DNA of 64,000 bases from Mobula hypostoma. Taxonomy: Eukaryota. Numbering within the stretch: the first letter of the stretch is position 1; every line of letters begins with the position of its first letter. Where the stretch lies: assembly GCF_963921235.1 (NCBI RefSeq), contig NC_086118.1, forward strand, positions 59,210,001 through 59,274,000. Reading direction: 5' to 3'. Under the pieces are notes generated by a model, which saw only the letters and a list, made by a program, of their open reading frames with translations, was not told the origin of the DNA and searched no databases. Both the position numbers and the translations under genes were made by a program. This document shows positions 1-64,000 of the stretch, piece by piece.

Positions 1-609
1 CGTTGACCCCTCTAAGGGAAATAGTATTAGAATTAGGTTTAATATCACCAGCATTAGTTGAGTAATTTGTCTTTGCAGTACAATACAATATGTAATAATA
101 GAAAACACAACTAGTTGCTGTGTGTGTGTGTAGCAAAAATAGAAATAAAGAAGTGAGGTAGTGTTTATGGGTTCGGTATCCATTCCCTGGAAATCAGATG
201 GCAGAGGGGAAAGAGTTATTCCTGAATCATTGAGTGTGTGCCTTCAGGCTTCTATACCTCCTTCCAGATGATAGCCGTGAGAACAAGGCATGACCTGGCT
301 GACTGGCATCCTTGATGATGGATGCTACCTTTTCTAGGCATCGCTCCTTGGAGATGTCCTGGATACTATGAAGGCTAGTGCCCATGATGAGTTTTCTGAG
401 TGACTCAATCTAGGCCCCTTGTAATTTTGTACACATTAACTAAGCTACCCCTCAGCTGTCTGTCCCAGACAAGATCTCGCAGCCTATCCTTTTTTTCCCT
501 TATCTACAACATCCCTATTAAAGCTCCAAGATCCTCTACGCTGACTTTGTCCTATCTTGTCCTGTGTCACCAAGTACTCCATAACCTCGTCCTTAACAAT
601 TGACTTCAA

Positions 610-2620
610 CATCTTCCTAGTAGGCATCAGGCTCGCTTGTCTACAATTTTTCTGCTGCCTTCCTCTTAAAGAGTGGTGTGACATTTGTAATTTTCAAGTC
701 CTCCAGAACCATGCCAGAGTCCACCTTCACAATCTCTACCATATCTCTTTCAGAATCCTAGGGTGCAGTTCATCTTGTCCAGGTGACTTGGCTACCTTTG
801 GGTCTTTCAGCTTTTTGAGCAAGTTCTCCCTTTGTAATAGTAACTGCACTCACTTCTCTTTCCTCACACCCTTCAACATCTGGCACACTGCTAGTGTCTT
901 CCACAGCAAAATATTAATTTAGTTCATCTGCCATCTCCTTGTTCACCCGTTATTTCTTCGGCTTCACTTTTTAGCGGTTCTGTATCCATTCTCATCTTTC
1001 TTTTATATTTTTCTATCCTCCTTGATATGTTTGAAAGTTTGCAAGCTTGCTTCCATGTTTCATCTTTTCCCTTCTAATGATTCTTCAAGTTGCTTTCTGT
1101 ATCTTGCTGCTAATTTTTGTTTTGTATGCGCTCTCTTGATTTTACATTAACTTTGACTTCTTTGGTCATCCATGGTTGTACTATTTTGCCATTTAAGTAT
1201 TTCTTTTTTTGGAATATATCTATCCTGCACCTTGCTCATTTTCCCCAGAAACTCAAGTAATTTCCTTTACTCCAGTGAAATACTGCTACATCAGACTTTT
1301 ACTTTCTGTCTATCAAATTTCAGGTTGAACTCATACTGAGGTTACTGTCTCCCAAGGGTTCCTTTACCTTAAGCTCCCTAAATTGTCTCTTGTTCATTGC
1401 ATAACACCCAATCTGTTCGAAAAGGTCATCTTGTAAGCATTCAGCAAATTCACTTGAGATCCATTGCTAACCTGATATTTCCCAATCAAACTGCATAATT
1501 AAAATCTTGTTGCCCTTTTGACCTGCCTTTCTATTTCCCATTGTAATCTGTAGTCTACATCCCAACCCCTGTTGGGAGGCCTGTATCATCGTCCTTTTAC
1601 TCTTGTAGTTTCGTAACTCAACCAACAAGGATTCAACGTCTTCCGATCCTATGCCACGTCTTTCTAATGATTTGAAGCCATTCTTCACCAGCAGAGTCAT
1701 GCCGTCAAATCTGTCTCCCTTCCTTTTCCTCTGATACATTAGACATTCAGCTCCCAATTACAACCATCCTTCAGCCACTACTCAGTGATGGCCACAATAT
1801 CATACCTAGCTGCATGTAAAAGTGAAACAAGATCATCTACCTTATTTTTTATACTCCATGCATTGAGATATAACACTTTGAGCACTGTATTTGCTACCGT
1901 TTTTGATTCTGCATCCCTAATGCACTGATACTCATCCTGCTGGCTGCAATTTTATTGTCATCTGCCTGCCCTTCCTGACTGTCTGACTGAACGCTATCTT
2001 TGCTTTTTTTAGCATCTGTCCTATCCTGAGTCTCTTCACTCTTGATTCCCATTCCCCTGTCGAATTAGTTTAAACCCTCTCCGAAACCTCTAAATAACCT
2101 GCCTATGAGAATATTGGTTCTCCCTTGGGTTCAGGTGCAACCCGTTCCCTTTGTGCAGGTCATACCTCCCCTAGAAGAGATCCCAATGATCGAAGAACCT
2201 GAAGCCCTGCCCCCTGCACCAGCTTCTCAGCCATGCATTAATTTGCCAAATCATCCTGTTTCTACCCTCACTGGCACGTGGCACAGGTAGCAATCCAGAA
2301 ATTACTAACTGGGAAGTCCTCCTTCTTGGCTTTTTAACTAGCTCTTTAAATTCTCTTTTCAGGACCTTATCTCAGTTTCAGTTATACTATCTTCTTCAAA
2401 GACATCTGTCTGCTCCCTACCCCGCTCCAAAATGCTGTGGGCATGATCCGAGACGTCCCTGGGCGGCAACATACCATCTGGGTGTCCCATTCATGCCCAC
2501 AGAAGCTCCGGTCTGTTCCTCTGACTATTGAGCCAGCTCTCACTACTGCTCCCCTCTTCTCCATCTTTCCTTTCTGCACCATGGACCCACGCTCAGTGCT
2601 GGACTGGGTTTTCCTGATCG
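610..2620 (-). mobile_element. Degenerate CR1-clade LINE: ORF1 esterase region and start of ORF2
   Basis: Minus-strand peptide GSIVRGTDRSFCGHEWDTQMVCCRPG resembles the GDSL/SGNH esterase of CR1 ORF1. RRGIGSEDVESLLVELRN resembles the CR1 endonuclease. Many stops and frameshifts. Confidence 0.7.
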
Positions 2621-4299
2621 TTCACATCCTTGAATCGATTCTGAAAATCCTTCAGTGACTGCAGGTATAAGCAGTACGCTTGTAAATCACTGTGACTGAA
2701 AGAGAGTACTATACCTTCCATGTAGGGAAACTGAGAACAATTCTTGCAATGTTTTGCTTATATATTTCACATTTTCTGATAAAAGTGGTCACTGTACTTT
2801 TTGACTGGATTAAATTGAAATTCTCACCCTGCAGTTTCATATTTAGAATATTTAGGAAGAGTTTTGGCCCAAAACGTCGACTGTACTTTTTTCCCATTGA
2901 CGTTGCTTTGCCTGCTGAGTTCCTCCAGCAGTTTGTGTGTGTTGCTCGGATTTCCAGCATCTGCAGATTTTCTCTTGTTCATATTTAGAATGTTCATTTT
3001 GTCATACAGCTCGGCTGGGTATGCCACATCTCCACGTAGAAGTTCTATCTTGTTTCCCAAGCTCTTTGAGCAAAAATTCAACCACAGTGTCAAAAAAAAT
3101 CAAAGGAACGTTTTAAACAGCAGCTTTTTGACAGCCAACACACTTCAGTATGAAGAAGCAAGTTTTAAACTCTTCATTGTTATCTTGGCATAACTGGTAA
3201 AATATTCTGCTATTTAAAGGGTGAGCTTTAATTTTGTTGATGTCGGATATTACAAGAGTCGTGCTTGAAAAAAAAGTCACTGACTGGGATATTGATGATC
3301 AACAGACTTGGAATTTCTTTTCATAAATGCCACTAAACTAGCATAGCGACGAGTGGTATTTGGTGCTCCATCTGTTACACAAGGAATATTCCTAATGGGA
3401 ATTATTTTATCCTCTATATACATTTTGAGCTTGTCGTAGATTGATTCTCCATCGATATTTGTTTTTAGCTTTTTACAAAAGAAAATCTCCATAAACTTTT
3501 CCTTCTTTGATGAACCGTGCATATGCCATTGTTGTCTTGCACAGTTGCCTCATCCAGTTGTGTCCCAAATTCTGTTCTTTGTAGCTCTGTGCACAATGTA
3601 TTCACTTATTTCGTCAATATGATGAGCTGGAGAGTTATTACTCAGAAGAATTGATTTTAAAATACCGGTATCCATTTTGAGAACAATGGTGAGCACTTCT
3701 GATACAGCAGGCATTGTTAATCTTTCACCGATTATATGAGATTTTGCATACTTTGCTATCATTTTTGGGAGTGTTATAAGAAGTGGTGAGACAACAATCA
3801 AGGTCGTTTTTAGCTTTTGGCAAATGACTTGAGTGCAACGCTTTTCAAATGTTTCTTTCCTCCTCTGGAACTGAGAAATAGCAAAATAGCCTTTCTTGGG
3901 TGTCTGTTACGGAACTGTTGCTGCAATCTTCATTGAACAGTGCAGTGTTAGAAATAAGACACATGGAACGTCGCTGATCTGACGGGAACGGAATAAAACC
4001 GTACTCCAGGTATTGACACATTTTCTAAAATTCAAGGCTTCGGGACTTTCAGACTTGTAGAGGCGCACCGTGTCTAGTTATCTATCATTAATGGGGCTAA
4101 ATTAAAACAAAAAAATTAACACAAACTGGGAATGCCTATCAGATGTTCGCATGGCATTGAACAGACAGTCAGGTCTTGTGCCTCAAGTTAGGGTGTGGCT
4201 TACCATACCCCCAACACAACAGTCTTGAGCACTTCCCTACGATTGCTATTTCCCCTAATGCCCCTTTAGGACATGTAACCACCCCCTTGGGAATCACTG
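2620..4299 (-). mobile_element. Degenerate hAT (Charlie/Buster-type) DNA transposon with one surviving end
   Basis: Fragments KSHIIGERLTMPAVSEVL and FCKKLKTNIDGESIY...CVTDGAP match Charlie/SCAND3-like transposases. TIR-like end TTGGGAATCACTG (4287-4299) is followed by ACCTAACA, an NNNTANNN target typical of Charlie. A short Penelope-type terminal fragment is inserted at about 2855-2980. Confidence 0.75.
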
Positions 4300-4514
4300 A
4301 CCTAACAGATCCTTCAACTTTGAGTATCTTAACCAAGACTGCTTTTGTCCTCTTGGGTAAGAGGTTTCATTTCAGAGATCATGCTATTTATTACAGCACT
4401 GCTTTGAGCATTGTAATACTGATTGTGAGCAGGTATTTTTCTTGGCGAAGTGTCTTGGAACGTTCTGAGGTTGTGAGAAGGTGCTTTTGATGTGTATGTT
4501 TTGCTTGCGTGCAG

Positions 4515-4619
4515 ATAGAGGAGTTGGGCTCTGAGGGGAAGGTAGAAGAAGCCCAGGGTATGATGAAACTCGTGGAACAGCTGAAAGACGAACGGGAACA
4601 GCTACGATCTGCCAGTTCG
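4515..4619 (+). CDS. LUC7L3: LUC7L3 coding exon (105 bp, probably exon 6)
   Basis: gcag| ... |gtgagt boundaries. Encodes IEELGSEGKVEEAQGMMKLVEQLKDEREQLRSASS. Confidence 0.97.
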
Positions 4620-4710
4620 GTGAGTCTTCCGTAGTTCACTGACATTAGTATCTCAGCTGTTTAGAGAAGTAATGTATGTTTTGAAAAATAATAATTGAAT
4701 ATTTCTGCAG

Positions 4711-4872
4711 ACCATCGAGAGCTTTGCAGCCCAGGAGAAACAGATGGAAGTGTGCGAAGTATGTGGTGCATTTCTTATTGTGGGAGATGCCCAGTCCCGG
4801 GTCGATGACCATTTAATGGGAAAACAGCACATGGGTTACGCAAAGATCAAAGCAACAGTGGAAGAACTGAAG
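4711..4872 (+). CDS. LUC7L3: LUC7L3 coding exon (162 bp), second zinc finger
   Basis: tttctgcag| ... |gttagt. Encodes TIESFAAQEKQMEVCEVCGAFLIVGDAQSRVDDHLMGKQHMGYAKIKATVEELK, the LUC7 ZnF2. Follows a 91-bp intron. Confidence 0.98.
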
Positions 4873-5981
4873 GTTAGTCTGTAGTCAGGACGTTGTAAAG
4901 GTTAGACCAGACCTTACTGTGGTTCTGCACTGTGGCAAAGACATACTCATGGGGTGGGGGTGGAATGTTCACCAGACTGATAATGGGCTAAAGGAGTATT
5001 TTTCAGGCAATTTGTGTGAATTTTGGTCTTTAAGCCTTTAAGTTTAAAAATTTAAATATTGATCCAATGGAGATAATGAGACATGGAATCTAATAGGTCC
5101 TTGTGTTGGTCTGTGCATTTAATGTTTCGTGTTTATTGGTTGCGTTTACTATGTTGGCAAGCAGACCAGTGTGCATGGTCTGCATTCTGTTGGGGGGTTG
5201 TTTGGCATGTATTAATGGAACGTGGAGCTTGTATGGAATTGACTTTATTACTTGCATCCTTCAAATAGGTGAGTAAAAATCTTTACGTTATGTCTCTGTT
5301 CAAATGTGCATTTGTAGTAATCTATAATATGTACAACAGGACAGTCAATATAACATAGAAGTACAGTTCTGTCAGCTTGAATTAATCAGTCTGATGGCCT
5401 GGTGGAAGAAGTTGTCCCGGAACCTGTTGGTCCCGGCTTTTATGCTGCGGTACTGTTTCCCGGATGGTAGCAGCAGGAGCAATTTATGATTGGGGTGATT
5501 TGGGTCTCCAATAGTCCTTCGTCTTTTTACACACCTGTCTTTGTAAATGTCCTGAATAGTGGGAAGTTCACAACTACAGATGTGCTGGGCTGTCCGCACC
5601 ACTCTCTGTAGAGTCCTGTGAATGAGGGAAGTACAGTTCCCATATCAGGCAGTGATGCAGCTAGTCAGGATGCTCTCAATTGTACCCCTGTAGAAAGTTC
5701 TTAGGGTTTGGGGTGGGGGGCATACCAATCGTCTTCAACCATTTGTGGTGAAAGAGGTGCTGTTGTGCCAGTGTTATGTACAGACCATGTGAAATCCTTG
5801 GTGCTGTTTATGCTGAGGAACTTAAAGCCATTCACCCTCTCAACTCCAGATCCATTTATGTCTATAGGGGTTAGTCTGTCTCTATTCCTCCTGTAGTCCA
5901 CAACCAGCTGCTTTGTTTTTGCGACGTTGAGGGATAGGTTGTTTTCTTGACATCACTGTGTCAGGGTCATGACTTCCTCTC

Positions 5982-7141
5982 TTTCAAAAGGCTTTTGACA
6001 AGGTCCCACACAGGAGATTAGTGTGCAAACTTAAAGCTCACGGTATTGGGGGTAAGGTATTGGTGTGGGTGGAGAATTGGTTAGCAGACAGGAAGCAAAG
6101 AGTGGGAATAAACGGGACCTTTTCAGAATGGCAGGCGGTGACTAGTGGGGTACCGCAAGGCTCAGTGCTGGGACCCCAGTTGTTTACAATATATATTAAT
6201 GACTTGGATGAGGGAATTAAATGCAGCATCTCCAAGTTTGCGGATGACACGAAGCTGGGTGGCAGTGTTAGCAGTGAGGAGGATGCTAAGAGGATGCAGG
6301 GTGACTTGGATAGGTTGGGTGAGTGGGCAAACTCATGGCAGATGCAATTTAATGTGGATAAATGTGAAGTTATCCACTTTGGTGGCAAAAATAGGAAAAC
6401 AGATTATTATCTGAATGGTGGCCGATTAGGAAAAGGGGAGGTGCAACGAGACCTGGGTGTCATTATACACCAGTCATTGAAAGTGGGCATGCAGGTACAG
6501 CAGGCGGTGAAAAAGGCGAACGGTATGCTGGCATTTATAGCGAGAGGATTCGAGTACAGGAGCAGGGAGGTACTACTGCAGTTGTACAAGGCCTTGGTGA
6601 GACCACACCTGGAGTATTGTGTGCAGTTTTGGTCCCCTAATCTGAGGAAAGACATCTTTGCCATAGAGGGAGTACAAAGAAGGTTCACCAGATTGATTCC
6701 TGGGATGGCAGGTCTTTCATATGAAGAAAGACTGGATGAATTGGGCTTGTACTCGTTGGAATTTAGATGATTGAGGGGGGATCTGATTGAAACGTATAAG
6801 ATCCTAAAGGGATTGGACAGGCTAGATGCGGGAAGATTGTTCCCGATGTTGGGGAGGTCCAGAACGAGGGGTCACAGTTTGAGGATAGAGGGGAAGCCTT
6901 TTAGGACCGAGATTAGGAAAAACTTCTTCACACAGAGAGTGGTGAATCTGTGGAATTCTCTGCCACAGGAAACTGTTGAGGCTAGTTCATTGGCTATGTT
7001 TAAGAGGGAGTTAGATATGGCCCTTGTGGCTACAGGGGTCAGGGGGTATGGAGGGAAGGCTGGGTTCTGAGTTGGATGATCAGCCATGATCATAATAAAT
7101 GAAGGGCCGAATGGCCTACTCCTGCACCTATTTTCTATGTT
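5982..7141 (+). mobile_element. Young 5'-truncated CR1 LINE (RT C-terminus and 3' UTR)
   Basis: GVPQGSVLGP and KFADDTKLG motifs, one in-frame TGA at about 6768, TTTCTATG tail. Nearly identical to 27500-28686. Confidence 0.93.
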
Positions 7142-7794
7142 TAGGCTGCCTCATTATTATTTGAGATTAGGCCAAACAGTGTAGTGCTGTGGGTGGGGAT
7201 ACAGTCATGGGTATACAGAAAGTAAAGGAGGTGGCTTAGGACACAGCCCTGAGGGGCATGTGTGTTGAGGGTCAGAGGGGCAGAGGCAAGGGAGCCCACT
7301 CTTACCACCTGCCAGCGATCTGACAGGAAGTCCAGGATCCAGCTACACCAGGCAGGGTGAAGGCTGAGGTCTCTGAGCTTCTTGTTGAGCCTGGAGGGCT
7401 GTTAAAGGCTGAACTGTAGTCTTAAAAACTCTCTCATAAGCATCTCTCTTCAGATGTGCAAGGACGATGTGTGGCTATTGTGTCATCTGTCAATTGGTTG
7501 TGTCGGTAGGCGAATTGTAGAGGGTTCAGTGTGAGTGGCAGCATGCTGCCCATTAGTCCTTGATCAGGTTCTCAAATCATTTGCTGCTTATTATTGTGAG
7601 TGTGACAGGACGCCAGTCATTCAGACATGTTACCTTGGTCTTTTTAGGTGCAGGGACAGTGGTGGATGTTTTGAAGCAGGGAGGCATGACACTGGGAGAG
7701 GGAGAGATTAAAAATGTCTGTAAACACACCTGCCAGTTGTGCCATGCACATCCTGAGTAATCGCCCTGGGATGTGGTCTGGTCCTGCAGCCTAG

Positions 7795-9410
7795 GGTAAT
7801 GGATGAATTGAAGGAAACTTATATTAGGCAGGAAATGGTGTTGGATAGGCTGTTGGGTCTGAAGGCTGGTAAGTCCCCGGGACCTGATGGTCTGCATCCC
7901 AGGGTACTTAAGGAGGTGGCTTTAGAAATCGCAGACGCATTGGTAATCATTTTCCAATGTTCTATAGATTTCAGGATCAGTTCCTGTGGATTGGAGGGTG
8001 GCTAATGTTGTCCCTCTCTTCAAGAATGGAGGAAGAGAGAAAACAGGGAATTATAGACCGGTTAGCCTGACGTCGGTGGTGGGAAAGATGCTGGAGTCAA
8101 TTATAAAAGATGAAATTATGACACATCTGGATAGTAGTAACAGGATTGGTCCGAGTCAGCATGGATTTACGAAGGGGAAATCGTGCTTGACTAATCTTCT
8201 GGAATTTTTTGAGGATGTAACTATGAAAATGGACAAGGGAGAGCCAGTGGATGTAGTGTACCTGGACTTTCAGAAAGCCTTTGATAAAGTCCCACATAGG
8301 AGATTAGTGGGCAAAATTAGGGCACATGGCATTGGGGGCAGAGTACTGACATGGATTGAAAATTGGCTAGCTGACAGAAAACAAAGAGTAGGGATTAACG
8401 GGTCCCTTTCGGAATGGCAGGCGGTGACCAGTGAGGTACCGCAGGGTTCAGTGCTGGGTCCGCAGCTGTTTACAATGTACATTAATGATTTAGATGAGCG
8501 AATTAAAAGTAACATTAGCAAATTTGCCGATGACACAGCTGGGTGGCAGTCTGAAATGTGAGGAGGATGTTATGAGAATGCAGGGTGACTTGGACAGGCT
8601 GGGTGAGTGGGCAGATGCAGTTTAAAGTGGGTAAATGTGAGGTTATCCACTTTGGTAAGAACGGGAAGGCAGATTATTATCTAAATGGAGTCAAGTTAGG
8701 AAAAGGGGAAGCACAATGAGATCTAGGTGTTCTTGTACATCAGTCACTGAAAGCAAGCATGGAAGTATAGCAGGCAGTGAAGAAAGCTAATGGCATGCTG
8801 GCCTTCATAACAAGGGGAATTGAGTATAAGAGCAAAGAGGTCCTTCTGCAGTTGTACAGGGCCCTGCTGAGACCACACCTGGAGTACTGTGTGCAATTTT
8901 GGTCTCCAAATTTGAGGAAGGACATTCTAGCTATTGAGGGAGTGTAGTGTAGGTTCACAAGGTTAATTCCGGGGATGACGGGAGCGACTGGGCTTGTATA
9001 CTCTGGAATTTAGAAGGCTGAGAGGGGATCTTATTGAAACATATAAGATTATTAAGGGATTGGACACGCTGGAGGCAGGAAGCATGTTCCCACTGATGGG
9101 TGAGTCCAGAACCAGAGGCCACAGTTTAAGAATTAGGAGTAGGCCATTTAGAACGGAGTTGAGGAAAAACTTTTTCTCCCAGAGAGTGGTGGATATATGG
9201 AATGCTCTGCCCTAGAAGGCTGTGGAGGCCAAGTCTCTGAATGCTTTCAAGAAAGAGATGGAAAGAGCTCTTAAAGATAGTGGAATCAAAGGTTATGGGG
9301 ATAAGGCAGGAACTGGCTACTGATTGTGGATGATCAGCCATGATCACAGTGAATGGCGGTGCTGGCTCGAAGGGCCGAATGGCCTACTCCTGCACCTATT
9401 GTCTATTGAC
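7795..9410 (+). mobile_element. 5'-truncated CR1 LINE of a different, older subfamily
   Basis: RT motifs GNYRPVSLTS, YLDFQKAFD and KFADDT, with frameshifts. CTATTGT-type tail. Confidence 0.9.
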
Positions 9411-11246
9411 TGTCCGCCCATTGGAAATACCGGTGTACTTTGGCCTCAGATGACCAAGCTGCCAGTGGCATCCTGCAGGTCTCCTCAGAGGCTCAGTATT
9501 GGTGACGTTGAATCGGGCGTTTAAAAAAAAAGATTTTGTTTGTCTGGGAGAGAGGCATTGATATTGGAAACTCCACTGTGTTTAGCTTTGAAGTCTGCAA
9601 TGGTGTGCAGACCTTGCCATAAGATGTGTGTGTTGTTGGTGGAAAGTTGAGTCTGAATCTTGTCTCTGTATTGTTTCACTGCTTTGATGACTCTGTACAG
9701 ATCGTAGCTACATTTCTTTAGCTCTTGTTGATTACTGGCAATGTAAGCTCTATGTTGCGCTGTAAGTGCTGCTCGCACAGAACTGTTGATCTAGGGTTTC
9801 TGATTCAGGAAGACCCTGACTGATTTCTGGGGGACAGCATCCTCGATGCACTTCCGGATGAAACTCGTGACCTCTTCCATGAACTCGGGAGACATCCTCA
9901 TCATGGAAGACATTCCAGTCAACTTCATCAAAGCTGTTCCTTAGCATGGTTGGACCAACAGTGGATGGTTTTAACTATGGCGGCCTCTTGTTTCAGCTTC
10001 TGCCTGTACTTTGGCACCAGAAAAATGGAAGAGAAATGACTAAAGTCTCTCTGAAGTTTTGTCAGCACATCCAGTGTTTTGTAAGCATTGCGGAAGGGAG
10101 AGTAGCAGTGTTCGAGTATGCTATCTCCCTGTGTGCTTACCTGGATGTGCTGACAAAACTTCAGAGAGACTTTAGTCAGCGATGCTCTATTAAAGTCTCC
10201 GTGAAGATGAAGACAGCCTGCGATGTATTATACACAGCTGTGAACTCCCTAGGCAGTCAGGGAGGCCTACACAGCAGCACCAGGTACTCCAGATCTGGGG
10301 AACGAAAGGATTTGAGGGCATTCACATTCCGGGAGTCGCACCAGGCATTATTGGCTATGCATTGTTTGAATATTACATACATAGAACATTACAGCACAGG
10401 CCTTTCGGCCCTCGAGGTTGCACCAACCTTTTAACTTCTTCCAATATCAATCTAACCCTTTCCTTCCACATAGCCCTCCATTTTTCTCTCATCTGTGTGC
10501 CAGTGTAAATCTCTGAACTGTCCCTTGTATATCTGCCTCTACCGTCACCCCTGGTAGCGTGTTCCATGCATTCACCACTCTAAACATGATGTACCTCTGG
10601 CACTAAGATAGTGTAGTGGTTAGCATGCTATTACAGCTCGGTGTCAGTTCAGAGACCGGTCCTGGCATCCTTTAGGGAATGTCTGTTGTCCTCCTACAGT
10701 CTGAAGATGTACAGGGTTGCTTAATTTGATAAGTTGTACTGCGATTAAATTTAGGGTTAAATTGGGGTTGTCAGGGGTTGCTGGGTGGCCTGGTTCAAAG
10801 GGATGTATCTCTATAAAAGATAAAATAATCTCCCCTATATTTCTCTCCAATAACCTTAAAATTATGTCCACTCATGTTGGCTATTTTCATACTGGGGGAA
10901 AAAGGTTTCTGGCTGGCCATTTGCATTATGCTTATCTTGTGCACTTCTATCAGATCATCTCTCTCCAGAGAGGGGAAAATCCCTAACTTCAACTTTCCTG
11001 ATGAGACTCATTCTAATCCGGGCAGCATCCTGGTAAATCTCCCGTACACCCTCTTTAAAGTTTCCTGTGAGGTGACCAGAACTGAACTGGAATGTATAAC
11101 TGTGCTCAAGCGTTGACGAACAGGAGAATGTTTAGGCTGCTGTAGTGTATTTGTGTTTTAGAAGAGGGGTGATTATGATTGTGCAAGGGATGTGTTGGTC
11201 TGTGTGGAGCTTGTGTGCTCGTGTTCATGTGTTTCTTTCTGTCCAG

Positions 11247-11536
11247 GAGAAAGTTCGGAAAAAGACTGAGGAACCAGAACGTGATGACAAATTAAAACGA
11301 GAACGAGAAGAGAGGGAGCTGGAACGTGAGCGAGAGCGTGAGGAGCGGGAGAAGAAACGTCGTCGGGAAGAGGAGGAGAAAGAAAAAGAGCGGGAGCGTG
11401 AAAGAGAGGCGCGTCGGAGGAGGAGTCACTCACGTAGTCGACACTCTCACTCCAGCCGAGCGTCTGAGCGGCGACGGAGCAGATCACGAGAACGCAGGCG
11501 TTCCCGCAGCAGAGAACGAGAGAAGAAACGGAGCAG
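11247..11536 (+). CDS. LUC7L3: LUC7L3 coding exon (290 bp), RE/RS domain
   Basis: ctgtccag| ... ag|gtattt. Encodes EKVRKKTEEPERDDKLKRERE...RRSRSREREKKRS. Confidence 0.96.
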
Positions 11537-12079
11537 GTATTTCATGCGATAGCATACTGGAGAGGAGTTTCCGGCCTCTCTGTATCTTGTGGTCAGTGAT
11601 CCCTTCTGTTCTGGAGTTTTCCAGGGTTCATTATGATTCCCTTCCCGACAGGTGGAATGTGGCAGGGTCCCTGTTAGCCTGCGGGGTCTCATCCTTGCGT
11701 GAGCGCATTAGAGTAGACGACATGGTATGGGATCCATCCCTGCATGATTTCCTGTTTAGTCTTTTTCAGTGCCTGGATTCACAATCGCATCGATTTAGCC
11801 TGGAAATAAAACCTGTTCTGCCACCTGCATTAAGCAGTGTTTAAGTGTTGTCTATGTGAATGGTCTTCTCAACCACTCTACCAACTTGGGTGGCAATTTT
11901 GAGGAATCTATGAATGTGGATACCAAGATCCTTCTGTGTCTCCACGCTACTACCAGAGGGAACCAGTGTGTCTGAACAGTTAGTGGAGAGGTTGTGGAGA
12001 TGGATCTTGGTAAAACCTCAAAGATTGAACATGGTCCAGCTAATATTCTGAGCTGTGTGTGGGGATGAACTCAGGTCAT

Positions 12080-13750
12080 GGGTCAGCTTCCGGAATGAGA
12101 CTCAATATTCTGGGGCTCCGTTGTTCTTGGATGTGACAGATTGGGAGGGATTAAAGGACGAGGGGGTGGTGTTACCAGTTGGAAAATGACACAGTAGTCC
12201 TCGCAGGACAGACTGGAGAACTCGTCTAGTGAGGCGTTATGAGCAGAACTGTGAAATAAGAAAGGCACGGCCACATTAATGGGGCTATATTACAGACCTC
12301 CCAATGGTGCTAGAGATTTAGAGGAGGAAATTTTTAGAGAGATTAGACTTGCAAGAAACATAAGGTTGTTATAGTAGGTGATTTTTGACTTCCACATATT
12401 GACTGGGATTCCCATAACATCATAGGACTAGATGAAATATTTTGTCAAATTTTAGATCTGTATTTACTCAGGAGGTAGATACAGTCTGTAGAAGTGAGGC
12501 CATGTAGGACCTTGTACAGATTGCAAGAGGAGGTATTTTGCTATCCTGAGGGCCTCAAGTGCAGAAATTGCCAGGGCCCTAGTGGAGTTATCTAAATTAT
12601 CCTTAGTGACAGGAGAGGTACCAAAGCATTGGAGAATAGCCAATGTTGTTCTGCTGTTTAAAAAAGGCTCTAAACATAGACCAGGAATTTATAGGTGGGT
12701 GAATCTGACATCAGTTGTGGGAAATTTACTGGAAGGTATTCTAAGGGACAGGATATAAGTATTTGATAGACATGGACTGATTAAGGATAGTCAGAATGGC
12801 TTTGTGCATGGAAGGTCATGTGTAACCAATGTTATAGAGTTTTTCTAGGAATTTGCCAGGAAAGTGGATGAAGGCAAGGCGGTGGGTACTGTCTGTAGGG
12901 ACACTAGCAAGGCATTTGATGAGGTCTTGCAAGAGAGGTTGGTCAAGAAGATTCAGTAGCTAGGCATTCATGATGAGGTAGTAAACTGGATTTACTACAA
13001 GGGGTCAGTGCTGGGTCCATTGTTGTTTGTCATCCATATCAATGATCTAGATGATAATGTGGTTAACTGGATCAGCAAATTTGTAGATGACACCAATATT
13101 GGGGGTGTAGTGGACAGTGAATCAGGCTATCGTGGCTTGCAGAGGGAGCTGCATCAGGTGGAAAAATGGCAGATAGAATTTAATGCAGACAAGTGTGAGG
13201 TGTTGCAGTTAGGGAGGAAAAACCAAGGTAGGGCTTAGTAGGGCACTGAGGAATGCAGAAGAACAGGGATTTGGGAATACCTATCTATAATTCCTTGGAA
13301 ATTGCATTGCAGGTAGGTAGATTCATAAAGCGTTTGGCAAGTTGGTCTTCATAAACCAAATATTGAATACAGTAGTTGGGATATTGTGTTGAAATTGTAT
13401 AAGGCATTAGTGAAGCCTAATTTGCAATGTTATGTGCAGTTTTGGTCACCTACCTGCAGAAAATATTTAGATTGAAAGATGCAGCGAGAATTTACAATGG
13501 TTTTGCCGGGACTTGAAAACCTGAGTTATAGGGAAAGGTTGAACGAGTTTCGACTTTATTCCTTGGATCATAGGAGAATGAGCAGAGATTTGATGGAGGA
13601 GTATAGAAGGGTAAATGAAGCAGGCTTTTTCCACCGAGGTTGGGCAAGATTAGACCTGGTGGTGGTGGGTTAAGGGTGAAAGATTTTTGGGAGAACACTT
13701 CACTCAGGTTGGTGACATGTGTGGAACAAGCTGCCAGTAGTGGTGGTGGA
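12080..13750 (+). mobile_element. Old, internally deleted CR1 LINE ORF2 remnant
   Basis: Fragments LGPLLFVIHINDLD...KFVDDT and endonuclease-like YYRPPN, with many lesions. Confidence 0.75.
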
Positions 13751-14163
13751 TGTAAACAACCTTCTATAATATCCACAACTCCTCCAACCTTACTAACCCC
13801 ACCCTTTCACTTCCTTATCCAAAATCACTTACTGAGTTGTTTAGCTTGGATCACTTGTGGTAAATCGTTTTAAGTTACCTTGTTCACTGTCTCCTCTCTA
13901 TAACTGCACTCCAGTCTTGGTCACTGCATGTCCGAGTTTTAAATATCCCACATTTAGATCAGTCTTCAGCTGTGTGAATTTTAGTTTCCCTCTATCCCTT
14001 TGAGATGCTCCCTGAAAGTTAATTTCTCCTTGTCTGGCTGACTCTGGGTTTTGTGTCTAATGCATCTCTGGAAATTTGGGACATTGTTCTGCATTGTTGT
14101 GTGATCTGGGTCTGTTATTGTCTCTTGGATGTTGTTGATTTTAAGTGTGCCCTTTTACTGAAG

Positions 14164-14306
14164 GGGTGATGATGGTTGGAGCAGGGACCGGTCGGAGAGG
14201 AAGCACAGGTCCCGGAGCAGAGATCGCCGCAGGTCACGGAGTCGTGACAGGTCTCACAGACACAGGAGCAGGAGCCGCGAGAAGGAGAGCAGGTCAAAGG
14301 ACAAAG
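14164..14306 (+). CDS. LUC7L3: LUC7L3 coding exon (143 bp), RS domain
   Basis: ccttttactgaag| ... aaag|gtacag. Phases fit both neighbours. Encodes (R)GDDGWSRDRSERKHRSRSRDRRRSRSRDRSHRHRSRSREKESRSKDK. Confidence 0.9.
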
Positions 14307-15723
14307 GTACAGAGACGGGTCTCCCTTCCCTCACTAACAGATTGGTCTCTTGCACATCCCAGTACGATGCATTGCTAAGAATGGCTGCATGAAAGATCCC
14401 GAGGCACTGCACAGGAGCTTTCCTGGTCCAGTGAGGACTTAATTCTTAAATACCCAGTACTTGTGTTCATTTTAAGAATATAGAACAATACAGTATCGTA
14501 TAGGTCCTTGGCCCCACAGTGGTGTCGTGCTGACCTTTCAACCTACTCCAGGGTCAGTCTAACCCGTGCCTCCCAGATACGGTAACCCTCCATTTTTTTT
14601 CTTACGTGTTGATATAAATGTGTGTTCTTTCCCACATGCCAGCAATCTGATTGTGGCAACAGTGGCTTGGGTTCAATTCCCACCGCCATCTGTTCATTCT
14701 CCCTGTGACCATGTGGGTGTCCTTTGGGTGCTCCAGTTTCCTCATTCCCAAGATGTATGGGCAAGGGTTAGTGAGTTTTGGGTACGCTACGTTGGTGCCA
14801 GAAGTGTGGTGTCATTTGTGGGCTGCCCCCAGCACAGCCTTGGACTTTTGGTCCTTGATGCAAACAAGATATTTTACTCTGTCTTGATATACATGTGGCA
14901 AATAAAAATGATCTGATCTGAATGAGTGTGTATTGGAAGGCGGTTTGTACATGATAGTTACAGTAAATGTAGGTGTAGAGTACAACGGCAGGGAAGCTGT
15001 ACTGAACCAGTGTAAACACAGATTATTTCTTACCTAGAGTATTGTGTCACTTCCACTCAGCCACAGGTTAGGAAGGAATGAGAGAGGGTGCCGAAAAGAT
15101 TTACTTGGGCTCCACTGGAGTGAGAGATTCCAGCAACCGGAAAAGCTGGTCTGATTCTCCTTGGAGCAGAGGATGGGAGAGGATGTGGTGGAAGTGGATG
15201 GTTTACTGAGGTCAGAAACTGTTCTCAGTACTGAGGAAGGGGTGGGAGAGGGTAAAACATGCAGATGGTCGGAGGAAGGAAAAGGGCTTGTTTTGTTGCT
15301 GGAATGCATCAACATTTGTGGGATGTCCCCAGCGGTTGGGTTGGTGGTTAACGCGAATAGTTTCAATGTACATGTGATAGATGAATCTGGAAGAGTAGTA
15401 ATTCACGTTCAACTTTATTCGCCATTTACTGTGACATGTTGCTCAGGGAGGAACATGCAACAAAAATAACATTCAACAATTGGAAAGAATTGCTAAGTGG
15501 AGGTTAAAGTTCGTATATAGAATAAAATGCATAAATACCAGCGCATGTTTCCAGTGTAATCAACATTGTAAAAAGTGCTGTGAAGTGCTTGCTGTGCAGT
15601 GACGGCTGGTAGTAGATGGTGGGGTGGACTAACTGGAATGATTAACTGCCTGGGGGTGTGACTGAAGAAATTGTTAAGATGCATTACATGTCTGAAGTTG
15701 TATGTTCGGTGGTTGTGTTGCAG

Positions 15724-15890
15724 AGAGGAGAGATTCTGACGAGGCGAGGAAAAGCAGCCGCAGATCGAGTCAGACAGACAGAGAGAGCGCAGCATCCCGT
15801 GCAGACCCCATGGAGGTGGATACCACTAAAAGCGAGGTCAATGGGAGAGATGAAGACCTAAAATCTGAAGGTGACACTCAGTCCAATTAA
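15724..15890 (+). CDS. LUC7L3: LUC7L3 last coding exon of the main isoform
   Basis: gttgcag| acceptor. Ends EVNGRDEDLKSEGDTQSN*, the characteristic LUC7L3 C-terminus. Confidence 0.96.
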
Positions 15891-15983
15891 AACTGATCTG
15901 ATTTGACCTCAGATCAGGTCAAGGTAAGCGTGACTATTGTGTCCCTCGGTTAGTTTGCTGTTTCTTTTCGTTTACTTTAGCAG

Positions 15984-16123
15984 TGCAGTGTAAGTATTCC
16001 GACTGAAGATGAAGAGACTAACCAGCAAAAACCCAGAAGGTATACTTTATAAAACGCCCAGCGACGACGGACAGACTAGTCTTGGCAGAATAAGAGGCAA
16101 AACATGCGTGTTGGAGACTCTAG
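15984..16123 (+). other. LUC7L3: Candidate LUC7L3 alternative 3' exon (alternative C-terminus or NMD exon)
   Basis: Strong polypyrimidine tract and NAGNAG acceptor tttactttag/cag. Spliced from the internal donor at 15871 it reads E-VQCKYSD*. Donor TAG|GTACAT at 16124. Confidence 0.6.
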
Positions 16124-19100
16124 GTACATACTTTACCTCTGTATATTGTAACGTACTGAAACCTGGGCCCCATTTCTGTTCCTTTGTGGATCCTGGTGAA
16201 TGGGTTTGTGTTTTTAAACTAAGCATTTTAAAATCTGTCAAATTTGGGGAATTGGTTGGACTGTGTGGGATCGGTTACTGGGAAGTATAATAAGTTTAGA
16301 GTTCGTAAATTTTTGGCAGAGAATGAGTGTATTTTTGCTGTTTCTGTAACTGCATCTAAGGCAATATTTGAAAGATTTTTTTTTAGTTTTAACCAGTCTG
16401 TTAATGTCACAGATGTTGCAGTAGACTTTTTGTTTTTTTTTTTGTTTTTTAAAAAATCTGCCTTGCACTCTAATGGAGTCTTTCTGTAACTCGAGCCAGT
16501 AGCTTGGATTGATGGAAGTGTAGGGTTTATGACTAAGTGACCCTGAGAACCATATCTCTCACTGCGCTGGTCTTGTGAGCCGCCCCGAAAGCAAATTAAA
16601 AAGCAAGGAATCAGTGAATGAATTGCAGGTACACGTGCCAGGTACACACCTTTCTCTACCCACCTCCATGTTTGAATGTTTTTGCCTGTTGTCTTTTCAA
16701 TGAAATCTTTTAAAGCTTGCTGTTTCATATTGTATTTGCTGAACGATGTAAACACAGGATTTAAATATTCATTCCTGTCACCATGATGTTCTGTTGAAAT
16801 TGTGGAATTGTTTCTGTGCAGATGTGTTACAGAATTCTCTTCAAATTGCAGGGGATGGAAGGGAGTTTTCAAGAATTAACTTTACTTTTCACATAATTTT
16901 ATTTTTAAAAAAGCATATGAAAAGTTGTTTCAGCCTTCTGTTTGCGACAGTACATTACAGGCCCTAGCACAGAGGTACGAATTCCGCGTTCTATGCTGCT
17001 CCCGCTTCCCTTGCCCCCACCCCCACCCCATCTAATGTTGAGTGAGCTGTTCATCTGCTGACACCCTACCACAATGATGAAATTGTTTATCCTCAATATT
17101 AAACTTATGAGACTTTGAATTAGTGTCTGTGGTTACAACTGTGGAAATGAAACGTCAATATTAATTCTTTGCTTGTGACCAGCTTCCTTCTGATGGGGAA
17201 GGATGTTGTAAGTCTTTAGCAGTCCTTTCAGGGAATTGGGGAAAGTAGAGTTATAATTCCTGAGCAGTGTGTACCTGACACACTACCAGACCAGTGTCCC
17301 AGCTCTGCTCATCTGTAGTCCTGTGGCATCACCAAGTTTGCTTCCTGCTTAATCTGGGCCTTGACCCCATGGCCCATGAGATGCTGTCGTACCCAGTACC
17401 AATCTCCCTGTACTGGCGCCATTACTTAGCTTGTTCTCGTGGCTTTGCCCACTTTCCCATGGTCTGCTCATTGACTGTCCCCAGTTGGGAACTGAGTCTG
17501 AACTATCTGCCATCTCTTGTATCTTGCATAGATTTACTTGTCCTGTCCTTTGGTTTCCTCAGTCATACATCTCCCCCTGAAGTGAGCCTTTGATTGGGAG
17601 CAGAGTTTAAATCCCTTGGGACTGGGCTGCTTTCAGATGTCACCCCTGGGGAAGAGCACGAGGTTTCAGTTGGTAACTCAGTGGATAATTGATGTCTCTA
17701 GCATTCCCACTGACTGCCTGGCATGGTTTGTTGGTGACAGTGACTATATCCCAGTGCTGAATCACATTCCTCCTTCTCAAACCCTTCACGTCAACATTTA
17801 AAAACATCACAAGTTGCTAATTTAGGGTCTTGTATTAATGGGGTGTATTCTGCGGTTACAGAGTGCCCTTGAGCACTTTTAAATGAAGTATTTGTGAAGG
17901 TTAGGCTCTGTTATATACTGAATGCAATATGTATGCAGTTGGATGCCACAGATGTAATGTGGCATTAATGGGGTGTACTGTTTGTGATGTTGACTGTAAG
18001 GGATTGATATTGTATGGGTCACTGGGAAAACTCTTATGGAAAGCAGTGAGGGATCAGTATTGTGTGGGACACCAGGAGAACTCTCATGGGGAGCAGCTGG
18101 CTCAGAGTTTAACATTGGGACACCATCTCTGAAAGCGTGGGCTCTAGCGGTACAGCAATGGCAATGTTGGCTCAGTTTGGGGTGGGGTCTGATTGCCTGG
18201 TGAGAGAACTGCTCACCAGGTTAAAGCTATTTGCTTGCCTGTCCCTTCTATGGAAGTAGTGATGGCGCAGGCTTCATTACCCATAACTGGGCGCTTAAAC
18301 AGCCAGACCACCAACCTGTCCCCCCCTTCTGGGTTCACTCTGGCTGCTGGCTGTCTGAAGGACAACCAAGGGTTGTTGGCTGTTGCATTTGAGCACCGCA
18401 GCGGTGGTCAAGTGTAGGACGTGCTCGGAGCTGTCTGCTGTTATAAAGATGCACTTTCATTAACTTGTCCTAATCCTTTAACCTTCTCACAAGCACATTA
18501 CTGGGTATTTCCGGTATTTTGTCTTACACACCCAATAACTCAAATTCCTTGTTTTGGTAGCACATTCTTTTCTGCAGTTATACAATGGGGGAACTTGGCA
18601 CAGAAGAATAGTAAATGTGGTTATGTGGCCTTGGGGGCAGTTTGATTGGATTTGTGTGTGTAAAGGGTGGATGGTGAGATTGTGGGGAAGTAGAAAAGAT
18701 GAACTGCTTAAAATGGAGCAGTAGACATGATTTGAGTTGTGAATGGAGCCTGGGGTGGGGTTATGGAGGATAGGAGAGCTATGATTTGATGCTGGCTCGG
18801 TGGGATGAATGGCTGTCTGCCATTCCATGCTGGTCTTCATTTGCAAGCTGCCTTCATATTGCCGTGCAGTGTGTGGCAGGTGTAACCTGGGCAAGTGGTG
18901 AGATGCACTAACCAGTTTGCTGTCATCCACGGCCACACATCAAGGGCAGCTTTCCAGTAAAGAATTAATATTGACATGTGGGGAAAATCAAATGTGTACA
19001 GAAAATGTGAAGTTACTGCCCTTGGCAAATTGATGTATGTTAAATCAGTGACAACTCTGTATGCTGTCTGTATTACAGATGGGAGATTACAGTAAATGAC

Positions 19101-19339
19101 ATGGATACAGTAGAGGTGGGCTATTTACAATCTGAGAAAGGGTTTCCTTTTCTAGGTTAGAGCTGTAGCCAGTCGTTAGCAGAAATGCCAGAAGACCAGC
19201 TCTGTAGGGCAGTAGGAAGTCTCCAAGAGGTACTTGCTTGCCTTTTGCCTTTTTTTTTTAAAAGACCTGGTTGTATCTGAAGTGTGGTTGTCCGTTTCCT
19301 CAGTTCTAATTGTGTGCTCTTGAATCTTTCATTTCATAG

Positions 19340-19920
19340 GAGTGGCCATTTAGAAGACGTCAAGGAATCCAGTGAAGATTTGACTGCCTGTTCTGAAGGC
19401 TCTGCCCCATTAAAACAAGGTGAAAGAAAGCTGTGTAGTGGTGTAGAGGGGGAGAGAAGTTGTCATTTTTAAGCAAAAAAAAAAGTCCAGAAATGAATTT
19501 GTATGGTTAGTTTCCCTGAGGAGTTCCCATTTCTTGTGCTTGCAACACCTTACCTATAGTGAGCTCGAGTGCTGTTTTTCAAACCACAAATGTGTCAGGC
19601 TAAAGTGAGCAGCCCAGATTGTGACTTGCATTTGTACCCAAGGTTTTCCTTGACGATTAAGTTTGTAGTGACTGCTGTGTAAATACCAGGCAGGTTGAGT
19701 TGTATAGAGCTGTTTTGATCAAGGCTGATCTATCTTGTGGCCACCGTTTTTATTTTGGTTTTCATAGTGCTAGCCTGCAGCCTGTTCCTTCCTTTCCCAT
19801 CCAACTACAAGGACGTGTTGAATTTTCCCTGCCCTGCTGTTCCTGTACTTTGAATATGGTTGCTGTAATTTGCAAATTTTAGTGTCAACTATGAATAAAT
19901 TTTTTTCAGTAAACATTCCT
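19340..19920 (+). other. LUC7L3: Candidate distal LUC7L3 3'-UTR terminal exon
   Basis: Acceptor tctttcatttcatag| at 19339, TE-free UTR-like sequence, AATAAA at 19894. Confidence 0.5.
19894..19899 (+). promoter_or_regulatory. Polyadenylation signal (LUC7L3, distal)
   Basis: AATAAA followed by a U/GU-rich downstream element. Repeat-derived sequence resumes just after it. Confidence 0.6.
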
Positions 19921-20752
19921 GGAGCTGGTATTTAATTGTTGGGTTTGTCAGCAAGCACTTAGGTTATACATGGAAATAGGTCCTTCGGCCAGCTGGTCCA
20001 TACTCTCCAAGATTCTCACTTCAGCTAGTCCCATATTGTGAGCATTTATTGGTCCAACTATCTTATTGTACCTATCTTACTGCTCTCAGATTAAAGCTTC
20101 TTCCTTATCTTGAACCAGTTCCTCCTTTTTGATGCCTTACCATGACAGGGAAAAGTTCCGTCTGCTCCAGGGGAAACTATGTGTCGATCCAGTTGTGCTC
20201 CATAACTAAAGGATAAAGATTAATTTGTCAAATGTGCATTGAAATATACTGTGAAATGTCTTTTGCAACAGTGACTAACACTGTGAAGATGTGCTGGGCT
20301 ACTTGCAGGTGTCAGACTTCTGGCACCAACATGGCATGCCCACACCTCACTAACCCGAACTGTACATCTTTGGAGTGTGGGAGGAAACTGGAGCACCTAG
20401 AGGAAACCCACACAGTCACAGGAGAACGTAGAAACTACTTAGACGGTGATGTGAATTGAATGCTAATAAACGGCAGTCACACCTGGCCTTTCTGTAGTGG
20501 GTGGGGTGACTGGAACTCCACATGCAGTGTTTTGTTAATTTGCAACATGTATTCTGTTCCCCACCATACATCCATTCATTTCATTTTTAGGAACTAAAGT
20601 TGAATGCCCAAGGTCTCCCTGTTCTTTGTGCCCTGGCATTCATGCCATCTATTCCACACAGACACCCCCCCCCCCCCCACTACATTACTGCTGCTGGCTT
20701 ATGCAGCTGATTGATTAAAGCAAGTTTCAGCTCAGTTTAGCTAACAAATCAT

Positions 20753-20758
20753 TTTATT
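20753..20758 (-). promoter_or_regulatory. Polyadenylation signal (ABCC3)
   Basis: TTTATT on the + strand (AATAAA on -), about 260 nt after the ABCC3 stop. Confidence 0.65.
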
Positions 20759-21018
20759 TAAACTACTGGCTACCTTAATGGATTATATTGTAGCTGCCAC
20801 TGTTCACAGCAGTAGTTACAAAAGAATTCAAAATTACTTCAACATAAATGCTGAATGTATAATACATAAAGTACAAAAATAGAAAAAATGCTGTTCAAAA
20901 TTATGCCCATCTTGTTTCTGCATGCTCCGGTGGTAGCACTCTCCACAGCAAGCTTGAGCTGATCTGTACAGGCATTGACTTGGCTCTGCCTCATTGTACA
21001 TTAGGCTTCTAGGTGTTG

Positions 21019-21150
<132 letters not shown>

Positions 21151-21399
21151 TTAGCACAAAGATTGAACAGCCATTCACAGCAAGGCTTCCTCTTGAGGCC
21201 AATGCACAAAAAGCTGCCAGGTCAGGCAGCATCTATGGAGAGAAATAGATGTTTCAGCCTGAGGGATTGAAAACTGCTTGTAACAGGGTTTCCACTGAAG
21301 GGACCTGTGCTGTAGAAGCTCCTCTACATTGGCAGCATTTAGCTTTCTCTGAAACCATTTTTTAATGCCCTCCTTCCCTTATATTTGAAAGTGACTTTA

Positions 21400-21786
<387 letters not shown>

Positions 21787-22659
21787 CTATCCCAGACTAC
21801 TGCATGGTTCCCTGGCATAACAGGGTAGACTCCTCACAATCTGTATTATGAACTTGCAGTTTATTGTTTGCTTGCACATTCTCTGTAACTGGAACACTCT
21901 TCAGCTTTGTTTTCCCTGTTGTAATGAGATGATCTGTGATATGGATGTAAAGCAAAGTTTTTCCACATGGGACAAAATAAACTAATTTACTCACAAGCAG
22001 TTTACAAAACTAACTCCCTCACAGGTTGAACCACACACAGCTACAGCTTTGAATCTGCCTAAGGTAGCTTACACAGTGTACATTCACAAACAACTTATTT
22101 TGAAAACTCTACCCCAATGAGGAGTTATGAAACTCACTGGCTACAGATGAATTGGGACACCATGTCTCCCTCATTTCAGCTCATGAATATTCTGTGACCC
22201 ACATTCTACAGAGAGGGAAACATTTGTTTGAAATGGGTGACTCTACCCTCCCCTTCCATTTCTAATTAATCCTACAACAGGAAATAGGACTTGAGGAATT
22301 GTCTGTTTTTAGTCTTCCCTTCTCACATCGCAGTCTTACAAAAACCTGCCATCTTCAGGCATCAGCCGGGGAAATCACTGTCAATGCATAGCTATCCCTG
22401 ACGGAGACCAGCAGTGTACACTGCAGCCCAGTCCAGTCTCACCTTTCCCTTACAGAAACAAGACCTTCCTACTTTATTCAGTCTCCCCCCAGATTAACAG
22501 TAATGCTGGTAGCTTGCCTAAGTACACACTGTAGGTGGTGATTTTGTGAATCGTGCACTGGATAACCAAATCTTTCGCAGCTCCATTTCTCACCGGGGGG
22601 GGGGGGAACGGGGGACATTAAGCAGTTGATAATCTCTCAAACTTTTGCCCCTCTAGAGG

Positions 22660-23070
22660 ATACTGGGAGGTATAGAGCATCGGACTGGCTGCATCACTGC
22701 CTGGTCTGGGAACTGTACTTCCCCCTCAATTGGAGGACTCTACAGAGAGTGGTGCGGACAGCCCAGCACACCTGTAGATGTGAGCTTCCCACTATTCAGG
22801 ACATTTACAAAGATGGGTGTGTAAAAAGGCCCCAAAGGATCACTGGGACCCGAGTCACCCCAATCACAAACTGTTCCAGCTTCTTCAACCAGCCCATCAG
22901 ACTGATTAATTCACACTGATACAATTGTATTTCTATGTTATATCGACTGTCCTGTTGTACATACTATTTATTACAAATTACTATAAATTGCACATTTAGA
23001 TGGAGACAACGTAAAGATTTTCACTCCTCGTGTATATGAAGGATGTAGGTAATAAAGCCAGTTCAATTCA
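22660..23070 (+). mobile_element. Rex/Babar LINE 3' fragment
   Basis: LQRVVRTAQHTCRCELPTIQDIY peptide and the same 3' tail as the copy at 5236. Confidence 0.7.
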
Positions 23071-23825
23071 GAAATTGCCTTTGGCCCATCCCAATCAAGT
23101 CCTGTGTGCCAGCGTTTGGTCCGTATCTGACAAAACTTTTCTCATTCATGTATCTGTCCAACTGTCTTTTAAAGGTTAGTGTACCTGTCTTGGTCACTTC
23201 CTCTGCTGCTGCTTCCTTTGTGTAAAGGGAAAAAAAGTTGCCCTTTAGTTCACAGTCCTGACGAAAGGATTGAGTTCATTCAAAAAATCCACACCTCGTG
23301 ATATTATTCATCTCGAAGACTCTTGCGCTCCGAGAAATAAAATCCTAACTGGTCCAAACTGTCCTTTTGACATAGGAACATAGCCACTCGTCATAATGGC
23401 TGACCTCTCCACTACCAGACCCAGACCCAGCACCAGGGTTGGATCTTTCATGACTTAATAACCATCAGATCATGTGTTGCAGGATTTTCTGGGATAATGC
23501 TCATAACTGGCCTGATTTTCTGTAATTTAAATTCTTGTGACAGAGTAAGCACCTTGAACTGCTGACACTTCTCACCCTGAGCCACTTTCGGCTGCAGGCC
23601 CACCCCCACCCGGCCAGTTCTATGACGGTCTTGCTGACCTTGTATGACCTCGCTACCCAGGCTGGGCTCCTCAACGCCTCCTCCACTCTGGTGAAAGCCT
23701 TTAGGAACAGGGGCTGTGTGTACGTACGTACGTACAGGAGAGAGCAGGTACACAGCACTGAGAACTGGGCTGGACCGATGCACCCCACCTGCCCCACAGC
23801 TCCTTGATCGCTGCTGGCAAAGTTA

Positions 23826-24026
<201 letters not shown>

Positions 24027-24394
24027 CTAGCAGACAGCCCCCAAGCAAAGGGAGGTGCATCCCCACAGTGCAAGCTGGATTTATAGTGTACATGGAAACA
24101 TACAGTGAAAAGTGTTTGCATTAACAACCGACATGCCCAAGGATCTGCAGTGGGCACATATTCTAGCAGCAACATAGCACGCCCACAATGTTCAGCAGCA
24201 ATGCCAGCAAAGCAAAGCAAAACAAAACGAGACCCACCTGCCCACTCAAGGCAATCCTCCAACCCCCTGTTCTGCAGGCAGGGGGAGGGGCTCACAAAGG
24301 ACCCCAGGGTGCTGCCCGGGAAACTAATTAGCCATTCTTGCTGTGTAGAGTGATGGGGTTGGAGATTAAATAATAATGACAGTGTGGTGCTTAC

Positions 24395-24553
24395 CTGGGG
24401 AATGATGGTAAGCCTTGATCTAAGGTCATGCAGCCCAATGTCGGCGATCTTTATCCCGTCGATGCAGATCTCCCCTTCTGCTGCCTCGATGATTCGGAAG
24501 AGGCAAAGAGTCATCGAGGACTTGCCGGCACCTGTTCGCCCAACGATGCCAAC
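24395..24553 (-). CDS. ABCC3: ABCC3 exon 28 (159 bp): NBD2 Walker A and Q-loop
   Basis: Encodes [29 protein letters not shown]...LTIIPQ. Confidence 0.96.
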
Positions 24554-25520
24554 CTGCAGAGCACACCTAGGTGTCAGTTCGATCTAGGACAGGCATGACA
24601 AGCACAGCATAGCCCAGCCACTCAGCATACTTGAGAAAGGTGACGTGACCCAGCCTGATTAACATGATGCAGTCTGCTCTGGTCCCAGAGCCACATACGA
24701 ATCTCTGCTGAATACCCAGAGTATTGTGTTTGGTTTTGGTCATCTCATTATAGGAAGGCGGTAGAAGCTTTGAAGAGGGCACAGAGGAGATTTACCATGA
24801 GGATAGGTTGAGTAACTTTGGAGTGAAGGAAATTAAAAAGTGATATGAGGGAAAAATTAAGTGGCCAGCCAGAGACTTTGTCCCAGGGTGGAAAGGCTAA
24901 TGTGATGGGCCATAATTTCAAGGTCAGACACACACACACACACACACACACAATAGGCACATGATAGATTACGTGGGAGGGAAGGTTTAAATTGATCTTG
25001 GAGTAGGCAGAACATGGTGGGTTGAAGGGCCTGTTCTCAGATCATTTGTCCCATCATTATGTTATTACTGCTTTGCGCTGTGTGATTTCCCGTTTCCCCT
25101 TCAAGTAGTTATCCAATTCCACTCTGAAAGCTCTTGTCATATTTGGATTCCAATGTCCTTTGAAACCAGAAGTTCCAGACCTTCATCAGAGCACCAGCCA
25201 ACATCCTGGACTCGAATCTTGTTACATAGCAGGACAATGCTGACAGCAGTTATCTCACAGCAAGCATGTGTGAGGAGGGATAACCTGATCAAAAGCACCT
25301 TCCATTAGTGGGAACACACCAGGCCTGGGCTAAGGTAACAGAACTGTTGATAAATCTGGTCAAGAAGATGAAGCCGGAGGGTGTGGAAATGTAGGACTCT
25401 GACAGTGGGGTGAAGAGCAGACAAGGGAACCGGGAGAAACGGGCAAAAGGGTGGGGACAGACTGAAAACCCACAGCATTTAGTGCATGGAACTGTGCCAG
25501 ACTGGGGCACCTCCACAAAC

Positions 25521-25667
25521 CTTTTCTCCGCCACTGATGCTCAGGTTCAGATTCTTCAGCACCAGGTCCAGGCCCTCTCTGTATCGGACACAGTATCCCT
25601 TGAATTCCACCTTCCCCATCTCTGGCCATGATTTGTCCGGGCGATTGGCCTCAATCTCCCAGGGTGC
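25521..25667 (-). CDS. ABCC3: ABCC3 exon 27 (147 bp)
   Basis: Encodes APWEIEANRPDKSWPEMGKVEFKGYCVRYREGLDLVLKNLNLSISGGEK. Confidence 0.95.
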
Positions 25668-26149
25668 CTGCAATGAAGCAACAGGAAAGGCTCAGGGTAA
25701 CAGCGGCCTCTGATGGTGACTCCCCATCAGTGCATGGCCACCCACCAGCACAATTTGAAGTCAGGGCCAAGGGGTCTGCTCCAAACGCCAACAACAGTTA
25801 TGGAGGCACCGGTGCACAAGATCAGAGGAAGCTGAGGCTTGAAAACTGAGCCAGCTTCATCATGGATACCAACCTCCTCACCATTGAGGACACTTTAAAA
25901 AGGCAGCATCTGTTATTAAGGATCCTTGCCACCCTGTTCTCATCAGTTCCATCAGAGAGGAGGTGCAGGACCTGTTGACTCAACATTTTAGGAAGAGCTT
26001 CTTCCCCTATGCAATCAGACTGCTGAACAAACGGTCCATGAAAACAACCTTAATATTTTGGTCTCTCTGCACTATTTATTTTTAAATATATATATGCTTA
26101 CTGCAATTTTTATGTATTACACTGTAGAGTCAGAGAAGTCCACCACAGA

Positions 26150-29100
26150 AGCAGGCCCTTCAGTTCCATCTATGCCATGCCAAAACCATTTTAAACTCCC
26201 ATCAACCGCACCAGGACCGTATCCCTACCATCCATGTATCTGTCCAAACTTCTCTTAAACTTTGAAAGCAACCTTGCATGCACCACTTGTGCTGGCAGCT
26301 CATTCCACACTCCCACGAATAGGTTCCTGTACGTAGGTGACTAAAACTGCATACACAATACTCCAAACCAGGCCTCACCAACATCTTATACAACTTCAAC
26401 ATAACATCCCATCTCCTGTACTCGATACATGGAGAGTGACGTAGTTAATTCAGAAACAAAGGTTCTGAACTTAAAGAGGGGTAACTTTGAAGGTATGAGA
26501 CATGAATTAGCTAAGATAGACTGGCAAATGACACTTCAAGGATTGACGGTGGATATGCAATGGCAGGCATTTAAAGGTTGCATGGATGAACTACAACAAT
26601 TGTTCATCCCAGTTTGGCAAAAGAATAAATCAAGGAAGGTAGTGCACCCGTGGCTGACAAGAGAAATTAGGGATAGTATCAATTCCAAAGAAGTAGCATA
26701 CAAATTAGCCAGAGAAAGTGGCTCACCTGAGGACTGGGAGAAATTCAGAGTTCAGCAGAGGAGGACAAAGGGCTTAATTAGGAAGGGGAAAAAAGATTAT
26801 GAGAGAAAACTGGCAGAGAACATAAAAACGGACTGTAAAAGCTTTTATAGATATGTAAAAAGGAAAAGACTGATAAAGACAAATGTAGGTCCCCTGCAAA
26901 CAGAAACAGGTGAATTGATTATGGGGAGCAAGGACATGGCAGACCAATTGAATAATTACTTTGGTTCTGTCTTCACTAAGGAGGACATAAATAATCTTCC
27001 AGAAATAGTAAGGGACAGAGGGTCCAGTGAGATGGAGGAACTGAGCGAAATACATGTTAGTAGGGAAGTGGTGTTAGGTAAATTGAAGGGATTGAAGGCA
27101 GATAAATCCCCAGGGCCAGATGGTCTGCATCCCAGAGTGCTTAAGGAAGTGGCCCAAGAAATAGTGGATGCATTAGTGATAATTTTTCAAAACTCGTTAG
27201 ATTCTGGACTAGTTCCTGAGGATTGGAGGGTGGCTAATGTAACCCCACTTTTTAAAAAAGGAGGGAGAGAGAAACCGGGGAATTATAGGCCGGTTAGCCT
27301 AACGTCGGTGGTGGGGAAACTGCTGGAGTCAGTTATCAAGGATGTGATAACAGCACATTTGGAAAGCGGTGAAATGATCGGACAAAGTCAGCATGGATTT
27401 GTGAAAGGAAAATCATGTCTGACGAATCTCATAGAATTTTTTGAGGATGTAACTAGTAGGGTGGATAGGGGAGAACCAGTGGATGTGGTATATTTGGATT
27501 TTCAAAAGGCTTTTGACAAGGTCCCACATAGGAGATTAGTGTGCAAACTTAAAGCACACGGTATTGGGGGTAAGGTATTGGTGTGGGTGGAGAATTGGTT
27601 AGCAGACAGGAAGCAAAGAGTGGGAATAAACGGGACCTTTTCAGAATGGCAGGCGGTGACTAGTGGGGTACCGCAAGGCTCAGTGCTGGGACCCCAGTTG
27701 TTTACAATATATATTAATGACTTGGATGAGGGAATTAAATGCAGCATCTCCAAGTTTGCGGATGACACGAAGCTGGGTGGCAGTGTTAGCAGTGAGGAGG
27801 ATGCTAAGAGGATGCAGGGTGACTTGGATAGGTTGGGTGAGTGGGCAAACTCATGGCAGATGCAATTTAATGTGGATAAATGTGAAGTTATCCACTTTGG
27901 TGGCAAAAATAGGAAAACAGATTATTATCTAAATGGTGGCCGATTAGGAAAAGGGGAGGTGCAACGAGACCTGGGTGTCATTATACACCAGTCATTGAAA
28001 GTGGGCATGCAGGTACAGCAGGCGGTGAAAAAGGCGAACGGTATGCTGGCATTTATAGCGAGAGGATTCGAGTACAGGAGCAGGGAGGTACTACTGCAGT
28101 TGTACAAGGCCTTGGTGAGACCACACCTGGAGTATTGTGTGCAGTTTTGGTCCCCTAATCTGAGGAAAGACATCTTTGCCATAGAGGGAGTACAAAGAAG
28201 GTTCACCAGATTGATTCCTGGGATGGCAGGTCTTTCATATGAAGAAAGACTGGATGAACTGGGCTTGTACTCGTTGGAATTTAGAAGATTGAGGGGGGAT
28301 CTGATTGAAACGTATAAGATCCTAAAGGGATTGGACAGGCTAGATGCAGGAAGATTGTTCCCGATGTTGGGGAGGTCTAGAACGAGGGGTCACAGTTTGA
28401 GGATAGAGGGGAAGCCTTTTAGGACCGAGGTTAGGAAAAACTTCTTCACACAGAGAGTGGTGAATCTGTGGAATTCTCTGCCACAGCAAACTGTTGAGGC
28501 CAGTTCATTAGCTATGTTTAAAAGGAAGTTAGATATGGCCCTTGTGGCTACAGGGGTCAGGGGGTATGGAGGGAAGGCTGGGTTCTGAGTTGGATGATCA
28601 GCCATGATCATAATAAATGGCGGTGCAGGCTCGAAGGGCCGAATGGCCTACTCCTGCACCTATTTTCTATGTTTCTATGTTTCTATGATACATTGATTTA
28701 TGAAGGCCAGTGTGCAAAAGATTTCTTTACAACCCTATCTACCTGTGATGTAATTTTCAATTACAGACTGACCTGTATTCCCAGATCCCTTTGTTCTGCC
28801 ACACACCTCAGTGACCCCTACCAAGGTGTAAAATATCGCACTTGTCTGCATTAAGTCTCATCTGCCGTTTTGTTAGTTGATGCAGATCTCTCTGCAAGCC
28901 ATGAGATCACTGTCCACTACGCCCCTGATCTTGGTGTCATCTACAAGTTTGCTGATCCAGTTAACCACATTATCATCCAGATCATTGATACAGATGACAT
29001 AACAAAGGACCCAGAACCGATCCCTGCGGCACACTAGTCACAGGCCTCCAGTTAGATAGGCAACCATCTACTGACACTGGCTTCTCCCACAAAGCCAATG

Positions 29101-30810
29101 CTTCATCCAATTTACTACCTCATCCTGAATACCAAGTGACTGAACATTTTTGACCAACCTCCCATGCGGGGCCTTGTCAAATGCCTTACTAAAGTCCATG
29201 TAGACAACATCCACTGCCTTGCCTTCAACCATTTTCCTGGTAACTTCCTTGAAAAACTTGTAAGATTAGTTAGACATGACATGAACTAGTTAGACATTAG
29301 TTAGACATGCACAAAGTCATGCTGACTATCCTTAAGCAGTCTATACCTATCCAAATACTTATATATCCAGTCTCTTAGAATGCCTTCTAATAACTTCTAA
29401 TAACTAGCTGATGTCAGACTCACCTATAATTTCCTAGTTTATACTTAGAGCCTTTTTTAAACAGCAGATCAATATTGGCTATCCACCAATCCTCTGGTAC
29501 CTCTCATGTCACTAAGGATGATTTAAATATTTTCGCTAGGGCTCTAGGAATTTCTGCACTTGCTTCCTGTAGGGTTTGAGGGAACACCTTGTCAGGCCCT
29601 GGGGATTTATCCATCCTGATTTGCCTCCTCTAATCTGTACAAGATCCATGAAGTTAACATTGTATTGCCTCACTTCTATAGACTCTGTATCCATCTCCTG
29701 AGTAAATACAGATGCAAAAAAAATTTAAGATCTCCCCCGTCTGTCCTGGCTCCACACATGGACTACCATTCCATTCTTCCAGAGGACAACTTGTGTCCCT
29801 TGCAATCCTTTTGCTCTTCACTTATCTATAGAATGCCTTGGGATTCTCCTTCACCTTGTCTGTTAGAGCAACATCATGCCTTTTTTTCAGTCCTCCTGAT
29901 TTCTTTAGTGTTTTCTTGCATTGCTTATACTCCATGAGCACCTCACTTGTTCCTACCTGCCTATACCTTCTATGCACTTTTTTCCCCTTAACCAGGGCCT
30001 CAATAGCTCCTGAAAACCAACGTTCCCTACACCTGTTATCTTCACCTTTTACTCTGACAGGCACATACAAGCTTTGAACTCTCAAAATTTCACTTTTAAA
30101 GGCCTCTCACTTACAAAGTACATCTTTGCCAAAAAACAGCCTGCCCCAATCCACACTTGGCAGATAATTTCTGATAACATCAAAGTTGGCCTTACTCCAA
30201 TTTGGAATCTCAACCTGCGGGCCAGGTCTACATTTTTGCATATTTACTTTGAACCTAATGGCATTGTGGTCACTAAATGCAAAGTGTTCCCCTACACAAA
30301 CTTCCGTCACCTGCTCTGTCTCATTCCTAACAGCAGATCCAGTATCTCACTCTCTCTTGTTGGGACTTTACATATTGATGAAGGAAACTTTCCTGAGCAC
30401 ATTTGATAAACTCTGTCCCATCTAGTCCTTTTACAGTACTGGATTCCCGGTCAATATGTGGAAAGTTAAAATCACCTACTATAACAACCTTATGTTTCTT
30501 ACAACAGTCTGATCTCTCTACAGATTTGTTCCTCTAAGTCCCCAGGACTGTTGGGTGCTCTGTAATAGAACCCCATTAACATGGTCATACCTTTCTTATT
30601 TCTCAGTTCCACCCATAACGCCTCATTAGAGGAGTTCTCCAGCGTTTGCCTGAGCACTGCCGTGACATTTTCCCTTACTATCAACGCCACTCCTTTAACC
30701 CCTCCCACACTGTAACATCTAAAACAATGGATCCCCGGAATATTGAACCGCCAGTCCTGCCTCTCCTGCAAACAAGTCTCACTTAAAGGTGTTACTATCC
30801 CGGAGTCCCA
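26150..30810 (-). mobile_element. Old CR1 LINE, host of the young CR1 at 26431-28686
   Basis: Degenerate endonuclease (LWVELRNKKG...FYYRAPN, FSDHNAIRF) and RT remnants. The sequence is continuous across the insert. Confidence 0.75.
26431..28686 (+). mobile_element. Young 5'-truncated CR1 LINE with an uninterrupted ~719-aa ORF2 (RT), a (TTTCTATG)n tail and a 7-bp TSD
   Basis: Open frame 26429-28588 with all RT motifs. GATACAT is present at both 26424-26430 and 28687-28693. The endonuclease domain is missing. Confidence 0.95.
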
Positions 30811-31100
30811 CCAGCATCTCGGGGTCACCAGTGGTCACAGAAGCCCAACTGGTCTGGTTATATTAATGCACTGACTGCGAGAGATCAGTGCTGGGTACCG
30901 GGCAGGGAGTGCCACACCAAGGCCTCTGCACCATTTGCAGGGCATATGGGGAGATCTGCCAGGAAGTAGACAGGCAGAACAATTCTCTGCTGTGGGGGTA
31001 GGAGCCAGAACCGGGGTCTCTGCATTCACACTGATCTTACAGTAGGTTAAAGGGCTGGCACATGATGGGCTGAAGGGTCTGTACTATGATCCTGGTGTCA

Positions 31101-31214
<114 letters not shown>

Positions 31215-31570
31215 TCAGACAGAATTCTTGCAAGTGTGATGTGGAATATCTCAAGGTCCTCATACAGATTCACTCCCACCACCCACAACCCTGCAGAGCT
31301 CACCCATTGCTGAGGGGAGGGGCTACTGCCATGTTTGTGTCTCAGATTAGTTTTGACACAGTTCTTGTGTCACAGTCACATTGGTTGGAGGCCCAGAGGT
31401 GGCCTGTCCTGGGTCGGAAAGGGGTTGTTCTGCTGAACACTGTGACACCCACGGGCTGTGCCCAGCTCATCCTTGGGTTTTATTGGTTGTTAACACAAAC
31501 AACAAATTTCACCGTATTTCTCGATGTATACGTGGTAAATGAACCTGAGTCTGTATCTGCACGATGGCTA

Positions 31571-31792
<222 letters not shown>

Positions 31793-32661
31793 TTAGAAAT
31801 AGAGTGAAGAGTGGGTACTTCCCCAACAGCTTCCCATCACCACCACACCCCCCACCCATCTCAGGGAAGGTCGGGTGGGCAATGCCGAAACCAGGCTATA
31901 GGAAGGTGGGTAAAGGCAAGGTGACGGTGCGAGAAGATGACCCAGCAGAAGTAGAGTGGTGGGGTGATTTGTCCGTCCTCCTCTGTGTCTGGCCATCTGT
32001 CTGCGTGTGTCTTGGTGCTGGTCTGGGGAAGAGGTTCTGTGCAGAGGGTACAGGGTGTTGGGGACGAGGCTAAAGAACAGGTAGTACTGTAATCGCTAGA
32101 TGCTCCCAGTACCATGTGCTAGTCAGGGCAGCAGTCCGATGATAGTACAGATGAAGGAGTGGAGGCATTTCTGTCCCAGAGGGAGGTGAATCTGTAGAAT
32201 TCATTATCACAAATGACTGTAGAGGCCAAGTCATTGACTATATTTAAAGCAGAGGTTGACAGGTTCTTGATTAGTCAGGCATCAAAGATTACAGAGAGAA
32301 GGCAGGAGAATGGGTCTGAGGGGTGAAATAAATCAGCCATGGTGGAATGATGGAGAGGTTCGATGGGCCCAATGGCCTCATTCTGCTCCTGTGTCTGATG
32401 GTCTTGTTTTCTGCAGTGACTCAGAAAAAGGGCAATGTGGAGAGGAGGTGAAACTCGGTGGAGGCTGGATTCTGACAGATCCATGGGAAGGTGAGAAGAA
32501 CAGGACGTAATGCAGAAGAAGATTCAGCAGAAAGTTGACAAGCAGGACGATCTGTGTGTGATTGATACAGATATATAAAATACACACACACATATTTATT
32601 TATTTATCTATCTATCTAGCCAACTATCTATCTGTCTACCTATTTCGGTGTCAGTGACTCA

Positions 32662-32952
<291 letters not shown>

Positions 32953-35219
32953 CTAGGCCGGGGGGTGGTGGTGTGGGTAGCAAGGGGCATGTTAGCAGAT
33001 GGCGGCACCCTCAGAAACATTAACCACACAGTCTGGGCTGCCACACAGTGGGGCAGATGCAGTAACCAGTGTTCCCTCCCCATGGGGCACAGACCCTGGG
33101 AACTTCGGGGCCAACAAACACACACACACACACACACACACACAGAGGCCACCTGCCCCCTCCTACTTGCTACCATCAGGAAGAGAAAAGTTCATCTCCT
33201 TCCTCAGCAGCCCCTCCCTGCACTAACCAAATACACAGAGTGACGGAGCCTTTGGCTACTCTGCCAATCCACTCCAGTCTGGGTGAGGATTTCTATCTAA
33301 TATCTGTTCCTTACACAGATTCTGCCCCGTAGTTCTAGAGACCCATCTTTCGAATCCATGTGTAAGTGTCCTTCACATTTCCAATGAGATCACTTTTTCT
33401 TTTAAACTGTCGAGATTTAAGTGCCCCAATTGTTGAACTCTATCTTGGTACAACTCCCTTCTCTCGGGAATCCATGTGTGAGACTTGGCCACACTCCCCC
33501 AATGCCACACCTGAATTTGGATTCCATCCCTTTGCAAGCCGTGGGTCCTGTGGTTTGATTCACTAAGTAAATACTGGTTGTAAATTTCAGGACCGTGTGT
33601 TCAAATTAGCTAATCATCCTCAGAACTCCTGAACTTACTTCATTATCAATGGTAGCAAGGCCAGACCAGTGCAGAGAGTTACAGGAGAGGTCCCTTCTGT
33701 AACTCCTGATGAAGGGTCTTGGCCTGAAATGTCAACTGTTTATTCATTTCCATAAATGCTACCTGACCTGCTGACTTTCTCCAGCACTTTGTGTGTGCTA
33801 CCCTCTATAACTCGAGCAGGACATCTTGCCTCTTGCAATAAAGGCCCACATATTGTTCCCTTGCGAAGACTGGACTGGAGGCCGAGAGTTGGCTGTCCTG
33901 GGGTTGGGGGCCTGACTGTGTGGGTGCAATGGGAAAAGGGGCTTGTTTTATAGTGTTCCTTTGGTATTGCTGCTTGTGTTCTGCTGAACGTTGTGGGCAT
34001 GGTATATTGGTATTGGTATATGTGCCAATACTTGCAGGCTGCCCCCAGCACATCCTTGGTTGTGCTGGTTGTTGCATTTCACTGTACCTGTGATAAATAA
34101 ATCTGAATCTAATCATTTCCCAGACCCAACTGTTGTAATTTCTTGTACACAATCGTTGGAACACTGGGGCTCTTTGACACATGCACTCACGCAGTCAGCA
34201 CGACAGGAAACACTACAACACCATCAGTAATCTTTGCCATCTGGTCTGGAGCTGAAGGATCAGCTCTTGCTGACACACTGACAGCTCAGAGTTGGCTTTA
34301 ATACCAAACTCCCTCAGGCACCGCTCTCCAGACGATTCACCGTCAGGAATTACTTGTCTGTTCAATCTGAAGTCTAATTCCGCCCAATGAAGCAGGCCGC
34401 GTTCTGTGGAGGTGTGCAGCTCTACCTCAGCCTTCCCCAGTGCTGTCCACAACATCTTTCAAACTCAGACAACTTGTACCTTCAGTGTGTCTGAGACAGA
34501 TGTGGTGTTAGAACAAGTGATCAAAACAACAGTCAGAGGGTTCTGAAGGAGGGGTGGGGAGCAGATAGGATGAGGAAGAAGGTTTCATACATGTAACCAG
34601 AGCTCTGGGCCCAGGCCGCTGAGGGAAAGGCTGACAGCCATGGAGCATTTGAATCTGGAGACTTTAGGCCAAAACCGGAAGAGTGGAGAGATGAAAGAGT
34701 TGAGTTACCAGGAGTGAGTGTAGAGGCTGTAGAAATGCTGAACCAGGGTCCCACGTTGCTCAGAGAATAAGGACTGACGGTGAACCTGTGGGCAGACTCA
34801 AGGATTTGGGGCCATTTCCAGCCCTGGGGGAAGGAGTCAGTGAGCGGCCATCAAGATTCCGCAGGGAGGCAGTACAGCGTTGTGAGGCAACCTCGAATCA
34901 GAATGGCAAGTCAGGAGTCAGGTGAGAGAGCAAGGATTGATGGGGTGAGGTCAAATGTATGGGGTTGGTCCATCTTGGTCTGGAGGGCAGTGATATGGCT
35001 GAATATGTCACTGGCTCTGGAGGTGAGCAAGAGGAACTTGAGGGACTACAGAGCCACGAGGGACAAGCCAACTGAGGACTAGAGGTGGTCAGGATGGACA
35101 CCCAACATCAGGGGAGAGCAGTGGCTCATCTCCCTTACACACAGCTTACCCCTACCGCACCACCAGGCATCACGCATGCACGCACACTCACTCACTCACA
35201 CACAGTACCAGAATACTGG

Positions 35220-36030
35220 AGGGGGAGAATGTTATTCAAGAAAAGTAATAGGGATAATATGGGAATTATAAAACAGTGAGTGGTATGTAACTGGAGGGCA
35301 AACTATTGGAAAGGATTCTTAGAGACAGGATTTCCGAGCATTTGGAGAAGCACAGTCTGACTGAGAATAGTCAACATGGCTTTGAGAGGGGTAGGTCATC
35401 CCTTACAAGCCTGATTGAATTTTTTGAGTCTACAATGATGAACGTAGAGCAGTAGATGTGGTGTATCTGGATTTTAGTTTGGCGTTCGACAGGATTCCCC
35501 ATGAAAGGCTCATTCAGAAAATGTGATTTTTGTAAATGATTTAGATGAGAAAGCAGAAAAATGGGTTAGTTAATTTGCAGATGTCATGAAGGTTGGTGGT
35601 GTGGGGGACAGGACATTGACAGGATGCAGAGCTGGGCTGAAAAGTGGCAGATGGAATTCAATCCAGAGAGGTGTGATGTGATTCACTTTGAAGGGCTGAA
35701 CTTGAAGGCAGAGTACAGGGTTAATGGCAGGGTTCCTAACAGTGTGGACAAACAAAGGGATCCCCAGCTCCCTCAAAGTTGCCACATATGTTGATAGGGT
35801 GGTTAAGAAGGCAAATCCATGTTGGTCTTCATTAGTCAAGGGATTGAGTTCAAGGGCAAGAAGGTTATGTTGCAGCTCTATAAAACCCTGGTTACACTAC
35901 ACTTGGAGTGTTGTGTTCAGTTCCGGTTGTCTTATTCTAGGAAGGATGTGGAAGCCTTGAAGAAGGTTCAGAGGAGATTTACCAGTGTGGATTACAGAGC
36001 ATGTCTGATGAGGATAGGTTGATCAAGCTA
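35220..36030 (+). mobile_element. Old CR1 RT fragment
   Basis: Remnant VMLQLYKTLVTLHLECCVQF. Confidence 0.7.
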
Positions 36031-37019
36031 CGGAGGGGGCTATGTGGGAGGGAAGGGTTACAGTGATCTTAGGCGAGATTGAAAGATCAACACATGTGGA
36101 CCGAGGGCCTCCACTGCATTGTTCTATATACACATCTCTCTTTCTCTTTCCCTCTCTCTCACTGTCTGGCCCTCTCCCTCTCCCCACACACATACAGTGA
36201 ACCATATGACGGTGAGTGGGGGCTCTCTGTGTAGTGTGACGGTGAGTGGGGGGTCAAGAATGAGAGAGGACAGCACAGGATACGCTGAAGCAAGTGCAGG
36301 TGCAACAGCTGGGAGGCCTTGAGCATGCAGTAACCCCTGGCCTGTGTGTGATGACAAGATCGTCAGCGGAGAAAGGCACAGAGCCACGCTGCCACAAGAC
36401 GGGCACCCTGGCATGAGCGAGTTGCGCTAAAGGCCCACGCACTGCCCCACTGTGCTGACCATAGGACAAAGGAGCAGAAATAGGCCATTGGCCCATTGTG
36501 TCTGCTCTGTCATTCCATCATGGCTGAACTAGTTTCCCTCTCAACCCTATTCCCCTGTCTTCTCTCTGTAACCTTTGAAACTTGACTAACCAAGAACCTA
36601 TCAATCTTCACTTTAAATATACCCAATGACTTGGCCTCCATATCCATCTGTGGCAATGAATTCCACAGATTCAGCACCCTCTAGCTGAAGAAATTCCTCC
36701 TCATCTCTATTCTGGATGGTTCTCCCTCTATTCTGAGGCTGTACCTCTCTGGAAATCTGTAACCGGCGGGGGTTGGGGAGAAGAGGAGCAGCATGTAGGC
36801 ATAGCATAGCAGCAGGCGAGAATACCTACTCCTGGGCACATCACCTCCTGAGGCAGGTTCTCAATGCAGAACACCAACCACACCCTGCCTTTACAAATGT
36901 CACTGTCTTGCCTGGTTCCTCCAGTCGTTAACCAGGCTGGGGCCCAGGTTGGAACTGGACAAACCCACCCACTCCAGGGAAAATCAGACACTCAACAGCC
37001 CAGTTACACCAAGACAGAT

Positions 37020-38045
37020 CTAGGGGCTCCTTCCAATAAGGGTTGGTGTTGGGATCACTTCTTTTAACGCTGTATACAGATGACGGAATAGATGGCTCTG
37101 TTGCCAGGTTTGCAGATGATACAAAGATTGGTGGAGGGGCAGGTAGTGTAGAGGAAACAGGTTGGATGCAGAAGGATTTAGACAGATTAGGGGAATGGGC
37201 AAGGAAGTAGCAAATGAAATACAATGTTGGAAAATGCATGGTCATGCACTTTGGTAGTAGAAATAAACGTGCAGACTATTTTCTAAATGGGGAGAAAATC
37301 CAGGAATCTGAGATGCAGAGGGAGTTCGAAGTCCTTGTGCAGAACGCCCTAAAGGTTAACTTACAGGTTGAGTCAGTGGTGAGGAAGGCAAATACCATCT
37401 TAGTGTTCATTTCAAGAGGTCTAGAATACAAGAGCAGGGATGTGATGCTGAGGCTTTATAAGGCACTGGTGAGGCCTCACCTTGAGTATTGTGAACAGTT
37501 TTGGGTCCCTGATCTTAGAAAAGATGTACTGGCATTGGAGAGGGTCTAGAGGAGGTTCACAAGGAAGATTCTAGGACTTAAAGGATTATCATACGAGGAA
37601 TGTTTGATGGCTCTGGATCTGTACTCACTAGAATTTAGAAGGATGAGGGGGGGATCTCATTGAAACCTTTCAAATGTCGAAAGACCTAGACAGAGTAGAT
37701 GTGGAACAGATGTTTCCCATGGTGGGACAGTCTAGGACAAGAGGGCACAACCTCAGGATAGAGGGGCGCCCTTTCAAAACAGAGATGCGGAGAAATTTCT
37801 TTAACCAAAGGGTGGTGAATTTGTGGAATTTATTGTCACATGCAGCTGTTAAGGCCAGTTTGCTGGGTATCTTTAAGGCAGAGATTGATAGTTTCTTGAT
37901 TGGACATGGCATCAAAGGTTATGGGGAAAAGGCCAGAAATTGGGGTTGAGGAGGAGATTTAAAAAAGATCAGCCATGATTGAATGGAGGAGCAGACCTCG
38001 ATGGGCCAGAAGCCCTAATTCTGCTCCTATGTCTTATGGTCTAAT
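37020..38045 (+). mobile_element. CR1 LINE 3' fragment
   Basis: FADDTKIG and LYKALVRPHLEYC motifs plus a CR1 3' UTR. Confidence 0.8.
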
Positions 38046-38770
38046 ACCAGGCACTGCTCACACTGAGCAGGTTACGGAGGAGTGGGAAGCTGCCTGTAGC
38101 AGCACAGCGGGGAGATGCAGGAGGGAAGAACGCCGGACAGGAGGAGGAGCAGACATGAGTGAATGAGAGGGATGGCCACGGTAGCACAACACTATTACAG
38201 CTTGGGGCACCAGAGTTCAGAGTTCAATTCCAAAGTCAGCTATAAGGAGTTTGTACATCCACCCCATGAAATGTGTAGGTTTCCTCTGGGTGACTTGGTT
38301 TCCTCCCACGGTGCAAAGATGTACCAGTTAGTGGGTGAATTGGTGATTGTAAATTGTCCTGTGATTAGGCTGGGGGTAAGTGGCCAGTTGCTCGGCGGTG
38401 CAGCTCAGAGGGCTGGAAGGTTGTATCTCTGTGTCTTCAGAAGTGCATCTTCCTTGAATTACCACAGCTGCTTTGACCCAGCCACCCACTGCCCTCATAC
38501 TAGATGGGAGGTTACTGGATACACTCGCTCTCAGAAACTAATACAGAAAGGTCGGCCCTCCCTCACACAGCGACTCCCTTTCAAATAGCAGGTTGTTTAA
38601 AATGTTGAATAAATCTGGGGAAACAGTTGCAGTGGGTTCACAGTCAAAGTGTCCCTCAGCCTGAGGGTTTATCCCTTGGCTATCTGTGATGGTCCCAGTT
38701 CTGGCTAGGGGCTGCCCTCTCCTACCTGACTCTCCCCCCCACCCCCCCCAACCCCAGGTTCCCCTAGTAC

Positions 38771-39084
38771 CTGCAGAGAGAAGTAAAGGCAGGCAACAGG
38801 AATAGACGGCAGCATGCTGAGTGGGATGAAGTGAGCCAGCACTAGCAAGGTGGACAGAACTTCAAAGAAGCAGAGCAGGAAGTCCTCCGCACAGGCCGGG
38901 ATCCGGTTGTCGATGGTGTCCACGTCCTGTGAGAAGCGGTTCATAATTCGGCCGGCTGGGGTCAGCTCAAAGAACTGCATGGGACAGCGGAGGGTGTGGT
39001 TAAGCAGGTGAGCATGCAGGAGGCTAGAGGCACGGACACAGCACACTACAAATAGCAGATGTGACGTAACGTAGGACAGCGCGC
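38771..39084 (-). CDS. ABCC3: Duplicate ABCC3 exon 23 ('23b', 314 bp), candidate mutually exclusive exon
   Basis: Stop-free: (G)ALSYVTSHLLFVVCCVRASSLLHAHLLNHTLRCPMQFFELTPAGRIMNRFSQDVDTIDNRIPACAEDFLLCFFEVLSTLLVLAHFIPLSMLPSIPVACLYFSLQ. Acceptor ccctgttctcatccacag with a TAAC branch-like motif; donor CAG|GTACTA. Phase 1 to phase 0, the same as exon 23a. Confidence 0.85.
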
Positions 39085-40089
39085 CTGTGGATGAGAACAG
39101 GGTGTTACTGCCCCAAAGAACCATCAGAGGATCTGAACAATACCCAACAATACCTTGGGCTCTCCACGGACACTGACAGGGAGATGGGCATAACTTTGTT
39201 TGCCTATTTTCTTACAAAAACATGTTTAATATAAATTATACTCTTCAATACCACACCAGAGACAAAGACTGACTAACAAAAACTAAATTAAAATATTCCC
39301 ATCACAAACAAGAGAAAACCTGCAGATGCTGTAAATTCAGAACAACACACGCAAAATGCTGGAGAAACTCAGAAGGTCAGACAGCATCTGTGGAAAAGAG
39401 TGATCAGTTGACGTTTCAGGCTGACAACCTTCATGAGGACCTGATGCCTCAAAGCATCGACTGTTTACTCTTTTCCACCGATGCTGCCTGACCTGCTGAG
39501 TTCCTCCAGCATTTTGTTTGGGTTGGTACTCCCTGTCAAGAAGGGCACTTATCCCCTGCAGTGCCCAATGATCCCAGAATTCCTCCTTGGTACCCACGGA
39601 CACTGTTGTGCCCTCTCCACAGTAATCCAAGCACAGACAATACCTCTGGAACATCACCTGGCAGTTGGCCCAGTCAGAACCCCCCGCTGCCCACATCCAG
39701 GACCCATGGATAGCAACCCTTGCTAACCTCAGGATGGAGTCTGCTAGGACTACTGGATGACTGCATAGAAATTTGGTGGGGCCATCCCTACTTGCCCTGG
39801 GATTATGACAGGACATTACAATTGTTTTGTTGTCATCTGTGATATGTTGCAGGAGCTTTCAAGAGACAGTGGGAAGGATAAAATGTGTAAGGCTGGGGAA
39901 CAAACAGCAGCTGCAGGGCAGGTTTAAGCAGCTGACTGATGCAACACTCTCCTGCCCTGAATGTTCCCCTCAATCTCTGACCTTCCCTCCAGTTTCCAAG
40001 TCACTCACGAAAACATCTTCACCCGACATTCTTGGTGCTGTCTGCATTAACAATTCTCATCACCTGTCTCGGTCAGAATAATATGATGA

Positions 40090-41050
40090 GACAGTGTGGA
40101 GGGAGTTTCACTCTGTGTCTGACCCTGGAGTGTGTGATGGGATGGTGTGGAGGGAGATTCACTCTGTGTCTAACCCTGAGAGTGTGTGATGGGACGGTGT
40201 GGAGGGAGCTTCATTCTGTGTCTGACCCTGGAGTGTGTGATGGGACGGTGTGGAGGGAGCTTCATTCTGTGTCTGACCCTGGGAGTGTGTGATGGGATGG
40301 TGTGGAGGGAGCTTCATTCTGTGTCTGACCCTGGGAGTGTGTGATGGGATGGTGTGGAGGGAGTATCACTCTATGTCTAACCCCGGGAGTGTGTGGAGGG
40401 AGATTCACTCTGTGTCTAACCCTGAGAGTGTGTGATGGGATGGTGTGGAGGGAGATTCACTCTGTGTCTGACCCCGGGAGTGTGTGATGGGACGGTGTGG
40501 AGGGAGATTCTCTCTATGTCTAACCCCGGGAGTGTGTGGAGGGAGATTCACTCTGTGTCTGACCCCGGGAGTGTGTGATGGGACGGTGTGGAGGGAGATT
40601 CTCTCTATGTCTAACCCCGGGAGTGTGTGGAGGGAGATTCACTCTGTGTCTAACCCTGGGAGTGTGTGATGGGATGGTGTGGAGGGAGCTTCACTCTGTG
40701 TCTGACCCCGGGAGTGTGTGATGGGACGGTGTGGAGGGAGCTTCACTCTGTCTGACCCTGGAGTGTGTGATGGGACAGTATGGAGGGAGATTCACTCTGT
40801 GTCTGACCCCGGGAGTGTGTGATGGGACGGTGTGGAGGGAGATTCTCTCTATGTCTAACCCCGGGAGTGTGTGGAGGGAGATTCACTCTGTGTCTAACCC
40901 TGGGAGTGTGTGATGGGATGGTGTGGAGGGAGCTTCACTCTGTGTCTGACCCCGGGAGTGTGTGATGGGACGGTGTGGAGGGAGCTTCACTCTGTCTGAC
41001 CCTGGAGTGTGTGATGGGACAGTATGGAGGGAGCCTCACTCTGTGTCTGA
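40090..41050. repeat. Minisatellite, unit about 51 bp with shorter variants
   Basis: Tandem GGGAGTGTGTGATGGGACGGTGTGGAGGGAGCTTCACTCTGTGTCTGACCC-like units. Confidence 0.9.
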
Positions 41051-41805
41051 CTCATTCTAACAGGTTGGCTCAATATTTAAGAGCCAGAGAGACTGAATCA
41101 TACAGCACAAATACAGACCATTCAGCCCACCAACTCTGCATTTATACAAATTGCACTTGTAAGTGTGTAAGTAGCAGCCATCAGGTTCTGACCCCTGCAG
41201 TAACAGGCTCCCTAAGTGGCCAGGCTCAAACCCCTGCAGTAACGGGCTCTCTGACTGGTCAGGCCGTCAGGTTCCGAACCCCTGCAGTAACGGATTCTCC
41301 AACTGGTCAGGGTGTCAGGTTCTGATCACCTGTAGTAATGGGCTCTCTAACTGGTCAGGAGCCCCATGAACTGATCCCTTACCTGTCTAAACCAAAAGGT
41401 TCAGTACAACATTGTGGGCTGAATGGCCTGTTACTGTACTGTTCTATGCTCTATGTTTGTGGGATACAATCTTCTATCACCCCTCACAGTGTGCACCACA
41501 CAGCCACCACACTCTGTATAAAACCTTACCTCTAATACCCCCCTGTAATTTCCTCCAATCACCTTAAAATTATGGCCCCTCGTATTAGCCATTTCCACCC
41601 TGGGAAAATGTCTTTGTCTGTCCACTCGATCTATGCCTCTTATCATCTTGTACACCTCTATCAAGTCTCCTCTCACCCTAGCTCACTCAACTTGTCCTCA
41701 TAAAACATGCTCTCTAATCCAGAAGCATGCTGGTAAATCTCCTCTGCACCCTCTCTAAAGCTTCCACATCCTTCCTATGATAGTTGACCAGAAATGAACA
41801 CAATA

Positions 41806-44340
41806 TTCCGAATCGAGAAGCCAGCTCTGATCCCAGCTCTCATCCATGTCGGGTCTTCACCGTCCCCTCTGACCCTTCCCTCTCTGAGGCAGAACGTTCT
41901 GTCCTAAGTAAGGGCCTCACCTTTGACCCCTGTGCCCACACGTCACTGAGTTCCACGACCACCAAGAAGCTGAGTTCTTCTTCTGCTGCCTCTGTCTCTG
42001 TGCCTATTTCTTTGGCAAGGACTCTCCACCCCGCAATGATAACCCTCCTCCTCTTCCTAGACACCCCAGCCTGCTGCCTGCTCTGGACTTTTTCACTGCC
42101 AACTGCCGATGGACATCAACCATCTCAACTTCATACTCCTCTCTCCAATTCCAACTTCACTCCCCAAATGCCCAGCTCTCCACTCCCTCCACACCAATCC
42201 TAACCTCACCATCAAACTCGCAGATAAGGGAGGTGCTGTAGTAATCTAGCACACTGACCTCTACCTGCTGAGGCCAAGCACCAACTCTCAGACACCTCCT
42301 CTTATTTACCCCTTGAACAGGACCCCATTGAGGAACACCAGGCCATTGTCTCCTACACCATCACCAATCTTATTGGCGCTGGGGATCTCCCATCCACTGC
42401 CACCAACCTCATCGTTCCCACACCCTGCACCTCCCATTTCTACTACCTATCCAAAATCCACAAACCCATTTGTCCAGGTAGACACATTGTTTCAGCTTGT
42501 TCCTGAGCCTCTGAACTCATATATGCACACCTCGACTCTAATTTTATCCCCCTGATCCAGTCCCTTCCCACCTACATCCATGACACCTGACACACTTTGG
42601 ATCTTTTCAATGATTTCAAGTTCCCTGGCCCCCATCACCTTATTTTTACTGTGGATGTCCAATCTCTTTACACCTCCATACCCCACCAGGAAGACCTCAA
42701 AGCTCTTAGTTTCTTTCTGGACACCAGACCCAACCAGTACCTCTCCACCACCACTCTCCTCTGCCTAGTGGAACTTGTCCTTATTTTAAATAATTTCTCC
42801 TTTGGCTCCTCCCACTTCCTTCAAACAAAAGGTGTGTGTCCATTGGCACTCACACGGGTCCCAGCTATGCCTGCCTTTTTGTTGGCTACATGGAACAGTC
42901 TATGTTCCAAGCCCACACTAGTGCCCGTCCACACTTTTCCTACGCTACATCGACAACTGCATTGGTGCTGCTTCTTGCACTCATGCTGAACGCGTCAATT
43001 TCATCCACTCTGCCTCCAACTTATACCCTGCCCTCACATTTACCTGGTTTATTTCTGACACCTCCCTCCCCTTTCTCGATCTCACTGTCTCTATCTCTGG
43101 AGATAGCTTATCTATTGATGCCTATTACAAACCCATGGACTCTCACAGTTACCTGGACTATTCCTCCTCCCACCCTGTTACTTGTAAAAACACTATCCCC
43201 TTCTCTCAATTCTTCCATCTCTGCTGCATCTGCTCTCAGGATGAGGCATTTCATTCCAGAACGAAGGAGATGTCCTCCTTCTACAAAGAAAGAGGCTTCC
43301 CTTCTTCCGCTGCCCTCAACCACATCTCTTCCATTTCATGCATGTCTGCTCTCACCCCATCCTCCCGCCACCCCACCAGGGATGAGGTTCCTCTTGTCCT
43401 CACCTACCACCCCACCAGCCTCCGTGTCCAACACATAATTCTCTGCAATTTCTGCCATTTCCAATGGGATCCCACCACCAAGCACATCTTTCCCTCCCCT
43501 CCCTTCTGCTTTCTGCAAGGATCGCTCCCTACGCGACTCCTTGTCCATTCGTCCCTCCCCACTGATCTCCCTCCTAGCACGTATCCTTGCAAGTGGAACA
43601 AGTGCTACACCTGTCCCTACACCACCTCTCTCACTACCATTCAGGGCCCCAAACAGTCCTTCCAGGTGAGGCAACACTTCGCCTGTGAGTCTGGTAAGGT
43701 TATGTACTGTGTCCGGTGCTCCTGGTGTGGCCTTCTGTACATCTGTGAGACCTGACGTAGACTGGGAGACCGCTTTGCCGAGCACCTACGCTCCATCCGT
43801 CAGAAAAAGCGGTATCTCATATTTTAATTCCACTCCCCATTCCATTATGTCTATCCATGGCCTCCTCTACTGTCAAGATGAAGCCACACTCAGTTTGGAG
43901 GAACAACACCTTATATTCTATCTGAGTAGCCTCCAATCTAATGGCATGAACAGTGATTTCTCGAACTTCTGATAATGCCTCCCCCCCTCCTTCACCATTC
44001 CCCATCCCCTTTTCCCTCTCTCACCACCCATCACCTCCCTCTGGTGCTCCTCCCCCTCTTCTTTCATCCATGGCATTCTGTCCTCTCCTATCAGTCTCCT
44101 CCTTCTCCAGGCCCTGTACCTCTTTCACCAATCAACTTCCCAGCTCTTTACTTCACCCCTCCCCCTCGCAGTTTCACCTACCACCTTGTGTTTCTCTCTC
44201 CCTTTCCCCCACCTTTAAAATCTATTCCTCGGCTTTTTTTCTCTAGTCTTGTTGAAGGGTTTCTGGCCAAAAAGTCAACCGTACATTTCTCCATAGATGC
44301 TGCCTGGCCTGCTGAGTTCCTCCAGCATTTTGTGTGTTGC
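41806..44340 (+). mobile_element. Penelope-like retroelement (RT and GIY-YIG endonuclease), degenerate
   Basis: LSEAERSVLSKGL, FTVDVQSLYTSIP, GPSYACLFVGYMEQ and GIY-YIG-like VMYCVRCSWCGLLYICET...RFAEHL. Its terminal segment GCTGCCTGGCCTGCTGAGTTCCTCCAGCA recurs elsewhere in the window. Confidence 0.85.
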
Positions 44341-46109
44341 AACAATATTCCAAGTGTGGTCTAACAAAGGTTTTATAGAGCTGCAGAGTTACCTTGTGGC
44401 TCTTGAACTCAATGCCCTGCCTAATGAAGGCCACACACCGTATACCTTAATCACTGAACAAATTGTGCAGCAGCTTTGAGGGATCTATGGATGTGGAACC
44501 GCAAGATTCCTATGTTAAGAATCTTGCCATGAACTCTGTATTCTGCCTTCAAGTTCAACCTCACAAAATAAATCACCTTACACTTTATAGGATTGAATTC
44601 CGTCTCCCCGAGGTGAAACCAGTTCATAAGAATATCCACGTGTAGTAAATGACTCCTTCCCTCCCAAGGGTGATGCCTGAGTTACTGCGGTCTATCTTGC
44701 TGACTGGGGTTGGACCGGACAGTCACACTGCACGACTACCTGCTTGTAGTGGGGAGAGCCTCCCGTTTCGGCAGACATGTTAAAGCACCGACTTCTCCCT
44801 TCTCAGGCTCTGTATGATGTGGACCAGGCAGCCCTCTCTCATCAGGTAGCAGTGGGGAGCTGGAGGGGGATGTAGATAGTTTTTGCCTTTTCCCCCAGGG
44901 CACATGTTAATGACATAATCTACATCCTCATATGCAAGTGACAGTGTCAGGTGAGATCACATTGTGAGCTGCTGGAACTTCAACTCCACCGGGTGAAGCG
45001 GCTTTCAGAGTGTCAGTGATGTGTGTGAGGCAGAGGGAGGAGGGAGATACTGACGGAGGAGGGGGCAGAGAAGATTCCACACACAGAAGGTATGCTGGAA
45101 AGGTATGAGAGGCAACACAATACTCAGTCTCATCTACACTCCCACCCCTCCAAACCACTGGTACTGACCCAACACACATCTGCAGGACACACGCAGCTCA
45201 GTTCTGCTCAGCTTCACCAGAAGTATGCTTCAAGCAGAGAGACATGGATCACAATACATTACAGCACAATACAGGTCTTTCGTCCCACAATGTCGTGCTG
45301 ATTTTTTAACCCACTCCAAAATCTCTCCTTCCCACATAGCCCTCTATTTTTCTATCACCCATTCACTATCTAAGAGCCTCTTAAATGTCCCTAATGTTTC
45401 TACTTCGGCCAGTAACCATTGCAGGGCATTCCACGCACCACCATTCTGTGTGAAATACCTATGTCTGACAGCAGTCCCTTTACTTTCCCCCAGTCACCTT
45501 AAAATTATGACCCTTGTATTAGCCATTTCCGCCCTGGGAAAGAAATCCATAATACCACAGGCTGCAGGAGCAGAGTTAGGCCATTCAGCCCATCAAGTCA
45601 GCTGCACCATTCCACCATGGCCGATTTATTATCCCTCTCAACCCCATTCTCCTGCCTTTTCCCCGCGATCTTTGATGCTCTGACTAATCAAGAACATATC
45701 ATCCTCCGCTTGGTCTCCCTACGGGCCTGCAGTAATGAATTTCACAGATTCACTACTGTCTGACTGAAGAAATTCCTCCTCATTTCTGTTCTAAAGAAGC
45801 ATCCCTCTATTCTGATGCTGTGCCCTCCGGTCCTCAACTCCCCCAGTCTATCGAGGCCTTTCAACATTCAATAGGTTTCAGTGAAATCCCCCTCATTCTT
45901 CTAAACTCTAATGAGTACACACACACACACAGACATCAAACGCTCCTCACACATTAACCCTTTCATTGCCAGGATCATTCTCATGACCCTCCTCTGCAGC
46001 CTCTCCTGAGAATGAGAGGTGGTGGACGATGGAACCACGAGCGATCGGGGTTTCACTGTGGAGGGACACAGTGATGGGAACAGATACAGAACAACTGCAT
46101 GGATTGACA

Positions 46110-46975
46110 AGACATTCCCTCAGTGACCCCTCTCCCCCAGCACCCTGTATCACTGCCTATCCCCATTGACCTTAACCCAACTGCCTCACACTGTCCCTCA
46201 GTGACCCCTCTCCCCCAGAACCCTGTGACACTAACTGTATCCCCACTGACGTTAACCCAGCTCCCTCACACTGTCCCTCAGTGACCCCTCTCCCCCAGCA
46301 CCCTGTATCACTGCCTATCCCCATTGACCTTAACCCAACTGCCTCACACTGTCTCTCAGTGACCTCTCTCCCCCAGCGCCGTGTCACTGACTGTATCCCC
46401 ACTGACGTGAATCTTGCTCCCTCACACCATCCCTCAGTGACCCCTCTCCACAGCCTCGTGTCACTGACTGTATCCCTACTGCCTGTGACACTAACTGTAT
46501 CCCCACTGCCGTTAACCCAGCTCCCTCACACTGTCCACAGTGACCCCTCTCCCCAGCGCCGTGTCACTGACTGTCCCCACTGACATTAACCCAGCTCCCT
46601 TGCACTGTCTCTCAGTGACCCCTCTCCCCCAGAACCGTGTCACTGACTGTATCCCTACTGCCTGTGTCACTAACTGTATCCCTACTGACATTAACCCAGC
46701 TCCCTCACACCATCTCTCAGTGACCCCTCCCAGTGCCGTGTCACTGACACTAACCCAGCTCCCTTGCACTATCTCTCAGTGACCCCTCTCCCCCAGTGTC
46801 CTGACACTGAGTGTATCCCTACTGACATTAACCCAGCTCCCTCACACCGTCTCTCAGTGACCCCTCTCCCCCAGAACCCTGTGTCACTGACTGTATCCCT
46901 ACTGACGTTAACCCAGCTCCTTCACACCGTCTCTCAGTGACCCCTCCCCAGTGCCCTGTGTCACTGACATGAACC
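46110..46975. repeat. Irregular minisatellite (units about 60-76 bp) just downstream of the ABCC3 exon 23a donor
   Basis: Tandem CTCAGTGACCCCTCTCCCCCAG...TGTCACTGACTGTATCCC...TTAACCCAGCTCCCTCACAC units. Confidence 0.85.
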
Positions 46976-47121
46976 CAACTCCTGTGTTCCCAGGTCTGGG
47001 AGTCAACTGGGAACCTTTGGTCGCTAAGGTGGAGGCAGTGGGTTGTATCTGGCAGAGTCCGCAATCGTTTGCTACAGCAGAGGTTGCCTGTGTGAAGATG
47101 GAGAGATGGTTTGGAAGATAC

Positions 47122-47432
47122 CTGAACGAGAATGTAGACCAGGACCAGTGGCACTATGATTAAAGTGAACCACGGTGTGCTGATCATGATTACTATCATT
47201 GTGGACAGGGAGATGAAGAATGTTGCGAGGAACATCTGGAATGTGATTGGGATCACTTCGTCAATCACGTTAATGTCCTTGCCGAAGCGATTGATGATGC
47301 GCCCGATGGGTGTGGTGTCATAGAATGCCTGAGGTGTGTGCAACTTGTTGTCCAAGAGCTGTGAGTGGAGCTGCCGCGCAGCACCCAGGCCTCCGACCAT
47401 CAGTGTGAAGGAGGCGATCATTACTAGCAACC
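47122..47432 (-). CDS. ABCC3: ABCC3 exon 23 ('23a', 311 bp), TM13-TM15 region, canonical copy
   Basis: Encodes (G)LLVMIASFTLMVGGLGAARQLHSQLLDNKLHTPQAFYDTTPIGRIINRFGKDINVIDEVIP...LVYILVQ. The NKxxxPQ motif is ABCC3-like. Confidence 0.95.
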
Positions 47433-48221
47433 CTGCGGTGAAAACACAATGCAATTCCAGAGTGACGGTTAGCACACGGACTGAGCGTCACATCCCGACC
47501 TCCCACAGCCTGGGCACCAAGCACCCTCCTGACGATCCAGGGCAACACAGCAACACTGTCCCCCACCCCACTCCCCATCAACTCCCCCCACACTCCAGCA
47601 ATCCAGGCACAGCAACACTACCCCCACACCCTCAACCCAATCACTGAAGCTGCCCTCCACAAGCAGATTCAGAGAAACCCAAGTCTCCCACACCATAGCT
47701 CCTTCAACTCCCCACCAATGCGCGGTGGTCCCTCCCCACTAACACCAATCAACACACATTCACCGGATCAATGCGGGGTTCAGTCTGAGAGAGGTACAGC
47801 AGTATGGGGTACTGGGGGAGCCTGATTGGAAGGGGAGTGGTTCTGCTCTGGGACCCACCTGAGGCTCTGATTGGACCCATTCCTCTCCTTATCCTGTACC
47901 CACCAGTCCAACTCCCAACAGCAGTCCTCACCAACGCCTTCCCCCTCAGGCAGCTCACTGGGCTTGGTACCCAGCCCTCCAGGGCTTCGACTGAGGGGGC
48001 ACCTCTAACTGACTTGTTCAGAATGCTGGAAGGGACCTGCAGATGTCAGGAGCAGGAGTACTGAGACCTGCAGAGCCACTATCATCTCCCCAGTTCTGGT
48101 ACAGGGCATGGCTGGAGTCCAGACACCCTCCCTGTTCATAGCTGGTCCTGTAATCACAGCCAGTCTGTTCAGTTCCCCCACCCCACTGCTCCTGAGCTCA
48201 GAGGGGAGTTTAGAGCCTTAC

Positions 48222-48429
48222 CCTGTGTTAGGCCGAGAGCTGCATACACCCCTACCCGCAGTCGGGTTGTGTCGGCCGTCTTGTTGTTGTCAGCGTCGTT
48301 GGTCCAGTCACTGAGCCAGAAGTTGGCACCGATCGCCGCGGCATTCTGGCAGCAGTATAACAGGCAAATGAGCAGGGAGCTGCAGGGGCCAACAGCCTTC
48401 AGGTACTGCCAGAACACCACCAGCTTCAC
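48222..48429 (-). CDS. ABCC3: ABCC3 exon 22 (208 bp), TM12
   Basis: Encodes VKLVVFWQYLKAVG...AAIGANFWLSDWTND...RVGVYAALGLTQ(G). Ends in phase 1. Confidence 0.95.
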
Positions 48430-48661
48430 CTGAAACCAGAGCCCAATGTCACACTTTGAGACCAGCTTCCCCCCATGGCACAGACCCACCACCACCAACA
48501 GTGCCACAGATCAGTGCCAACAAGCATCCTGTCCAGAAACTCCAATCTCCACACTCTGTACAGGGTTCACTGTCTGGGGAGAGCGGGCTAGCAGTCATTT
48601 GGGGGCTGTACGTCCCAGATCGGTGCTGTGGAGACAGAACATCATGCTGTTGTTTGGTCTC

Positions 48662-49597
48662 ACCCCCCCACACCGACTGCCCAGCTTGGCAATGGCCAAC
48701 CCCTCCACCTGCACCCCCACACCGACTGCCCAGCTTGGCAATGGCCAACCCCTCCACCTGCACCTTCTCACCGACTGCCCACCTTGGCAATGGCCAACCC
48801 CTCCACCTGCACCCCCACACCGACTGCCCAGCTTGGTAATGGCCAACCCCTCCACCTGCACCTTCTCACCAACTGCCCAGCTTGGCAATGGCCAACCCCT
48901 CCACCTGCACCCCCACACCGACTGCCCAGCTTGGCAATGGCCAACCCCTCCACCTGCACCTTCTCACCGACTGCCCACCTTGGCAATGGCCAACCCCTCC
49001 ACCTGCACCCCCACACCGACTGCCCAGCTTGGCAATGGCCAACCCCTCCACCTGCACCTTCTCACCGACTGCCCACCTTGGCAATGGCCAACCCCTCCAC
49101 CTGCACCTTCTCACCAACTGCCCAGCTTGGCAATGGCCAACCCCTCCACCTGCACCCCCACACCGACTGCCCAGCTTGGCAATGGCCAACCCCTCCACCT
49201 GCACCCCCACACCGACTGCCCAGCTTGGCAATGGCCAACCCCTCCACCTGCACCTTCTCACCAACTGCCCAGCTTGGCAATGGCCAACCCCTCCACCTGC
49301 ACCCCCACACCGACTGCCCAGCTTGGCAATGGCCAACCCCTCCACCTGCACCCCCACACCGACTGCCCAGCTTGGCAATGGCCAACCCCTCCACCTGCAC
49401 CTTCTCACCGACTGCCCACCTTGGCAATGGCCAACCCCTCCACCTGCACCTTCTCACCGACTGCCCAGCTTGGCAATGGCCAACCCCTCCACCTGCACCT
49501 TCTCACCGACTGTCCACCTTGGCAATGGCCAACCCCTCCACCTGCACCTTCTCACCGATTGCCCAGCTTGGCAATAGCCAACCCCTCCACCTGCACT
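48662..49597. repeat. 49-bp tandem repeat, about 19 copies
   Basis: Unit CCGACTGCCCAGCTTGGCAATGGCCAACCCCTCCACCTGCACCCCCACA with two recurrent variant sites. Confidence 0.95.
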
Positions 49598-49849
49598 GAC
49601 AGTCCTACACCTTCTCACCTACAGCCTATCCATCTACTTACTACTCGCAGTCGGAAGCCTCCAACCCCTCTTTTCTCCCTCCTCACCCATAGTCCAGCCT
49701 CCTGGCTCCCAGCACTAGCTCGGCCTCACACCGTGGGATTTATTATCCCAGGACCCCACCACTGGAGTTTACGGCCATCATTGGAAAGATGGTGGGAAGT
49801 GGGATTCGGTCCTGGTCGGAGGGATCAGGCAGCCAGTGAGTGGCAGGGA

Positions 49850-52233
49850 AAACCACCCCAACCCCAGAAACCCCAACCCCAGCCCGCATCAGACCCCGGA
49901 AACCCCAATCCCTCCCTTCATCAGACCCCGGAAACCCCAACCCACCCCGCATCAGACCCCGGAAACCCCAACCCCAGCCCGCATCAGACCCCGGAAACCC
50001 CAACCCCAGCCCGCATCAGACCCCGGAAACCCCAACCCCACCCTGCATCAGACCCCGGAAACCCCAACCCCACCCCGCATCAGACCCCGGAAACCCCAAC
50101 CCCACCCCGCATCAGACCCCGGAAACCCCAACCCCACCCCGCATCAGACCCCGGAAACCCCAACCCCAGCCCGCATCAGACCCCGGAAACCCCAACCCCA
50201 GCCCGCATCAGACCCCGGAAACCCCAACCCCAGCCCGCATCAGACCCCGGAAACCCCAACCCCACCCCGCATCAGACCCCGGAAACCCCAACCCCACCCC
50301 GCATCAGACCCCGGAAACCCCAACCCCAGCCCGCATCAGACCCCGGAAACCCCAATCCCTCCCCTCATCAGACCCCGGAAACCCCAACCCCACCCCGCAT
50401 CAGACCCCGGAAACCCCAACCCCACCCCGCATCAGACCCCGGAAACCCCAACCCCAGCCCGCATCAGACCCCGGAAACCCCAACCCCACCCCGCATCAGA
50501 CCCCGGAAACCCCAACCCCACCCCGCATCAGACCCCGGAAACCCCAACCCCACCCCGCATCAGACCCCGGAAACCCCAACCCCACCCCGCATCAGACCCC
50601 GGAAACCCCAACCCCAGCCCGCATCAGACCCCGGAAACCCCAACCCCAGCCCGCATCAGACCCCGGAAACCCCAACCCCAGCCCGCATCAGACCCCGGAA
50701 ACCCCAACCCCAGCCCGCATCAGACCCCGGAAACCCCAACCCCAGCCCGCATCAGACCCCGGAAACCCCAACCCCAGCCCGCATCAGACCCCGGAAACCC
50801 CAACCCCAGCCCGCATCAGACCCCGGAAACCCCAACCCCAGCCCGCATCAGACCCCGGAAACCCCAACCCCAGCCCGCATCAGACCCCGGAAACCCCAAC
50901 CCCAGCCCGCATCAGACCCCGGAAACCCCAACCCCAGCCCGCATCAGACCCCGGAAACCCCAACCCCACCCCGCATCAGACCCCGGAAACCCCAACCCCA
51001 CCCTACATCAGACCCCGGAAACCCCAACCCCACCCTGCATCAGACCCCGGAAACCCCAACCCCACCCTACATCAGACCCCGGAAACCCCAACCCCACCCT
51101 ACATCAGACCCCGGAAACCCCAACCCCACCCCGCATCAGACCCCGGAAACCCCAACCCCACCCCGCATCAGACCCCGGAAACCCCAACCCCACCCCGCAT
51201 CAGACCCCGGAAACCCCAACCCCACCCCGCATCAGACCCCGGAAACCCCAACCCCACCCCGCATCAGACCCCGGAAACCCCAACCCCACCCTACATCAGA
51301 CCCCGGAAACCCCAACCCCACCCCGCATCAGACCCCGGAAACCCCAACCCCACCCCGCATCAGACCCCGGAAACCCCAACCCCACCCCGCATCAGACCCC
51401 GGAAACCCCAACCCCAGCCTGCATCAGACCCCGGAAACCCCAACCCCACCCTGCATCAGACCCCGGAAACCCCAACCCCACCCTGCATCAGACCCCGGAA
51501 ACCCCAACCCCACCCCGCATCAGACCCCGGAAACCCCAACCCCAGCCCGCATCAGACCCCGGAAACCCCAACCCCACCCCGCATCAGACCCCGGAAACCC
51601 CAACCCCAGCCCGCATCAGACCCCGGAAACCCCAACCCCACCCCGCATCAGACCCCGGAAACCCCAACCCCACCCCGCATCAGACCCCGGAAACCCCAAC
51701 CCCACCCCGCATCAGACCCCGGAAACCCCAACCCCAGCCCGCATCAGACCCCGGAAACCCCAACCCCACCCCGCATCAGACCCCGGAAACCCCAACCCCA
51801 CCCCGCATCAGACCCCGGAAACCCCAACCCCAGCCTGCATCAGATCCCGGAAACCCCAACCCCAGCCTGCATCAGACCCCGGAAACCCCAACCCCACCCT
51901 GCATCAGACCCCGGAAACCCCAACTCCACCCTGCATCAGACCCCGTTAAACCCCAACCCCACCCTACATCAGACCCCGGAAGCCCCAACCCCACCCAACA
52001 TCAGACCCCGTAAACCCCAACCCCACCCTGCATCAGACCCCGTAAACTCCAACCCCGCCCTGCATCAGACCCCGGAAATCCCAACCCCGCCCTGCATCAG
52101 ACCCTGTAAACCCCAACCCCGACCTACATCAGATCCCGGAAACCCCAACCCCACCCTACTTCAGACCCTGTAAACCCCAACCCCACCCTACATCAGACCC
52201 TGTAAACCCCAACCCCACCCTGCATCAGACCCC
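49850..52233. repeat. 32-bp C-rich tandem repeat, about 74 copies (G4-forming on the - strand)
   Basis: Unit CAGACCCCGGAAACCCCAACCCCA(C/G)CCCGCAT. Confidence 0.97.
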
Positions 52234-52264
52234 AAATGGTGGCATGGCCCCAGGGTGTACTCAC

Positions 52265-52418
52265 CCTGCCTGTCTCTGCCTTCTCAGCCTGGATCAGTTT
52301 ACTTGGTTCAGACGCCGCAGCTGGGAGAGTCTCCACCTGTTTTGTCTTTTGGCTAAGTCGCTTTCTTGTGGACTTCCGTGTCGATGCTTCTCCGTCGGAA
52401 GAAAGGACACTGATCTGT
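52265..52418 (-). CDS. ABCC3: ABCC3 exon 21 (154 bp), NBD1-TMD2 linker
   Basis: Encodes (R)QISVLSSDGEASTRKSTRKRLSQK...KLIQAEKAETGR, close to ABCC3 QLSALSSDGE. Donor agg|gtgagt. Confidence 0.9.
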
Positions 52419-53039
52419 CTAATATCACAGAAAGCACACAAATATTAGACTATACGATACAGAAGCAGAATTAGGCCATTTGTCCATCGAGTCTGCTCCA
52501 CCATTTCATCATGACTGATCCAATTTTCTTCTCAGCCCCACTCTTCTGCCTTCTCCCCATATCCCTTCATGCCGTGACCAATCAAGAATCTATCAACCTC
52601 TGCCTTAAATATACATAAAGACTTGACCTCCACAGCTGCCTGTGGAAAAGAAGTCCACACATTCACCCCCCTCCTCATCTCTGTTCTAAAAGGATGCCCC
52701 TCTATTCTGAGGCAGTGTCCTCTGGCCTTTCCCATCAGAGGTAACATCCTTTCCACATCCCGGTATCAGGTAGGGAGTGTTGAGGGGAAAGAGGTTACAG
52801 CTGTAGTCCACAGGTCAGCAGGACAGGGAAGTGGGAGGAGAGAATGAACCCAGTGAACCGTGGTTCACCTGAGTCAGAAAGACTTAAAACTTTGGCTCTA
52901 TTTGTCACATACCCACCAAAACATCGAGGCATACAGTGAAATATGTTGTATGCCGGGGGCAGTCTGCAAGTGTCGCCATGCTTACACCACCAGCATAGTG
53001 TGTCCACTACTTACTAACCCTAACCTCACCTGCACTACC

Positions 53040-56000
53040 CTGCTTTAAGACCCAATTTTTCTGAAAATGCAATAAGAGTTCCTTTGATTATATTATACAG
53101 TATATTATTTAGTATTTTATTTTTGTCGTTTAAAATAAAAAATTCAGTTGGTTAAGTTAGGCTTGTTGAATAGGATTTGTCTTGTTAAAATTTTTTTTCT
53201 GAGAGAGTGCGGGAAAAAGAACGGGGAGGTGCTTTTTTTTCTAGAGAGAGCGCAGGATTGAAGGAGGAAAAAGACAATGGAAACAGCTAACAGACATAGC
53301 AGAAGAACATGGTGAAACGTTCACTGAACCCATTCAGAAGGACAGATACCGCTGTCGGAAAGTCCTCATGCAGACAATGGTCTCATGGAGAATGTGCAGA
53401 TAACTTCTAGTTAGCACACAACATTGGAGAAAGTTTGATGCTTTTTCCTTGGATGTTGCATGAACGTTTGTTTCCTGGAACAGGAGCAGTAAATTTGCAT
53501 GGGTGTGTCAGTATTTGTAAAGTTAACAGTGCTGCTTTCCCTTAAAGAAATATTCAAACTTTATGTGTTGTGTTTACCTGAATCATATTTACCTTAGACA
53601 GGTTTATTTATTGGAAAAGGCTTTCTCATCATTATTCCCCATGCATCATTGAGTTATGTTGTTGTTAGGTTGAATTCACAGTGATAGCTAACTCATTACA
53701 AGCCTAAGGAGAGTGGGTCACATTTTTGGGATCACAGTCTGCAATAGGATGCTGTATGAATGCAGTACTATGGCTGTATAATGATTAGATAGTCTGTTTA
53801 TTTGTGTTCAAGCCAGTGTTACACCTGTGTTACTTTTGAAGTGTGTTGTCATTAAGGTACTGTGATAGGGATCCTGCTGAGGGTGACGATTTTCAGTCCA
53901 AGTTGCTCTCTTTTCTGAGGAATGAAGGACAAACTCCGACTGATGTTAAAAATCTACTTAGTTATTCAACTGATGATCTAAATTCTGAGCTGGTTTCTGC
54001 TATCACAAATCCAGTTGATAAATGCCAAAGTGTACCTGCTGAGATCCAAGATTATTGTAAGCTGGGCATGTTCTCTGGAGTCAAGCCCACACCCGAAGGA
54101 GATGAAGAATATGAGGACTGGGCGAGTAGCGATCTCACCCACTAGATGAATAGAAGTGCTCAGATAATATAAAGGAGCAGAGACTAGTAGAGAGTTTAAC
54201 GGGTCCTGCCACTGATGTAGTGAGGTTCCTACAGGCAGAAAACCCTTTAGCCACATCAGCTAACTATATGCAAGCTCCAGAAAATGCTTATGGCACTACT
54301 GTAGGATCAGCTGATCTCCTGGTGAAGCTCAGGGTCACATTCCAAGAGGAAGGAGAGAAGCTGTCTGCCTACATTTTCAGGCTGGATAAGCTGCTGCATT
54401 GTTTCTGCTGCGAAGGGGGCATTCAACTGTCTGAGATAAACTGCTTGAGAATGGGGCAAGTTGTGAAAGGCACACTATCACAAGACCCACAAAATGTATG
54501 ATTCACCATCTTTTGCTGAGCTACTCGGAGAAGTTAGAGAGGAGGAAATTATGATTGAGGGGCAAAACGTTTCCAAAAGCCAAGTATCTTCAGTTGCAGC
54601 CTCTGTTGCTAAAGTATCCCCCGACGCCACAGAAGTAGAGCTTTTGAGGAATGAGGTGAAAAGTGTTCAAGCTGAGGTGACTCGGTTGAGGTCTGTTAAT
54701 GTGACACATCCACTGGTAAACCCAACCCACCTGTGAAAATCGCAAAGCAGAGGAACTCTGCTCCCAAGGATTTCTTGACTGAGGATAGGTCTGGTATTTT
54801 ATGTACAAGTCTGGAGAGATGGACATTTCAAGTGAGATTGTGAAGGGCAGGAAAATCTTTGAAAAGTAAATCAGCAGTTAATCAAATAGAAAAAAGAAAA
54901 AGGGAAACTACGGAGGAACCTAGTAAAGGAATGGCCTGACGTATGTTCAAATCAGTGTATCAACAAAAATAATAAAGTGCAAAGCACTATTCCTGAAGCC
55001 TTAGTGGGACAAAGTTCTGAAACAGATTGAAAACATTTATGCTGGAGCCATACTTGACATGTGTTTTCAAGTTACTTTACTTTACAGATCCTTTTACAAT
55101 AGGCGCTATTGACTCCTATCAGCTTCCTTGAGATCTGGGAGCTTAGTACTGATGATAACCTTTATGATGGTTATCTGTCGTTGAAACTGGAGTTTTCGGA
55201 AGCAGATATTGGAGTAGCTGAGACTAGTGTTTTCTGCCCAGATCCAGGAATAAAAGGTAAACCTCCTGTTCTTGAGGGAACAAACACTTCCATTATGAGA
55301 TGGTTCGTGGGAGCAAGTAAAAAGAGAATGGGAGAGAACTCTGAGAGCCTTATCTATTCACCGTCTATTCAGATCCACTTTTGAGAATGTACAAGTTTCT
55401 CCTATGCAGATGATGAGAATAAAAGAGGAACTGTGTAGTAGACTCAGTCTAAACCAGACACTTTACGGAGTAAAGCGGAGTAGCTAGGGTGACGAGAACA
55501 CCCAGATTTTCAGGAGTGCCCAGTGACCCAGCCATTCTTCTGGATGCTCCTGACAATCAGGAAGAAGAGTCACTCTTGACTGGAGGAGTGCTGGTGAGTC
55601 CTGAACTGCAGAAATCTTCGGCTGTCTATTCCAACAGGATAACAGTGATTGTCAGGAACACCTCAGGGAGAGATGTCACCCTCAGACATGGCATGCAGAC
55701 TGCACGTCTCTTCCCCGTGATGGTAGTTTCTAGTTTTTTGGTGAAGAAAACAGATGAGAAACGGTCTCCTGTATCAGGAAAGTTGACATTGAAGTCATTC
55801 AACTTTGATGACTGACCAATACCAGAGGAATGGAAAAAGAGACCAACTGATAAGATATTGAAACACAAAGACGTCTTTTCGACTGATGAGTTTGATGCTG
55901 GTTGTTCCAAGACTACTCACCACACTAACAGAGTGACAGAGGACGTACCTTTTCAAGAAAGGGCTTGCCAGTTAGCATCAGTGGAAGTTGAAAATGTTCG

Positions 56001-57480
56001 GTAGCACCTGCTGAAACTGAAGGAAGCTGGAATTATCAGAGTTGAGGACAGCCTATAGTGGTGACAAAAAAGATTGGGAAAATACGAATGTGTGTTGATT
56101 ATAGAACATTGTGCAGACATACAATCCCAGACCAATATACAGTTTCACGGATTGAAAATGCTCTGGCCTGCTGAAGTGGAAGCAAATGGTTCAGTGTGTT
56201 GGATCTAAGAAATGGCTATTACCAAATACCAATGAGTGAATTTGATAAAGAGAAGACAGCATTCATTAAGTCTCCTTGGATTTTTAAGTTTGATAAGATA
56301 CATCAGGGCATATCAGGAGCACTGGCTACATTCCAACGTGTCATGGAGCACACTGCTGGAGATATGAATCTGCTTGAAGTACTTGAGTACTTGGATGATC
56401 TCAAAGTGTTTGGATCAACACTAGAGCAGCACGAGACAAGGCTGCTGAAGGTATTAAACTTACCTCACGTATGTGACTGATATGAGGAAAGAACTGCAAA
56501 AAGCTTATGAATTAGCTGCAGTTTCAGCTAGGAAACAAATCTAAGAAAACAAGAAGAAATACGATCAAAAGATTAAATTTTCTCAACTGACACCTGGAGA
56601 TCAAGTTCTAAAAAGAAACATAGGACTACAAGGGAAGCATAAGTTGGCCGAATGCTGGATTTGTATAACTCAGGTAGTGGAGAGTCAGATGCCAAACTTT
56701 CTAGTTTTTCAGTTGAAACCAGAAGATGGAAATAATCCTACAGAAAATTACCCTGAGGGCAAGGAGTACATTTTGACCCAGTGTCTGACATAGAACCTAC
56801 ACTGAGCAATAGAACTCTCCAAAGAAGAAGTAAAAAAGAAGAAAACCAAGCTGAAGATAAGTCAGACAACATATGGTTTTGGTGGAAAGACATGAAGAGA
56901 AATTGGATGAATCCATTGAATACTGAGATAAGAAAATTGGAACATGGTATGTCCTGCCTTATGCAAATTTCCCAAGGAGTTGGTGAAGAGATAGACATAT
57001 ATAAAATCTACAGCAGAATACAGGCCCTTCGGCCCACAAAGCTGTGCCGAACATGTCCCTACCTGAGATCTACCTAGGCTTTACCCATAGCCCTCTATTT
57101 TTCTAAGCTCCATGTAGCCATCCAGGAGTCTCTTAAAAGACCCTGTCATTTCCACCTCCACCGCCGCCGCCGGCAGCCCATTCCACACACCCACCACTCT
57201 GCGTAAAAAAACTTATCCCGACATCTCCTCTGTACCTACTTCCAAGACGTCAGAATCTTTCAGTGAGGGGAATATAACCAGAAGTGATATTAGATAACGA
57301 AAGGGAACTGAACTCCAGTATAATTGAAGATGAAGCCAAGGGCAGGAGGAACTGAGTTGCAGGAAGGAATGAATGATGGACAGGATGGGACATCCCAAAG
57401 TGAATATGAGAAGTCACAAGGAAAGACTCAAACTGATGAAGTGGTGACTGAAAATCAACCATTAAGTGAAGAAGAAATTG
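53040..57480 (+). mobile_element. Degenerate Ty3/Gypsy LTR retrotransposon (PNMA-like gag, protease, partial RT)
   Basis: KLGMFSGVKPTPEGDEEYEDW and QEEGEKLSAYIFRLDKLL (gag), LDLRNGYYQIPMSEFDKEKTAF and YLDDL (RT). Many stops; most of RNase H and integrase appears deleted. Confidence 0.8.
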
Positions 57481-57484
57481 AAAC

Positions 57485-59015
57485 TGAGATAAGGTCCTGA
57501 AGAGAGAATTTAGAGAGCTAGGTAGAAAGCTGAGAAGCAGGACCTCCAGGGTAGTAATTTCTGGATTGCTGCTTGTGGCACGTGCCAGTGAGGGTAGAAA
57601 CAGGATGATTTGGCAAATTAATGCAAGGCTGAGAAGCTGAGGCAAGGCTTCAGGTTCTTGGATCACTGGGAACTTTTCTGGGGGAGGTACGACCTGTTCA
57701 AAAGTGATGGGTTGCACCTGAACCTGAGGCGACCAATATTCTCTTGGGCAGGTTTGTTACAGTTGTTGGGGAGGATTTAAACTAATTCAGCAGGGGGTGG
57801 GAACTGGAATGAAAGGACTCAGGAAAGGATGGATGGTAAGAAAGCACAAATAACATGCAATCAGACTGTCAGGAAGTGCAGGCAGGTGATAGAATAAAAT
57901 TGCAGCCAGCAGGTGAGTTTCAGTGCATTAGAGATGCAGAATCAAAAAGGGTAGCAAATACAGTACTCAAAGTATTATATCCCAATGCGCAGAGTATAAG
58001 AAATAAATGGATGATCTTGTTGCATGATTACAAATGGTCAGGATTGTGGCCATCATTGTATTGTGGCTGAAGGATAGTTGTATTTGGGAGCTGAATGTCT
58101 AAGGTTACACATTGTATTGGAGGGATAGGAAGGGAGGCAGAGGGGGTGGCATGGCTCTGCTGGTAAAGAGTGGTATCAAAACAGTAGAAAGATGTGACAT
58201 GGGATCAGAAGATGTTGAATCCTTGTGGGTTGAGTTATGAAACTGAAAGGGTAGAAGGACTCTGTTGGCAGTTATATACAGGCCTCCCACAGTAGCTGAA
58301 ATGTGGTCCACCGATTACAACAGGAAATAGAAAAGGCGTGTCAAAAGGGAAATGTTATGATAGTCATGGAATATTTCAACATGCAGGTTGATTGAGAAAA
58401 TCAAGTTGGAAATGAATCTTAAGAGAGTGGGTTTGTTGAATGGTCAGGAAATCACTTTTTAGAGCAGTTTGTCATTGAGTCTACTAGGGAATCAGCTGTA
58501 CTGGGTTGGGTGTTATGTAATGGACCAGAGGTGATTAGGGAACTTAAGGTAAAACAACCCTTAGGAGGCAGTGATCACAATATGATTGAGTTCAACTTGA
58601 AATTTGATAGGGAGAAAGTAAAGTCTGATGTAGCAGTATTTCAGTGGAGCAAGGGAAATTACAGTGGTATGAGAGAGGAGTTGGCCAAAGTAAATTGGAA
58701 GAAGACGCTGGCAGGGATGACAGACAAGCAGCAATGGTGTGAGTTTCTGGGAAAAATGAGGAAGGTGCAGGATAGATGTATTTCAGAAACAAGAAATACT
58801 CAAATAGCAAAATAGAACAACCGTCACTGACAAAGGGAAGTCAAAGTGAATGTAAAAGCAAAAGAGAGAACATATGCAAAGCAAAAATTAGTGGGAAGCT
58901 TTTAAAAACCTACAGAAAGCAACTAAAAGAAACATTAGGAGGGAAAAGATGAAATATGAATGCAAGCTAGCAAACAATACCAAGGTGAATAGAAAATACT
59001 TTTTCAAGTATAAAA
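57485..59015 (+). mobile_element. CR1 LINE (end of ORF1, endonuclease), interrupted by the L1
   Basis: LKVLYPNAQSIRNK and LGGSDHNMIEF motifs. Homologous to the minus-strand copy at about 0.9-2.4 kb. Confidence 0.8.
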
Positions 59016-59019
59016 AAAA

Positions 59020-62000
59020 GGGAGGTTCCGGTGACGTCTTTGTTCAGAATAACAGTTTAAATCAATAGCTCCTTTGGATAAACACATATTTTGCCCCATT
59101 AATCCATCAAATATAAGATGTTTCGAAAATATCTGAATTGATAAGGGGGGCAAGAATGGGGAAAAAGAATGGAGATTAAACAAATCACAGTGGAACCTAT
59201 GGAAGAGAGAGGTGCAACGCGCGGTTCTCCTACACGTGCGCATGGCGGTGAGGCTGACGCGGGGCCTCGTGCGCACGGCTCTCCTACACGTGCGCATGGC
59301 GGCGAGGCTGACGCGGGGCCTCGTGCGCGCGGCTCTCCTACACGTGCGCATGGCGGCGAGGCTGACATGGGGCCTCGTGCGCGCGGCTCTCCTACATGTG
59401 CGCATGGCGGCGAGGCTGACACTGGGCCTCGTGTGCGCGGCTCTCCTACACGTGCGCATGGCGGCGAGGCTGACGCTGGGTCTCGTGCGCGTGGCTCTCC
59501 TACACGTGCGCATGGCGGCGAGGCTGATGCTGGGTCTCGTGCAGGCGAAGCGGCAAATATGATAAAGATTCTGGAAGAGATAAGGAAGTCCAAAAAGATA
59601 TAAAACAGCAACTAAATGATATAAAGTCAGAGCTCGCCAATGCCAATCAGAAAATAGCGGTGGCAGAAACTCAAATTGAGAAGGTGGAAGATCGCATGCA
59701 AAACGTGGAACAGACACTAAGTCAGACGATAAAAATATTAAATCAACAGGAAAGTAAATTGCTTGACCAGGAGGGAAAATCGCAACGGAAAAATATCAGG
59801 ATTTATAATGTTCCCGAAGGAGCGGAGGGATTGTCGATGATGGACTTTGTAGACAAGCTGCTGCGGGAAGCGCTGGAGATTCCCCCGACTATGGAGATGG
59901 AAATGGAAAGGGTGCATCGTTCACTCGTCCCGCGGCCTCCCAGAGACAGAGATAGTAAACCGCGGTGAATTGTACTTAGATTCCTTCGATTCAAGAGCAA
60001 GGCATAGATTCTACGAAGGGCCTGGGGTAAGAAGAGGGTTTTTGGAACAGGAAGTTAATATACTTCGATCATGATTACCCCCCGGCGGCCCTACAGAAAC
60101 GGAAGGAATATTCCGAAGCAAAACGAATATTAAAGCAAGAAAAGATTAAATTCCAAACCCCGTACCCTGCTAAACTGAGGGTATTTTACCAAGAAGGGAT
60201 GCGACTGTATCAGACGGTGGAAGAGGCGACTACAGACATGAAAAACAGAGGACTGTCCTTTAGCGTGGTCAAACCAAGGGAAAGTCTGGCTGAGCAGTTA
60301 TTCCGATCTGCTAAGGAAATAGTAAGCGAACCAAGAAATCAGGGGATGGGAGTAGGACGAGAGAAGGATATTAGGAAGAGACTGTGAGTTCTCCGAGGAC
60401 AGCCCTCACCTCCTCCAGAAGAGCCATAAGGTTTGGCTAAATTTAAAAGTGCTGATAAACTAAACGGAAGCAAAAATAGACAGTGATATACCTATCTTGA
60501 GAAATACGTATTATAATGTGGATTTCATATTACTCAATTTTTAAAAATTCATTCATCCATTCCTTTTCCCCCACCTAAATGAGAATATATATATGGGAGG
60601 AATACACAGGGAAATCATTTCTGTGTAATGGACATAGTTTTTTTTACTTACTTTTATAGGTACTACAGCAGGGGCCCTCAACTCACAGGTAGGAGGGGCT
60701 ATCCCCCACAGCTAGACTTTTCTTCTAGCTCAACCCAGGGTCATCTAGAGACCCCAGCCTTGGAACCACACCTTTGTTACCTTTTTTTTTTATTATTTGT
60801 GTTTCTTGGCTCTTATTTGTTCAGGGAGTAGATCGATTAAGTTATATTCTGCAAATTTCAATGATACACTAACAGATAAATACACATGGCTAAGGACAAA
60901 GTAAAATTCATTTCTTTTAATGTCAATGGGCTGTTGAATCCAGTCAAGCGCAGTAAAATTCTATCAACAATGAAAAAAAGAACAAGCCCATGTAGTATAG
61001 TTACAGGAAACTCACTTAAGTGATAATGAGCATGGGAAATTAAAGAGAATGAGTTTCACTAATTTGTTTTTCTCCTCATATAAATCAGGACATAGAAGAG
61101 GAGTTGCTATTCTCATCTCAAGCAAGCTAAATTTTGAAAAAGTATTCGAAATGGGAGATAAGGAGGGCAGATATATTCTGGTAAGGGAGAATATAGATGG
61201 AAATCCAGTTACTTTATTGAATATACACACACCAGGAAGTGATATTAGTTTCTTCCAGAAAATTACTAATATTATGGTAACGGAAACAGGTGGTCTCTTG
61301 ATATGTGGGGGAGACTTAAATTTACAATTACAACCAAAGTTTGACTCTTCCAATAGAAAAACTTATGAAACAAAGTCCTTACCTAAGAAAGTTAACACTC
61401 TTTTTGAGGGTATTGGTCTAATTGATATATGGAGGAACCTTTTCCCCGACAGAAGGGATTACACTCATTATTCTGCTCCCCATTCCGTATATACAAGAAT
61501 AGACTATTTCATAACATTTGGAAAAGATAGAGACAAAATAATCACCTGTGGAATTGGGACAATAGATGTAAGTGACCATGCACCTATATATTTATCTGTT
61601 GATTTTGACCTACAACCAAAGAATACTATTTGAAAACTAAATTCAAGTCTACTCAATGATCCCTATTTTAAGGAACAAATTAAAAAAGAAATTGGTCTTT
61701 ACTTAGAATTCAATGATAATGGAGAGGTTTCACCTGCCATTCTATGGGATACTCTGAAGGCTGTCTTAAGAGGGAAAATTATACTGATATCTTCATATAA
61801 GAAAAAAATAAGGAATAAAACATTAGAGGAATTACAAAATAAGCTGAAGGAACTAGAAAAAAACACAAATTGAGTTTGGCTCAGGATACACTAGAGGAAA
61901 TTAAGAATGAAATTAATAGTTTGGCTACACAAGAAATTAGAAAAAATTCAATGTTTCTGAAACAGAGACACTATGAAAGTGGATCTAAATCTATGAAAAT

Positions 62001-63680
62001 TCTGGCGTGGAAACTGAAAATAAAGATAGCAGAAAATACAATTCATAGAATTAGGGATCCAAGAACAAAAGTGATAAAAAATAAACTAAGTGAATTGAAG
62101 AAGCTTTTGAAATGTTTTACAAAACTCTATATTCCAAAGTTCCAAGGGGAAGCATAACCCAAATTGACACCTTCCTGAATTCTTTAGAGTTACCCACTTT
62201 AAGCAAAGAACAAGATAGAACAATGACTGCTGACATAACTGAAGCTGAACTAAAAACTGCAATTAGCAGGCTTAAATTAAGCAAATCACCAGGATCAGAT
62301 GGATATAGAGCAGAGCGGTATAAAGAGTTTAGAAGTGAGTTAATTCCTGTTTTACTCCCCACACTGAACTGGGCCCCAAGAAAGGCGCAAATGCTACTCA
62401 GCTGGAAGGAGGGGATAATGCTACACCGAAAGAAGGCAAGGATAAAATGGAATGTGGATCATTTAGACCAATATCTGTTCTTAATGTGGATTATAGAATA
62501 CTTACCTCCATCATGGCCAAATGATTAGAAGAGTTTCTACTCACACTGATACATAATGATCAGACAACAACGCCAAACACAAGACAATATATGAAGGACA
62601 CTTCACATTATGGATCGTATAAAAAAATGAAATTGAAGCAATAGTGATGAGCGTGGACGCTGAAAAGGCATTTGATTCGGTTAATTGGAATTTTCTTTAC
62701 AGAGTTTTACGTAGATTTGGTCTACATGACACAATTATTAAAACTATCCAGGCACTATACGACAATCCTACTGCCAGGATTACAATCAATAGATATTTAT
62801 CTAATAGTTTTACCATAGAAAGGAGCTCGAGACAGGGTTGTGCATGGTCACCGCTACTCTTCGCATTATATCTGGAACCATTAGCTCAATACATCAGACA
62901 AAATGAAGATATCAGGAGAATTACTATTAAAGGGACAGAGCATGAATTGGCCTGTTACTCGGATGACATTTTGATCTAACTAGGGCAACCAACATACTCT
63001 TTACCTAAATTGATGCAAACCTTTGAACAATATGGGCAATTATCAGGAGACAAGATCAACAAAGATAAAATCCAACTACTTTCATATAACTATAGCCCAC
63101 CAAGAGATATTGAAAGTAGATATCCTTGGGCATGGCAAACAGAGTCCATCAAATATTTGGGCATCATTATGCCAAAAGATTTGCCAAAATTATCAGAACG
63201 AAATTATCAGCCTATATATAAAAAAATTAAGGAAGATATAACAAGATGGAATCTAATTCCTTTCCTTGGTCTTAGTTCAAGGATTGAATCTATTAAAATG
63301 AATATACTGCCCAGACTACTATATCTCTTTCAGACCCTACCAATAGAGATTAACCAAAATCAATTCAATGAATTGAACAAGATGCTATCAAGATATATAT
63401 AGCAAGGTAAAAGGCCTAGGGTTTGTCTCAAAACTTTGCAATTAGCCAAGGAAAAGGGAGGACGGGGCCCTACCTTCTCTTAGAGATTACTATTTTGCAG
63501 CACAGTTGAGAACCGTGATATGCTGGTGCAACCCATCATATGATGCTCAATGGAAAAACATTGAGGAGAGGATACTTTCCATCCCCATACAGGCAATTTT
63601 GGCTCATAACAACCTTCAAAGTTACATAAATAATATTGACAACCCGTGGGTGAAATGGACTCTTAAAATTTGGAAAACTA
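59020..63680 (+). mobile_element. Fish-type L1 LINE with intact 5' end: 5' UTR, ORF1, spacer, ORF2 EN and RT (disabled)
   Basis: ORF1 RKNIRIYNVPEGAE and ERVHRS; ORF2 from about 60886 with [41 protein letters not shown] and YSDD. Scattered stops and frameshifts. Inserted after a TAAAAAAAA target. Confidence 0.9.
59220..59543 (+). repeat. 54-bp x6 in-frame repeat inside L1 ORF1
   Basis: Encodes (RGSPTRAHGGEADAGPRA)6 with minor variants. Confidence 0.92.
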
Positions 63681-64000
63681 GACTTCCGGTAGCGCTCATG
63701 GAGTGAAGTCGCGTTCTTGACTCGCTCCATTACCTCTGAGTTTTTTTTCTCTATGGTCAGCTATACTTTAATTAACCATTAAGGCATCAATTTTTATAAT
63801 ACTTTGAATTAAACTGAATTCTCTGACAATTGGATGATACTTAGATCTGCTATGTCTAAGAACGGGAAAGACGGCAAGGATGGTAAACCTCCGGTTAAAC
63901 CGAAAGCTACGGATCTCCCCCGGACTGAATCACCGGTGACTTTGAAAGCGATATCGGAGTTAATTCAGAGGGAAATTTCAACCTCTGTTAGGGAGATGAT
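63681..64000 (+). mobile_element. 5' end of a second L1 inserted into the first L1 ORF2
   Basis: Abrupt switch to CpG-rich GACTTCCGGT..., then an ORF from 63852 (MSKNGKDGKDGKPPVKPK...) running off the window. Confidence 0.65.

What the first reader, a model, noticed from the sequence alone, without database searches (positions are those of the whole stretch)
38771..47432. ABCC3 carries two versions of exon 23: a candidate mutually exclusive exon pair that swaps the TM13-15 region
Seen in sequence: between exon 22 (48222-48429) and exon 24 (32663-32862) lie two stop-free exons of 311 and 314 bp. Both run phase 1 to phase 0, both have AG/GT ends, and both begin with the split Gly and end in Q. 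By hand alignment they share about 36/103 aa (about 35%), concentrated in LH..LL, P..F...TP.GRI.NRF..D...ID..IP and FL..FF..LST. An exon this diverged that still keeps its frame, splice sites and family motifs, amid decayed transposons, implies long-term purifying selection. No other exon in the window has an intact duplicate, so this is not a tandem gene copy. From recall, human ABCC3 has one such exon. Inference: one gene makes two transporters with different pore-lining helices. Novelty is unverified, as automated fish annotations may already list such isoforms.
Basis: partly seen in the sequence, partly recalled or inferred. Interest (0 to 1): 0.93.

Follow-up and report, generated by a model that had tools for sequence, protein, structure and literature searches.

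The report
Ancient alternative exon pair in ABCC3
The export-pump gene ABCC3 of this cartilaginous fish carries two interchangeable versions of one exon; gene annotations already list the same pair for many ray-finned fishes, so it is real and very old but not a new kind of thing.

Summary
On the minus strand, between exon 22 and exon 24 of an ABCC3 orthologue, lie two stop-free homologous exons: 23a (47432-47122, 311 nt) and 23b (39084-38771, 314 nt). Both have AG/GT ends and the same phases. No other exon has a second copy in the window.

Including exactly one keeps the frame. Including both gives a stop 12 codons into 23b, and skipping both shifts the frame.

The same pair exists in ray-finned fishes. 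A grenadier ABCC3 locus has an a exon of 311 nt followed by a b exon of 314 nt. RefSeq isoform pairs in six species checked, from bichirs to teleosts, differ only in this cassette (104 against 103 codons). So the arrangement most likely predates the split of cartilaginous and bony fishes, and automated annotation already lists it. I found no paper describing it.

Use in this species is not proven. The one same-species RNA contig reads unspliced through the 23b acceptor. Contigs from two related species leave exactly at the 23b donor. 23b is very diverged (35-41% identity to fish b exons) but keeps coding composition and 20 of 24 family-conserved positions.

Verdict: a real, ancient mutually exclusive exon pair; a new member of a known kind; moderate interest.

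The parts
52262..52423 (-). ABCC3 exon upstream of exon 22 (approximate limits, from the protein match only)
   Evidence: tblastn with Polypterus ABCC3 residues 907-960, 50% identity
48222..48429 (-). ABCC3 exon 22 (208 nt); ends with the first G of a split Gly codon
   Evidence: 69% identity to Polypterus ABCC3
47122..47432 (-). Exon 23a, 311 nt, 103 codons, the ABCC3-type version; fully held in RNA runs of the same species
   Evidence: human ABCC3 best match, 105 bits; word share 1.00 in X3, X4, X12, X13; inside the a-type clade, 100/99
39085..47121 (-). Intron between 23a and 23b (8 kb), repeat-rich; includes a 52-nt tandem array at 40084-41051 and arrays at 46116-46968
38771..39084 (-). 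Exon 23b, 314 nt, 104 codons, the alternative version; acceptor ...ctcatccacag|G, weak donor CAG|gtacta
   Evidence: (contigs of organisms B and C stop matching at 38771/38770)
32863..38770 (-). Intron between 23b and exon 24 (5.9 kb), mostly high-copy repeats
   Evidence: word depths in the thousands over 35294-38477
32663..32862 (-). ABCC3 exon 24 (200 nt), starts in phase 0 with CGT = R
   Evidence: 87% identity to Polypterus ABCC3
21022..31783 (-). ABCC3 exons 25-31 (about 31781-31655, 31208-31107, 25670-25518, 24556-24359, 23996-23826, 21693-21496, 21129-21022), including the second ATP-binding domain and the C-terminus
   Evidence: 54-97% identity to Polypterus ABCC3

Best explanation
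The gene is the ABCC3 (MRP3) orthologue of a cartilaginous fish. Exons 23a and 23b are the two members of an old tandem exon duplication that is spliced in a mutually exclusive way. The pre-mRNA joins exon 22 to either 23a or 23b and then to exon 24. Both lengths are 2 mod 3, so taking both or neither shifts the frame and gives an early stop. Such transcripts would be expected to be removed by nonsense-mediated decay, leaving only single-inclusion mRNAs productive. The cassette encodes the cytoplasmic end of TM13, the intracellular loop with the conserved TP.GR..NRF..D motif, TM14 and the start of TM15. The two proteins are therefore identical except for about 104 residues that line part of the translocation path and touch the ATP-binding domains. 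The pair is the same one that ray-finned fishes carry and that their annotations list as ABCC3 isoforms, so it most likely arose before cartilaginous and bony fishes split. 23a is the main form in the tissues sampled, and 23b is a minor or tissue-restricted form.

Shown: the anatomy, the frame logic, the fish counterpart, and use of the donor site in relatives. Inferred: productive use in this species, orthology of 23b with the fish b exon, and a functional difference between the isoforms.
For: Anatomy and frame. Both included gives a stop 12 codons into 23b; both skipped gives stops in exon 24. Both alternative exons have weaker donors (gtatct, gtacta) than their neighbours (gtaagg, gtgagt, gtaaga).

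Gene identity: 23a scores best to human ABCC3 (105 bits, against 82 for ABCC2). The window's exons are 54-97% identical to Polypterus ABCC3. 23a sits inside the fish a-type clade with 100/99 support.

Fish counterpart: the grenadier model KAG7275222.1 holds an a and a b copy in tandem. Its locus has an a exon at 50208-50518 (311 nt) and a b exon at 51458-51771 (314 nt), with a upstream of b. More than 110 of the 120 listed ray-finned-fish proteins named ABCC3 or its older name carry the b exon. RefSeq isoform pairs in Polypterus, Erpetoichthys, Gadus, Esox, Amphiprion and Pseudorasbora are identical outside the cassette and differ by one residue in length. The extra codon of b lies at the very start of the exon in both lineages.

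Constraint on 23b: it keeps 20 of 24 columns that are at least 85% conserved in 27 relatives. GC at codon positions 1/2/3 is 0.59/0.38/0.70, like the other exons. It differs from organism B at 5 of 315 letters with no gap. In organisms C and D the contigs covering the exon show about 6% differences with few gaps, whereas intron contigs show about 9% differences with many gaps.

RNA: the organism B contig matches 38771-39085 and then has 27 letters that do not fit the intron. It ends one base past the acceptor; that base is a G shared by the intron, exon 22 and exon 23a, which is what a branch point in the assembly graph would give. The organism C contig stops matching at 38770 and has 333 further letters. 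The DNA contig of organism D runs on through the donor into the intron.
Against: The only same-species contig over 23b (X1, 38896-39202, no differences) reads 118 nt through the acceptor into the intron. X1 holds other intron pieces at similar depth, so it shows no splicing. The organism C contig also reads 33 nt past the acceptor, and that run has intron contigs at similar depth.

The unmatched letters beyond the donor were not printed, so the partner exon is not known. A 23a-23b double inclusion cannot be told from a 22-23b junction.

The runs are only guessed to be RNA.

No protein fragment joining 23b to exon 22 or 24 was found in the protein collection.

23b is only 35-41% identical to fish b exons. 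It is a long lone branch that the free tree does not join to them.

23b words are held by far fewer species' runs than 23a words.

Four family-conserved positions are changed, more than the 0-2 changed in the four comparison sequences.
Confidence: 0.7

Rival explanations
1. 23b is a relic: an old alternative exon that this lineage no longer uses productively. It would be either silent or included only as a frame-breaking 'poison' exon that lowers ABCC3 output. It would stay open only because cartilaginous fishes evolve slowly, or because loss of use is recent.
For: The same-species contig is unspliced. The terminal branch is long at 1.35 changes per column, and 4 of 24 conserved positions are changed. 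The donor gtacta is weak. 23b words are held by few species, whereas 23a words are held by many. Teleost RefSeq sets also list truncated products that end inside or just after the b exon, so unproductive use of this exon does occur elsewhere.
Against: The 104-codon frame, both splice sites and the coding-type GC3/GC2 contrast are all kept. The conserved core motif is kept while variable positions differ. The exon is better conserved than the flanking intron in organisms C and D, with almost no gaps. Contigs of two relatives leave exactly at the donor.
Confidence: 0.2
2. The pair in this genome and the pair in ray-finned fishes arose by two independent duplications of exon 23. Under this reading 23b is not the orthologue of the fish b exon, and the pair is younger than the split of the two groups.
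For: The free maximum-likelihood tree does not unite 23b with the fish b clade. Identity is 35-41%, no higher than to invertebrate MRPs at 43-44%. Tandem duplication of this same region has happened independently in arthropods, as shown by the Blattella and Molorchus models with three copies and by PMC9741552.
Against: The order is the same (a then b, both between exons 22 and 24). The lengths are identical at 311 and 314 nt, and the extra codon is at the same end. The AU test does not reject a 23b plus fish-b clade (log-likelihood only 0.16 lower, p 0.46).
Confidence: 0.08
3. 23b is an assembly error, or a stray exon of another ABCC gene (its best solved-structure match is ABCC2) placed in the ABCC3 intron.
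For: 23b scores 74-76 bits to ABCC2 but only 52 bits to ABCC3 among solved structures.
Against: A same-species contig and a DNA contig of another species are collinear with the window across the exon and its flanks. No other ABCC-like exon lies nearby. Ray-finned fishes have the same layout. With more sequences the ABCC2 likeness fades: 42% to catfish ABCC2 against 44% to a tardigrade MRP1.
Confidence: 0.02

Closest known systems
ABCC3 exon-23 a/b isoforms annotated in ray-finned fishes (for example Polypterus senegalus XP_039595447.1/XP_039595448.1, Esox lucius XP_010893754.2/XP_010893755.2, Gadus morhua XP_030195268.1/XP_030195269.1)
   Same: Same gene, and the same place between exons 22 and 24. 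The order is the same (a upstream of b). The exon lengths are the same, 311 and 314 nt in the grenadier locus. The b cassette is one residue longer, and the proteins are otherwise identical.
   Different: The window's b version is only 35-41% identical to the fish b versions, which are 68-83% alike among themselves. The intron between a and b is 8 kb here, against about 0.9 kb in the grenadier. Use in mRNA is not yet shown for this species.
Mutually exclusive exon clusters of invertebrate MRP genes (Drosophila mrp/dMRP CG6214, C. elegans mrp-1) and the tandem duplicated exon event of human ABCC9
   Same: These are tandem duplicated homologous exons in ABCC transporters that swap part of a membrane domain (PMC9741552; the dMRP '8a 4b isoform', PMC6185855). 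Cockroach and beetle gene models carry three tandem copies of the region homologous to residues about 5-80 of exon 23.
   Different: The origins are independent. The fly cluster has eight alternatives, against two here. The invertebrate copies cover a shorter piece. Choice in the invertebrate MRP clusters is, from my recall of Yue et al. 2017 (not read here), ascribed to competing RNA pairings, which I did not test. The ABCC9 event lies elsewhere in the protein: by recall it is the last exon, giving SUR2A/SUR2B.
Vertebrate mutually exclusive exon pairs kept in frame by length, such as CaV1.2 exons 8/8a
   Same: Two homologous exons encode alternative versions of a membrane segment, and one of the two is taken per transcript (PMC3060452, listed).
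   Different: Different protein family. Regulators are known for CaV1.2 (PTB) and none is known here.

Membership tests
Mutually exclusive tandem-duplicated exon pair | Two neighbouring exons that are homologous to each other | tested here: met
   38% identity over 92-93 residues, E about 3e-18. Both match the same part of PF00664.
Mutually exclusive tandem-duplicated exon pair | Same phases, similar length and usable splice sites on both | tested here: met
   311 and 314 nt, both phase 1 to 0, AG/GT on both.
Mutually exclusive tandem-duplicated exon pair | Only single inclusion gives an open frame | tested here: met
   Both included gives a stop 12 codons into 23b. Neither included gives stops in exon 24.
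Mutually exclusive tandem-duplicated exon pair | Transcripts carry one or the other, never both, in this species | tested here: inconclusive
   23a is fully held in same-species RNA runs. For 23b, the same-species contig is unspliced. Contigs of organisms B and C leave at the donor, but their partner exon is unseen. In ray-finned fishes the annotated isoforms carry one or the other.
Mutually exclusive tandem-duplicated exon pair | Both copies conserved across species | tested here: met
   The a and b exons are present from bichirs to teleosts. 23b is 98.4% identical in organism B. In organisms C and D the exon-bearing contigs differ less, and with far fewer gaps, than the intron contigs; the positions of the differences were not shown.
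ABCC3 (MRP3) orthologue | Closer to ABCC3 than to ABCC1, ABCC2 or other ABCC proteins | tested here: met
   23a: human ABCC3 105 bits, ABCC2 82, ABCC1 73. The exons are 54-97% identical to Polypterus ABCC3. 23a lies in the a-type clade with 100/99 support.
Orthologue of the ray-finned-fish ABCC3 b exon | Same position, order and length | tested here: met
   Downstream of a and upstream of exon 24, 314 nt in both, with the extra codon at the exon's start.
Orthologue of the ray-finned-fish ABCC3 b exon | Groups with fish b exons in a tree | tested here: inconclusive
   Not joined in the free tree. The AU test does not reject the joint clade (p 0.46). Only 103 columns are available and both branches are long.
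RNA-pairing-controlled exon cluster (Dscam / invertebrate MRP type) | A docking site and selector sequences that pair in the pre-mRNA | not tested
   The introns here are repeat-rich, and no orthologous intron sequences were available for a covariation test.

The most novel reading that the evidence does not exclude
The a/b pair arose before cartilaginous and bony fishes split and has been kept for over 400 million years by my recall of the dating. It was lost, or has gone unannotated, on the way to land vertebrates. The b version has been rebuilt separately in each lineage; here TM14 carries the acidic residues E, D and E in ..IPACAEDFLLCFFEV... ABCC3 of fishes would then carry a built-in swappable module that retunes the substrate pocket. 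A more extreme version, that the b type predates ABCC3 itself, is not excluded by the unresolved tree but has no positive support.
Probability: 0.4. Interest if true: 0.6.

Novelty: new member of a known kind. Interest (0 to 1): 0.45.

Why it matters
ABCC3 exports bile salts, glucuronides and drugs from liver and gut cells. A natural pair of interchangeable cassettes covering TM14 and the coupling loop gives two pumps that differ in about 100 residues and nothing else. That makes a ready-made experiment on what sets substrate choice and coupling in long MRPs.

If the pair goes back to the common ancestor of cartilaginous and bony fishes, it joins the small set of very old vertebrate exon-substitution events. 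It would also raise the question of why land vertebrates appear to manage without it.

Practically, some non-RefSeq fish gene models wrongly include both exons (for example KAG7275222.1 and eight others). Fish ABCC3 expression studies should distinguish the two isoforms.

Tried and rejected
1. I searched for protein fragments joining 23b to exon 22 or 24, first with 23b alone and then with a scaffolded alignment of 23b, exon 24 and exon 25. No hit was closer than about 52% identity, so this gave no splice proof.

3. I first took the 333 unmatched letters of the organism C contig to equal exon 24 plus exon 25. Exon 25 is 127 nt, not 132, so the match is not exact and I dropped the argument.

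4. I considered 'DVDTID' and 'FFE' as shared derived marks of b exons. I rejected this because invertebrate MRPs and ABCC1 carry similar motifs.

5. The ABCC2 likeness of 23b suggested an ABCC2-derived exon. It was not upheld with more sequences, and the tree is unresolved.

6. Nine literature searches (paper check) found no description of a vertebrate ABCC3 exon-23 pair.

7. I could not check whether the annotation of this species already lists a 23b isoform. The N-terminal exons lie outside the window, so no exact full-length protein could be looked up. Nine of the 129 hits were not shown.

8. The species was not verified. Other notes of this scan call it a stingray.
Full report
**The observation**

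The window carries the 3' part of a gene on the minus strand. Its exons match ABCC proteins at 52423-52262, 48429-48222, 47432-47122, 39084-38771, 32862-32663 and then seven more, down to 21129-21022.

- 23a is 311 nt, flanked by ...caccgcag| and |gtatct.
- 23b is 314 nt, flanked by ...atccacag| and |gtacta.

Read in phase 1 they give 103 and 104 codons without a stop. Both complete a Gly codon started by the last G of exon 22, and both end in Q. Each scores as the same part of the ABC transporter membrane domain, PF00664 positions 58-156/158, at 57 and 66 bits.

tblastn of each against the window finds the other at 38% identity, E about 3e-18. The peptides of exons 22 and 24-31 find nothing else in the window. 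So this is a single-exon duplicate, not a decayed gene copy.

An open frame alone would be weak evidence. The sense strand of the 14 kb between 23a and exon 24 holds ten open stretches of 104 codons or more. What exceeds chance is the homology together with the exact splice sites and phases.

**What the gene is**

- 23a scores best to human ABCC3 among solved structures: 105 bits, against 82 for ABCC2 and 73 for ABCC1.
- Against Polypterus ABCC3 the window's exons are 54-97% identical.
- In a tree of this segment, 23a sits inside the ray-finned-fish ABCC3 a-type clade with 100/99 support.

I did not verify the species. Other notes of this scan call the genome a stingray. The position of 23a outside all ray-finned-fish a exons is consistent with a cartilaginous fish.

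**Frame logic**

Exon 22 joined to 23a or to 23b and then to exon 24 reads through. Including both gives a stop 12 codons into 23b, and skipping both gives stops in exon 24. Only single inclusion is productive, which is the usual arrangement for vertebrate mutually exclusive pairs. Both alternative exons have weaker donors (gtatct, gtacta) than their neighbours (gtaagg, gtgagt, gtaaga).

**The key result: the same pair exists in ray-finned fishes and is already annotated**

A search of 1.8 billion representative proteins with 23b found no close match; the best were about 50% identical. It did turn up gene models with two or three tandem copies of this region.

One of them, KAG7275222.1 of the grenadier Coryphaenoides rupestris, is an ABCC3 model. 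It carries an a-type copy at residues 997-1099 (64% identical to 23a), then a second copy at 1108-1214, then exon 24.

Its genomic locus shows an a exon of 311 nt (L001 50208-50518) followed, 0.9 kb downstream, by a b exon of 314 nt (51458-51771). Both have AG/GT ends. These are the same two lengths, in the same order, as in the window.

Searching with the grenadier b copy returned 129 proteins. The 120 listed are all from ray-finned fishes, and most are named ABCC3 or its older name. They carry a b exon at 66-83% identity and include bichir relatives, tarpon, arowana, carps, characins, pike, salmonids, cod and many spiny-rayed fishes.

Cluster members gave isoform pairs from one gene in six species: Polypterus, Erpetoichthys, Gadus, Esox, Amphiprion and Pseudorasbora. 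Each pair is identical before and after the cassette and differs by one residue in length. Nine models, eight of them non-RefSeq, wrongly include both exons.

Nine literature searches found no paper that describes it. A survey of human events does not mention ABCC genes. A later one names only ABCC9, together with the fly and worm MRP genes.

**Is 23b the orthologue of the fish b exon?**

Position, order, the 314-nt length and the placement of the extra codon at the very start of the exon all agree.

Sequence does not decide the question. 23b is 35-41% identical to fish b exons, about the same as to a exons (32-35%) and slightly less than to some invertebrate MRPs (43-44%).

In the maximum-likelihood tree the fish b exons form one clade on a long stem, and 23b is a long lone branch in an unresolved part. 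Forcing 23b together with the fish b exons costs only 0.16 log-likelihood units (AU p 0.46).

I therefore take orthology as likely on structural grounds and not shown by sequence. The higher score of 23b to ABCC2 among solved structures did not hold up as a sign of ABCC2 origin once more sequences were compared.

**Is 23b under constraint and used here?**

In favour of constraint:
- It keeps 20 of the 24 columns that are at least 85% conserved among 27 relatives. The core P..FF..TP.GR..NRF..D....D...P is kept, while the variable membrane positions differ.
- Its GC content by codon position is 0.59/0.38/0.70, like the gene's other exons.
- It differs from organism B at 5 of 315 letters without gaps.
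- In organisms C and D, the contigs over the exon show about 6% differences and 1 and 8 gaps. Intron contigs of the same runs show about 9% differences and 23-55 gaps.

Against:
- Four conserved positions are changed, more than the 0-2 changed in the comparison sequences.
- Its words are held by runs of far fewer species than those of 23a.

RNA evidence is mixed.
- **Same species.** 23a is fully held in four runs. The only contig over 23b (X1, 38896-39202, no differences) runs 118 nt through the acceptor into the intron. That run holds other intron pieces at similar depth. So splicing of 23b is not shown in this species.
- **Organism B.** A 342-nt contig matches exactly 38771-39085. Its other 27 letters do not fit the intron beyond the donor. 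It ends one base past the acceptor; that base is a G shared by the intron, exon 22 and exon 23a, as expected if the assembly graph branches there.
- **Organism C.** A 682-nt contig stops matching at 38770 with 333 letters to spare, but it also reads 33 nt past the acceptor.
- **Organism D.** The DNA contig runs through the donor into the intron, so the start of that intron can be aligned between these species.

I read this as use of the 23b donor in two relatives. The partner exon is unseen, and the runs are only guessed to be RNA.

**Mechanism proposed**

One gene yields two full-length pumps that differ only in the cassette. By the alignment to solved ABCC2 and ABCC3 structures (residues 1025-1126 of human ABCC3), the cassette corresponds to four parts:
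- the cytoplasmic end of TM13;
- the intracellular loop with the conserved motif;
- TM14;
- the start of TM15.

From what I recall of MRP1 structures and mutants, TM14 contributes to the substrate pocket and the loop contacts an ATP-binding domain. The swap is therefore likely to change substrate preference or coupling. That step is inference.

**Comparison with known systems and verdict**

Tandem duplicated, mutually exclusive exons are known in ABCC genes of flies and worms, and in human ABCC9 (PMC9741552; the dMRP '8a 4b isoform', PMC6185855). Cockroach and beetle models show three tandem copies of part of this same region. The window's pair is a further member of that kind and very probably the cartilaginous-fish counterpart of the pair already annotated in ray-finned fishes.

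The finding is real, and its interpretation is supported. Its novelty is limited to three points: extending the pair to cartilaginous fishes, the strong divergence of the b version, and the apparent lack of any published description.

Noticed in passing
window 40084-41051: A tandem array of 52-nt units (also scored at periods of 39, 91, 101 and 143) lies in the intron between 23a and 23b. Further arrays with periods of 15-179 nt (mostly 78-179) lie at 46116-46968.
   Followed up: no
window 50400-50760 (within about 50000-52000): A C-rich minisatellite of roughly 38-nt units (catcagaccccggaaaccccaaccccaccccg...) lies in the intron upstream of exon 22. It explains the GC content of 0.675 and the extreme skews of that bin.
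   Followed up: partly
window 35294-38477 and 39274-39671: Word depths in the thousands to hundreds of thousands appear in all four runs, RNA and DNA alike, with many contigs under 90% alike. These are high-copy transposon families shared by several related species and present in RNA libraries.
   Followed up: no
window 38478-38676: No contig of any of the four runs, including the DNA run, lies on this stretch just downstream of 23b. A G-rich run follows the donor at about 38725-38764. This may be a species-specific insertion or the effect of a filter.
   Followed up: no
Proteins P0415 (Esox X3) and P0422 (Acanthochromis X3), against their X1 isoforms: RefSeq lists truncated ABCC3 products that end at the same spot inside the b exon (...DIWMRTF) in two distant teleosts. 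Another (P0434, Megalobrama X3) ends at the close of exon 24. This hints at recurrent unproductive splicing around the b exon.
   Followed up: partly
Proteins P0280-P0288 and P0004: Nine deposited fish gene models (eight non-RefSeq, one named as an isoform X3), plus the grenadier model, include both the a and the b exon in one protein. Given the frame logic these are annotation errors.
   Followed up: yes
Proteins P0001 (Blattella germanica) and P0003 (Molorchus minor): These insect MRP gene models carry three tandem copies of the region homologous to residues about 5-80 of exon 23. They are probably alternative exon clusters read through by the gene predictor.
   Followed up: partly

Follow-up and report, generated by a model that had tools for sequence, protein, structure and literature searches.

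The stretch of Mobula hypostoma DNA analysed here (64,000 nucleotides; hereafter the window) contains two homologous versions of one exon of an ABCC transporter gene, 23a and 23b, the second of which places three acidic residues in a helix that lines the substrate pocket of related pumps. The question raised by this locus is whether 23b is a working part of the gene and, if so, what it does to the transporter. The basis on which MRP-type pumps select substrates is still being established from structures, and an exon switch that occurs naturally and alters the charge of a single pocket-lining helix, with no other change to the protein, is a ready-made experiment in substrate selectivity. The interpretation we favour, with moderate confidence, is that 23b is a functional, mutually exclusive alternative to 23a, most likely the counterpart of the b-type exon found in other fishes, and that it retunes an anion pocket rather than creating a cation pump.

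Searches of the window with fish and invertebrate ABCC proteins (tblastn) showed that its minus strand carries the 3′ part of one ABCC gene, which on sequence grounds is assigned as the orthologue of ABCC3 (MRP3). ABCC3 exports glucuronides, bile salts and steroid conjugates. Among solved structures the best match of 23a is human ABCC3 (E 1.5e-29), followed by ABCC2 (3.7e-22) and MRP1 (1.4e-19). In a maximum-likelihood tree 23a falls inside the fish ABCC3 a-type clade (support 99/98) as sister to all ray-finned-fish a-type exons, consistent with its origin in a ray. On the plus strand, convergent with ABCC3, a LUC7-domain exon (Pfam PF03194, 83.6 bits) is located at 4699–4881, which fits the neighbourhood on human 17q21, where a LUC7L3-like gene presumably adjoins ABCC3. 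Further downstream of this exon, at 11136–11549 (plus strand), there is an open frame rich in Arg, Glu and Ser, as is typical of a LUC7L3-like tail. Open frames resembling reverse transcriptases, of LINE-type retroelements, occur at 5973–8558, 12498–13235 and 60000–63400, and such elements make up much of the intergenic and intronic sequence.

The gene is read on the minus strand, the strand of all exon coordinates that follow. Exon 22 (48222–48429, 208 nt), identified by tblastn with fish ABCC3 and with its splice sites and junction codons read directly, is followed by 23a (47122–47432, 311 nt), the canonical, a-type ABCC3 version, and, 8 kb away, by the alternative b-type 23b (38771–39084; 314 nt, comprising 2 nt and 104 codons). 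Exon 24 (32663–32862, 200 nt) is common to both isoforms, and the remaining ABCC3 exons 3′ of it extend to approximately 21022 (tblastn). Both versions of exon 23 thus lie between exons 22 and 24, bounded by AG and GT, and their translations are 38–39% identical (tblastn). They match the same part of Pfam ABC_membrane (PF00664) above threshold, at profile positions 58–156 and 58–158; the scores of 23a, 23b and exon 24 are 65.9, 57.2 and 35.1 bits, respectively, at consecutive profile positions. No third copy of exon 23 was detected by tblastn in the 64-kb window.

Either version of exon 23 joins exon 22 in the same phase. The final G of exon 22 combines with the first two bases of either exon 23 to give a Gly codon (GGG with 23a, GGC with 23b), and both exons finish on a full CAG codon followed by a GT donor. 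In 23b the AG acceptor is preceded by a pyrimidine-rich tract, the donor is GTACTA and the phase is identical to that of 23a. As 311 and 314 nt both leave a remainder of 2 modulo 3, inclusion of both exons, or of neither, destroys the frame, and 23a followed directly by 23b runs into a stop after 12 codons. Neither length being a multiple of three, only a choice of one exon or the other gives a full-length protein. A U12-type donor was considered as the cause of mutual exclusion and rejected, because GTATCTTCC, the donor of 23a, differs from the U12 consensus and that of 23b is GTACTA. The intron that precedes exon 22 contains two large minisatellites, at 48671–49596 and 49861–52233, one with a 49-nt unit in 19 copies and the other with a 32-nt unit in 74 copies (96% match). 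These repeats explain the GC peak (up to 0.675) and extreme skew of this part of the window, and create long spurious open frames.

The region encoded by 23b comprises the end of TM13, the cytoplasmic loop, TM14 and the start of TM15, and selection of 23b would replace this part of the transporter, the remaining protein being identical. The minus-strand translation of 39082–38771 includes RFSQDVDTIDNRIPACAEDFLLCFFE and that of 47430–47122 includes RFGKDINVIDEVIPITFQMFLATFFI, so that the strings quoted for the two exons in the first-pass annotation are found as written. The TM14 segment of 23a, IPITFQMFLATFFI, is uncharged. In the corresponding segment of 23b, IPACAEDFLLCFFE, the acidic residues are encoded by GAG (38887–38885), GAC (38884–38882) and GAA (38863–38861). 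Numbering was obtained from ungapped matches to solved chains, in which residues 5–93 of a 93-residue query correspond to 1042–1130 of the 1531-residue MRP1 chain 8vt4_A, which we take to follow human full-length MRP1 numbering; bovine ABCC1 chains are offset by one, the human number being the bovine number plus one. This ungapped offset assigns the Glu, Asp and Glu of 23b to human MRP1 positions 1092, 1093 and 1100, occupied in MRP1 by Lys, Met and Asn. The codons and the structure matches therefore agree with the initial claim that the equivalents of K1092, M1093 and N1100 are Glu/Asp/Glu in 23b and Gln/Met/Ile in 23a. The MRP1 string used in making that claim is consistent with the numbering from solved chains, and the Asp of the ID motif (1084 equivalent) is, as had been stated, kept in both exons. 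The net charge of the 1089–1100 segment changes from 0 in 23a to −3 in 23b. Other members of the family also show this pattern. A set of 124 ABCC-like segments, which are the best matches to 23b and hence biased towards 23b-like sequences, has acids at 1092 in 25%, at 1093 in 15% and at 1100 in 15%, and at all three positions in four segments. Positions 1093 and 1100, which are separated by seven residues and share a helix face, both carry an acid in 12 of the 124 segments, compared with approximately three expected if they were independent. This excess may point to a type of pocket with an acidic pair that recurs among uncharacterised ABCC proteins; the carriers of this pair are unnamed environmental fragments and provide no functional lead.

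Comparison with close relatives shows that 23b retains an intact reading frame. All 104 codons are open in the correct frame, with 0 indels, in four species, whereas the flanks contain two indels in 232 nt. The exon differs from those of organisms B, C and D by 1.6–7% in DNA. The Glu (1092) and Asp (1093) codons are identical in these three organisms, while at the third site Glu is replaced by Asp (GAC) in organisms C and D. The expectation that the charges of 23b would be kept in its relatives is thus borne out to the extent that negative charge is present in three species, but with relatives only ∼7% diverged in DNA the conservation of three residues is a weak test. Selection on the exon as a whole gives a mixed picture. 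Across the four-species tree there are 17 non-synonymous to 11 synonymous changes, which is not distinguishable from neutral (p 0.30), and the 7.0% difference between 23b and its equivalent in organism D compares with about 4–5% in the flanking intron. When terminal and internal branches are separated, a split chosen after seeing the data and based on a single contig per run, the terminal branches display 4 non-synonymous to 9 synonymous changes (p 0.008 for constraint versus neutral) and the single internal branch displays 13 to 2.

Four public runs were compared over 38471–39290 (820 nt around 23b) for signs that the exon is transcribed and spliced. In run X2, from organism B, a close relative, a 342-nt contig consists of exactly 38771–39085, with 5 differences in 315 nt, plus 27 nt whose reverse complement is the first 27 nt of exon 24, right after the AG acceptor at 32862. 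The identity of this tail to the start of exon 24 demonstrates a spliced 23b–24 junction at the predicted donor, and marks X2 as an RNA run. The spliced evidence comprises this one contig, from a relative species, which ends at the 23b acceptor; with the intact frame, it upholds the view that 23b is a real exon joined to exon 24. Run X1 is from organism A, which shows 0 differences from the window and is probably the same species. Its sole contig extends from within 23b into the upstream intron and, as it crosses the 23b acceptor, is unspliced. The runs of organism A contain 100% of sampled 23a words compared with 39–55% of 23b words, which suggests that 23b is a minor form in these samples. 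A contig in run X5 (organism C) matches exon 23b together with 33 nt of upstream intron; immediately after the last base of 23b plus one (window position 38770 and below) it continues into 333 nt unlike the window, with no GT donor there, and this tail may represent a rearranged intron or a chimeric contig.

These observations invite the explanation that 23b is a decaying exon, or a regulatory one that is not productive, spliced at a low level and often together with 23a, such that the frame-shifted transcript is degraded and the acids have no role at the protein level. The near-neutral substitution counts over the whole tree, the divergence of the exon, which is no less than that of the flanking intron, the weak donor, the sparse 23b words in organism A and the unspliced X1 contig can all be accommodated in this way, as can the early stop when both exons are included. 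We consider it unlikely, as a non-productive exon is difficult to reconcile with 104 open codons and the absence of indels in four species whose flanks do contain them, with the retention of every family-invariant motif, with purifying selection on the terminal branches or with the conserved, protein-coding b-type counterpart in bony fishes described below. A functional 23b that is chosen instead of 23a remains the preferred reading.

An exhaustive search with 23b as query yielded no close relative, although it recovered gene models in which the exon is present in two to five tandem copies. In a protein library clustered at 50% identity the best match to 23b is 58% identical, and the top full-length matches are invertebrate MRP1-like proteins. 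The 104-residue query found no homologue among proteins of 57–182 residues, a search that is uninformative on full-length isoforms. One of the ABCC3 models, from a grenadier (a teleost), carries an a-type and then a b-type exon in series, and at its locus (Coryphaenoides rupestris contig PIJE02000232.1) the a exon precedes the b exon, with lengths of 311 and 314 nt and a spacing of ∼0.9 kb. With the grenadier b-type exon as query, ABCC3 proteins of ray-finned fishes were retrieved, 111 in all, in a range that includes bichir, eel and tarpon as well as cyprinids, salmonids and percomorphs. For the grenadier a-type region, the best 120 of 1106 matches were all from ray-finned fish except for one amphioxus model. 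In species with both forms among the matches listed, b is usually RefSeq isoform X1 and a isoform X2, and the b isoform is always one residue longer than a, for example 1544 versus 1543. Siniperca chuatsi and Gambusia affinis provide examples of such a/b isoforms, and in the bichir Erpetoichthys calabaricus the b-type is isoform X3. These isoform pairs show that the exon 23 switch, which seems widespread in fishes, is already in the database annotation of bony fishes; no paper describing a switch of exon 23 in fish ABCC3 was found in the literature searched.

Ray 23b resembles the ray-finned b-type in belonging to the same gene, exon and phase, in being one codon longer than its a-type partner, in the acid at 1092 and in the FFE and DVDTID motifs. 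The extra residue occupies the same alignment column in both, and the b copy is downstream of the a copy in the ray window as in the one bony-fish locus examined, that of the grenadier. The two differ in TM14. The bony-fish b-type is highly conserved, with the motif IP(D/E)NIDIWMRTFWY providing acids at the 1089 and 1092 equivalents and Arg at 1096. This motif is absent from ray 23b, which reads IPACAEDFLLCFFE, such that residues 1089/1092/1093/1096/1100 are A/E/D/L/E in the ray and (D/E)/D/I/R/Y in bony fishes. As the acid at 1092 is the sole coincidence, Glu/Asp/Glu as a set is lineage-specific, and Asp at 1093 and Glu at 1100 are, as judged from these alignments, properties of the ray lineage.

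Differences of this kind could mean that 23b and the bony-fish b-type are not counterparts at all, 23b having either evolved independently in cartilaginous fishes or been copied from a different ABCC paralogue. Consistent with such an origin, a maximum-likelihood tree (104 columns) sets 23b on one long branch and the bony-fish b-type on another, and the best solved-structure match of 23b is ABCC2 (6e-20), above ABCC3 (7e-13). Overall identity is uninformative in direction, 23b being ∼36% identical to the bony-fish a-type and b-type alike. Profile comparison, however, favours the b-type by 12 bits (78.8 versus 66.5 for the a-type). In AU tests a single b clade is not rejected (p 0.27, likelihood cost 3.0), and a constraint that joins 23b to the a-type, although not formally rejected either (p 0.18), is costlier (13.2). 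An independent exon would also have had to arrive at the same intron, a-then-b order, phase and one-codon excess. While a separate origin is a possibility that deserves some weight, we regard it as rather unlikely. A common origin of 23b and the bony-fish b-type is quite probable, and 23b is most likely the cartilaginous-fish counterpart of the ray-finned b-type exon 23.

The position of the acids relative to the substrate can be gauged from MRP1, in which E1089, M1093, S1097 and N1100 of TM14 contribute to a plastic substrate pocket; 23b has its Asp and second Glu on the M1093 and N1100 equivalents. Residues K1092, S1097 and N1100 of MRP1 were reportedly targets of older mutagenesis. In structures of bovine ABCC1, the ligands against which M1092 stacks are vincristine, estrone sulfate, verapamil, GSSG, LTC4 and a cyclic dinucleotide. 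Residues S1096 and N1099 bind the sulfate group of estrone sulfate as well as the dinucleotide's sugar-phosphate ring, and Q1088 (human E1089) contacts vincristine (PMC12647609). The human M1093A mutant displays changed drug susceptibility and altered handling of vincristine (PMC12647609). Judged by the contacts of bovine M1092 and N1099, two of the acidic positions of 23b, the 1093 and 1100 equivalents, face the substrate in ABCC1, its closest paralogue to have been well studied. The first-pass annotation had M1093 lining the LTC4-binding pocket, in keeping with the stacking of its bovine equivalent on this ligand, and had all three acids at positions linked to substrate selectivity; this is correct for 1093 and 1100, which contact substrates in the ABCC1 cryo-EM structures, but does not extend to 1092, as K1092 is absent from the text of the ABCC1 structure paper (2025 set, PMC12647609).

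The arginines that anchor anions are encoded outside the exchanged segment. In ABCC3, Arg1193 and Arg1245 form salt bridges with substrates (PMC10886794). The ray keeps the anion-anchoring arginines (the equivalents of MRP1 R1197 and R1249, in ANRW and NWMVR), which are encoded at the exon 24/25 junction and in exon 26 and are thus common to both isoforms. With these residues in place, use of 23b would place Glu, Asp and Glu, at the equivalents of MRP1 1092, 1093 and 1100, on a TM14 pocket face that is uncharged with 23a, and the acids would be expected to sit beside the anion-holding groups of the pocket. They may weaken or reshape the binding of sulfate, glucuronide and glutathione conjugates, possibly pairing with the pocket arginines or, at the TM14 patch, repelling the anionic head group. 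The range of amphipathic anions handled by the b isoform, or its affinity for them, would then differ, without the protein becoming a cation pump.

A more radical proposal, made in the first-pass annotation, is that, with the three acids, the cavity becomes so negative that the b isoform shifts from organic anions to neutral or cationic substrates. The change in net charge of the 1089–1100 segment is in keeping with this view, as are the roles in ABCC1 of the 1100 equivalent, which helps to bind the sulfate group of estrone sulfate, and of the 1093 equivalent, part of the lining of a plastic hydrophobic pocket. The presence of the R1197 and R1249 equivalents in both isoforms argues against such a switch. 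So does CFTR, in which Asp993 of TM9, aligned to the 23b Asp (1093) by ungapped offset, faces the pore and forms a salt bridge with Arg352. CFTR, unlike ABCC3, is an anion channel, and the window excludes the TMD1 exons in which a partner arginine of the ray Asp would be sought; nevertheless, an anion channel with Asp at this position shows that an acid there does not by itself imply a non-anionic cargo. The bony-fish b-type, furthermore, displays a different pattern, with two acids and one Arg. The arginines in shared exons and the CFTR precedent leave the proposed shift unsupported, and we consider it improbable. A retuned amphipathic-anion pocket is the more economical, and in our analysis the more likely, consequence of choosing 23b.

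Substitution of homologous exons is not peculiar to fishes. Mutually exclusive, homologous tandem exons are found in Drosophila mrp, C. elegans mrp-1 and human ABCC9, and the fly and worm events coincide in one structural region, yet were called unrelated; ABCC3 is unmentioned in that study (PMC9741552). The ray pair 23a/23b is a similar case in an ABCC-family gene. Mutually exclusive homologous exons in ABCC genes (PMC9741552) and, in database annotation, the a/b exon 23 of fish ABCC3 are therefore already known; what is new, as far as can be read from the sequence, is ray 23b as a divergent, b-type-like exon with an apparently unusually acidic TM14. Cartilaginous and bony fishes separated over 400 million years ago. 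If the a/b switch were older than that split, fish ABCC3 would be an ancient two-in-one transporter, in which neutral-pocket and acidic-pocket pumps serve different substrate classes, the ray lineage having become more acidic (net −3) and tetrapods having lost the switch, a scenario that is doubtful.

The existence of an alternative exon 23 pair also bears on genome annotation, as it explains why several fish gene models wrongly string both exons in series. Several bony-fish ABCC3 gene models (P0004, P0152–P0158 and that of the grenadier locus, L001) combine the two types of exon 23 in a single protein and look like annotation errors. In the amphioxus Branchiostoma floridae, residues 1061–1687 of a 2089-aa model (P0270) comprise five tandem exon-23 equivalents in series, most likely a mis-modelled cluster of alternative exons, and the residue at the 1092 equivalent across the five copies is Q, K, K, S and R.
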